Shown: positions 1-64,000, counted from the first letter of the stretch. The stretch: DNA of 64,000 nucleotides from Macrostomum lignano (GCA_002269645.1 NIVC01002552.1:62001-126000); one strand, 5' to 3'. Notes: generated by a model from the sequence alone, not told the origin. Made by a program: numbers and translations.

Positions 1-144
1 CCGGACGACATCGAGGCTGCCATTTGGTGCCGAGGCGCTGACGAACAGGCGACGGAGCTTCTGTGAGGTCAGCAGTTCGTGTACCTCGGCGGTCTGGTTC
101 CCGGCGTCCGCGAGGATCTGCGGCGTCGCCGCGGGTTAGCCTGA
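1..144 (+). mobile_element. Degenerate RTE-like non-LTR retrotransposon fragment (end of RT domain), truncated by the window edge
   Basis: Frame 1 reads ...ATELL*GQQFVYLGGLVPGVREDLRRRRGLA*. The F-x-YLG motif followed by 'RR..LA(W)' is typical of the RT C-terminus of RTE-clade LINEs. Two in-frame stops. Confidence 0.55.
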
Positions 145-1977
145 GGCCCTGACCGCCTATCGTCCCGCCGGCCTGCCCCGACCAAGCGACCTGTTGCGCC
201 GGTTGCAGCCGGTGTTAGGCTTTCTGTTCACCGGGGTCTTAATTTGTCCGGGGGACATCGCAAAGCAAAATTATTGTCGCTTTGCGATAACCTACCCTGG
301 ATAATCCAAGGCACAACAAAATCGGGCTTTGAAATATCCTAGGTCTTGAATTGTCCGGGGTGAATAAAGATTGGGGTGGCAAGTTAGTCAAATTAGCTCG
401 TATTTACAGGATAAGGCGCATGTGAATGCGTGGGGCAGAATGACAACATTAAGCGAGAATGGGACTGACTCAGAGTGCTTGGGAGGGGCGGATAAGATGC
501 AGTCTAAGAATAAATCGATAATAGACTGTCGTTAAATGTACCCGCACAAGCGTACATGCCATGAATATCAGTGTACGAGCTAATAGCCCGAAATTAATGT
601 TGGCGCAAATTATAATACACATTATTTTCAGATAGTTGGAAAATATTTCTTGTCCAAGTCCTACGTAATCGTTTTTAGCGACGAGCATGCTGAGCTGCCG
701 GAACATTCCAGTACAAAAGAGAGAGATAATCTGCAGAAGACGTCTACCGCATCATCAAATGCAATAATACTTATCAGCTGGCTGGTTTCTCAAAACATGA
801 AAACGGAAAGCATCTCAATCAAAGCATCGGAAGAAGGCTGTGGCTCATCACGCTTCAATCAGCGGATCGCCAGTTTTTGATTTATCGAATTAGATTGGTG
901 AATGGAGTAACAGACAGCTTTTCGGTTGACAATATGAGCTTTGATTTTAGTTCTTTTTGGAGTGTGTGAAGCGCGAAATTGTTATTGAAACATACACCGT
1001 TAAATAAGCATGACGCAGATGTTTGCCATTGAAAAAGTAGCAAAAAGTTATTTTCTAATTTGCGAAAAGTGATGTCGAAATTTTGCTATTTCTAGCCCCG
1101 GATATCAGTAGCCGGATGTCCTAAGGCAAACCTCTGTCTCCGCAGGCTGACCCCTCTCTTTCAACCTACAGTCGGATGTCCCAAGACAACTTCCCCTTCT
1201 TGTGGTCTCCGGGCCGGATAGCAGAGTCAGTGCCGTAGGATGTCCGGGAGAGACATCTCAAAGTGCCCGGACAATGCAAAGCAGCTCAAGATATCCGGGA
1301 AGGACAAAACAAAGCAGGTTTTTTGCTTGGCAGTATCCGGGCAGATATCGTAAGTGCGTTCGGATATCCGGGCCAGACAAAAAAACCCGGATAGTCTAAA
1401 GTGTAACACCGGTGCAGGAGCTGCTGCTGACCCTGCAGGCGCCCTACCGGCGAGGAAAAGCGCGCACTCGACGTCAGCGACCTGCGTCACGTCACCGACG
1501 TCACTGATGTGAATCGCTCTAACATCAATACGTGCCGATTGATTCACAACTCCATTACTGATTTCCTTAGAGATTCGCTCTTCAGTTTCTCTGCGCTCCA
1601 TAATCAGACAAAATCAGCTCATACGGCTGTTCAGTTTATTCGCGAGTCGCTCTTTTTACGCAGAATTTTCGCAGACCGCCTGCTATTAGTAGGGCATGCA
1701 GCACATTTTTAATAACGACAGTTTTGGCGAACTGCAAGAAACTCAAAATGCCTTGAATTGGTGGCAATAACAATACAGCAGAGCTCTGAGAACTATTCTT
1801 CAAGAAGCCGATCTCGAAGTTGCCGAGAGTCTGTCGGGCTGAAGATGAATAATAAATCCACTAGAGTCGTTGGGGACTCCAGCGCCACGTTTTGGTACTT
1901 GGGAATTGTTGAATATATGGAGTAAAATTGCTATAATAATGATAATAATAAGTTACACCTGCCCTAATAGACAGATA

Positions 1978-2217
1978 TGCAACCGACAGCTCAGCCGCAG
2001 CTATTGCGCTGCTGCGCATCTGAAGGCTGCGCACGGCTGTTCAGTCCCAGGACTTGGGGGGTCGCCACACACAGCCTCAATTACCCCAGCTAATGCTGGC
2101 GCCCATTTTACAGCTGGGTGAACTGAAGCAATGCAGAGTTAAGTATCTTGCTCAAAGACACAAATTTTTACGAGTGGGTTGAGAATCGAACCCCCGACCT
2201 TTCAGTCGTGAGTCCTA
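1978..2217 (-). mobile_element. tRNA-derived CORE-like SINE, copy 1 (head truncated)
   Basis: Highly similar to 48376-48610 (shared CAGCTGGGTGAACTGAAGCAATGCAGAGTTAAG...CTCAA.GACACAAAT and AGAATCGAACCC.CGACCTT). The minus strand has the B box GGTTCGATTC and a MIR/CORE-like GTGTC(C/T)TTGAGC.AGA..CTTAAC tract. Confidence 0.7.
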
Positions 2218-2849
2218 CGGTAATTTCCATTCTTTCGAAAGAATGCACAGAGTGAGCGAAATAATTGAAAATCTGGCTTCAAAATATTGCATTAATAATT
2301 TGTCATCACAATGAACGGCTGGTTGATCCAGTGAAACAGAATGCAGACGCAAATCTTGCCAAACTCATGAGACCCGAGCCTACAGATCGCCACTCCTCAA
2401 TCGATGATAGAGAGGCCTAAGCCAGGAAAAAAGGAACTTTCGGCAGAAAAAATTTCCAACCCTGTCATCATTCCCAACCCCTCAATCCCTCTCTGATCCC
2501 ATCGCGCCCTTGCGAAAGCCGCTCAGACAGGGGGACGGGAAAATTCTGGGATCGGGGGTCCGGCAGCTCCCCCCTCCACACGATCGACATGTACTGTGCC
2601 CCTCCCCTGCTAAGCCTCCAAATCTCCCATAAATTCTATCCCCTTTGCTTGGAGATTTTCTTCCCCACCCCCGTTTTCCCCGCTCTTCACTGGCCGGCTC
2701 CGGGGGCGAAAATCCCCGCCGCCCCCGCGCCGCGGAGCCCGCGAGAAGAAAATCTCGCGCCAGCCGGCCAAGGACGGAGGAGCCGCGCGCAGCCAGCAGT
2801 TGCTCTGCCGGAGTCTCCGAAGCAGCTCAGCGAGTCTGTGCCAGCCAGC

Positions 2850-7740
<4,891 letters not shown>

Positions 7741-7864
7741 TTAATTGACACTGGGGTAGGTAGATTTGTACATCAGCAATCCGAGCAAGAGACTGCACTG
7801 TTTCTAGTATAAGAGGATGATTAACTTGGACATTTATAGGGCTTATTCTCGTACTTTGCTTGGA

Positions 7865-7902
7865 GCTCAGGCTCAGGCTCAGGCTCAGGATCAGGATCAG
7901 GA

Positions 7903-7937
<35 letters not shown>

Positions 7938-8094
7938 ATCAGGCTCAGGCTCAGGCTCAGGATCAGGCTCAGGCTCAGGCTCAGGATCAGGCTCAGGCTC
8001 AGGATCAGGCTCAGGCTCAGGCTCAGGCTCAGGATCAGGCTCAGGCTCAGGCTCAGGATCAGGCTCAGGCTCAGGATCAGGCTCAGGCTCAGGA

Positions 8095-8158
<64 letters not shown>
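7865..8158. repeat. (CAGGCT/CAGGAT)n hexamer repeat downstream of the Bcl-2 stop
   Basis: About 49 hexamer units. It explains the AQ/LS/RL-repeat ORFs. Confidence 0.97.
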
Positions 8159-9515
8159 AGCAGGCAATAAGTATGAATCTGTTATAGAAATACTCTATAG
8201 AAATACTCCACTTACGAGCTAAATATCCAATTTTTCATGGACCTGAAAAAGCAAACTGTATTTTATTTATTATACTTGTAAAGTACAAACGTACTTCTAC
8301 ATATTTCCAATGAGCTTATGCATTGTCTCGATTCACTGCATTGCATGTACTGTGCAAACCTGTAAGAACTCTTAGCTTAGTCCTGTAGTGATTTGTGAAC
8401 CCTTGTTAAAAAGTTGACAGCCATAGCAACGATAGTGTCTGATTTACTAGCATAAGATCAGCTTAATTAAATTATTTTCGTTTAACAACAATTTTAGTTG
8501 CAACCTGTTTCGTTTGAAATCAATAATTTTTTTAACCGTATCGAACAATGACCTCTTTCTCTCAGATCAAAGACCAGCTAAGTGTCAGCTTCTGCGTTAA
8601 TTAATTTTTGGAATGATTTTTATTAACACCTGCAGCCTAAAGTGATCAATCAATTTCATTTCTTCATCAAACTCATTCGAATTAAAAAGCTTTTTTAACT
8701 GGATTTGAAAGTGCAAATGGCTGCTCTTTTTGCTTTTGTAATTCGTTTTCAGTCCCCCCCCCAGTTGAGTCTGAGACATTTTCATATTCAGAATTATTCA
8801 TGCGGTCTTCACTGACTCGCAGTGCTCCCAGAACTCGAATTACTTTACTCTGAGTAGTATTTTTAGTTTTTGTACCGTTTTAGCTACCTCATTAGCTCTT
8901 TAGCCAGGGCAGTGCATTGTACATAGAGCGCATCGGGCACATCCCATCAGTAACAGCTGATTCAAATTTGCTTCTAAGAACATGAAGTCAATTCTCCCTT
9001 CCAGCATTAACTCTGCTACCTCCGACAGAAACTGCGATTTATAATTTGTTTTATCGTGTTTGAGCACAATTTAACCGCAAACTTTTCAATATGCACAATG
9101 CAGTACAATATACGCTAATTTTATCATTAAAGTTCCTTCTGGCGCGGAGGAGATGCCATTGTCGAGAAATAACATAAAAGCAGAAAACTGTTCTTGCAGC
9201 AGTTACTTCTTGACCTGATAAAAAGTAGCGTTGAAAACTCACCTTAACACCGCCTCACTTCAGCATTTATTTATTAAATAAGCAATTCGCTAGGTACAAA
9301 AGCTGATGCACTAGAAGCCTTTTTTAGCATTATGTACATCACTTGAGTTTCTGTGGAAAACTTAATAAGAAAACTAAGTATAGCAGAAGCAATCAATCAA
9401 GTGCAGAACTTTCCTTTTCTGCCAAAAACGCGGGGGAACAGCGAGTTCCCTCAACAAGAAAGTTGCGCTTCCTATCTCCCTAGAAGAAGAGCTGCTTGGA
9501 GCAGCAAAGTGGCAG

Positions 9516-11398
9516 CTACTTGGAATGAGTGTAAACAGACTGCCTGCGGTTCGCCTGGCCGGGCCGTTTCACCTCCAGCTCGTCCATAGTCCACAGGTCG
9601 ATGTAATTCCGGCGCAGCTTCTTCTTCTTGACGCTGGCGTCCCGCTGCCGCTTTACCATGAACTCCTTGGCGTCGCGGAAGAAGAACGGCGGGTAGGCGC
9701 GCCAGCCCAGGGCGACGCCATGGTGGCCGCCCTCATCGTCGGCGGTCATTCGCTGGTCGACCCGCTCAGCCGGAATCGTCTGCTGCTCTTGGTTCATCGT
9801 CTGCAGGCTGAGCTTCAGCCTGGCCGTCAGGTACTCGTTCTTCCAGTCGCAGTACTCCAGCGTGGTCACTCCCACGGTGTCGTCAATGTCGATGCGGTAT
9901 TTCAGCATCAGCTGGATGGCCTGTTCGACCGCGCCGCTCTCCCACAGGCCGGGCAGTTTAGTCTTGAACAGGTTCTGTGCAAACTGCTGCTGCCTGTCGT
10001 ACCTGCTGCCCGATGTGTGCAGGTAGGGTGGGAAGCACTTGTCCATGTCGTGGACGCCAACTAGGTAGTTCGGTATTGACCGCAGCATGACCTGCAGGTC
10101 GATGGGCTGGATGAACGGGCCGTCGATGAGCATGGACATGTAGTACGACAGGTTGACTGCCGGCTCCTTGGAGAATATGTAAACCAAGTTCGTGTCCACG
10201 AGGATGTCCATGACAAGCTGGACGATGCTGTGCTGCAGGGACTGGACATTTCTATCGGTGGCTTTCACGAGAAAGTACAAGAGCAAAGCGATGATGTTGT
10301 CATAATCGTAGATGGAAGTCTTGTGCGAGTTCTGCTCCACATAGTCAGAAGAGTTCAGCTCGTTCGAGTTGCAGATGGGCGAGATGTTGAGAAAGCGCTC
10401 CTCCAGACTGCTGTGAATGACGGCGCGGAACTCCGGGTTCATGGCTCGGGTGGTCTGAGCGACAAAGTAGCGATTAGATTGGAACATGCGCACGAAGGGC
10501 ACCACCTGGGGCAGGATTCGTAGCGGGTCCTTGCACAGAAACAGCTTGCAGAGCAGGCGCCTCGGGTAGGACCTGAACACGATCATCGCCCGCTCGTCCT
10601 GCGACGGCGACACCCAGGGCGCGTTGTAATAGCGACAGTTAATGGGCTGGAAGAACACCTTGTCCCGAGGTAGAAATTCTGATGCGCAGATTTGTTGAGC
10701 ATGTACACCATCATAGAGATCTTGGTGTAGGGCCGCTCGGTGAGCAGCTGCCAGGCGTACTCAAGCCAGTCGTTGAACTTTTTAGTGCAGTTGTAGTGTC
10801 TGCGGTAGTAAGATATTGTGAACTGGTTGCGGGGCGCCCAGGAGCCGAACTTAAACAGCAATGGAATGGCAAAGTAGGCCTCCCTGCGCATCATCACCAC
10901 GGGGATGCTGAAGGTCATCAGGTCGCCGAATGAGTGGTCGTGCACGTAGCTGGCGTACTGCGGGATGGAGACTTCGCTCAGAGCCTCGTAACTGAACTGA
11001 TTGTCCAGCTTGCCGACCCGGATCGGCGCCAGCACCTGCGCGATGGACTCGCACTTGAAGTACAGCGCCACAGCGAATATGTTGAGAAACAGGTAGGCCT
11101 TCTCGCTAAACATCGGCTTGTCCATCGGCGCTTTCGGATTGTAAAGCGATGGCCTGTCCAGGATTTGAAAGTACATGTACTTAAAGAAAATGTTCATGCG
11201 TTTCCTGGCCTTTAGAATGTTCACCAGAGGCGTTGGGTCGTCCGCCCGGACCCTGTTGATGATCCACATGGTGTTGGGGTGGTTGGCGGGGAAGTACGGC
11301 CTGATGGAGCTGTAGGTGTATTCACCCGACGAGGCTCCGAAGCCATCAACCTGGAGGCGGTAAACTTTCGGCTTCTGCAGCTTTCCGATGGCGTGCAT
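9516..11398 (-). CDS. Intronless uncharacterised protein (~627 aa) with weak ankyrin-like helical motifs; the two ORFs join with a +1 G at 10664-10666
   Basis: ORFs 10583-11398 and 9516-10658 overlap and share strong C/G third-position bias. Adding one G to the GGG run gives ...NFYLG-DKVFFQPIN. Motifs such as IFAVALYFKCESIAQVL, AIPLLFKFG and AIQLMLKYRIDID resemble ankyrin helices only loosely. Confidence 0.65.
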
Positions 11399-12129
11399 CT
11401 TTGGACGTGGAGTTGTTGATGAGGCGTTGCTTTGTGGATTTCCTCAATTCCCCACCTCTGAGTGAGTTGCCTCCTGAGCTAAGATTTGCCGGGAGGAACT
11501 TGAGAACTAAAGAGAGCGCTTTTTTACCAAGAGTTAATTATAAAATGCGACGGAATTTTACCATAGACGGACGTCTTCACGCTGGCGGTTGCAGAAACTG
11601 CTCCAGGGACAACTAGAACACTCTAAAACACTTTTAATTGTCCCTGAACTGCTCATTCAAGCCGGTCTTTTAGTCGAGAAGCTCCAACACTTTTTGCTCT
11701 TAGACCATCTTGAAGGTTGATGTCTGTGACATTAGCTAGTATTGTCCCCATTATAAATAAGCCCCCTTTGATAGGCTGATGTAATGTGGTAATAAGAAAT
11801 TTGCCTTTTTAGTGGTGCTTCTTTAGACTTTCAATGTTCGCCCATATTAGTTGGGTGTCTACTAAGTAAAAGAAATCACACTGTAAAAACTTGCACCTGG
11901 TCCAAGGACCAGGACAGGCAGTTTAGAAGTTGAATAAATAACATTGGGAGTTTGTATCTTTAGTTCAGACCACATGATACATCAACACCCCTGGTTCTCC
12001 CCAATAAATTATAAGATCTAATATTACCAGAAGGGTTGCGGTCGCAACGCCTTCTGCGACAACCAGCGGTGACGCAATTCTGCCCATCATGCGGATGCTG
12101 TACGCAGGCACGCACTCATAGATAGCTCG

Positions 12130-12560
12130 TGGGTAGAGACCTGGTCGCCGCGGCCGTGACTCCGTAGGCAGTGGCCCAGTAGCATCTGGCGGCGCCAGCG
12201 CAGGATAACGCTCAGGTCTGGAACGCCGGCGCGGGCCATCAGGTCTCTGGACGGCAACTGCTCGGGATAAGTGCACACCCAGGGCGTAGCGCAACAGGGA
12301 CCTGTAAAGCGCGTCCAGGGCTCGCTCTCGTGTGTCGGTCATCGGCACCGCTTCCATGCCGTACAGGAGGATCGGCTCAACGGCCACACGGAAGAGGCGC
12401 ACCTTCAGGCCGTCCCAAGCAGTAGAGTTGAAGGTGTTCCAGAGCAGGTGCGCCGCGCGCCACGCCTGATTCCTCCTGTCGGAGACGATCTAGTCCGGAC
12501 TCGTTGCAAGCGACCCGAGGTACCAGAAGTCCTCGCACACGGCGATGGCGTCTCCGTTGG
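12130..12560 (-). mobile_element. Degenerate RTE-like LINE fragment (post-RT C-terminal region)
   Basis: CEDFWYLGS...RRNQAWRA...KVRLFRVAVEPILLYGMEAVPMT...LYRSLLRYALGV, then a frameshift to ...LRWRRQMLLGHCLR. These are typical RTE C-terminal motifs, with an in-frame stop and a frameshift. Confidence 0.8.
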
Positions 12561-12926
12561 GTTGAGCTGTGTTTAAAAGTGAGGCATTTTGTACTCCGTG
12601 CCCATGGACAGCTGAAGCACAAGGACGCTGCATTCAATTTCCTTAGAAACGAGCTGGGAGTCGGCGAGGAACGTGTACTTTTCGTGTCGCCAGTGCATTT
12701 ATCGATAAGCCAAAAATGAATGTGGATGCGCACGGAATCAAACCAGGTATTTTAATTCTATCAAAGCCGCAAACCATTTAATGCACAGCTGGGAGTTCAA
12801 GAAGTCAGTAAAGCAAGTGAAGTAAGCACAGCTTCTAGCGAAGGATGAAGAACAACAAGCAGTTTTATTAAAAACAGGCAGTTACAAGGCAATCAATTTC
12901 CAGTCTGCAGGTTCAGCACGCCCGGC

Positions 12927-13232
12927 TCACACCAGACTGATGATTGGGCAAAAAGATTTGCAGATCTCGCGCAGCTTGCGGTATAGCGCCGTCTGGTCGA
13001 TGATGCCCTTGTCGTTAGCCTCGAAAGTGACGTCGTAGCCGCGGATGGACACCTCGAAGAGGCGCGGCTCGGCGGCCGACTCCAGCTGCACGCGGACCCA
13101 CACCGGGTGCAAGTCGGCGAAGTCGGCCAGGATGCGGTAGAACAGCTCCTTGCCGCGCTCGCGATAGTCCGAGCTGACGGTGATGGTCAGGCAGACTGGC
13201 GAGTAGGTCACCTGCAGATTCGCATTGAGCAT
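12927..13232 (-). CDS. Small thioredoxin-like Rdx (SelW/SelT/SelH/MIEN1-type) protein, 101 aa, SxxC variant
   Basis: VTYSPVC aligns with Rdx VEYCxxC/U. It is followed by YRERGKELFYRILADF, LFEVSIRG (cf. FEIEING/FEVMVAG) and a C-terminal helix. Strong GC3 bias, ATG start, no introns. Confidence 0.55.
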   Translation of the reverse strand: MLNANLQVTYSPVCLTITVSSDYRERGKELFYRILADFADLHPVWVRVQLESAAEPRLFEVSIRGYDVTFEANDKGIIDQTALYRKLREICKSFCPIISLV

Positions 13233-14039
13233 TTCGTTTATAATTCACTACCAACTCCGATAAAAACGGAGCAGGTGCTGTCTGGCGTTCTATCTTCGTG
13301 GCTTTGCCCTCGCGATCAAAAATGTAATATAAATTTATTGGAGAACTCCCGCCAAAGAGATCACAATGATAAGCTTGCGGATCTCCTCCTGGGGAGTCTT
13401 CAAAAGCAGATTGAGTCCCATCGGGAGAACGGAGATCGCTAAGTACAGTAGCAATGCTAAATTGGCTCCCAATGTCATAAATTTGGCACAACTTCTGCCG
13501 AAATAACGCTAGTAACGGGACCTCTGAGCCAAGTGAAGACCCTCAAAGAAGCGAGTGGCAGATGAAGCTGAGCTACAAAGGTGAGGTCCCCACAGCCTTC
13601 GCACATGTACAAGCTGTACACAGCCAATGCAATCTCCGGCATGCCCCAACCCTAACCCTGGTACATTAACCAGAGTCAGGGCGAGGCGATCTGTATGGCA
13701 CACTGGTGCGTTCTGCCACGCGCAGAATTGCCATATTTTGTGCCAACAAACCCTACCTGCAACTAAGAGCTTGGGCTTACCTGAAAATGATTGCGGTAAC
13801 ATTTGCTATGATACCCGGCGGTCATACTGTTTTGTAATTGTTCCAATTGTTCGAGTAATTGGCTGATGAGATTAACTTGGTTTCGGATTTGCAAAAATAG
13901 GATTCCAAATTCATTTAATTCCAACTAAACCGATGAAAAACTCTGGCTTGATTGGCCATAGACAAGCGTCTGAATCAGTACCGCAAATAATTGGTGAGAG
14001 ATGCACTTTGTTGGATCTGCATGTACAATGACCGATTGA

Positions 14040-14360
14040 GTCTACCTGAGAATCTGGGAGATTGGCAGCCCAATCCAACTGAAGATCTGGGAGTTGCCGA
14101 CTGATCTACTGAGGATCTGAGAGTTGCAACCTAATCTACCTGGGATCTGGGAGGGTACTGGCCACATAATCTACCTGGGATCTGGGAGGGTAGTGGCCGC
14201 ATAATCTACCTGGTATCTGGGAGGGTAGTGGCCGCATAATCTACCTGGGATCTGGCAGGGTAGCTGCCCGATCTACTCGAGGATCTGAAAGGGTAGTGGC
14301 TGCTTAATCTACCTGAGAACCTGGGAGGGTAGCTGCCCGATCTACCTGAGGATCTATAAG
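14040..14360. repeat. Degenerate ~30-33-bp minisatellite
   Basis: Repeated ATCTACCTG(G/A)GATCTGGGAGGGTAG(T/C)TG core. Confidence 0.85.
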
Positions 14361-14794
14361 TGCTCTTAAATTACCTGGCGGTTGGGAAACTAGCACATTA
14401 ATGCAACATATAAAAAGAGCTATGAGATGAAATCATAGAATATTTGAATCCAAAACAGACAATAGACAATCCAGTCTAACAGAAAGCAGACGGCCTGACA
14501 CGAGTGTGATATATTTTTCATGATTGATCAAATAGAAGGCAGAAGCCTCATTTCATTGCATTGCCACTGACTGGAAACCACACGAAAACTCAACAGGCGC
14601 AGTTCAAAGAGCAAAACTGCAACAGGTCTCTAGCCATGCTCAGACTTTCCCCACATAAAATCAAATAAAGTCAGAATTGTAATAAACTTTATCAATTCTT
14701 CTGTTAACAACTAAATTGAAAGAGTAAATACAAACCAACACCAATGCAGTGAGCTGATAGGAAAGACAAAACATAAATATTAAGGAAAATTCAG

Positions 14795-15005
14795 GCTCTG
14801 AGAGGCTGCCCCAGCAACTGAGGATCTGGGAGGCTGGCCCAGCAACTGAGGATCTGGGAGGCTGGCCCAGCAACTGAGGATCCGGGAGGCTGGCTCAGCA
14901 ACTGAGGATCCGGGAGGCTGGCCCAGCAACTGAGGATCCGGGAGGCTGGCCCAGCAACTGAGGATCCGGGAGGCTGGCCCAGCAACTAAGGATCTGAGAG
15001 GCTGG
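14795..15005. repeat. 28-bp minisatellite, ~7.5 copies, just downstream of the LCMT2 stop
   Basis: Unit GCTGGCCCAGCAACTGAGGAT(C)(C/T)GGGAG. Confidence 0.95.
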
Positions 15006-15089
15006 CTCAACAGCTGTGGATCTAGGAGAATGGCAGCTAAAACAGGGAAGAAGGTGCAAAAAATCCCAGAGCTCAGGCCGAGGCCGGTG

Positions 15090-18000
15090 TCAGAACAGGC
15101 CGGCCACAGGCAGGAAGAGGTCAGCCAGGTGCAAGCACACGGCCGCAGGGTTCAGGTGGGTGCCAAAGCTGAAGCAGCTGCCGCCGCCGCCCAGGATGGC
15201 CAGCAGAGCCGGCCGGTCTTCCTGGCCAGTCGGGCGTCCGGCCGGCGTCAGCAGCGCCGTGGCGGAGTTGAAGGCGAGGAAGGCCTTCGAGAGGGCGGCG
15301 GAGGCGGCGGCGGGATCGAGGGAGAAGTCAGCGGCCAGGTTGACGAACTGGGCGGCGGTGCCATCAAGGCCGACTCTGATGAGGCAGAGGGTGGCCGGCT
15401 CGGTCAGCGAGCGGCTGGCGGGGCCGGCGGAGTCCGCGGAGGTGGCCACGGCGCCGCCGAAGCAGATGAGCCAGTTGGCTGGCGCCGCGGAGGTGTCGTT
15501 GCCTGGGGGAGATGGCGGGTCAGAGTGAAGCTAGACTGCTTGGGTGAATCTGGGATTATCCTTTGAGTAGATTGGGGATAATTCTTCGAGTAGATTGGGG
15601 ATTATCCTTTGAGTAGATTGGGGATAATCCTTTGAGTAGATTGAGGATTATCTTTTGAGTAGATCGGGGACTTTCCTTTGAGTAGATTAGGGATTATTTT
15701 TAGCAACAATCAAGATTATCCTTTGAGTAGATCGGGCAGTATCCATTGAGTAGATCGGGCAGTATCCATTGAGTAGATTGGCGATTATCTTTGGCAACAA
15801 TCGGGGATTATCCTAGGGCTGGATTAGGGATTGGTTCAGGAAAATGGGCATCTCCTGAAACGGATCAGAGTGGATTCTCAAGACTCCTTAAAGCAGCAGG
15901 CGCACCTTTCCCGAGCTCGGCAGCGGCCAGGCAGTGCATCGAGTGTCCGAAGCGGGTGACGGGCAGACCGGACGGACCGGCCAGGCGGCCAGAGAGGGTC
16001 AGCCGAGTCCACTGCCTGGCCAGCACGTCCAGCTGCCACAGGTCCCACATGGGCCGCAGGGCGGAGCTGCGCTGGCCGGCATCTCCATCATCGGCGGCCT
16101 CTTCAAGACTGAGGCCAGAGCTGAGGAAGGCCAGCGGCCGGCTGGGGTGGCCGCAGACGGCGTGCGAGCAGCGCGGCCCCGGGCTGGCCGGCAGTGCCTC
16201 CCAAGCCACGCCGCCGACCTCGCCGTCCAGCTGCTGCGGGGGCGGCCAGACGGCCAGGTAGGCATCCGCCAGGCACAGTCGGTCCGGGGTTCGACCCCCG
16301 TACAGGACGAGGCCTCGACGCCGCTGGCCGCCGTCGCCCAGCGGCACGGAGCAGCCGGCGTGACGCCAGCGCGCGCACGGGGGCTCGAGCTCGGGACCGT
16401 CGGCGCGCCGCTGGGCAACCTCCTCGATCGTGAAGCGGGGCGAGCCAGCGCCGTCCGGGGAGGCGGACAGCCGTAGGCGGAGCAGGCGGGCCGAGGGCCG
16501 CAGCGGACTGGCCTTGCCGCCGAACAGCAGCAGCTCCTGGGCGCCAACCTGGGCGGAGGGGAATTCGGGAATTTCAATGGGAAACATGGGGAATTACCTG
16601 AAGACTATATTGTAGAAATCCGCCTTCAAAAATATTATTAGTTGGCAAGCCGCCTCACCTGGTAGACCACGGGGCCCAGCAGGTGCTCCAGCCACTCGGA
16701 CGGGCACGGCTCCTCGGGCTTCGCGTGCTGACAGACCGGCGGCTGCTGGCTGGCCAGCCGGTAGGGGTCAATTAAGGTCAGGCAGGATAGGCGCCGGTGG
16801 CCGGCGGCCCCAGCGGGTCGACGCCGTAGCCGCCGAGCCGCAGCAGCAGCGGCGCATGCTGGGGCAGCTCCACCGGGCTGAGGCCGGTCCAGTGCAGGCG
16901 GAACTGGTCGGCGCATCCGCCCGGCAACGGCCGGACCGGCACCCGGGTCAGGTTGCCAAGCGGTTGCTGGGACAGGCCCTGCTGCACCCGCCAGCACGGG
17001 GGCTCGGCCACGGCCTCTTCCTCCTCGCCGCAGTCGCCGTGGCGCCGGGCGAGCAGCCGGGCCCGGTGATGCCGGTGGCGAAAGCCGGCGGTGTGCGCGG
17101 CCAGCACGAAGTAGTGCTCGCACTTGGCCCACCACTCCTCGAATTCATCGAATACTTCCAGGTGTTCGACTCGGCAGCGCTCGGCCAAGTCAAGCGACCG
17201 GTAGAAGGCGTTCATGTCCAGGGCCTCGACCCGCTGCCAACCCTGGGGGGTGTTCGCAGCGAGGATCGCGGTAATTTTGGTCATCAAATAGCGTTCATTG
17301 TTGAAACAGACACTTACTACTGAAAATCGTTCTCTTTGATCGGCCAAATACGGGTATTTTTCGATGCACTTTAGACGCGAGCCCAGACCTTTGAAGTGCT
17401 GACACCTGTGGATTGCGAGTTTTTGGGGTTGTAGAGGGTGATTCTGTGTGGTGAGTGGCGATTCTGTGGGGTGAGTGGCGATTCTGTGGGGTGACTGGCG
17501 ATTCTGTGGGGTGAGTGGCGATTCCGTGGGGTGACTGGCGATTCTGTGAGGTGAGTGGCGATTCTGTGAGGTGAGTGGCGATTCCGTGGGGTGACTGACG
17601 ATTCTGTGGGGTGACTGGCGATTCTGTGGGGTGACTGGCGATTCTGCAGGGTGACTGGCCATTCTGCAGGATTAGTGGCGAATCTGTGGGGTGACTGGCG
17701 ATTCTGTGGAGTGAGGGGCCATTCTGCAGGGTCACTGGCGATTCTGCGGGTGAGTGGCGATTCTGTGGGGTGACTGGCGATTCTGTCGGGTGACTGGCGA
17801 TTCTGTGTGGTCACTGGCGATTCTGTGAGGTGAGTGGCGACTCTGTGAGGTGACTGGCGATTCTGTGGGGTGACTGGCGATTCTGTGGGGTGACTGGCGA
17901 TTCTGTGGGGTGACTGGCGATTCTGTGGGGTGACTGGCGATTCTGTGAGGTGAGTGGCGATTCTGTGGGGTGACTGGCGATTCTGTGGGGTGACTGGCGA

Positions 18001-20659
18001 TTCTGTGAGGTGAGTGGCGATTCTGTGGGGTGAGTGCAAATACAGCCAGCGCAGTTCAGCCCACATGATGACTCCGAAGCCGTCATAAGGCCGGATTTGC
18101 TCATACAGCAGGAAGACGCTGCAGGGGAACTCTTGACTGATCCAGTTTATCAGCCGATCGGCGCTGCGGGTAAGCCGATGCGGATTGGCCATGAGATAAG
18201 ATATGGCGAACTTGAGCTGGAGTCGCTATGTATTAAAGCAATCAGAGTCATTTAAAATAGTCATTAAATAGATTAGGGGTTTTCTTAAGTTGGACCAGGG
18301 ATTACCTTTGAAATGGATTGGGGATTATCCTAGGGATGGATTAGGGATTATCATTGGAATGGATTGGGGATTATCCTTGGGATTGATTGGGGATTATCCT
18401 TGGAATGGATTGGGGATTATCCTTGGAATGGATTGGGGATTATCCTAGGGATGGATTGGGGATTATCCTTGGAATGGATTGGGGATTATCCTTGGAATGG
18501 ATTGGGGATTATCCTTGGAATGGATTGGGGATTATCCTTGGAATGGATTGGGGATTATCCTTGGAATGGATTAGGATTATCCTTGGGATGGATTAGAGAT
18601 TATCCTTGAACTGGAATGGTGTTTGGAGTTATCCTGAACTTGTGCATCAATGTGTGACAAAACTCGAGGGTTCTGAGAATACCTTACATTATAAGTGTCA
18701 CAGGTGACAAATTGAACAGCCTGATGACTCACTGCTTGGGCGCCACATAGGTGAGCACGCACTCAGAGAAGAACAGAGCTGGCGCAGTCCAGTCTGGGAT
18801 CAGCTCGCGGAGACAGGCGGCCAGCACTGGCTCGTGAGTGAGGTCCGATGCTACTAGGCAGTAGTCTGCTGAGCGCACCACTGGAGAGGGAGGGGGCGGA
18901 GGTCAATAGGTTAGAGAGTGCAATCTGTACTTTATGCCGTGCTGAAGAAACAGAGTAATTGATACTGACTATAATTTGCGCAGTGGCCATGGAAAACCGC
19001 GCGAACTCCAATAGACAGACAGATTTGAAAAGACTTCACAGAATTATAAAAGATCGCTCACACTTCATAGCTTTGGAAAATCGCCCCAGACTCCATAGCC
19101 CTGGAAAAATCGCCCAGACTCCATGGCCCTGGAAAAATCGCCCAGACTCCATAGCCCTGGAAAAACCGCCCAGACTCCATAGCCCTGGAAAAATCGCCCC
19201 AGACTCTATAGCTATAGAAAATCGCCCAGACTCCATAGCCCTGGAAAAATCGCCCAGACTCCATAGCCCTGGAAAAATCGCCCAGACTCCATAGCCCTGG
19301 AAAAATCGCCCAGACTCCATAGCCCCGGAAAAACCGCCCAGACTCCATAGCCCTGGAAAAATCGCCCTAGACTCCATAGCTATAGAAAATCGCCCAGACT
19401 CCATAGCTATGGAAAATCGCCCCAGGCTCCATAGGTATGGAAAAATCTCCCAGACTTCATAGCTATGGAAAAATCGTCAAAACTTCAGACTGCTTTAGAA
19501 AAAACCCACAACGTGGATCCCAAAAGCAGCCCCCAATAAGCAGAAGCGGAGGCCGCCAGCCCCCACTTGCCTAAATTGGAGCCCAACTCAAGCTGGTAGT
19601 CACCAATGACGGTCGTCAGCAACTCGGACTGCTGGATCAGCCGCGCCTTGTTCGCCACCACATCGTAGTAGTCAATCTGGAGCGGGAAGGTTCGAGTGAC
19701 AGAGAGGCTCTGGAGAGTCAGCAAGTCAATCATCAACGAATCTGCATCACACATGCGCAACACCCGGCTGACTGGCGAGGGGCCCAGCCAAGGTAAGTGG
19801 CAAAAATGTAAAGGGGAAACAGACGTAGTACTAATTAGATGACGAGACATTTAGCCTTAATAGTACAGCTATAGTTACTCTTGCTGTTTACCCAGAATTA
19901 CGCTAATTTTGCTGTTTTCTTAGGTGAGTCGTATTTTTGTCAAAAAAGTAATTTGCATGATGATCTGCATCAGAATACCTCGATATAGTAGATGCCGTCC
20001 AGGAGACCGTTAGACTTCAGCCTGAAGTAGGCCGTGTCGAAACCCGCGCCCAGCGATATAATCTGAAAAATGAAAAAATGTTCATCATGCTACTGATTGG
20101 AAGTAGAAGAACTCTACAAAAAACTCCTAGGACTTACGTAGCGAGTCTGCCCTTCTGATGACGTGGCGCTGATGAAATTCTGAAGGGCCTGGTCCATAGC
20201 CTTCATGCGAATGTAGTAGCCGCTGCAGTGGTTTTTTATTAAGAACAGCTCAATGGAAAACCCTGGCTGATCATAAAAATAGAACTGACAGACTTTCTGA
20301 TTTCTAATCTTATCTACACTCTCTGCTGCTTTGGGGTTGGTTGTTTTTTCCGTACACAAGTCCCGCATGAATGCGGCCCCGCACGGACCCCCCCCCTCAG
20401 TGTGGTAAAATTTGTTTTGGTGGGGGACCCTACCAATTTGACTCTGATCAAATTATTGAACTGGCCTCAATATTCAAGCCAGGGTCAAAAAGCGAGACCC
20501 GAACCCCAGCCGCACGAACCGGTTAATCAGCGGAGCCCGGCGAGCCCTCTTGCGCACCATCAGCGACACGAAGGGGTCATCAAAGTAGCCTCTCTCAACA
20601 GCCGAGGCCTTGCTCACTATGCTGCTGTCATTGGTGCCCTGCACCTGCTTCTCGGACAT
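15090..20659 (-). CDS. LCMT2: tRNA wybutosine-synthesizing protein 4 / leucine carboxyl methyltransferase 2 (LCM domain + Kelch repeats); 10 exons: 20520-20659, 20138-20222, 19979-20062, 19571-19676, 18733-18880, 18065-18163, 17318-17405, 16659-17242, 15906-16548, 15090-15502
   Basis: VQGTNDSSIVSK..A..RGYF.DPF...RRAPLINRGYYIR; ISLGAGFDT; FFSECVLTY; YEQIRPYDGFG; DMNAFY...FDEFEEW..KCEHYF; Kelch LFGG motifs; C-terminal GGGGSCFSFGTHLN. All nine introns are phase-compatible; intron 4 is GC-AG. Needs +1 G at 16808-16811. Confidence 0.92.
15548..15830. repeat. 23-bp minisatellite in LCMT2 intron 9
   Basis: Unit GATTATCCTTTGAGTAGATTGGG. Confidence 0.9.
17440..18035. repeat. 20-bp minisatellite, ~30 copies, in LCMT2 intron 6
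   Basis: Unit GGTGA(C/G)TGGCGATTCTGTG(G/A). Confidence 0.97.
18295..18610. repeat. 23-bp minisatellite in LCMT2 intron 5
   Basis: Unit GATTATCCTTGGAATGGATTGGG. Confidence 0.95.
19075..19480. repeat. 28-bp minisatellite in LCMT2 intron 4
   Basis: Unit CGCCCAGACTCCATAGCCCTGGAAAAAT. Confidence 0.95.
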
Positions 20660-20773
20660 CGCGCCGGCCGAACTGCTGTGGCCGGTTCTGTCCGGGATTT
20701 TTAGCTGCGCAACAGATAGCTGCGGCTGTTAGCTGCAAGTCTATGGCAAACTTTTAGCTGCTACGAAAAGTCT

Positions 20774-21615
20774 GGTGAGGGGCGAATCTCACGTGTCTGG
20801 TGAGGGGCGAATCTCACGTGTCTGGCGAGGGGCGAATCTCACGTGTCTGGTGAGGGGCGAATCTCACGTGTCTGGTGAGGGGCGAATCTCACGTGTCTGG
20901 TGAGGGGCGAATCTCACGTGTCTGGCGAGGGGCGAATCTCACGTGTCTGGTGAGGGGCGAATCTCACGTGTCTGGTGAGGGGCGAATCTCACGTGTCTGG
21001 TGAGGGGCGAATCTCACGTGTCTGGTGAGGGGCGAATCTCACGTGTCTGGCGAGGGGAATCTCATGTGTCCATGGTGAGGGGAATCTCATGTGTCTGGTA
21101 AGAGGAATCTCATGTGTCTGGTGAGGGGAATCTAATGTGTCTCGTAAGGGGAATCTCATGTGTCTGGTAAGAGGAATCTCATGTGTCTGGTGAGGGGAAT
21201 CTAATGTGTCTCGTAAGGGGAATCTCATGTGTCTGGTAAGGGGAATCTCATGTGTCTGGTGAGGGGAATCTCATGTGTCTGGTGAGGGGAATCTAATGTG
21301 TCTCGTAAGGGGAATCTCATGTGTCTGGTAAGGGGAATCTCATGTGTCTGGTGAGGGGAATCTCATGTGTCCATGGTGAGGGGAATCTCATGTGTCTGGT
21401 GAGGGAGGGGAATCTCATGTGTCTGGTGAGGGGAATCTCATGTGTCCATGGTGAGGGGAATCTCATGTGTCTGGTGAGGGAGGGGAATCTCATGTGTCTG
21501 GTGAGGGGAATCTCATGTGTCTGGTAAGGGGAATCTCATGTGTCTGGTAAGGGGAATCTCATGTGTCTGGTGAGGGGAATCTCATGTGTCTGGTGAGAGG
21601 CGATTCTCACTTGTC
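20774..21615. repeat. Bipartite minisatellite: eleven 25-bp units followed by derived ~23-bp units, upstream of LCMT2
   Basis: GGTGAGGGGCGAATCTCACGTGTCT x11, then GGTGAGGGGAATCTCATGTGTCT variants. Confidence 0.97.
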
Positions 21616-22024
21616 TGGTAAGGGGCATTTTGATAGGCCTTTTAAATCTAAATTTTAAATTTAAACCTTTAAACCGGTGTGATAGAATAGAGTGCAGCAT
21701 CAATAAGCAATAAAATTTTTTGACGCAAAAGAAACAGGACACCTCTGGCATTGTTGCCGATTCATAAAGAGAGATTGCTGCTCAGACCTTGCAGCACCAG
21801 GTGTGGCTGCGTAAAACACATTTAATAGTTTCAACTACAGTTAATTATAAAACTAGACATAACTGGGGCTTCTATGTTCAACTAATCAAGGTATTTAGTT
21901 ATAGGCTACTAGGCATGATATAAAAGTTCGAGCACAAAAATATCGCTTTATCTGTGTATGAATTTGTGGATCTCGAATGTACTTGTAAACTGGGAAAACT
22001 TCGACATCCCACGCTGCGCAGGAA

Positions 22025-22475
22025 TACACAATCAAGGTCACACAGGGGTCAATAAATACACAATCAAGGTCACACAGGGGACAATAAATACACAATCAAG
22101 GTCACACAGGGGACAATAAATACACAATCAAGGTCACACAGGGGTCAATAAGTACACAATGAAGGTCACACAGGGGTCAATAATACACAATGAAGGTCAC
22201 ACAAGGGTCAATAAATACGCAATCAAGGTCACACAGGGGTCAATGAATACACAATCAAGGTCACACAGGGGTCAATAAATACGCAATCAAGGTCACACAG
22301 GGGTCAATGAATACACAATCAAGGTCACACAGGGGTCAATGAATACACAATCAAGGTCACACAGGGGTTAATAAATACACAATCAAGGTTACACAGGGGT
22401 CAATAAATACACAATTAAGGTCACACTGGGTCAAGGAAAACACAATTAAGGTCACACCGGGTCAAGGAAAACACA
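22025..22475. repeat. 32-bp minisatellite, ~13 copies, between ADSL and LCMT2
   Basis: Unit TACACAATCAAGGTCACACAGGGGTCAATAAA. Confidence 0.95.
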
Positions 22476-22672
22476 AGATCATACAGGGTAGAGGTCACAC
22501 GCGTACATAAGGTCACATAAGGTCAAGGCATAGTCACGAAACCCACGCAATGCCCTCCTAAGTATAAAAACTGTCTCTACATCTACGACAGTAGTAAGTT
22601 GAAAATCGATCCTAAAGGTCAAACCAGCCGGGTCACACCAGCCTGTCACACCAGCCGGGTCACACCAGGCTG

Positions 22673-23596
22673 TCACACGCGCTGCTCCACCGCAGTCAGT
22701 TTCTCCAGCGCGGCAGTGAACGGAGCCAGCGCCGGGGCCACCTCCTCGGCTAGGAAGCGGTCCACCTGCCGAGGCGCCCGGCCCACGAAGGTGGCGGGGT
22801 CCAGCAGCTCAGGCAGCCGGTCTCGAATCGGGGCGAAGTAATCCGAGGCCTGGATCCGCTCGATCAGGTCGTTGTCAAGGCCGCGCTCCTTCACCTGGGC
22901 TGCGGCTTGCTGGCTCAGCTGACGGATCACCTCGTGGCATTCCTGGAGAGGCGGAGTTGGCGGGGGTGGCTGACAGTCTGTGTGGGACAAGTAACAAGGA
23001 AAGGAGTGTGACCGGCAGATGATAGGCAGACATGACAGACAGATGACAGGCAGACATGACAGACAGACAATTTCAGTGCTCAATTCAGACATCAGTCTGG
23101 CCTGTCTCACCTGGCGATTGCCGCCAGCCTTCACCATGGCGGCCAGGATGTTCTCGGTGGCCATAAAGGGCAGCTCCTCCTTGAGATGGCGCTGGATGAC
23201 CATCGGGTAGACCACCAGGCCGTCGAATACGCTGCCCAGGGTGCTGGCAACGATGTCGGCGGCCAGGAACGCCTCCGGGATGCTCAGGCGGCGGTTGCTG
23301 GAGTCGTCCAGGGTGCGCTCCATCCACTGCACCGAATGGGTGTTCAGGGCGTCCTGAGCGGGCGGGTGGGCGCGGCAGAGCTGTGAAATATTGCAGTGGG
23401 TCTCGGAGGAGAAGAGAAAATAAAAACACCAGAGGGACAGCTAACAGTCGGACAGACACTAAGACAGACAGTTAGACAGACACTAAGACAGACATACAGA
23501 CAGACAATAAGACAGACAGTCAGACAGACAGTCAGGCAGACATAATAAAACAGACAGTCAGACAGACAGACACAAGACAGACAGACAGACACACGC

Positions 23597-23633
<37 letters not shown>

Positions 23634-23740
23634 GGCAGACAGACAGACAGGCAGACAGACAGGCAGACAGACAGACAGACAGACAGACAGGCAGGCAGAC
23701 AGACAGACAGACAGGCAGGCAGACAGGCAGACAGACAGGC

Positions 23741-23789
<49 letters not shown>

Positions 23790-25265
23790 GGCAGACAGAC
23801 AGACAGACACCTGCGCCAGAGCCATGACGTGGCGGGCCAGGCCGCAGACCCGCTCCAGCCGCATGGGGTTCCGCTTGTACGGCATGGCGGAGGAGCCGAT
23901 CTGGTCGCGCTCAAACGGCTCCTCGATCTCCTTCCAGGAGGCCAGCAAGCGCAGGTCGGTGGCGATTTTGTGCGCGGTGGCGCCGAAGCCGGCCAGCTGC
24001 AGCAGGACTTCAGAGTCCACCTTGCGGCTGTAGGTCTGCCCGGTGACGATGTAGGTGGCGGGGAAGCCGGCCTTGGCCGTCACCAGCTTGTCCAGCCGTT
24101 CCACCCGATCGTGGTCGCCGTCGAACAGCTGCAGGAAGCTGGCCTGGGTGCCGGTGGTGCCTTTGACGCCGCGGAAGCGCAGGTCGGCCCGGCAGCGGCT
24201 GAGGTTGCGCAGGTCGGCCAGGAGGTCGGCCAGCCACAGACAGGCCCGCTTGCCCATAGTGGTGAGCTGGGCGGGCTGCAGGTGCGTGAAGCCCAGGCAG
24301 GCCAGCGAGCGGTGCTGGCCGGCGAATCGCGACAGGGCGGCGATTGCGGCCGCGAGCCTGGCAGGGGCAGCGGAGCGGCGATTTATGCTACGTACAGTAG
24401 GAACATTTGAGGCAATAGACAGTTGAGCGTAAACTGGTTGCACATTGATAGTTGAGCAGAGCTTAAAGCGTATCTACGAATACTTAGTTTGACCTTTAGT
24501 GGTTGAGAACAGCGGAGGAAGAGTAGTGAGCTGAAGAGCTGAATATATGACGATACAATTGCGTTCTTTATTTCGGATAAAAAATTGACTTATACTGATT
24601 GCTAGTAACTGATTACTCATAATTACCATTGTGCTATTTTTATTAGCATGACTCATGATTACCCGTCTGCTATTTTTAGTAGCCTGACTCATGACTACCA
24701 GTGTGCTATTTTTAGTAGCATGACTCATAATTACCTTGTGCTATCTTTAGTAGCATGACTCATGATTACCAGTGTGCTATTTTTAGTAGCCTGACTCATG
24801 ACTACCAGTGTGCTATTTTTAGTAGCATGACTCATAATTACCAGTGTTGCTATTGGGTAGCTACCTGGGTAGCAGGATGTCCAGCGCATCGCGCAGGCAA
24901 ATTAGATCGGTGTTGTCTCCAACATAGGCGGACGTGGCGCCCAGGTGGATGACGGCGGCGGCCGCGGGACACTGGGCGGCAAAGGCGTGCACGTGCGCCA
25001 TGACGTCGTGCTTCCGCTTCCGCTCCTCCTCGGCAGCCAATCGCAGGTCGAGCAGGTCCAGGCTGGCGCGCATCTCGGCCAGCTGCCGGTCAGTGATGGC
25101 CAGACCCAGCTGCTGCTGCGACTCGGCCAGCCACAGCCACAGGCGGCGCCAGGTGGTGAATTTTTTGCGGTCGCCAAAGTTGGCCGCCATCTCGGGGCTG
25201 GCGTAGCGAGCCACCAGGGGGGAGCGGTAAACCTCAGCCTGGAGGTCCTCGTCCGACTGCTGCAT
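22673..25265 (-). CDS. ADSL: Adenylosuccinate lyase; 4 exons: 24865-25265, 23811-24357, 23111-23353, 22673-22942
   Basis: [57 protein letters not shown], signature [41 protein letters not shown] introns in phases 2, 0, 0. Confidence 0.96.
23450..23810. repeat. (GACA)n microsatellite filling ADSL intron 2
   Basis: GACA/GGCA run abutting the donor at 23810. Confidence 0.95.
24640..24845. repeat. 36-bp minisatellite, ~6 copies, in ADSL intron 1
   Basis: Unit TGACTCAT(G/A)A(C/T)TACCAGTGTGCTATTTTTAGTAGC(A/C). Confidence 0.9.
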
Positions 25266-25656
25266 TTCCGGGACAGCCGACTGCAGCGGTTGTTTTGATT
25301 CAAGTCAGGTGCGTCCAGATAAACTGCTGAACTTCGGACATAATCTCAAAAATGACTTTACTAACTTAAAAGATTAACAAATAACAGGTGTTACACATCT
25401 CGAAAACTGCTAATTATGAAACAATTGCTTCATTTATTTCAGCAGCATAAAATCACGCGTGCATGAAAATGAAGATGGAAGCAAAATGCATTGATAAATT
25501 GTCTATTTGTACAACTACACGAGCGATGCTGTATGCAGTGTGCGAAGATGGAAAACTAATCAATATGGCACATACATGAATTGCTAAAGTTACACGTAAT
25601 CTATATTTTTTTAAACTAAAACTTCAAACAGACAGTAGGTTTTAGAATGCCAACTA

Positions 25657-26697
25657 TAACGGGTGATCCAAAAAAATGGACAAACCCTGCAGTGAAACTG
25701 TGCCAAGGCAATACAGTGAATCCTTACAGGCTCGCAGCAGGTGAATCCTGACACCTGTAAGAATTTTTCTGCCAAATTTGGAATGGATATCTTTATCCAG
25801 TTTCCTAAAATAGCCATTCTAAATTTAGCCAACAGTCACTTTCAACTTGAAGCCATAGACAGTAGATGTGCAATTGTAGGAATGACCGCATGACAGCCAA
25901 CACACAAGAAGATCTGCTTTAAGGTCAAATTTATTGAAACAATGAAGCAATGAAACAATGAAATAATTTAAAACAAAGGAGCAATAAAATTTTGTCTTCA
26001 TCCTTTCCCCAGTCACCTGTGTCGCAGCTGTCGACCATCGGCTTCAACGCACTCCTGCAGACGAGGCAGAAACGCGTCAACAGCATTACGCACTGCTTGC
26101 ATGCTGTTTGTTCTGATGTCATTGAAAGCAGCAACGATTGCTTGGTTCAACATGGCGACGTTCAGGAAGCCTCCGTTTGCGAAAACGCGGTCTTTCACAA
26201 AGCCCCACAGAAAATAGTCCACAGGATTGAGGTCAGGAGACATTGAGGGCCACGGCATGTCAAAAAGCCTACCAATAATTCTGTTGTGTCCGAATGTATC
26301 ATGCAGAAATGCCCGCGTGGCCAAAGCCTCCGAGCTGCTGATGTTACGCTACTGCCATTTGCGTAGTAAAATTGCAGAATTCTCACTCGATCTTCCTCAG
26401 TGAATTTGCTGGCCATCTCGATCATCATTTTCATCCTGTCTTTGGCTTTAAGTTGAAAGTGTCTTTGGTTGTTTCTGCAATTACACATCCACTGTCCACG
26501 GCCTCAAGTTGAAAGTGACTGTTGGCTAAATTTAGAATGGCTATCCTAGGAAACTGGACAAAGACATCCATTCCAAAGTTGGCAGAAAAAATCTTACAGG
26601 TGTCAGGATTCACCTGCTGCGAGCCTGTAAAGATTCACTGTATTGCATTGGCACAGTTTCACTACAAAGTTTGTTCATTTTTTTGGATCACCCGTTA
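25657..26697 (-). mobile_element. Internally deleted Tc1/mariner element (maT/rosa-like) with ~230-bp TIRs and TA TSD
   Basis: TA|TAACGGGTGATCCAAAAAAATG ... CATTTTTTTGGATCACCCGTTA|TA. Interior carries an N-terminal HTH (MASKFTEEDRVRILQFYYANGSSVTSAARR) fused directly to C-terminal WPSMSPDLNPVDYFLWGFVKD...RLQECVEADG; the first two catalytic aspartate motifs are missing. Confidence 0.9.
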
Positions 26698-26863
26698 TAT
26701 TTAATCAACTTTGCCTGTTCGCCTTGCCTATGTCCCTAGTGTTAAGCTCGCGGAGATTATTGGTAGCGTTAACTCCGCTACCATAGACAATACAGGGAGC
26801 GGAGATTTAAATCTCCGCCGGAGATTAACTCGTGCTAAATATAGATTGCCTCGAGGCTTACAG

Positions 26864-27005
26864 GCTGTTGATTAAATTAAAATAACCCACTGAAACTCTG
26901 AGATACTCTATGGCAAAATCTCCTCGGCTTCGCCTCGGAGATTCTGCATAGAGTATCTCCTCGTTTCAGTGGTTTATTACACATTTAATTAATAGACCTC
27001 ACAGC
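26864..27005. mobile_element. Palindromic foldback MITE-like element
   Basis: Arms AATAACCCACTGAAAC..GAGATACTCTATG..AAAATCTCC / GGAGATTCTGCATAGAGTATCTC..GTTTCAGTGGTTTATT around the loop TCGGCTTCGCCTC. Confidence 0.65.
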
Positions 27006-28370
27006 ATCTAGCTATACATAATATGACCTAGATGTGCCACTCCAGCATTCGCTAATGTATTTAGCGGCCGTCTCCGAGGCCCCGAAAACCCAGGGGTTAG
27101 GGCCACAGATACTAGCTGTTGCTAATGTCTTGAGAGCAGCAGAAGCTACTGTCTATGGTCAACACCCCGGGGTATTCGCCCATCTAGGTAATATGTATCA
27201 GATTAGACATGCCTTTTGAGGGAGTTGTTTGTATAAATCACATTATAATCCATAGATATAAAGATTTTCCGTGACAATATTTGCGTTCTCCGGGATTTTA
27301 TTTGGTAATATTCAATAATATCCCGTAAAGACTATGTCTACCCAATTGCTTCACTCTGTCTACTCAAATTTACTTTGCTTAAGAACTGCTACTTGTAGTA
27401 GTTTTTATTGCACTGTACTATCTTTTATCTATTGCTAAAATATTTTATTCACCAATTACGCGCTGATCCATATGGTCCAAAAATCTTTGTGAGGACCACA
27501 CCCCCTATTTTTTTAAAGAATTCCCCTTTATAATCAGCTGCGACCTATTTCTTTTATTCCCAAATGTAAATACCAATATGTATCGAATCTCTTACTATAG
27601 CATTTCCCGGTCAATTTGGTCCTAGAATCACTCAATATAATCAGCAATAGAGAATATCAATTAATTCCGCCGTCACTAGAGATATTTTTATGGCCAAATA
27701 TGCTGTTTCGTTCCACTCAATTTAATCCTGGGAGCACTTATATAAAAATAATAGCTTTTATTAACATACAATATATCGGCAGAGCCCTACCCGGGCTGAT
27801 CCGAGGTACGCTACTTTCGTACCACTCGTTTAACAACAAAGACTATGTCTATGGTTTATACGAGATTTCGGCCCTTGTTCTATTGGGCCATAGACTACAA
27901 AAGCTAAGCTAAGTTATACAAAGCTACCCAAACTGGGAACCGATCGGTTTATACGTTGTGTACTTTATTTATTCGCAACTTAGACTACGACCCATGGTCC
28001 AGAATTATGCTTAAACATTCGATATATTAAAGCCTTAGTTAGTACTGGTACCTTACCGACGGACTCAAAGTGTAACCACTTTATTCTGAAGACATGATGT
28101 TTATAAAGCTCTATTTTTTTCTTTCTGTGCTCAATCCCTGAAAATACTTTCTAATAACTCACTCCCTATAAAATTTAATCCTATTTAGTGGCTTAGAAAG
28201 ATATGATATTAGATCGGATACCACTGACTGATCAGTGTGGAGGCTAGGCATTCGACCAATCAATATTTCGGTTCAACATGACGCCACCCCAGCATTCAAG
28301 CATCGGCAAGAGGTCAATCGGCTACCGTAACTACCTGTGCGCAAAATCTTAGCTACAAAACACAATCATG

Positions 28371-28994
28371 CTACTGCCAAGCCAGCGAAGCTTCTGAGTG
28401 CTCATTAGAATCAGGCAATAACTGGGCAGTTTGCTGCTCCTGCTGCTGGATACTCGGCCTCTCCCGAGCCAGCTGTCTGGAGAGCTCGCGCCTCTGTTTG
28501 TAGGTTGTGAACCCTTCCTCGGAGCCCAAAGCCTTCAGATAGGGGTCACGAAACGGCTCGTTCGGCCCAATGTCTGGCACGCGAAGTCGAGAATTCTCAT
28601 CCAGCTGCTGGTTGGACCGCAGCCTGAGCATCCGGTCCTGCAGCACACTGTCAACCATGTCTACTCGGGTCACTCGGGACAGGCAGAGTGGCACATAGGC
28701 GACCAGGCCGAGCACGATGCCGGTGCTCAGGGCGAAGAAGTAGCGGCCAAGGACAGCGGCGAATGGCAGGTGATTGTAGTAGCCGGCCCGGTGGCGGTAC
28801 CACACAAAGCCCGAGAAAAGGCCGGTGAGCGGCAACTGGCCATAGACCATGGACTCGTCCCGGCACTTCTTCATGTACACCATGTCCTCGTGGGTGAGCT
28901 CGCGGCGCTCTTCAGCCGGCGCTGAAGACTGCGGCTGCTGCCGGCTACTCGTTGAGGTCTGCGAATTTTCCTGCCCGAGCAGGTGCAAGTGAGC
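28371..28994 (-). CDS. OCIA-domain protein (OCIAD/asrij-like), coding exon; first exon or start not identified
   Basis: ELTHEDMVYMKKCRDES..YGQLPL..LFSG...G...RYFFALSTGIVLG.VAYVPLCLSRV...DSVLQD matches the OCIA pattern (L(T)xEExxxxxECxxES...PL...SYxxxC...SxL); C-terminal TTYKQRRE. Acceptor TAG at 28995-28997 in phase 0. Confidence 0.7.
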   Translation of the reverse strand, partial: AHLHLLGQENSQTSTSSRQQPQSSAPAEERRELTHEDMVYMKKCRDESMVYGQLPLTGLFSGFVWYRHRAGYYNHLPFAAVLGRYFFALSTGIVLGLVAYVPLCLSRVTRVDMVDSVLQDRMLRLRSNQQLDENSRLRVPDIGPNEPFRDPYLKALGSEEGFTTYKQRRELSRQLARERPSIQQQEQQTAQLLPDSNEHSEASLAWQ

Positions 28995-30204
28995 CTATTA
29001 ATAAATTTCTTCATTAAGCCAAATGTTCTTCATTCCTATGCCTTCCTAAAGCTATAGCTAATACTGAAAGCAGAACTTTCAATTAACAAGCTAAGTTTGA
29101 TTCAATATTCAAGCAATATATTGTATAATGTAGAATATTTAGCAGCTTTTAAGACTTCTAAATTGCTTCTATGCGCAAGCTATGCTTGCCACAATGTTTA
29201 GAATTTCTAAATACAAAGGCTTAAAATGGCAAAAAGTGAAAATTTCAGCTACGAGTACTCTTAATACCAAATAAAGCCGGTAGAAGACAGCAAGACAGTG
29301 AGTTCAACGCTGTGCTTAACTCAAATAAATAGTTGACAAAGCAAGTGGATGCATTGCATGTATTTATATTAAATGAAACAGAACGCTCAGCTGAGCAACG
29401 GACCAAATAATTTAAGAACGATTCGCCATTCTCGTAACAGAATTCAGACACAACTGGGAACATAGCGCATAGGTTATTGCGGTATTTGCACTGTGCTCCA
29501 ACTGAAAGGAAAGTACGATATAGAAAGAACGAGAGCAAGTGACTTTTTTAACCTTGCTACACCTGATTAGTTGACTACAACTCGAACCCTGCCTATTGCA
29601 AACTGTTAAATACGAGTATATGCTCATGCAATAGACCAAGTGTAATTTATGAATCCGCAAGCGAACAGACGGCAAATTAATTTTTAATAAATTCAACTCT
29701 TAAAAGCATCAAAAAGTTGAACAAATGAGCCAAGGACTCGTAGTTTTGCACGAATGACAGTCTTGATTAAAAAAATATAAAACATAACTTTCGCAAAAAC
29801 AACGTGAGAACCCAATCATTTTATATCACACTAACCGAAAAAAACAAAGAATGAACCACACAACAATGAACAAAAGTAAGCGCAATTAGGTAAAGAAAAG
29901 ATAATGATACAATTAATTAAGACAGCGAAACCAGAGGGCGCGCTTGAGAATATTTTGAACCAGTGATTTACGATTAAATTACCAATTAATAGAAATTTTA
30001 AACTTCAACGTTATAAGCAATGATTTAAATATCGCGTTGTAGGGACAAATGCTACGGTGAGTTCATTCTGAAAAGCTTGCAAATATTAATATATGGGAAC
30101 TTGAATTAAAAGTAAAAACAGCGAAACGAGAATTTGTACGGCAATACACAACACGATTCTTAACTGAAGAATTGTACATGCAAGCATCATTAATCAAGAG
30201 GCAT

Positions 30205-33200
30205 TCATTTGGTCGCATCTTGCGTGGCCTCGATATACATCAGCAGGCAGTTCTTGACAGCTTCGCACGTAGATTTTTCAACGGCCGTGTGCACCATTCG
30301 CGCAAAGCGAAGCAGCTGCGGTCCGCCAGGGGTCAAGGCCTCGCAGTAGGGGTGGCAGACGCAGTCAAACCGACGGGACCAACTTTCAACAAACAGCCTG
30401 TCGCCGTTGTTCGTCTGTCCTTCATCGTTACGGCCGTACCAGAAGAAGAAATTGTGGCACGGAAATAGAAACGGTCGGATGTAGCAGGTCTCCTCCATGC
30501 GGCACAGGATAAAGCGAATGTCTGACCTGGGGCACAGAGCCTGCAGCTCTTGCTCTGTCATGATTCGCATCGATGCATAGGTGCGCACGCAATCATCGGG
30601 GTTGTCGAAGCGCAGCACGCAGAACTCGCAGTTGCGGCAGACCTGAGCTGGTTGGAGATGCGGCGAAAAGACGCTGCGCACTTGCGGGTACTTCTTAAGG
30701 AAGTTTCGCACCAAGACGTGCTTGCCCAACTCGGAGTTGATGTTCCACACTAGGATGAAGTGCGGCTTCCTGTAGCCGTTCGGCACAGGGCAGAATGGTA
30801 ACATAAACGGGCGCAAGTGCTTGAACTTGTCCCAAGATCGATAGCTCCATTCGCTCACAAAAATGTTGTCCGGCAGCTGTATATTGAGGCGCTCCATCTC
30901 TTCGTTAAGCTTTATTTGAAGCGATCGCGTAGCTGAGAACATGGACGAACTCATCGCAGCGGGTGAGCAGCGAAACACGGCTTGTTTTGTCAGCACTTGA
31001 GGCACCGGCTGAGGATAAATGTGCACGTAGATGCAGTAAGCTTTGCAAGTTCGCTTCACGATCTCTTCGATTTCGAATGAGTCCATACTCAATGGAAAGC
31101 CTCTTGCAGTGTAGTATATGTCGGGCCCGTAAAGCAAACACCAATAACTACTGGCCGATCCGAGCTGAACACTGCCCAGCTCGATAGGGGGCACGCGATC
31201 CGAAGCGGGCCGGTCTTCGACGCATGCAAATTTCTTTGGACAGCTGTCCTCGAGCTTAAGCAGTTCGGTCAACTTCTGGCACACAACAGAAGGACCATCG
31301 ACCGCGAGCTGTTCAACAATATGTTTGGCGACGACATCTAGAGCCGAAGCGTGTGGTGCTATCGGCATGGAGTCGGTGTGGCAGTTGCACACAAACGGTA
31401 CATAAGGCCTGTCAGGCAAAGAGTCTTGTGGACACATGCTATCCCAGTCGGAATCGAGGTCCCAATGAAGAAAGTTGTGACAAGGAAAGGAAAATGGCGG
31501 AATCAAGCAAGTCTCTTGCATGCATACGAACGAGAACTTTACTTTACCGCTTGAAAATACAGCCTGCAACTCCTCCTCGGCAGCTTCTTCCAGTCTTTGC
31601 ATCATTACGGTGCAGTCTTCGGAGCTGTTGAACCTAGCAACGGCGTAGCCACAGTTCAATTGAATTGCGTTGCTCTTGAATCGGCCTTGCTTATATGACT
31701 TCCGAAATAGTCGCGGACAGTTAAAACTGCGTGCGCTGGGCATAGACCTACGCATGTTGTACAGAATGTGATTCGGATGCACATTGCCTGGTATATTCCA
31801 AATTAATAGAAACATGGGCTCAAAGGCTCGCGTCTTAGCTACGGGAACAAAGAAAAATGTATGCGGAAGATTAAACTTCATTTGATGAAATGCCTCTTCT
31901 GTATAGTCCTGTGCAAACAGATGCTCGTTACTGCACAGGTCACCAATCTTGTCCTTGACTTGATTAACCGAGGGCATAGGTGTCTGTTCGCTTAAGTTGC
32001 AAATAACACTCTTTCTCAAACCCTTAGGGTGAGTAAATGCGTAAATGCTTTCTATACCGTCAATTCGGCTGCAGACGGCGTCAACCAAGTCGACTGTATC
32101 TACCTCTGGATCGAATCCTGAGATTCGAAGGTATGGCATGCCGCCAAATTTGATTGACCAAGTGCGCTCCAGATAGCAAGACGGCGTCTCATCGTAGTCA
32201 TCCTCCTGCTCCTCTGCAGCTTCGTGCATGGAGAACGAACTTCGCCTACCACGACGCTTATTGCCGCTGCCCTGCTCAGAATCACGGTCGGGGCCGCGTT
32301 CACTTCGAGTATCTCGGTCGCGATTGCGATCCTGATCTCGCTGGGGGTCTTTGCTACTTCGACTATGACCTCGTTGGCGACTGCGGCTGCGACTGCTTCT
32401 GCGCTCTCGAGAACGCGATCTAGACCGGCGCCGCGATCCGGAACCGTGTTTGGACCTGGACCTGTCGCGATGGCTTCTGCTCTCGTCTGCTCGATGCCTG
32501 CTGCTGCTGCTGCGGCCGCGACCACTGCTACTTAGGGATGTATATGGTATCCTGCCACCTTGGCTGGGTGAGCTAGGGCGATAGCTGTCAGACTTAGGTG
32601 GCAAGCCAGATGAGGATGTTGTAGCAGTAGACGATGCTGCCAACTTCATTGTCCTAGACGACAAAGATGCGAGCAGTCCAGGCACATCCTTGTTAAGCTT
32701 CGGCGATGGGGCAAGTGAAGACTGCAACGGGGGTGAAGTGGGCGAACGCGCCCCACTATAGGAAGAAGCGCGAGGTCCCCACAGTTCGAACGCATTAATC
32801 TGACGCTGACGAGGTGGCACGCGAGCCGAACGAATTCTATCCAGCACTACCTGCCGTTTGGAGTGGCTGATGCGCAGAAAACCAGTGGTGTCGGAGCCAG
32901 AATCGCCGGGTATCAGTGCAAGATCGGTCTCTCTAGCACCAATGCAAGCAGCTAACTGCTTGGCTGTTGTAGACGGATCGATGTCAACAACCAATACAAA
33001 GTCCATTAGCTGCTTGTCAGCAGGCGGAGAACCAGACGAGCCGCTTTGAACAAACAGTGGAAATGACACAGAGAACTCGTTCAATGCTGAGATCATGCCC
33101 TGCCACATGCTTGGCGGAACAGCATCAAGGAGCAGTATGTAGCTCATGCCAAATGGTATCATTTGTCTGATATGGTTTTGATAGACTTTGTAGATCTGTG

Positions 33201-33423
33201 CCAACTGAGGTGTGTGCTGTGACACATAAATAAAATCAGACTGGACAAGCTCAAGTTCTCCTACATCTTCCTGATTAGAGCCTACTGGCATAGGATTTGA
33301 AGCCGATTGGCCAACAGGAAAGCTAAGCAGCTTTTGCAAGTGTTCATTGGATACAAGGTGGGCATTATAGTCAATGGGTGTGTAGAAATATTCACTACAC
33401 AATTCGCAGTATGGTAGATCCAT
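30205..33423 (-). CDS. Intronless 1072-aa putative RNA-binding protein: N-terminal U1/matrin-type C2H2 finger, RS-rich region, several degenerate RRMs and a duplicated Cys/His module
   Basis: YCELCSEYF..PIDYNAHLVSNEH; RSRS tract at ~32250-32560; RRM-like FLLIWNI...GYAVARF and FILVWNI...EFCVLRF; internal duplication of about 320-340 aa. Open frame of 3.2 kb. Confidence 0.85.
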   Translation of the reverse strand: MDLPYCELCSEYFYTPIDYNAHLVSNEHLQKLLSFPVGQSASNPMPVGSNQEDVGELELVQSDFIYVSQHTPQLAQIYKVYQNHIRQMIPFGMSYILLLDAVPPSMWQGMISALNEFSVSFPLFVQSGSSGSPPADKQLMDFVLVVDIDPSTTAKQLAACIGARETDLALIPGDSGSDTTGFLRISHSKRQVVLDRIRSARVPPRQRQINAFELWGPRASSYSGARSPTSPPLQSSLAPSPKLNKDVPGLLASLSSRTMKLAASSTATTSSSGLPPKSDSYRPSSPSQGGRIPYTSLSSSGRGRSSSSRHRADESRSHRDRSRSKHGSGSRRRSRSRSRERRSSRSRSRQRGHSRSSKDPQRDQDRNRDRDTRSERGPDRDSEQGSGNKRRGRRSSFSMHEAAEEQEDDYDETPSCYLERTWSIKFGGMPYLRISGFDPEVDTVDLVDAVCSRIDGIESIYAFTHPKGLRKSVICNLSEQTPMPSVNQVKDKIGDLCSNEHLFAQDYTEEAFHQMKFNLPHTFFFVPVAKTRAFEPMFLLIWNIPGNVHPNHILYNMRRSMPSARSFNCPRLFRKSYKQGRFKSNAIQLNCGYAVARFNSSEDCTVMMQRLEEAAEEELQAVFSSGKVKFSFVCMQETCLIPPFSFPCHNFLHWDLDSDWDSMCPQDSLPDRPYVPFVCNCHTDSMPIAPHASALDVVAKHIVEQLAVDGPSVVCQKLTELLKLEDSCPKKFACVEDRPASDRVPPIELGSVQLGSASSYWCLLYGPDIYYTARGFPLSMDSFEIEEIVKRTCKAYCIYVHIYPQPVPQVLTKQAVFRCSPAAMSSSMFSATRSLQIKLNEEMERLNIQLPDNIFVSEWSYRSWDKFKHLRPFMLPFCPVPNGYRKPHFILVWNINSELGKHVLVRNFLKKYPQVRSVFSPHLQPAQVCRNCEFCVLRFDNPDDCVRTYASMRIMTEQELQALCPRSDIRFILCRMEETCYIRPFLFPCHNFFFWYGRNDEGQTNNGDRLFVESWSRRFDCVCHPYCEALTPGGPQLLRFARMVHTAVEKSTCEAVKNCLLMYIEATQDATK

Positions 33424-34439
33424 GCTACCAACTCAGTTAAAATTGTTGGAACTCAGAAAAAAGGTCCAAGCAGTGATGCTTAGTCAAGCTGAAAAATTAA
33501 GAATTGAAAACAAGCTAAAGATTGTGCCTCTTCTTTTAAGGACTTGAACAGTTGCAGAAAATCTACCAGCCATAAATTTTGCTTCCTATATATCCCCTAA
33601 TGAGATGCCATTGAAAGTAAAGTGTCTAGACTATTCACTACCTATGACAGCAGGATTATTTAAATTTAAGTTAAAATCTTACCTACATTCTCTTTCAAAT
33701 TTGTATATTGAAAAAGTATAAAATTGAATAGCAATACTATAGGCCTGCAAAAAGTTATGAAATTTTAAAATTATTTAGACTTGTGACAAAAATCAGGCTA
33801 GGCCTAGATCTTTCTTCTTTTGTGAAATTTTATCTTAGCAACTTTCCTTTCTGCCATTAGACAATTTTCTAATTAAGCCATGAGCCAACCATAACAAACC
33901 TTAATTATTCCTTAGATTCTTGTTACCTTATTTGTTAATAGTATTTCAATGCTTAATATATTAAAATTTTTAAATTACTGTATAAGCTATAGATTAATCT
34001 TAGAATAACCTAAATGCAACTTAAGCCAATATTGCTATAGTTTAGTCCTATGACATTTTTTGAGAATATAATCAATCTAACTAGAATTTAATTAACCTAT
34101 TAGTGTATACTAGAATTGTAATCTTAATTAGAATAGCAGTTTAGTACATTTGTATATTTTATTTATACAAGTTAGGAATCTCTTTACTTGAGTATCTTGA
34201 GTAATTTATTAACTAAAATAGATAACTAGCTAAACAGTTATCATTAACTAATATAGTTATGATACAATAATGCAAATTAATATATACTTTTATCTCATAA
34301 ATGTCAACATATCTTTTTTTGAATAGTTATTATTTTGGTATGACTTTTCTTAAGATATTTATATTTTTTAGAAGCATATTGATTTTCTTTTTCATCTATG
34401 TAAATTCTAAAATATCTTAAAATCTAAAAAATCTCTTAT

Positions 34440-35620
34440 CAACCTTGAAATCCTTCTAACCCTAACCCATAAGGCTCATTCCATGAGTGTGTCACACATG
34501 GGTTCATTTTTTTATTGTAACATTTTCTTCATTTTTTATGTTTTTGAATGCACAAATATATATATTTTTAGTTTCTACTAGCAATCTACGCCCCCCGTTG
34601 GGGAGCCAAAGAAATGCAATACACGTTTTTTTAATAAGCTACATGTATCCTTGAAATCTTAAAAAACCTCCTGTCAAACCTTGTAAGCCTTGACATGTCA
34701 GTAATCCCCCCCCACAAGCTTTAACATATCAACTTCCCCCCTTGACATCTCAGCAATGCCCCCAATAAGCCTTGGAAATCTAAAAATATCTGTCAACCTT
34801 CTAACCCTAACGCTAGCCTAACCCTAACCCTAACCCTAACCCTAACCCAACCCTAAAGCATTGAAATTTCAGTAATTCTCTCTAAGAGTCATTATAGCAC
34901 TACTACAGTATTATAGCGAATCCCTGTAAGCCTCGACATCGTAGGGATTCCCAAATGAATATCTTAACTTCGACATGAAGCTTCTTTTATTTTTTACATT
35001 ACGCTTTTTTTATCAGCGATCCCTCCCCTGAGGAGGCATCAAATAATGTAATAAAAAGTTTTCAATAAACTACATGTAGCTTCTGACTTTAGCCTTGATA
35101 TCTTATTTATACCCCCGTGAGCCTTGACATCTAAGCTATTCCCCCCGTAAGCCTTGACATGTCAGCGATGGCCCCCATAAACCTTGAAATCTAAAAAATC
35201 CCCTGTTAACCTTGAAACCCGCTAAAATCTAACCCTCGACCCACACCTGACCTAAACCTAACTTTAACCCAACCTAAAGCCTTGAAATCTCAGAAATTCT
35301 TCTCCCCTAAGCCTTGACATTTTAGTGATTCCTTCTTTAAGAATCACAGCACTATAACGATTTCCACCAAGCTTTGACATCGTTGCGATTCCCAAATAAA
35401 TCTTTTAACTTTGACATGACTTTTATTTTATGTATACATAGTGCTACTTTTATTTTTTACATGACTCTTCTTCTATCAGCGCCCCCCGTGTCGAGCCAAC
35501 AAATAATGCAATAAAAAAATTGAGTAAAGTAAATGAACTTTGAAGTAGCTTCTGACTTTTGCTTTGACATCTCAGAAACCCCCCCCCCCCGTAATCTCAG
35601 TTATTCCCTGAGACCCTTTA
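34440..35620. repeat. Degenerate ~450-bp tandem triplication with (CCCTAA)n patches
   Basis: Homologous blocks near 34580, 35020 and 35480 (CCCCC..GAG.CA.AAA.AATGCAATA..., TACATGTAGCTT). Recurrent CCTTGA(C/A)ATCT subunit; telomere-like runs at ~34455, 34800-34857 and 35225-35275. Confidence 0.6.
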
Positions 35621-35789
35621 CGTCTCAGTTTTTCTCCCCAGCACAGCATTATAGCTGCATTTAATTTTTACATGACACCCTTCATGTCTGACATGATGCT
35701 TCTTTTATTCTACCATGATGCTTCTTAATTTTTTAAATGACACTTTCATTAGTTTTAAATGAGGCTCCTATGATTATTTCATGACGCTT

Positions 35790-37000
35790 CTACGATTTCT
35801 GCAGGAGGCTTCAATGATTTTTACATGACGCCTCTATGATTTTTACATGACGCTTCTATGATTTTCATATGACGCTTCTATGATTTTTTACATGACGCTT
35901 TTATGATTTTTTACATGACGCTTTTATGATTTTTACATGACGCTTCTATGATTGTTTACATGACGCTTCTATGATTTTTTACATGGCGCTTCTATGATTG
36001 TTTACATGACGCTTCTATGATTTTTACATGACGCTTCTATGATTGTTTACATGATGCTTCTACGATTTTTATATGACGCTTCTATGATATTTTAAATGGC
36101 GCTTCTATGATTTTTTAATGACGCTTCTATGATTTTTTACATGACGCTTCTGTGATTGTTTACATGACTCTTCTATGATTGTTTACATGACGCTTCTATG
36201 ATTGTTTACATGACGCTTCTATGATTGTTTACATGACGCTTCTTTGATTGTTTACATGACGCTTCTATGATTGTTTACATGACGCTTCTATGATTGTTTA
36301 CATGACGCTTCTATGATTGTTTACATGACGCTTCTAAGATTTTTTACATGACGCTTCTACGATTTTTTACATGACGCTTCTATGATTGTTTACATGACGC
36401 TTCTATGATTTTTTAAATGACGCTTCTATGATTTTTATATGACGCTTCTATGATTTTTTACATGACGCTTCTATGATTGTTTACATGACGCTTCTACGAT
36501 TTTTTTAAATGACGCATCTATGATTTTTATATGACGCTTCTATGATTTTTTAAATGACGCTTCTATGATTGTTTACATGACGCTTCTATCATTTTTTACA
36601 TGACGCTTCTATGATTTTTTAAATGATGCTTCTATGATTTTTTAAATGACGCTTCTATGATTGTTTACATGACGCTTCTATGATTTTTTACATGACTCTT
36701 CTATGATTTTTTAAATGACGCTTCTATGATTTTTACATGACGCTTCTATGATTGTTTAAATGACGCTTCTATGATTGTTTACATGACGCTTCTACGATTG
36801 TTTACATGACGCTTCTATGATTGTTTACATGACGCTTCTATGATTTTTTAAATGACGCTTCTATGATTGTTTACATGACGCTTCTATGATTTTTTACATG
36901 ACGCTTCTATGATTTTTAAATGATGCTTCTATGATTTTGTAAATGACGCTTCTATGATTGTTTACATGACGCTTCTATGATTTTTACATGACGCTTCTTT
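35790..37000. repeat. ~22-24-bp minisatellite, ~50 copies
   Basis: Unit ATGACGCTTCTATGATT(G/T)TTT(AC/AA). Confidence 0.97.
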
Positions 37001-38276
37001 TTAAAAAGTCTTTTAGTTTTCCTGACGTTGAAAAGCTTTAATTAAAAAAATTATACTCTATGAAAATTCAAACCATCGTCACTGCATTTAGCAGTTCAGT
37101 TTGTTCACCTTTAGGCTAGCTCTCATCGTTTTGATAACATCAACTTTTGCACTTATATAACTCAACACTTTTAAATCCAAGCATAGAGTAAATCACACGA
37201 AGCAGTTATGACATAATCAGTTTCTCAGTCAGTCAGTATCAGTTAACAATATGGTTACGCAATTTAAATCAAGTCTGGTGCTACGCTTCCACACTGCATT
37301 TTCAATTCAAGTCGGAGTTACAATTCAGTTATGATGCAATCTATTTCAGAGTCAGAATTCAACCAGTCAGTTTTTTCTCTAGCATTCTTACAAATGCATT
37401 TCAAGTCAAAAAGTTTGCTTGACCTTTGCAAAAAAGCATGTTTTTCGAATATTTAATGCCTTTAGCATCGAGCAATTTCTTAGCCACGATGCATGTACCG
37501 TCACGGGAAAATTTCTGATCTAACAGCGCAAGTTCGAACAAAATCGGTCCAGCCATTTTTTCTCTAATATATCACATATATATATATATATATAGACATC
37601 ACATTTTTAGTATATAGGATTGGCTAATATCAATTTTTTTGCACATATTATTTAAATAAAGCTCTAGTCTATATAGTACCTCATGTGGCCCATGACAAAC
37701 ACAATTGACATTGTCTTTTTCCTACTTAATAAAATATTTCATTCAAAATATTTGTATAATATAAATTATGTATTTATTTGATAAAGTATTTACCTATGTT
37801 CTTTAAGAAAATAGACTTAAGAATATATTAGAAAGATGGCTAAGTATGGCTAATTTCCAGTTTGTGTATTGATTTTTATGGCTCTAAGATCACAAAGACC
37901 GAAGAAAACACAAAAAACAATTCACTCCCCTTTACCTTTGAGTTCTTCAACTTCGACCGTCACATGCACAATAAGCTGAATTAATTGAGAATCAAAAACT
38001 TCTGTGTCACAAGTTAAACAAGTTCAAAAGATCTAGTTGGTTATTATTTTTTTATGAAAAAAAGGCTGCAAAACCCCTTTTTCATATATTTTTTTGTGAA
38101 ATTAATGTACCAACCTTCGACTATCACACTCGTGGAAATAGCCATAACCCAAACCTAACCTAAACCTAACCTTTACCCTAATGCCTTGATATCTCAAAAA
38201 TATTTGTATAATTATTTACATTTGTTATTTGCCATGAGCCTTGACATCTTAATAACTCTCCCCTAAAAGCATACAT

Positions 38277-38430
38277 GTGCAACCTTCAGAATCACTTGGT
38301 TGTTTCTATTGGCAACATACACATATAAGTTGCTATTGGCTAAGAGTAGTCACATGATTACTATTCTGTCCAATAGCAACTTACATGTGTGTTGCCAATA
38401 GAAATGGCTAGGTGAATCCCTAGGTTGTAC
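38277..38430. mobile_element. Palindromic foldback element (~150 bp)
   Basis: TTCTATTGGCAACATACACATATAAGTTGCTATTGG...CCAATAGCAACTTACATGTGTGTTGCCAATAGAA with outer GTGCAACCT/AGGTTGTAC. Confidence 0.7.
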
Positions 38431-40137
38431 CCAAGCATGCCTAAAAGTCAAAGCAAGTTTATATAAGGCTTTTTATTTTCAACATTACATTTTTTAGTTT
38501 GTATGATGCTTTTTTAGCTTTGAAATGATAATCTTTTTGACATAAGGCTATTTTATATTTTACATGATATTTATTTTTTATATAACACTTCTTTTATTTT
38601 TAATAAGGCTTCTTTTACTTTTTACACAACACTTCTTCTATTTTGTTGTTTTAAAAAGCATGCTTTTCAAATATTTAACATATGTATACATAGCAGACTT
38701 TAAGCTCTGCTGATCTAATGATAGCAAACTTTATGCTCTGCTATATATTCAGTTGTTTTAAATTCATAAGTAGGCCTAGCTATATGAAAAATATAGAGCT
38801 AGAAGTTTGACATAGATTGCTTTTTGCAGTTTTGTTTTATCTATTATGCCATGGTTAAAACATTATGTATTGGTTTCCCGACAGACATTCAGACAGACAT
38901 TCAGAAATCGTTCATTAAATGTTTAACAAAATTGTCTATTTATTACGCAAGATACTGTGAATTTATAGAAACTTTTACGCATGTCTCTGCTTTAAAAAGA
39001 CACCTTAGACACACACAAAGATGCTTCACAAGCTGAGATATTCCTTAGCAACTGTTGTTACGACGTTTCCCAATATACTGAATACTGTATATAGTAGTTT
39101 TTTGAGAAGCTGCTACATCGTCCCACTTTGGTCTTTCTGCATGAAATTTGCACAGCTGTTTTACGCATGTCTCTGCTTTAAAAAGACACCTCAGACACAC
39201 ACAAAGACGCTTCACAAGCTGAGATATTCCCTAGCAACTGTTGTTACGACGTTTCCCAATATACCGAATACTGTATATAGTAGTTTTTTGAGAAGCCGCT
39301 ACATCGTCCCACTTTGATCTTTCTGCATGAAATTTGCACAGCTGTTTTACGTATGTCTCTGCTTTAAAAAGACACCTCAGACACACACAAAGATGCTTCA
39401 CAAGCTGAGATATTCCCTAGCAACTGTTGTTACGACGTTTCCCAATATACCGAATACTGTATATAGTAGTTTTTTGAGAAGCCGCTACATCGTCCCACTT
39501 TGATCTTTCTGCATGAAATTTGCACAGCTGTTTTACGCATGTCTCTGCTTTAAAAAGACACCTCAGACACACACAAAGACGCTTCACAAGCTGAGATATT
39601 CCCTAGCAACGGTTGCCTGAAGGCATGCTCATATCTAACTTGCATTTGGACACCGGCATGGAATGTACGTTATACTTGTATTTGCCTTCTATCGATCTGA
39701 AGCACTTTACTTTAGGCAGATCTATCAGCAATATTAACACTGTACAGGAGGCAGTTTTTCTTTATGTACATTCGTTGTCATTTTGCCATGTACATTACGC
39801 AAGAGGCCTAACACAGAATATGCCTGCACCCTGTTTTGGTATATAATCTTTCTCACTAACAAGCTCATTTTGACAATATGGATGAATTGTCTCTGCTGAC
39901 TACAATATCTCTATCTTATATTGGCAAGAGTACAATAAGCACTAGCATATTTTGGTACTTAATTCATCTGACAGTTTTTTTTCGGCATAAGGTTGTCAAT
40001 ATACATTTTGGCTTTGTTCCTGGTCACCATCTCAATGAGTTTCCCTACCAAGGAAGAAGTAAGCATTTTTTTGGCTTTGTGAGAGACTGACGTCTATGAA
40101 TGGCTATATAGGCAAGGACCATTGTAGTGCGAGAAGA

Positions 40138-40747
40138 AGGACTCGGCACTCACGAACTACGGAAAAATTTTTGAAGGCTGATTTTCCGCAGGCTTCGTGT
40201 CTGACTACCAGTGCGCCATTTTTGTGCAACCACATAAATTTGTGCTTTATTCATGCTTATTGCTCTGCTCATTTTTGATGCATGTTGTGCACGTAATTAC
40301 ATGCATACATGTAATTTTTTCTATTAAATTTTTTTCAATAAATGGCTACAAGCACTAGACTTTCAAGATTTTCAAGTACGAGACACCTCGTGCAATATGC
40401 CATAATTGCCATAAATTAATTGCCATAATTGCTTACTGAGAACCTCTCATCACAATGTATCACAGAAGAAATCAGCCGGCAGAAGTGAGCTGCAGAGATG
40501 CAAACTGATACAATATACAAAAAGCATTAGCCGTATCACTGCACTATCAGAGGACAGTACAAAAATCTTTGTAAGTGGCAAGCATCACTAAACTGGGTGG
40601 TAAGGTCAGCCAATGGCCAATGTTCTTTAAAAATTCAGCTGCTAATGTAGTCAAAAAATCATCTTAATGTCTGTATCTGAAGAGGCAGCATCAAACTGAA
40701 AATCAGCCTTCAAAAATTTTTACGTGGTTTGTGAGTGTCGAGTCCTT
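40138..40747. mobile_element. Nested ~610-bp inverted-repeat element inside the Mutator element
   Basis: AGGACTCGGCACTCACGAACTACGGAAAAATTTTTGAAGGCTGATTTTC ... GAAAATCAGCCTTCAAAAATTTTTACGTGGTTTGTGAGTGTCGAGTCCT; no clear TSD. Confidence 0.6.
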
Positions 40748-40937
40748 TTTCTACAGTGGTCCTTGTATGTACATGTAGGTTTTGCAATGTAATTTGGAGT
40801 GCTAAATTATGGCTTACTACTGTTGACTTACTTCCCAGATCGACGATGCCGTCTCTTGGGCAAGGAAGGCGCACTCCATTCCTAAAGATTACCGAAATCG
40901 AGATCCTATTTTCTCGTTTTTATGCTCGCGACTGGGA

Positions 40938-43164
40938 ATGAGAAATAACTTAAGAAATCGTATGACTATGTGGAATTGGCTTCGGAAAGCCACATCTACA
41001 TGTAGTACCCGATGTTCGCCCGGACAACCTCCTCATGAAGATGAGTCTTGTTTCCAACAGAACAGCAATTCTTTTAGACCTCATAGCTCCACTGAATATC
41101 AGCCAACCAGTGGCCATGCTGAAGCCCAGCCAGCAGCTGGCCAGGCGACCAACAATGAGAGAGCCGGAAGTCCTGAAGGGACTCCTGAAGGGACTCCTGA
41201 AGGGACTCCTGAAGGGACTCTTGAAGGGACTCCTGAAGGGCAACTTGTTATGGACTGCTCCTCAAGGAATGAAGTGACAGCGACAGTGACAATATCGATT
41301 AACGCTATAAGGAAGATTAATTTACAAATCAATAATTCCAAGTATGTTTTTTCGAAGCCAGCACTAAATGAAGCTCTCTGCAAATCATTGAGATCTGTAT
41401 CGTCTTGTTGCCTGCGCATGAGGGGTTACTATCATATTAGTGCGGTTGAATCTAGAAAAAAATCTACGAATTTCTGGACAGTAAGGGCTGCGTGCAAGAT
41501 GCAGGGGTGCAAGAGAGAACTTACTTTTGTAATGAAGGAAGAACCCCAATCGCAAGAACGCTAGGAGTGGCACGTCATCGGACGAGGTCTCTTTGACCAC
41601 TCGAAAGCCAAATCATCAACTTTTAGAAGAATAACAGAGGATGAGGAAGAAAATTTCACAAAACTTGTCGCAGAGCATGGGGCGTCTGGAGCGCATCGAA
41701 AGCTGTCCAGTGAAGATCAGCACATGCGTCACGTCTTGAGCAAAAACTTTGACTCATGCAAATCGAAATTTGTAATGGAAAGAATAGCCAAAAAGGTAAA
41801 TGAGGCGAAATTACTACATAAGGACGTTAATATGGAATTACTCATTATGCAGACTGCTCTACAAGAAGAATACCCACACGAGTACTTGCTGGGAATAGTT
41901 AGAGAGCACTGCGCTGATCCCCTGCGTGTCATTTTGTACTCTGGTTACCAACTGCAATATTTAATCGACCTAATACAGGAAAATGAGCTTAATGTTCTTC
42001 ATATTAATGCCACCGGATCGATAATTAAAAAAAACGGATTATATCGGACGCGTATTCCTGTACTCTATTGTAACAACAGCTACCAACTGCGTGAAATCTG
42101 TCTCAATAGCAGACTGCATTACAAACGGACATTCTGTTGCATCAATAGCACATTTCTTGCGTGTTCTGCACCATCATATCGTCAACATGATGTCACGGTT
42201 TAGGCAAGCCTACGTACCAATCCTATGGGTGACAGACTTTTCCTGGGCACTGATACATAGCTGCTTTGAATTCCACCAATGCGATGTGGAGACGTATTTA
42301 AATATGCAATATCACTATTTCCGAAAAAGCCAACACTTCTGTCACAGTTACGGGGTAATGCTCTGTACAAATCATCTAATGCATTCAGTAAGCCAGTATC
42401 TAAAGCAGAAGAAGTATTCAAAGCGAATCAAGGACACTTTTTTGAGATACTTCTACAGAGTTATGACTATTAAGGTTGTAGAAGAAGTTAAGTCAACAAT
42501 TCGGGATGCAATGAACATTTTTTTGACAAAGTCTGCGAAAGTATGTCAGCGTATAATGTCCAAACCCTATAACAGCAAAGATGATAAGCAAGGGACCAAC
42601 TCAGACGGACAGTCAGAGGAAGGAGATCACGAAGACAATGACAGTACTAATGAGGACAAAACGAATAGTTCATTATACAAACAATTGCCCTTTTATGAGT
42701 ACTTTAATGCATGGAGGACATCAATCGCTAATAGCACTGTGGAAGTGGAGGAAGTTGCTATCGATAACAAATTGCATTCACCGGAAATAGTCGAAATGTT
42801 TGTCATCCGATACCTCTCCTACTTTCCCTTATGGGCTGCCTGCGTCTGGAACCATGAATTCTTGGAAAGCCGCGTGAAGTCTCCTTTTTCAAATGCTCAC
42901 ATTGAGAGCTGGTTTAAGAGAATAAAATCCAAATTTCAGCTACCCGTCTCTGTCGCAGAGTTCTCGAAATTAACCGCAAGTTTCTGTCATGAAAGGATAA
43001 AGAGGCGAAATTACTTCGGCAAGTTGCTCCACCACGATTTTGCCAACGAAAAAGGAAGGCCGCGGCGGAGATAGCTGATGGGGCTGAAGAAAGCTGGGGC
43101 AAAAAACGATGCAGATACTCAAACAGTAGGCAGACACCACGAACAAAGTCACAGCCTCCCCCCT
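40938..43164 (+). pseudogene. Disrupted MULE (NOF/Phantom-like) DDE transposase
   Basis: N-terminal C-x4-C...H zinc-finger-like segment; LHINATGS (catalytic D reads N); RVFLYSIV; WVTDFSWALI; CTNH (CxxH); SNAHIESWFKRIK (catalytic E). In-frame TAG at 41562-41564, frameshift near the A-run at ~42026, probable further shift near 43030. Confidence 0.85.
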
Positions 43165-43174
43165 GTAAGTTTCC

Positions 43175-43498
43175 AAAATCGCCACTCGACTCTCAGCAAC
43201 CGCCACGCGACTCTCAGCAACCGCCACACGACTCTCAGCAACCACCACGCGACTCTCAGCAACCGCCAAGCGACTCTTAGCAACCGCCACGCGACTCTCA
43301 GCAACTGCCACGCGAGTCTCAGCAACCGCCACGCGACTCTCAGCAACCGCCACGCGACTCTCAGCAACCGCCACGCGACTCTCAGCAACCGCCACGCAAG
43401 TCTCAGCAACCGCCATGCGACTCTCAGCAACTGCCACGCGACTCTTAGCAACCGCCATGCGACTCTCAGCAACTGCCACGCGACTTTCAGCAACCGCC
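43175..43498. repeat. 21-bp minisatellite, ~15 copies, probably intronic within the transposon gene
   Basis: Unit CTCTCAGCAACCGCCACGCGA, between donor GTAAGT (43165) and acceptor CCCAG (43501). Confidence 0.93.
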
Positions 43499-43501
43499 CA
43501 G

Positions 43502-44754
43502 CTCAAAAATTTTGGCTCTACGAGATGTAAGAGGAACGCCAATTTCAGAAGAGCAATTAGCATCACTCAATGGTACGAACTGGCTGGACTATGTGGTAAG
43601 AAATTTGTAGGAAATTTAATAATTTAAATTAATTTAATGTGTAGTATATTAGTACGTAATTAGTACGTAATTTAATGTGTAGAAGGTATTAAAAATATTA
43701 TCAGGTTGTGTATGGCTACTTGACTGCAATTGCTAGCGGAGCAGATGGAGTTGCTATGCAGCAGAGCGATTTTCTTTCCTTGCTAGACGGTGGTAGCAAA
43801 GGCTCTCAGCACATTGAATCTCTTCGGAACTATTTCCTTGGTCGAGCGGTAAGCATAATGTGAAATTTTAACTTTCAATCTGATGTTGGTTTCACCATCG
43901 ACCATTGCTACGAGTATAGTTGATATCCACATGCAGAGGTGGAACAATCCTGCAACAATTCTATAATTCTGAAGAATTAATTATAAAAAATTTTAGACAG
44001 TGAAGAAAATTCTGGTCCCGATGCTTACGCAAAGCCATTTTTGGCTTTTGGCTGTGTTCTTTGATGATCTCACAGTGCACTATCTGGACTCCATACGTCG
44101 GAGTGACAGAAGAAAGCAACTGGCATTGAACTATACTGCCAAATTGAAGTAGGTAAAATGTACACGAGAAGGAGGGCTTTGAAATTTGCAAGGCATATTA
44201 ACTGAACTTACGTGCCATTTTCTAATTTTAGTGAGCTCCTTGCTTCTTCAGCTGCTTCTACGTTTCTCCCTGAGCAGATGGAGCACCTTAGGGGTAGAAA
44301 GTTTAGAAGTGTAGTAAGAATGTGCACCCAGCAAAAAGATACGTTTTCATGTGGCGTTCTGACCTGCTTATTTGGCTGCAATTTGTTTCTTGATAAGTGC
44401 ACTGTGTTGTCTGCGTTCACTGCGCAGAAATTGAGCGCCGCTTGCCAGCACATTAAAAATACTGTGATTAATTTCATGGAAGAAACTGAGCAACCCATTT
44501 GCAGGTTCTGTGGCTTGGAGGAGCCCGCTGGCCGAAGGAAGCGAATTGAATGGGTAAATTAATGCGATGTAAAATACCCATGCATTTTATATGTACATGT
44601 ACAACAGTAAGGGATTCAACCAGCTTGCAAGACCTTTTCTGCATCATTTTAGATTGAATGCCCCTCCTGCCTCTTTTGGTACCACAAAATCTGTTGGAAC
44701 AGCTGGAAAAGCACGGCAAATGTTTGCTCCGATTGCGCCAGACTTGATGCATAA
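43502..44754 (+). CDS. Spliced Ulp1/SENP (peptidase C48) domain plus PHD finger carried by the Mutator element; exons ~43502-43595, 43705-43848, 43997-44148, 44232-44553, 44653-44754
   Basis: PISEEQLASLNGTNWLDYV|VVYGYL; KILVPMLTQSHFWLLAV...HYLDS (His codon 44036, Asp); QKDTFSCGV (Gln, Cys codon 44350); CRFC...EW|IECPSCLFWYHKIC...VCSDC is a C4HC3 PHD. GT-AG sites are phase-compatible. Confidence 0.85.
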
Positions 44755-47700
44755 AATGCTGACTGTGTTGAATAAAGAAAGGGACAATGCAGTTATCGCG
44801 GATCAAGTCGGACGTGATATTTATGGGGTGTTTTATGTTTCGTTGCACGAAATGTTTTGATGCTTATTTTCTGTAGTTTGATTCTCAGTTGCTGACGGGA
44901 TTACCCCATCCTGAGTCGATAACATTAATTCTGTTCGATTTTACTAATGTGCACTGTGCACTAATTTCATGCAGAAAGACCAAAGTGGGACGATGTAGCG
45001 GCTTCTCAAAAAACTACTATATACAGTATTCGGTATATTGGGAAACGTCGTAACAACAGTTGCTAGGGAATATCTCAGCTTGTGAAGCATCTTTGTGTGT
45101 GTCTGAGGTGTCTTTTTAAAGCAGAGACATGCGTAAAACAGCTGTGCAAATTTCATGCAGAAAGATCAAAGTGGGACGATGTAGCGGCTTCTCAAAAAAC
45201 TACTATATACAGTATTTGGTATATTGGGAAACGTCGTAACAACAGTTGCTAGGGAATATCTCAGCTTGTGAAGCGTCTTTGTGTGTGTCTGAGGTGTCTT
45301 TTTAAAGCAGAGACATGCGTAAAACAGCTGTGCAAATTTCATGTAGAAAGATCAAAGTGGGACGATGTAGCGGCTTCTCAAAAAACTACTATATACAGTA
45401 TTCAGTATATTGGGAAACGTCGTAACAACAGTTGCTAGGGAATATCTCAGCTTGTGAAGCATCTTTGTGTGTGTCTGAGGTGTCTTTTTAAAGCAGAGAC
45501 ATGCGTAAAACAGCTGTGCAAATTTCATGCAGAAAGATCAAAGTGGGACGATGTAGCGGCTTCTCAAAAAACTACTATATACAGTATTCAGTATATTGGG
45601 AAATGTCGTAACAACAGTTGCTAGGGAATATCTCAGCTTGTGAAGCGTCTTTGTGTGTGTCTGAGGTGTCTTTTTAAAGAAGAGACATGCATAAAAGTTT
45701 CTATAAATTCACAGTATCTTGCGTAATAAATAGACAATTTTGTTAAACATTTACTGAACGATTTCTGAATGTCTGTCTGAATGTCTGTCGGGAAACCAAT
45801 ACATTAAAACATTACAAGTGCTTAAAGTTCAAAAACATGATAGGACCCTCTTGTGGAATGATGCTACCTTTTTGCCATTTAAATGATCATAAATCTCATT
45901 TTGCTTTAATACTTTTAAAGCTAAAAGGGTAAAGAGGACAAATGTAATATATTAATTCATTTGTTTTTTATATCTTTTAGACAATATAGGATATTCAATA
46001 ATAGGAATTAGAAAAGTAGCCCTACAACACAATAATAGGCCTAGGCCTAATACAAATGCCTACAGACATAGTCTATACTAACATTAGTAATAATAGGGCC
46101 TAGAGGCTAGTAGAGCCTAGTAAAAATGCATTAGGCCTACATAATAAATCACTAAAATGATAAAATAAAATGTTGAAATTTAACTTCAAGTTAAGATACA
46201 AGATAAGGGCCTACAAAGTTTTATAAGGCCTAAATTTTTCTATTATTTGACAAGACTAATTAAAAGCAAGTGTCTTTTTACCTAGCCTTAGCTTAGCCTT
46301 AGCCCTTAGGAGGCTAGGCCTAGCCCCAGGCAAATCAAATAAGGTTTATCATTAGGCCCCTATCAACTGAAATAGAAAAAATCTTTCAAAATTTCTATGG
46401 AGTCTCAACACTATTAAAAAGGCTTATAAATTACATACATTCATTTAAAATAATTAAAATATAGTAATAATAGTTTAGTTACTGGACTGGACTAGACTGG
46501 ACCCACTGATCACTGCAAACTAATTTTAAGCCTAATCTTGATTATCTTGCCTTGCCTTTGTTTAGGCCTTAGCCCTTAGGCTAAGGATCTGTTTTGTTAC
46601 ACTGATTGGATTTAATCGACCCTTTCTTTAGGCTTAGCTTTGTAAAGTGTCGCACGCATGCACACAGATGATAATACAAAGTAAGAATGTTTGGTGTGTT
46701 GATTCCTTGATCTATTGTGTTACATAGCGTTGGCGTAGCAACTATAGATCGCATGAGGCAGAAACTTATCGACAAGGGCACGAGGCATAGATAAAATTTT
46801 CGGTGTTAGCATAGATTAACAATATTTTTTGTCTTTTAAAGTTTTTTCTACATACTGTATTTACTTTCAAAATGAACAAGTTTTAATTAAGAATATTATT
46901 TGAAAAATATAATTTGTTTTACACACGAAAATTTTCGCTTTCAGGAGTCTAAAAAAATAACTGACCTAAGAAAAGCGCTTTTGCACTAGCAACTTTGCGA
47001 GAAATAGAACAAGGCAAGCTGTGAGCTGTATGATTGATATACAGATACTATTTTGCCCAAAAAAGTCTTTAAAGTAGTCGACGGTTAGTATTTACTACCA
47101 GTTGACCATTCCTTTAGAAACTTTAGAAGCATATCGACCATGGAATTTTATATTCTTTTGGCTTTGACCACTTCGCTTCTGCAGCTGGTTCATGACCAGC
47201 TCATTAAGTCGATAAATTTAATTTTAACCATTTAATTTTTAAATATTTAATGACATTTTACCTTGTGCAACGCTTAAAGATTCCAAGTTTAAATATAGTG
47301 TTGATTTTTTAATTTCTGGGACTATAATATACACATTGGGCATATTGTTTTATAATCTGTTTCATGATTTACCTTATTATTTATTCTTAGTAACTGTAAA
47401 TAGATTTTCTTACTTTGATATTATGCTTTGGCCTTTCAGCTTTAGGGTGCTTATATTTTCAATTGTTTGACTTAAAAGTTACCTATGTAACTAGGATACT
47501 TACTAACATTACCTATACTCATAGTAATGTCTAATATTATATGTTTACTTAGGCCTATTGGCTTTTTAAGTAGCTATTAAGTAAAAATATTGTTTTTGAG
47601 TCAACAAATTGAATATTAAATTTTTTTCGAGCTGTACTTCTATTTTTTGCCATCTTTGTTGCCTAATATATACTTTGCTGTAGTTGTAGTTGACATTGAC

Positions 47701-47821
47701 ATCTTGATTAAATGTTCAAAATAGTTTTTAATCTAGGAATTCACTATATAATGAAACATTATCCTTTTCTGCCAACTATTTACTACTTGACACAATTTTG
47801 CAAACCTTTGAAGACAACAAA

Positions 47822-49342
47822 ATGCTTCCATTCTATGACCCCACATCCACACCACAGCCTTTTCCAATGCCATTCCTTCCTATGCCTGGGGAGCCCATGC
47901 CCATTCCCATGCCTATACCTATGCTGATGCCTATGGGCAACTGGGATGCCTACAAAAGGCCCGAGCAATGGGACCCAGACCATCCAAGCCGCAATTCTGA
48001 GCCTGCGCCATCACGGCAGTGTCTGAAGCGCTTCACCGACGATCTTCGCCGCCTTTGCCGTCAGCCGCAGCCTCTGGCCGAAGTGTTTCCCGACGAGGAA
48101 TGCGCAGTGCGCGCGGAGCTGCTGCTTCGAGGCGGCGACGGCACTCCCTATGCTGGCGGGTTCTTTCACTTCTCAGTCCGCGCGCCGCCAGACTATCCGC
48201 AGCGACCGCCCTACGTGGCCTTCCGCACAGCCAGCCACGGCGACAGGGTTCGGTTCCATCCCAACTTCTATGAGAGAGGCTGCGTGTGTATGAGCATTCT
48301 GGTGAGCTTTGAAAGCCCACTGATCATTTTTGGTATATAGGATTTTTTCTTAATAGGTATCCTAATAGGTAGTTGTGCAACTGACAGCTCAGCCGCAGCT
48401 ATTTCAAGGACTGGGGGGTCGCCACACACACACACACACACACACAGCTAATGCTGGAACTGGAACCCATTCTACAGCTGGGTGAACTGAAGCAATGCAG
48501 AGTTAAGCGTCTCGCTCAAGGACACAAATTGTTCCGAGTGGGGTCCAGAATCGAACCCTCGACCTTCAAGTCGTGAGTCCGACGCCCTAACCAACTAGAC
48601 TACGACTCCCTTGGCGTACGCAGGATTTGCTACTCTGGAACGCTCGTATTTGGTGTTTTGATATGCTTGCCCTAGGGCGCCTCTGCTTATATCTTTCGTT
48701 TCGTAGACCGGTGGATGCCATGTCTTACAGGGGCAAAAGTTGAGCTTGAGCTCCTGTCTCTCGTCGAGCTTAGTTATCTCTTTGACTTCATTTTTTTGGG
48801 ATGATTGTAGCGTTGTACCTACAATGTACCTACAGTTATTGCAAAAATATACGGCTTTTTCTGATACAAGCCAATAAAAATTCCTTAATCCTATTCAGAA
48901 CACCTGGGGAGAATGCACTTGGGATTCAAGCTACCGCCTGGAGAACATAATCCACGACATGCAATTTCGACTTGATGACCAGCCATTGAAGCACGAGCCG
49001 GCACCGATGCGAGAATGCGAGCAAAGCAATCAACACTACAACGACCAAATCGCCTACGAGACTCTGCGAATCGCCGTCTGCCAGCAGCTGGAGCAGCGCT
49101 CGCTGCCGCCGGCCCTGCACTTGTCCGCTGCCCGATACTTTGTTGACAACTTCGATGCTTACCTGGGCAGGTGTCACAAGCTCAAGAAGAGACTGGACGG
49201 TCTGCCCATTCGAAACGTGTACAATCCCGGCAAAGAGACGTTCGAGGACACCTTCGAGTTTGCCGCGGTAGCCAAGCGCTTGGAGAAGTTGCTACCGAAG
49301 GCTCGGGCTGATATTGAGGCTGCGGACGCGGCTGAGAACTGA
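47822..49342 (+). CDS. Ubiquitin-conjugating enzyme E2, UBE2Z/USE1-like; 2 exons: 47822-48301, 48899-49342
   Basis: CLKRFTDDL, GGDGTPYAGGFFHF.V..PPDYP..PP.V, RFHPNFYERGCVCMSIL|NTWG...W; UBE2Z-type tail P..HEP...YN..I.YETLRIAVC..LE. Phase-0 GT-AG intron 48302-48898. Confidence 0.85.
48376..48610 (-). mobile_element. tRNA-derived CORE-like SINE, copy 2, in the UBE2Z-like intron
   Basis: Minus strand: GGGAGTCGTAGTCTAGTTGGTTAGG (A box)...GAGGGTTCGATTCT (B box)...GTGTCCTTGAGCGAGACGCTTAACTCTGCATTGCTTCAGTTCACCCAGCTGTAGAATGGG (CORE-like). Confidence 0.78.
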
Positions 49343-50153
49343 GCTGCGTGAGAGCCTTGATCTCAAGGGAGCTATTTTTACTCGTTCATAAAAATTCATT
49401 CATCAAGAAACCTCAACGCTCTGCCTATTTTTGAATGTACGAGAAACATTGAATATAGCTACTCAAGATTTTACCAGTCGATTCAAACAAATTTAAAAAA
49501 GCGATGTTCTGTGATCACCGCAGCTGTTGCAATTGTTGCAGGCTGTCACCTTACTACTTCAAGTAGGCTAGTATATTCTACGTTGCCAGAATTCCTAAAA
49601 GTTGCTTTTTCAGATCAACATTTTAATCGAGTATCATGTACTAGTGTTGGCGTGAAGTTTTACGCCGGTTGTTATGTTCTGAGAAACAAATCTTGCTTGG
49701 CAGTCATGAAGTTTTATTAAAAAATTACATAAACGTAAGCAGAATAATTTTGGAATAATATGTGCGCTGAAAGCATTTTGCCAGCAGTTCTTTTAATTTA
49801 ATTATTTTAGTTTTCTTGTTTCACTTACTTAAAGTAGCAATGCAAGCGTCTCCAACGGAGTGGTATAGCTTTCGCTTATCTATAGAAGACGCTATGGACC
49901 AATAGAAAGCTGAGACGCAACGTACGCTAACAATGCGAGTAGAGAATAAAGTAAGCACAGCTCGGGCATTCTGTGCTGTCTGATATATGAAGCAAGCAAA
50001 TGAGCTGCGAGTTGAGCACTGCGTGTTCCGCCGGGTTGACCAGCGCACTGAGCCTGCTCAGGGTCAGTATTAAACTTTGTCTCCAAGTTTCCAAGGTCTA
50101 AGCCGAATAATCGCAAAGTTGATTGCGCAATCTGTTTGCCGACCGCCGCAAGT

Positions 50154-53100
50154 ATGGTCAGGTTGCTGGCTCTGTCTCTGCTGCTAGCCTGTCTGCTGGG
50201 CCCAGGTAAGTGTTGCCATTGATAAGAGAGCTGCGCGCATCCAACTCGCTTCAGGGGGCGTTGCCAGGATGCTTCATTTGGTCGTTTTCAGGAGTGGGCA
50301 ATTTCATTTGAGGTGGCCCATTTGGTTTCAAGGGCCTCATTGGACTGGGAGATTGCACCAGGTGCATCATTTCATTTGACTGGGACATAGCAACAGGTGC
50401 GCCATTTCATTGGACTGGGAGATTGCACCAGGTGCGCCATTGCATTGGACTGGGACATAGCAACAGGTGCGCCATTTCATTGGACTGGGACACACATGTA
50501 AGCACCAGGTGCGCCATTTCATTGTACTGGGAGATTGCACCAGGTGCGCCATTTCATTGGACTGGGAGATTGGACCAGGTGCGCCATGTTATTGGACTGG
50601 GACATAGCAACAGGTACGCCATTTCATTGGACTGGGACACACATGTAAGCACCAGGTGCGCCATTTCATTGGACTGGGAGATAGCAACAGGTGCGCTATT
50701 TCATTGGACTGGGAGATTGTACCTACAGGTGCGCCATTTCATTGGACTGGGAGATAGCAACAGGTGCGCCATTTCATTGGACTGGGAGATAGCACCTACA
50801 GGTGCGCCATTTCATTGGACTGGGAGATAGCACCTACAGGTGCGCCATTTCATTGGACTGGGAGATAGCACCTACAGGTGCGCCATTTCATTGGACTGGG
50901 AGATTGCACCTACAGGTGCGCCATTTCATTGGACTGGGAGATTGCACCAGGTGCGTCATTTCATTGGACTGGGAGATTGGACCAGGTGCGCCATGTTATT
51001 GGACTGGGAGATTGCACCAGGTGCGCCATTTCATTGGACTGGGAGATTGCACCAGGTGCGTCATTTCATTGGACTGGGAGATTGGACCAGGTGCGCCATG
51101 TTATTGGACTGGGAGATTGCACCAGGTGCGCCATTTCAATGGACTGGGAGATTGCACCAGGTGCGTCATTTCATTGGACTGGGAGATACAGGTAGATTGT
51201 AGCTTCGATCTGTTGCCTCAACATGAGGAGCATATTACTGGTTCCAATGTTCGCTCAAAACGATTAAACCGTCGACAGACAAAAAGTTGAACAAAATTAA
51301 AACAAAAGGATAAAAGTTAACAACTTCAAAAGTTAAACAAAAATGCTCACTTTATTTCAAATTCAACACCATGTAAGCATTGCGGCATTGTGGCCAACAA
51401 GCATGACCAGAATTTCCATCTTTTCTATCCATTTTTCAAAGAAACACAAGCGCATTTAATATTAACAACATCTTTCAATAAATTTTGGAGTAGCTACGCT
51501 AATGCTACGTACACCGAAAGCGGACTTTGATTCACTTTGCAACTCTGCATGGATTTTGCCCCGTATAATTATTGGCTTGCAGAAAAAGCAAGCAGAAATT
51601 GCTGAGGTTGTCGCAAAAGAAGAACCCTTAGAAACTCTAATTGCAGCTTCGCATATAGAAATGAATCATGCAAGTTTTGCTACATCTCGGGTTCTCTCAG
51701 TCTGAATAGGCATCACTGGCACAGGCAAATCTCTGCCCGAATTTTACCTGGGCGGCATTTAATTTACTCGCAAAGGCGAGCTGTAGTTTTCTTTCTCCCG
51801 CGGCGGGGGCGGCTGCACCGAACGGCCTCGCAACCATCAGGCTCAGCTTGCAAATTGTGCATCTATGCGAGATGAGCCTGGCCATTGTGCAGCCCCTCTT
51901 GCACACCTCTTGCTACTCCGCAACGCTGTTCAATTAGACTTTGCAGTAAGAATTTGCTCAGAGAGTTGCGCAGCCTCTTTTAGTCAGCAGAACTTGGCCA
52001 GAGATGAGACGGTCAGGCCTGCAGAACACCACTTTAGGGCTTTGGGGCTGGGGCAGCTGGAGCAAGTAGGGGCCCTTGCCCAATAGACAAGTAAGCCAAA
52101 AATCTTTTTCCAAATGTTCATTTTTGCATTTGCATTCAGTATGTCTGCCAGACCTTCTTATTTTATTAATGGCAATAACTGAATAGCTTTCATAGTGAAA
52201 CACAGGCACAAATTGTTCTGTATTCCAGCATTGTGACAATTCTTGAAGTTGCGAAAATTTTATCTGTACTCGTAATAAGCCAAGCTAAAATCAAATTACA
52301 AGCTCTGGGTGAGCTAAAATGTATGGAAATGACTGGATGGACAATCTTGCACTGTTCAAGGTCAAAATGTTCTCTGTCTACGCTCGAAGGTGATAGCTTA
52401 TGTTGTGTTCAGAAACACTAGAGTTGGTTCGTTTTACTAGTGGTACTAAACAACGTAAATTACTAAATAAAGCCATACTTTTTACTTATTGTACGCCCAT
52501 TTGCGTGATTTCTGATGTGGTCAATGAACTCAGCTTGTTAGTCGTAGCCTGTCCTCGCACGAACCGTTCACAGCCAGGTGCCAAGGATCCATATCCTCCT
52601 CCGCCTCGTCTTCATCAAGCACTGACGTGCGCATCCGGGTGTCGGTGTCCGAGCACCTGGTCACGCTGAGCTGCGACGTGATCGCTACAGGCGCCGGTGC
52701 AGACGATCACAAAGTGCAATTCTACTGCCCTGTGCTGTCAAGCAGCCTGCAGTGCTTCGGCGAGTGCAGCCCGATCTGCAACATGCAGAGCGACGGCAGC
52801 TGCCCAGTGATTGACCCCATTCTCGTGTCGGGCGTCTCCTGTGATAGGACGGTGCGCCCACCGGACGCCAAAACTGTCAGCCTGACGGTGGACACGCGAC
52901 TGCCGCGGTTGGCCGGCGCCTGGAGCTGCAAGTTCCGTGGAGCGGTCAGCGCCACGGTGGACCTGACTGCCTACGTCATGAAGACCACCTTCGCACCGAC
53001 GCAGCCAATGCCTACAGGCAGGCGTGGCGCGGCTGCTGCTGCAGGTGAGTACCTCGAACTGCGACTCGATGCCGCAACTCGGCAGGGATGCCACTAAATT

Positions 53101-56100
53101 TGCGGCTGGCAGAGGTTGTCAAGACCGTTCTGCTGTATATAGTTCGAGATGCTGAGTCTTTTATAAATATAATAGGTTATAGTTTTGCCATAAACTTAAA
53201 TAGAAAACCCAATGAATGCGCGATACTTTCTCCGCCAACGCAGAGTCGCCACCGACCAGCGCGCCCGCCGCAGCCGACTTAGGCGTCTGGAAGCCGGACG
53301 TCAGGCGGTTCCCCGCAGACCTCGCTGCAACGCAGGACGATTTGGACCGGCACCCGAACTGTATGAATTCCCACAGTATATGCTGCACTAGCCGATTAGC
53401 TCACTAATTGCCTTCCATTTCGTCAAAATTCCAGTGGCAAAGTTTGCCCGCACAGACTACATAATTGGGGTGCTCGCAGTCATGTCAGCATCGTTGCTGC
53501 TCAATCTGGGCTTCTGCGTGCGCTGCATCCTGGCAAGGCACTACGTGGGTGAGTTGATTACTTCAACTGCGGTAGTTTTACCATTCAAATTTATTTGTTG
53601 GCAATGATTGTAAAGTAACAACCCAGACACGAACTGCAGACTGCTGCTCACCTACTGTTCAAGACCGGACACTTTAGCGCAGGGGTCGGCAAACCGCCCC
53701 CGGGCCACATGCCGCCCACAAAGCCTCTCTATCCGGCCCTCGGGTTCTTTGAGACTTCACAATAGCAATCCGGCCCGCTCGGTGTTTGTGTCTTCTCAGC
53801 TCTCCTCTCCTCTCTCTTCTCTCATCCCCTCTCCTCTTCTCTAATCTCCTTCCTCTCCTCTCTCCTCTTTCTCCTCTCCTCTCCTCTCCTCTCCTCCTCT
53901 CCTCTTATCCTCTCTTCTCTCCTCTTCTCCTCTTCTCCTCTCCTCTTCTCTTCTCTTCTCTTCTCTTCTCTTCTCTTCTCTTCTAATCTCTTCTCTTCTA
54001 ATCTCTTCTCTTCTCTTCTAATCTCTTCTCTTCTCTTCTCTTCTCTTCTCTTCTCTTCTCTTCTCTTCTCTTCTCTTCTCTTCTCTTCTCTTCTCTTCTA
54101 ATCTCTTCTCTTCTCTTCTCTTCTAATCTCTTCTCTTCTAATCTCTTCTCTTCTCTTCTCTTCTCTTCTCTTCTCTTCTCTTCTCTTCTCTTCTCTTCTC
54201 TTCTCTTCTAATCTCTTCTCTTCTCTTCTCTTCTCTTCTCTTCTCTTCTCTTCTCTTCTCTTCTAATCTCTTCTCTTCTAATCTCTTCTCTTCTCTTCTC
54301 TTCTTTTCTCTTCTCTTCTCTTCTCTTCTCTTCTAATCTATTCTCTTCTCTTCTCTTCTCTTCTAATCTCTTCTCTTCTAATCTCTTCTCTTCTCTTCTC
54401 TTCTCTTCTCTTCTCTTCTCTTCTCTTCTCTTCTCTTCTCTTCTCTTCTCTTCTCTTCTAATCTCTTCTCTTCTCTTCTCTTCTCTTCTCTTCTAATCTC
54501 TTCTCTTCTCTTCTCTTCTCTTCTCTTCTAATCTCTTCTCTTCTAATCTCTTCTCTTCTCTTCTCTTCTCTTCTAATCTCTTCTCTTCTCTTCTCTTCTC
54601 TTCTCTTCTCTTCTCGTCTCTTCTCTTCTAATCTCTTCTCTTCTAATCTCTTCTCTTCTCTTCTCTTCTTTTCTCTTCTCTTCTCTTCTCTTCTCTTCTA
54701 ATCTATTCTCTTCTCTTCTCTTCTCTTCTCTTCTCTTCTAATCTATTCTCTTCTCTTCTCTTCTCTTCTCTTCTCTTCTCTTCTCTTCTCTTCTAATCTA
54801 TTCTCTTCTCTTCTCTTCTCTTCTCTTCTCTTCTCTTCTCTTCTCTTCTCTTCTCTTCTAATATCTTCTCTTCTAATATCTTCTCCTCTATTTCGTCTCT
54901 CTTCTTTATTCTCTCGCCTCTTTTTTATCCTCTGTCCCCTCCCATGTCCCGCAGTCATGCGCCAGGTAACCAAGGTTCTGTATCTGGCCCTTGAGGTAAA
55001 AAAGTTGCCCACCCTGCTTTAGCGGAATGCTAATCTTCATTCCCGCATTTCCGCATTCAGCCAAACAAATTTCTCTGCCTCCCAGCGCCATGAGTTGGCT
55101 GAATAAATCGAATTTCCGTTTTCCTTGTTTGAGTGCCTTCTGGAGACGCAAAATTGGCTATACGCCGAAATGAGGGGAGGAGTTATCGCAGTGTACTTTA
55201 AATTGGTTTTCAATCCTGACCGCAGATTTTGCCTGGCTGCCTGCGGTTCCGACCTCGCTGGGACAAGGAAACAGAGCGCTGGGGGGGGGGCTTGAAGAGG
55301 GGCGTGGGAGGCCGGAAGCGAGCGCTGGTGGCGAGTAGAATTTCTGGAACGAGCGAGTTAACAAGCTGAGAGCTGAGGCAAATTGAAAGTGCGTCTTCAA
55401 CATCAGCTTCGATTGCCATCATCTCAATCTTCACTTGTTCAGCGCATTCTTGAAACAGACTCTTTGATCAGCTTGTCTTTCCAAGCAATCTATGCCGATT
55501 TTCCCTGAGGAGAATTGCCATTCATCCAATGTTTTCTCAAGCTTATTCTGCAAGTTTCCCTGAATAGTGCTCACTTAAAATTGTGGTAAAATTTCTAGAC
55601 ATTAAAGACCGTCTGAGCGTTGTCGTTGTTGACCGTTGCCCCGGAATTTGAGTCGGCAGAGTCTGGTGCATTTCTTAGAAATCGTCAGCCTGAAAGATCC
55701 TTCGACAACCTCAAAGACGTAGCACAAGTTTTACTGATGAAGTTCCTTCATTGAGCAGTTATCCGAAATTGCAGAAACGCGCAGACGAAACCAGAGGAAG
55801 CCACTGGGTTGGCTGGGCAGCTGCCTCTGCGTGAGCACTGTACAGGTGGATCTGGACGCGGCCGAGGCAGCGCACGGGCAGCAGCGCTCCACCGGCCAGA
55901 GGCAACGCCGGCAAGAGGGCCTGGGTGTGGCCGAGATGAGCACCGGCTCCCAGAATCAGCGGCTTCTGCAGAAGCAGCAGCAGCAGCAGCAGTGCTTGTA
56001 CTGCATGCAGACCGACTGTCGCATTCTCTACGACGACGTTGCTCGCACCGGCAGCGAATGCGGCAGCAGCTGCTTCAGAGGCTACGCAGGCGGCGGTGCC

Positions 56101-56860
56101 GGCGGCTCATTTCGAATGCCGACCGTCAGCGGTCGCGGGGCCGGCTCAATTTCCATGTCGGGGGTGCCCGAAGAGTCTTCGGTGGGGCGCGACGTCGATA
56201 GAGAAGCTGACGCTGCGTCATCCATGGGACAGCAGGTGAGAGGTCTCTGAAATCTTTGAAGTGATGCATGAGTCCGGTTTGAGCATGAGACTTGTGTGAG
56301 CATGAGACTGGTGTGAGCATGAGACTGGTGTGAGCATGAGACTGGTGTGAGCATGAGACTGGTGTGAGCATGAGACTGGTGTGAGCATGAGACTGGTGTG
56401 AGCATGAGACTGGTGTGAGCATGAGACTGGTGTGAGCATGAGACTGGTGTGAGCATGAGACTGGTGTGAGCATGAGACTGGTGTGAGCATGAGACTGGTG
56501 TGAGCATGAGACTGGTGTGAGCATGAGACTGGTGTGAGCATGAGACTGGTGTGAGCATGAGACTGGTGTGAGCATGAGACTGGTGTGAGCATGAGACTGG
56601 TGTGAGCATGAGACTGGTGTGAGCATGAGACTGGTGTGAGCATGAGACTGGTGTGAGCATTGAGTTGAGTCCTCCTTGCATTCATGCTACCGGCAATTGT
56701 GCAGGATGATGCGGGGTCGGACATCTCAGCCTCTGGCGGCGGTGCCGGAAGTCGGCTGGCCCTGAGCCGCCGCATGCTTCGAAAGGCCGACACTCTTCTG
56801 CGAGAGGCGAATTCTCTGCTGGTAGAAACCGAACCCACTACTGACCAGTCTCCTGAGTAG
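50154..56860 (+). CDS. Type I membrane protein with one Cys-rich Ig-like domain (~417 aa); 5 exons: 50154-50205, 52574-53044, 53435-53548, 55775-56235, 56705-56860
   Basis: Signal peptide MVRLLALSLLLACLLGP|ARCQG; VTLSC...AGAWSCKF Ig-like pair; TM IIGVLAVMSASLLLNLGFCV; basic stop-transfer ETRRRNQRK after the splice. Intron phases 1, 1, 1, 0 are compatible and the joined length of 1254 nt is a multiple of 3. Confidence 0.78.
50335..51195. repeat. 34/37/43-bp minisatellite, ~24 copies, in intron 1 of the Ig-like gene
   Basis: Unit ATTGCACCAGGTGCGCCATTTCATTGGACTGGGAG. Confidence 0.96.
53680..55016. mobile_element. Non-autonomous hAT (Charlie-like) element with 8-bp TSD, containing a (TTCTC)n array
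   Basis: Left end CAGGGGTCGGCAAAC...GGGCCACATGCCGCCC...TATCCGGCCC; right end GGCCCTTGAGGTAAAAAAGTTGCCCACCCTG; TSD CTTTAGCG at 53672-53679 and 55017-55024. Confidence 0.85.
53795..54900. repeat. (TTCTC)n polypyrimidine microsatellite, ~1.1 kb
   Basis: CTCTT units with periodic CTAAT variants; CTCTC(C) type at the 5' end. Confidence 0.98.
56280..56660. repeat. 17-bp minisatellite, ~22 near-identical copies, in intron 4 of the Ig-like gene
   Basis: Unit GAGCATGAGACTGGTGT. Confidence 0.98.
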
Positions 56861-57817
56861 TATAGCTTGAGTTTTGTACGAAGCAGCGACCTCCAGTGAC
56901 AAAATGATGAGCAAGTTCTGTAGCGACAGAACTTATTTATTATTCATGCACCTCGATGTTGCTTCCATTTCTGCCGTACTGATTTAAGACTTGAGCATAA
57001 AATTTTTTAATTAATAATTTTTGAACCTCATGCTGTAAAAATAGCAATTCTTGTATGCTTTGGTGTTTCCTCGCAAATATTACTTTAAGTAGCAGTGAAA
57101 GCGGCTGAAAGTCCTATGAATAAAAAGTAATCGAGCTTAGTTGCTTCCTTATTTATAAATTCAATTTCAGAAATTTCAAGCCTCTGAAAAGAGATTCATA
57201 ATGAATTTAAATGATGTTGCTGACGATATATTTTAGCAAAAGAAGATACAAGAAGGTCCCACCTGTGCTCAACAAAAGAAAGAAAGAAGAAAGAAGAAAG
57301 AAAGCAAAAGAAAAGTTCTGAAAAAAGCAAATATAGAAATTTTAACACTCTGATTAATCCAGAATTTTCATACTTGAGGCGTAAGTGCTGTTTCGGAGCC
57401 TTGCTGGAGAGTTCAGTATTTGAGGCTGTCATCAGGCGTCGGGCGTCAGTACTCGAATTCGTGAATCGCTTGCCAAGCCTGTTGCCATGACAACGCTGTA
57501 TGCAAAACCCAAAGTGTCTGACTAAAATCGGATTGTTTAAGAAAAGGAAACTTCACCACAGTCAAATTTTAATAAGAAAATAAACAATAAAGGTTAATGA
57601 GTGTGGCAAAAATCTCAAAAAACTTCTAGACAGTTTCCACTTGTAATTCTACAAATTAAGAAAAACATTCTTGGTCTATAGGTTAAGGAGACCTCAAATT
57701 AGTCAAAAACGAAAGCGGCTTACAAGAGCAGATCCCACTATATCAGATCAATGAAAATCCCATTTGCCTGCGTGCGTCCCACTCAGCCCCAGTGGGATAA
57801 TACCAATATTTGGTGTC

Positions 57818-58975
57818 TTGTTGAGCGCCCCTGTCTCTTGGTGAGCGCCTCTGTCTCTTGGTGAGCGCTCAAGTCTCTTGATGAGCGCCCCTGTCTCTTG
57901 GTGAGCGCTCAAGTCTATTGGTGAGCGCTCAAGGCTCTTGGTGAGCGCTCAAGTCTATTGGTGAGCGCTCAAGTCTCTTGGTGAGCGCTCAAGTCTATTG
58001 GTGAGCGCCCCTGTCTCTTGGTGAGCGCTAAAGTCTATTGGTGAGCGCTAAAGTCTATTGGTGAGCGCTCAAGTCTATTGGTGAGCGCCCCTGTCTCTTG
58101 GTGAGCGCTAAAGTCTATTGGTGAGCGCTAAAGTCTATTGGTGAGCGCTCAAGTCTATTGGTGAGCGCCCCTGTCTCTTGGTGAGCGCTCAAGTCTATTG
58201 GTGAGCGCTCAAGTCTATTGGTGAGCGCCCCTGTCTCTTGGTGAGCGCTCAAGTCTATTGGTGAGCGCTCAAGTCTATTGGTGAGCGCTCAAGTCTATTG
58301 GTGAGCGCCCCTGTCTCTTGGTGAGCGCTCAAGTCTATTGGTGAGCGCTCAAGTCTCTTGATGAGCGGCTCACCCCTGTCTCTTGGTGAGCGGCTCACCC
58401 CTGTCTCTTGGTGAGCGGCTCACCCCTGTCTCTTGGTGAGCGGCTCACCCCTGTCTCTTGGTGAGCGCTCAAGTCTCTTGATGAGCGCCCCTGTCTCTTG
58501 GTGAGCGCTCAAGTCTCTTGATGAGCGCCCCTGTCTCTCGGTGAGCGCTCAAGTCTCTTGGTGAATGCCCCTGTCTCTCGGTGAGCGCTCAAGTCTCTTG
58601 ATGAGCGCCCCTGTCTCTTGGTGAGCGCTCAAGTCTCTTGGTGAATGCCCCTGTCTCTCGGTGAGCGCTCAAATCTCTTGGTGAATGCCCCTGTCTCTTG
58701 ATGAGCGCCCCTGTCTCTTGGTGAGCGCTCAAGTCTCTTGATGAGCGCCCCTGTCTCTCGGTGAGCGCTCAAGTCTCTTGGTGAATGCCCCTGTCTCTCG
58801 GTGAGCGCTCAAGTCTCTTGATGAGCGCCCCTGTCTCTTGGTGAGCGGCTCACCCCTGTCTCTTGGTGAGCGCTCAAGTCTCTTGGTGAATGCCCCTGTC
58901 TCTCGGTGAGCGCTCAAATCTCTTGGTGAATGCCCCTGTCTCTTGGTGAGCGCCCCTGTCTCTTGGTGAGCGCCA
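57818..58975. repeat. 20-bp minisatellite with interspersed variant units
   Basis: GTGAGCGCTCAAGTCT(A/C)TTG, GTGAGCGCCCCTGTCTCTTG, GTGAATGCCCCTGTCTCT(C/T)G and a 24-bp GTGAGCGGCTCACCCCTGTCTCTTG variant. Confidence 0.96.
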
Positions 58976-61289
58976 ATTAAAAGATATGGGGTAAGACTGC
59001 AGGGCAGATAGAGATTATACCACATAGTCAGATACTTTAACCAACGTTCTGCAATGCCGCTTCTACTTTCAAACTCAATTGGAATCCCCTTCTACTCGTC
59101 TATTTCACTCCAAAAAAATTATTTGTTCAAAATGAGGTCTCAGCTGGACTTGCGGTCAGCCGCCGCTCCGAACAAATCCAGCAGCCTCGCCGCCGAAGAG
59201 CCGGCAGCGGCCAATCGCGACGTCGAAGGCGACCGCTGCGTGCGGGAAGTGTAGCAGTGGCCGGCGATGGGCCAGCGACCAATAAATTGGCGTGCACAGC
59301 AGAGATGAGCCAAGCCAACATGACACTGGTAGGTATCATGCTGCCTTTGGTTGGAAAAGAGTTTGCGCGTCCGCTTTTGAGAAAAAATATTTTAACGTAG
59401 CTGCCCTGAAACTTGTTGGATCTGACAATTTCCAGTCAGACCAGACCTGGGCACCTCCAATCAGACCAGAACTAAGCACTCCCATTTAGATACACGCAAC
59501 TACAAGTAGACACACAAAGCCAATGAATATTTTTCATTAAAACTGAATTTCTATCTGTCAAAACTCGTGTCTAACCTGCTGTGAGCTTGAGTGCTTTTTC
59601 TAAATCGCTAACTATCTCGTGCGAACGAGTTCAACTGGATTCGACAGGCTGCTGGCAAGAGGCCCACAGAGCCTCTGATTTCGCAGGGCTCCGGCTGCTT
59701 TTTGAGCACATTTTTGCATCCACCGCAGGTTCAACTGCTGACAGGTCGGATTTTATTGCTTATTTAATTTGAACAAAATTCCTCCTTCACGTACGTAGAA
59801 GTAGCCTCAAGTGCTTTTGTAGTCATGCTGGTTTCAATTCCGCTTTGACATTTTTGCGCAGGTTCAAGTGCAAGGAAGGTGATCGCAGGAAGCTCACGTG
59901 GAGTTGGTCCTGGGCGTCCTCAGGGAAATACCTGCTGCACGCTGAAGTAGTGACTGAGCAGCTGCAGCTCAGTTGATTGGAAAATCTCGAAATTTCATTT
60001 CCTTTGATACTACTTTCGATGGGGCGTCTCGTCAGAGTTTTTCGCATTAATTTGTGCATCGCATTACATTGGTAGCAAGTTTGACGTCTCAATCGCAAGA
60101 TATGATAGCCCCTTGCAATGAGTACTGCCCCGGAGATGAAATTTGGCTGGAAGCGGAGCTGCTCTTCTTGCTCTATGAATGGCGAGTGGCCCAGCGGGGC
60201 TTAAGTTACATATGTAGCGATATGTTGCCAAGTTACATGGAGCTAACAGAGTTTTTTCGTCATCATGTACACTTGAGAGTCCATTCCATTGCATATGGAT
60301 GTTTAGGAGATATCACACTCACTGCACCAGCACCTACATTTACATAAGTTGCTATTAGTGCATGATATATGCTTGAAATATTCCTGCATCAATGAATATA
60401 GTTAAGGTTAGGATAGGCGAAATTTGATGCATTTTGTGGCTAGCAAGAGTTGATGCAAGCTTGTACAGCTGCGTACTAACCAAGACCTACTGTGCTTAAC
60501 TGGAAGCGCTTGACGGGCAATGCGCTAAGCTTAGTGGGCGGTTCTCAGTGCCATTGTGCAACAAGTTTTGCCAGCCCCGTTCCGCAGTGCCGAAAAGTTG
60601 ATTGCGCACGGGCACTGAAACTGCAAAGCTGAACGGCGGGAGGCGTCAAGCCATTTTAGTTGTGCGTAATTTGAATTTATATGCAAATTAGAGCGGCAGA
60701 TCGGGGGGGGGGGTTGGAGGAATTCGAAGGGGGCAGAGGCGGAACCAGTTGGTCTGGGGATGCTCAGATCTGCGCAAGGACACGAGAGCTGGACGCGAGC
60801 ATGAGCGGGGTGGACAGAGCAGAGACAAAAGCATGCACTACTGGGCAAAGGAGCTGAGGGAATGCGATGCGGTGTCCTGGGACTGGAGGCCATGGGAATC
60901 GAGGGTAGGTCTGCCTTACTGCAGATTCATCGTCAACTACCAAGCAGAGCGACAGTCAATCAATTCGAATATTGTGAATCTATTCTTAGTGTTAAATTTA
61001 AATAACTTCAAAAGAGGAAAAGTCTGTGGACATTACACAAAGCTACGCGCCTCTGCATTGTAGCTCATTTCTGCCGTCTGCAGCCCATCCATATTAGTGT
61101 TATAGTTAGCGGGGCCCTTTGAGACTGTCTATGGTAAAATCCCATTTACTTCTGGCATCTACTTCTGGCAAAGTCAGAAGACAGCGGGGTCAAGGGGGCG
61201 CTAAGCACGCCAGCACTCTAGAAAAAGAAAGAAAGAAATCTAAGAAATTGTCTATGGCCAAAACTCCTTATTTTGTGAGTCGAAAAATA

Positions 61290-62015
61290 TAGAATTTTGC
61301 AGCCCATTTGGGCTTACGCGCTTTTAATTTAATCCAAGATACGTTTGCCAATGTAACAGAGCTTTTGTCTATGGTAGCAAGGCTGGCGCAGCGGCATTTA
61401 ATTTGGTCCAAACACTCGTGAGCCATTGGACAAACTCTTGCCTTCTCTCAACCGTCTGCAGGTTGTTGCGCACCGCTGGAATGTCAGCGTCTCTACCAGC
61501 AATTTTCAGTTGCTTTCCCAGAGCTCTGCTGATAGTCAAAATCTGATAACCAACTAGAACTGTTCCCTCAACTTCTGCTGCATTTCGGCAACGTCAACAA
61601 AGGGTTCGTCTCCACTGCATCGAGTAGCAGTTGGACCTGAGGCTCTCGAGCAACTTTCCTTGGCGATTGCCACCCTTTCGCAGGCAATCTCTGCCGGCAG
61701 AGTTTCAAGGCGCTGCTGGATGCTGTAAACCACCTTTTCTTTTACATTCAGCAACCTTGCAATGTCCTTTGGGTGTTCACCTCCGTCGAGTGCTTCGATC
61801 ACAAGCCAATGACATTCGTTCAACAGCCTAGCATATGGTCCACAATTCTGGGACTGAGCTGCAAATGAACTAAATGGACCAAATTGATGCTTGTTGGACC
61901 AAATTAAATGCCGCTGTGCCAGCCTTGCTACCATAGACAAAAGCTCCATTACTTTGACAAACACATCTTGGATTAAATTCAATGCGCGTAAGCCCAAATG
62001 GGCTGCAAAAAGCTA
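61290..62015 (-). mobile_element. Non-autonomous TIR transposon (~120-bp TIRs, TA flanks) with an HTH remnant; Tc1/mariner-like
   Basis: TA|TAGAATTTTGCAGCCCATTTGGGCTTACGCGC...GGTCCAAACA and TGTTGGACC...GCGCGTAAGCCCAAATGGGCTGCAAAAAGCTA|TA; interior minus frame LVIEALDGGEHPKDIARLLNVKEKVVYSIQQRL (HTH-like). Confidence 0.72.
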
Positions 62016-63869
62016 TAGTAACTGATAATAAGCAACAGTATGCTGTTGTCTATGGTACTAAGCTTTACTTTAGAAATATACAAGTTGTAAATACATTAAC
62101 TAAGTATTGAATACCATCGACCAAAGATTTCTGGAGATTCTGATTTATCAAACAGGCCAAAAAGAGAAGAGACCAATACTATCCGGGTGACTTCTTGAGA
62201 TTTTCAAACTTTTTGTCTAAATAGAAACTGTAAGTGATGTAATAAAATTGGAATGAAGAAATTGCACATTGAAATGTCTATAATTGCATTCTCAATTTAT
62301 GTGGCGTTGCCTATTCTCACATTTGGGTACTTAAGAGCTTGCCGCATGCCCATTGAAAATTCATTGAAAACTGCTCAAAACCTCAAACTTACTACTGCCC
62401 TTACAAAGCTATCATTTTGGTCATCGTGAAATTTTAATCGAAATCAACTGCTCATCAAGGCTCTCACTCAATCACTGACGCCTCATTGAAGCTGTTCACG
62501 GTGATTTCAAGATCCGAGCTCCTGCGCATTTAAGCCGGTTCTATTCTGAGGCACCTATTGAGCAGCTATAGCTGGCTTCAGAGCAGTGTCTAGACACTTA
62601 AAGTCGAGGAGCGCGGAAGAGTACAAAGAAATGAGACGCGGCAGCCGGCCGGAGCAGCCGTCATAAACTCCCCCCCACCCCAACCCCTGCAACAGAAAGC
62701 AGAAAATTTGCGCGCGGATCAGCGCAACTGACAGGACTCGAGTGGCCGCGCGACCAGAGAGTCGAGTGGAGGGTCGGAGTTCACGGCCGGGAGCGCGGTC
62801 AGGCTAGAGAGGGGCGATCTGGCTCGCGTCTTGGGCGCTAATCCTGGCCCGCTTACTGCCCACTGCTGGCAGGACTTCCAGTATCGGAGAAGCTAGAATG
62901 CTGACACTGGTCTGGGCAATAAAGCCAAGCAGCGGGCAATAAAAGCACAGACAGACAGCGCGACAGCCAGAATTAGGCTGCAGTTATCAGCAAAATTGTC
63001 AATTCTGTACAATTGCAAATGTCAACCAACTCTGCTATATTTGGTTCGCTGATTAACGCACGATTGGTCCGCAATAAAGATCGTTTACTGTACACGCGGT
63101 TTCCATAAGCAAAGACAGTAGAAAAATTGCGGATAAAAAACGGGATATTTTGATATTGCAATTATCAGCGGGACGGTCTGAAGCGGAGGGGCTTTACCAA
63201 TTAGGAACATCAGACATAAGTGCCATTTCCATTTACAGAGTGCTTACTGGCAGTCCATGACCTTGAAATAAAAATTCAATAGCTATATATTAATAGATAT
63301 TTTATTAACTGAATTGCCGGCAATGCAATTTGGCAAAATCGACATTGTCAGTGCCGAATTCCATCACTAATTCGGGCATTTTACCATTGAAGATTCACGA
63401 GTTACGAAGCATTTTGTCAGTAGTCACAGTCACAATCACAATTATTGTCAATCACAAAAACGTTTGCGATACTGCCGTATTCTACGGTTATCCCGAACCA
63501 AAACATTTTCAGAGAATCTGCATGCATCTTTTTGGGTATCTTTTCTATATTCTTCAGTTTTAGGAGTGTCACTTCTACATAACAGCCCTCATACTTTGAT
63601 CTAACTATGGTATCCAATAACGGGTGTCACAAAAAAATCTTATCATTTCAATCGACTCCTGCTTGCTCACGAAAAAAAACAGAAATAAATGTTCGGACAC
63701 CGACAAATGGAGAGCATAGTTCGGTCATCGCTAGAGATCAGGGCCTAAGAGTCGATTGAAATGGCAAATGAAGCCGCAACCAACTGATGGCATTCAATCT
63801 CGCCTCAGCAGCTACGGACACGGAAGGCACAAGGTCGGAACGCACAAGGCCAGGAGTCTCTGCACGGTC

Positions 63870-64000
63870 TCACCGCGACACCGCTAGACAGTCTGCTTCG
63901 TTTGTCACTGCGCTGTTCGTAATTGCCTGGTGCGACCTCGGTATGAGGACGACCACAGAGGAGACGATGCACAGCACGTAGGCAGTGAAGAACAGGCGGT
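63870..64000 (-). CDS. Probable last coding exon (M4 helix) of a Cys-loop ligand-gated ion channel; gene extends beyond the window
   Basis: (D)RLFFTAYVLCIVSSVVVLIP...* matches the DRxF + hydrophobic helix end of nicotinic-type subunits; only ~43 codons are visible. Confidence 0.5.
   Translation of the reverse strand, partial: RLFFTAYVLCIVSSVVVLIPRSHQAITNSAVTNEADCLAVSR

Follow-up and report, generated by a model that had tools for sequence, protein, structure and literature searches.

A lineage-restricted SR-related protein of Macrostomum lignano with a duplicated RRM-containing module and a putative metal-binding Cys/His extension

The classical SR proteins (SRSF1-12) are defined by their layout: they begin with one or two RRMs and end with an RS domain, which must be 50 residues or longer and have an RS content above 40%. 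Other RNA-binding factors combine RRMs with zinc domains: Matrin-3, RBM20, and ZNF638 have architectures built from a matrin-type finger, RS regions, and paired RRMs, and in CPEB an RRM-RRM pair precedes a Cys/His domain of the ZZ type, in which C4 and C2H2 ligand sets form a cross-brace. We know of no Cys/His extension after an RRM and of no module duplication in Matrin-3, RBM20, or ZNF638.

We analysed a stretch of 64,000 nucleotides of the Macrostomum lignano genome (GCA_002269645.1, NIVC01002552.1:62001-126000), hereafter the window. The region around the locus is rich in repeats and transposons. The minus strand encodes an uninterrupted open reading frame (ORF) of 1072 codons, from ATG to TGA, with an in-frame stop 12 nt 5' of the ATG. 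Its product is 99% identical to the M. lignano hypothetical protein BOX15_Mlig033299g2 (P0001). We consider it fairly probable that M. lignano expresses this ORF as a functional gene, that the product is a multi-domain SR-like RNA-binding protein, and that this protein is part of a small family of paralogues that we detect in no other species. A first-pass annotation had described an intronless protein with the layout ZnF-RS-(RRM-RRM-Cys/His)x2. The list of ORFs contains it at exactly 30205..33423, and the lack of introns agrees with the annotated gene span of exactly 3219 bp in two other copies in the genome. The peptides on which the description was based are all present in the translation (EPMFLLIWNI/KPHFILVWNI, NCGYAVARFNSSEDC/NCEFCVLRFDNPDDC, EEELQA/EQELQA, MQETCLIPPFSFPCHNF/MEETCYIRPFLFPCHNF, and FVCNCH/FDCVCH). 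The proposed layout stands for the finger, for the RS domain, and for the second RRM of each module (sub-domain B), identified by profile and by fold; the first (sub-domain A) is RRM-like at the level of its predicted fold. The features are as follows, with the evidence for each in brackets.

30205..33423 (-), single-exon complete CDS, 1072 aa, BOX15_Mlig033299g2-like copy (ORF list, identity to P0001, pN/pS)
33340..33411 (-), U1/matrin/JAZ-type C2H2 zinc finger, aa 5-28 (Pfam, N-terminus scanned alone)
32779..33261 (-), family-specific N-terminal domain, aa 55-215 (conserved twice in P0002)
32524..32778 (-), Ser/Pro-rich linker, presumably disordered, aa 216-300 (composition)
32224..32523 (-), RS domain, aa 301-400 (count of RS/SR dipeptides)
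31144..32163 (-), module 1, aa 421-760 (BLASTP to module 2; HMM boundaries)
31879..32136 (-), module 1 sub-domain A, degenerate RRM-like, ~aa 430-515 (alignment to module 2 sub-domain A)
31519..31821 (-), module 1 sub-domain B, divergent RRM, ~aa 535-635 (family profile against the PDB, consensus against Pfam RRM_1)
31354..31518 (-), module 1 Cys/His extension, aa 636-690, with C639, C648, H649, C679, C681, H682 (invariant columns in A1 and A2)
31189..31353 (-), module 1 C-terminal helical tail and linker, ~aa 691-745 (aligned to the predicted helices of module 2)
30208..31143 (-), module 2, aa 761-1072 (BLASTP; AlphaFold2 model)
30847..31116 (-), module 2 sub-domain A, beta-alpha-beta-beta-alpha-beta RRM-like, aa 770-859 (AlphaFold2 model)
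30496..30759 (-), module 2 sub-domain B, divergent RRM, aa 889-976 (AlphaFold2, Foldseek, profile searches)
30328..30495 (-), module 2 Cys/His extension, aa 977-1032, with C980, C989, H990, C1021, C1023, H1024 (invariance; model)
30214..30324 (-), module 2 C-terminal alpha-helix pair, aa 1034-1070 (model, H274-290 and H293-310, pLDDT ~60)

The homology of the two C-terminal modules, already noticed in the first-pass annotation, is far past chance: 299 residues can be aligned with 24% identity (BLASTP E = 9e-24). By their sequences, they are two tandem copies of a module of 310-340 aa, of ancient duplication. Each has an RRM-like sub-domain A, the RRM of sub-domain B, a Cys/His extension of 55-70 aa, and two helices. 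The AlphaFold2 model of module 2 made from the single sequence was useless (pLDDT 33), and we used instead the model made from an alignment of six module copies, taken from four or five M. lignano paralogues (pLDDT 71.5, pTM 0.75).

Sub-domain B is, by sequence profile and predicted fold, a divergent but genuine RRM. The consensus of the family (HMM of the six copies) matches Pfam RRM_1 with 24.9 bits (cut-off 20.7, E = 1.8e-5) over positions 2-60 of 70, whereas single members give either no match or E-values of 0.18-0.28, all below threshold. When the family profile was searched against the PDB, nine of the 11 best matches were RRMs, aligned in one register; the best was hnRNP Q (E = 0.0044), and SRSF2, PABP1, RNPS1, and TIAR were also matched. 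The beta-alpha-beta-beta-alpha-beta fold of RRMs, with its four-stranded antiparallel sheet, is found in sub-domain B with AlphaFold2 and Foldseek, and in module 2 its elements (E129-133, H141-151, E155-159, E174-179, H182-193, E210-216) are modelled with pLDDT 85-91. The RNP2-like and RNP1-like motifs are FLLIWNI and CGYAVARF in module 1, and FILVWNI and CEFCVLRF in module 2; both domains also have an invariant Cys in helix 2 (C604 and C945, respectively) and are basic (pI 9.7 and 9.3). The aromatic at RNP1 position 3 is kept in all six copies (Y or F), as are the Phe at position 8 and an invariant R-F. Two of the three canonical stacking aromatics are lost (L stands at RNP2 position 2, and V or L at RNP1 position 5), so that these RRMs could bind protein instead of RNA. 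Many accepted RRMs likewise lack these aromatics; the loss thus lowers the claim of canonical RNA binding, not that of membership in the fold.

Sub-domain A is proposed to be a degenerate RRM-like domain on account of its predicted fold, with elements E10-16, H22-33, E35-44, E51-59, H68-85, and E95-99 in module 2. Searches of the PDB and Pfam gave no RRM signal for it at the sequence level, and its comparison with sub-domain B by hhalign was negative. The best Foldseek matches of the module model are tandem-RRM structures (UP1, Pub1, Sxl, HuR, CELF, and PABP, E-values from 1e-5 to 5e-4), in alignments of 180-220 columns that cover both sub-domains. Foldseek also matches the tandem ACT domains of SerB2 with similar E-values, and the fold evidence by itself therefore shows just a ferredoxin-like fold. 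Against viral structures, Foldseek returned at most weak ferredoxin-like or RRM matches.

The Cys/His extension had been flagged as of unknown type, and this description stands with the tools used, since neither a Pfam family nor a PDB chain matched it. Searches of the PDB by phmmer and profiles with the modules, sub-domain A, the N-terminal domain, and the Cys/His tail returned generic RRMs, for sub-domain B alone. When pieces of the protein, the paralogues, and the consensus were scanned with Pfam, the finger was found, as well as RRM_1 for the consensus, and nothing else; matches to AMA-1, NAF, and DUF families had E-values above 0.06 and were discarded as noise. The signature of the extension (PCHNF, from aa 647 in module 1 and aa 988 in module 2; CxCH, from aa 679 and aa 1021, respectively) is indeed conserved. 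In module 2 numbering, C945, C980, H990, C1021, C1023, and H1024 are invariant in all six module copies, where the mean column identity is 36%. Cys and His make up six of the 15 invariant columns, compared with 14 of the 124 columns overall (P = 0.002). The Cys of PCHNF (C989) is kept in five of the six copies, one paralogue having PAHNL, and is thus not invariant as the signature of the first-pass annotation would have it. Conversely, there is a further invariant Cys in helix 2 of the RRM, within SEDC/PDDC, and the candidate ligand set therefore differs from the C, C, H, C, C, H of the first-pass annotation. In the model of module 2, the extension has a beta-hairpin (219-228) and the CxCH (261-264), both with pLDDT 65-75, separated by a variable loop (240-256, pLDDT < 50); the confidence of the Cys/His region is moderate overall (pLDDT 40-75). 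AlphaFold2 places no metals. The conservation of these residues suggests that the tail is probably metal-binding, and we infer that the metal would be zinc.

The N-terminal half carries the other domains. The matrin-type finger reported earlier is real, with ligands C6, C9, H22, and H28 (C-x2-C-x12-H-x5-H) and borderline Pfam scores: when the N-terminal 215 aa are scanned alone, zf-C2H2_jaz just passes (22.8 bits, cut-off 22.6) and zf-met does not (19.2 bits, cut-off 21.2), and in the scan of the whole protein zf-C2H2_jaz falls below the cut-off (19.3 bits). The adjacent family-specific domain matches P0002 twice (BLASTP E = 1e-14 and 7e-4) and gave no match in searches of the PDB and Pfam. 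Its second half may be RRM-like: the segment FVLVVDI.. has a weak hhalign match to strand 1 of RRM-B (probability 15%, N-terminal domain against module). The Ser/Pro-rich linker (25 Ser in 85 aa, pI 10.7) leads to a clear RS domain, with 24 RS/SR dipeptides in aa 301-400 (pI 12.0) and 29 of the 50 residues of aa 307-356 (58%) within such dipeptides. Conservation within the family does not extend to the RS domain, as P0002 paralogue A has a long acidic linker instead; a role in splicing may thus not be a property of the family.

What could such a protein do? From its domain content, we infer a likely role in pre-mRNA processing or RNP assembly. The RS domain would send the protein to nuclear RNA-processing compartments and make it a target of SR-protein kinases. 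RNA would be contacted by RRM-B in both modules, and perhaps also by the finger, so that the protein would offer at least two RNA-binding sites. The extension could fold back onto RRM-B, stapled by one zinc ion, possibly two, whose candidate ligands are the C-x8-(C)H of the beta-hairpin, the C-x-C-H past the variable loop, and the Cys starting helix 2 of RRM-B. Such a staple would produce a rigid, enlarged RRM unit. We put forward tentatively, as a conjecture with somewhat less in its favour than a balanced case would have, that the extension and the helix 2 Cys form an undescribed zinc-binding fold within an RRM (a 'zinc-stapled RRM') that arose and expanded in macrostomid flatworms and gave rise to lineage-specific RNA-processing factors.

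The strongest competitor, which we regard as unlikely, is that the modules are ferredoxin-like domains that interact with proteins or bind ligands instead of RNA (pseudo-RRM, UHM-like, or ACT-like) and that the Cys and His residues belong to the structural core and are not metal ligands. The missing RNP aromatics, the lack of an RRM sequence signal in sub-domain A, the ACT-domain matches, and the acidic character of the Cys/His parts (pI 4.4-5.1) would all fit such domains. However, it is specifically RRMs that are matched by the profile and by the family consensus, both RRM-B domains are basic, and the same protein has an RS domain and a zinc finger of the RNA type. Furthermore, metal ligands would be the simplest account of six invariant Cys/His in a presumably nuclear, reducing setting.

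A further rival reading is that the protein is a highly diverged orthologue of a ZnF, RS, and RRM factor (such as Matrin-3, RBM20, or ZNF638) or of an RRM-RRM-zinc protein (such as CPEB), with a degenerate version of a known zinc domain in its Cys/His part. The finger does resemble zf-C2H2_jaz and zf-met, and the architecture recalls those of these proteins. Yet, an exhaustive phmmer search of 1.84 billion representative proteins retrieved only M. lignano paralogues, in line with the lineage specificity suggested by the first-pass annotation, so that no orthology with a known splicing factor is detectable. The individual sequences and the consensus have no Pfam match to CPEB, matrin, or other specific families; the PDB profile matches are generic RRMs that do not favour chains of Matrin-3, RBM20, or CPEB; and the domain order differs, with the finger and the RS domain N-terminal and the module doubled. 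To our knowledge, the spacing C-x8-CH-x~30-CxCH fits none of the ZZ, CCHC, RanBP2, and CCCH patterns. Altogether, this orthology seems improbable. The family, as far as these searches reach, is found in M. lignano alone and is lineage-restricted. A scan of metagenome contigs with the family patterns gave no relative. Word-indexed searches, run with the whole protein, aa 421-1072, and the family alignment, gave no match other than the protein itself or P0004; their negative results weigh little because they missed paralogues seen by phmmer.

The gene is real and under purifying selection. There are three intact copies of 1072 aa in the genome, all in the same syntenic block (UQ_con - gene - OCIA-like - ADSL), and a member of the exact-sequence cluster of the protein is found on a 136-kb contig. 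Compared with the two other copies, pN/pS is 0.14-0.15 over the whole CDS and 0.03-0.12 within the modules. Identity between copies is 98.7% or more in the CDS and 90-94% in the flanks. The amino-acid differences affect 13 of the 420 residues of the N-terminal half and three of the 652 of the modules (Fisher P = 0.001), and are densest in the Ser/Pro linker and the RS domain (nine variable positions in the 205 residues of aa 216-420). The GenBank annotation of the gene is based on an RNA-seq-guided transcriptome (PMC5730564). Mlig033299 and Mlig019659 are absent from the literature and supplementary tables that we searched, which hold no expression or phenotype data for them.

The first-pass annotation had attributed the lack of introns and a lower GC content to retroposition. 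A 3.2-kb CDS without introns is indeed what one expects of a copy processed from an intron-bearing parent, in a species with 4.9 introns per gene on average (PMC5730564). The GC content of the ORF (51.4%) is below that of two neighbouring ORFs (60-68%), but above the window mean (46.2%) and the flanks (26-35%), so that this claim is only partly borne out. Against retroposition, there is no A-run of at least 7 within 1.2 kb downstream and thus no poly(A) remnant, no parent gene was found, and the next gene downstream (199 aa, adjacent) also lacks introns. Besides, the three copies share one syntenic context, and therefore arose by segmental or whole-genome duplication, consistent with the large-scale duplication known in this genome (PMC5730564). 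The module duplication is itself ancient, and the architecture is common to the paralogues. An old retroposition event may have occurred; that the gene is a retrocopy we nevertheless hold to be a poor bet. Finally, it is exceedingly improbable that the ORF is a non-functional reading frame of chance, pseudogenic, or transposon origin: the repeat-filled surroundings and the fusion of the gene model of the paralogue P0002 to a retrotransposon gag/protease fragment would speak for it, but the Pfam scan found no transposon domains in the protein, the structured architecture has a confident fold prediction, the annotation is transcriptome-based, and the intact copies, with their pN/pS of ~0.14 and a CDS better conserved than its flanks, effectively refute it.

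Should the Cys/His extension prove to be a genuine metal site within an RRM, it would be a new structural elaboration of a very common RNA-binding fold. It would also be a case of domain innovation by a gene family restricted to one lineage, in a flatworm model that regenerates and is ready for transgenesis. Through our analysis, three M. lignano entries named 'hypothetical protein' and several gene models that had been wrongly merged now form one defined family with testable residues, for which RNAi and transgenic assays are ready. In a wider context, the finding is of modest significance, unless the family turns out to regulate RNA in the germline or in stem cells.

How does the protein compare with known systems? 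The paralogue P0003 bears the automatic UniProt name 'RRM_2 domain-containing protein', which is a likeness to the Mei2-type RRM (RRM_2, PF04059), and the IWNIP and NCGYA motifs of the family presumably recall those of Mei2 RRM3. We rejected this relationship, as no member nor the consensus matches Pfam RRM_2 and the PDB profile search did not return Mei2. The resemblance to CPEB is that a small Cys/His domain comes right after two RRM-type domains in tandem. Pfam RRM_7 and CEBP_ZZ (the CPEB-type RRM and ZZ) were not matched at E-values up to 10, and the Cys/His pattern is not that of CPEB either, being C-x8-CH-x~30-CxCH with a further Cys within the RRM. With Matrin-3, RBM20, and ZNF638, it shares a U1/matrin-type finger and paired RRM-like domains, as well as an RS region like those of RBM20 and ZNF638, but we detected no sequence homology and the domain order differs. 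The protein resembles SR and SR-related proteins in combining RRMs with an RS domain that is 50 aa or longer and more than 40% RS/SR. Its RS content (58%) is that of the classical definition; its domain order is not, because the RS domain precedes the RRMs where it should follow them, and the protein is therefore SR-related and not a classical SR protein. It also differs from the latter by the zinc finger and other additional domains, by an RS domain that is not kept in the paralogues, and by the lack of detected SRSF orthology. A further parallel is with RRM_1 (PF00076) and the tandem-RRM proteins (hnRNP A1 UP1, Sxl, HuR, PABP, and hnRNP Q), with which it shares the fold of sub-domain B and the motifs RNP2-like LLIWNL and RNP1-like CGYAVxRF; as in UP1, Sxl, and HuR, each module is predicted to have two folds of the RRM type in tandem. 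It departs from canonical RRMs in that single sequences are under the Pfam threshold, two of three stacking aromatics are gone, and sub-domain A is unrecognisable by sequence. It departs from the tandem-RRM proteins in that a Cys/His extension and two helices follow RRM-B, and in that this three-part unit is duplicated.

The first-pass annotation described an intronless gene for an RS-domain and RRM-containing protein, and the ORF is as it stated: 1072 aa without interruption on the minus strand (window 30205..33423), with an in-frame stop 12 nt 5' of the ATG and a translation containing all the peptide strings it had quoted. The protein shares 99% identity (13 differences) with the M. lignano 'hypothetical protein BOX15_Mlig033299g2', whose 90% cluster contains the exact window sequence and a third copy, BOX15_Mlig019659g1. 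Two other genome copies of the locus, L001 and L002, share the gene order UQ_con, target gene, 199-aa OCIA-like gene, adenylosuccinate lyase, in agreement with the redundancy of the Mlig_3_7 assembly stated by its authors (PMC5730564). Between copies, identity is at least 98.7% in the CDS, against 90-94% in the 1-kb flanks, and pN/pS is 0.14-0.15 over the whole CDS and 0.03-0.12 in the module region. Amino-acid differences are concentrated in the N-terminal 420 residues (13, versus 3 in the 652 module residues; Fisher P = 0.001). This is thus a constrained protein-coding gene, with the modules under the strongest constraint. GenBank models of M. lignano come from an RNA-seq-guided transcriptome (PMC5730564), and the origin of its annotation therefore implies that the gene is expressed; the published expression tables and supplementary literature that we found did not include it.

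We are highly confident in the following domain architecture; the finger match is borderline but credible.

Domains of the target protein (amino-acid positions)
5-28, U1/matrin-type zinc finger, C-x2-C-x12-H-x5-H
55-215, N-domain
216-420, linker rich in Ser and Pro, then RS domain
421-760, module 1
761-1072, module 2

When the N-terminus was scanned alone against Pfam, the finger scored 22.8 bits with zf-C2H2_jaz (cut-off 22.6) and 19.2 bits with zf-met (cut-off 21.2). The RS domain is unequivocal: aa 301-400 contain 24 RS/SR dipeptides, and RS/SR residues make up 58% of aa 307-356. The N-domain had no known match in Pfam and PDB searches; its half FVLVVDI..GFLRI..FELW may be RRM-like (hhalign probability 15%).

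On the evidence of sequence, the module duplication proposed earlier is real and ancient, because BLASTP aligns the two copies over 299 residues with 24% identity (E = 9e-24). Each module was said to carry two RRMs, and these differ in their support. No single module sequence matched the Pfam RRM models. Of the 11 best PDB matches to the profile of six module cores (A1), 9 were RRMs, all in a single register from strand 1 to helix 2, including hnRNP Q (E 0.0044), SRSF2, PABP1, SRp46, RNPS1, PPIL4, and TIAR. The HMM consensus of A1 matched Pfam RRM_1 with 24.9 bits (cut-off 20.7; E 1.8e-5). AlphaFold2 modelled module 2 with pLDDT 71.5 and pTM 0.75 from the six-row alignment, versus 33 and 0.22 from the single sequence.

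AlphaFold2 model of module 2 (model residues)
10-99, first beta-alpha-beta-beta-alpha-beta domain
129-216, second beta-alpha-beta-beta-alpha-beta domain
219-228, beta-hairpin
240-256, variable loop, disordered
274-310, two terminal helices

The best Foldseek matches of this model in the PDB were tandem-RRM structures (hnRNP A1 UP1, Pub1, Sxl, HuR, CELF, PABP, and SHARP; E 1e-5 to 5e-4), and the tandem ACT domains of SerB2 were matched too. Profile, consensus, and fold concur that sub-domain B is a genuine, divergent RRM. Sub-domain A is RRM-like by its predicted fold only; neither PDB and Pfam searches nor hhalign against sub-domain B gave an RRM sequence signal. Both RRM-B domains are basic (pI 9.3-9.7) and both Cys/His parts acidic, and the sole canonical stacking aromatic retained in RRM-B is at RNP1 position 3.

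The module ends with a Cys/His extension and two helices. The six-copy alignment has a mean column identity of 36% and 15 invariant columns, 6 of which are Cys or His, compared with 14 of 124 overall (hypergeometric P = 0.002).

Invariant Cys and His residues (module 2 numbering, six-copy alignment)
C945, start of RRM-B helix 2, the Cys of 'SEDC/PDDC'
C980, in 'ETC'
H990, in 'PCHNF'
C1021, C1023, H1024, in 'CxCH'
Module 1 equivalents of these residues and of C989: C604, C639, C648, H649, C679, C681, H682

The signature originally proposed thus holds for C980, H990, C1021, C1023, and H1024; it loses C989, the Cys of PCHNF, which is Ala in the paralogue P0005, and gains C945. The PCHNF motif starts at aa 647 in module 1 and 988 in module 2, and CxCH at 679 and 1021. 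The loop joining the two halves of the element, disordered in the model, is variable in both length and sequence. Searches with the extension alone (profile A6 and its consensus) or with larger pieces matched no Pfam family and no PDB chain. Within the reach of these tools, this conserved Cys/His extension of an RRM protein is undescribed. We give even odds to the extension binding zinc.

With aa 421-1072 as query, phmmer run exhaustively over 1.84 billion representative proteins returned only four others (E 3e-46 to 3e-4), all from M. lignano, which supports the lineage restriction initially suggested. A metagenome scan gave no relatives, and word-indexed homologue searches were uninformative on the family's distribution. 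The target is a lineage-restricted variant of RRM proteins. P0002 (UniProt A0A1I8I8L7) is a 2098-aa chimeric gene model joining two adjacent family paralogues, and includes an LTR-retrotransposon gag (CCHC) and protease fragment. Its first paralogue has a finger remnant, an N-domain, an acidic linker, and one module; the second has an N-domain and one module, and is the same gene as P0003, a separate model. The target N-domain is accordingly kept twice in P0002 (E 1e-14 and 7e-4). P0004 is a fragment and P0005 the most divergent member. These relatives and their parts point to at least four or five paralogues with N-domain and module in common, among which only the target has an RS domain and a doubled module. 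The RRM_2 in the UniProt name of P0003 was not reproduced by Pfam scans of the members or the consensus.

The description given by the first-pass annotation is essentially right save for retroposition, which it had suggested from the lack of introns and a lower GC content. The absence of introns from the CDS is indeed unusual relative to the M. lignano mean of 4.9 per gene (PMC5730564). However, the adjoining 199-aa gene is also intronless, the 1.2 kb downstream contain no poly(A) remnant, no parent gene came to light, and all three copies are duplicates lying in synteny. The GC content of the ORF (51.4%) is lower than that of two neighbouring ORFs (60-68%), but exceeds the window mean (46.2%) and greatly exceeds the flanks (26-35%). 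A retrocopy is not supported, and an ancient event is possible.

The surroundings of this constrained gene are rich in repeats and transposons.

Neighbourhood features (window coordinates)
2589-3578 (+), ORF with 68% GC encoding a clear Bcl-2 family domain (Pfam E 2.4e-21); a 49-bp tandem repeat comes next (3608-3963)
4786-6189, (AGAT)n, 1.4 kb
28371-28988 (-), intronless OCIA-like gene, 1.2 kb downstream of the target on the same strand
33490-33500 (-), polypyrimidine tract then AG, TTAATTTTTCAG|C, ~66 nt upstream of the target ATG
~34473-38141, 3.7 kb, AT-rich (31-34% GC), just upstream of the target, missing from L001; contains 56 copies of a 23-bp minisatellite (35714-36998)
38865-45804, 6.94-kb element with 751-nt terminal inverted repeats, 98% complementary
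53791-54900, (TCTTC)n, 1.1 kb

The inverted repeats are each mostly a 186-bp tandem array (38973-39615; 44954-45696), and L001 lacks the element, its flanks meeting directly there (L001 7589-7599). By appearance this is the insertion of a TIR DNA transposon and is polymorphic among the genome copies; neither of the ORFs inside it (40938-41564 and 42091-43074, both +) had a Pfam match. The window also holds many other very long microsatellites and ~20 minisatellite arrays with units of 17-75 bp; the (AGAT)n array is responsible for spurious long ORFs (4743-6206, 4759-6252) and for strong spikes of skew along the composition profile. The OCIA-like gene (205-aa ORF in the window, 199-aa annotated product) matches Pfam OCIA weakly, under the cut-off (E 2.5e-4). 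The 'g2' suffix, together with the reports of operon-like transcription in M. lignano (PMC5730564), makes its co-transcription with the target possible. Spliced-leader trans-splicing is common in this species (PMC5730564), and the upstream tract could be a candidate acceptor for it.

We infer a role in pre-mRNA processing or RNP assembly; a function in splicing specifically is a tentative and rather doubtful assignment. The RS domain would send the protein to nuclear RNA-processing bodies, where the two RRM-B domains, perhaps with the finger, would make multivalent RNA contacts. Zinc would fasten the extension onto RRM-B through the helix-2 Cys, the hairpin C..(C)H, and the CxCH motif, giving a rigid extended RRM unit. 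Among described families, the protein comes nearest to generic tandem-RRM proteins and to SR-related proteins. Searches by phmmer, PDB profile, and Pfam gave no specific homology to these, to Matrin-3/RBM20/ZNF638, or to CPEB. With an RS domain N-terminal to the RRMs, the protein falls outside the classical SR definition, and its likeness to Matrin-3/RBM20/ZNF638 and to CPEB (RRM-RRM-ZZ) is one of architecture only.
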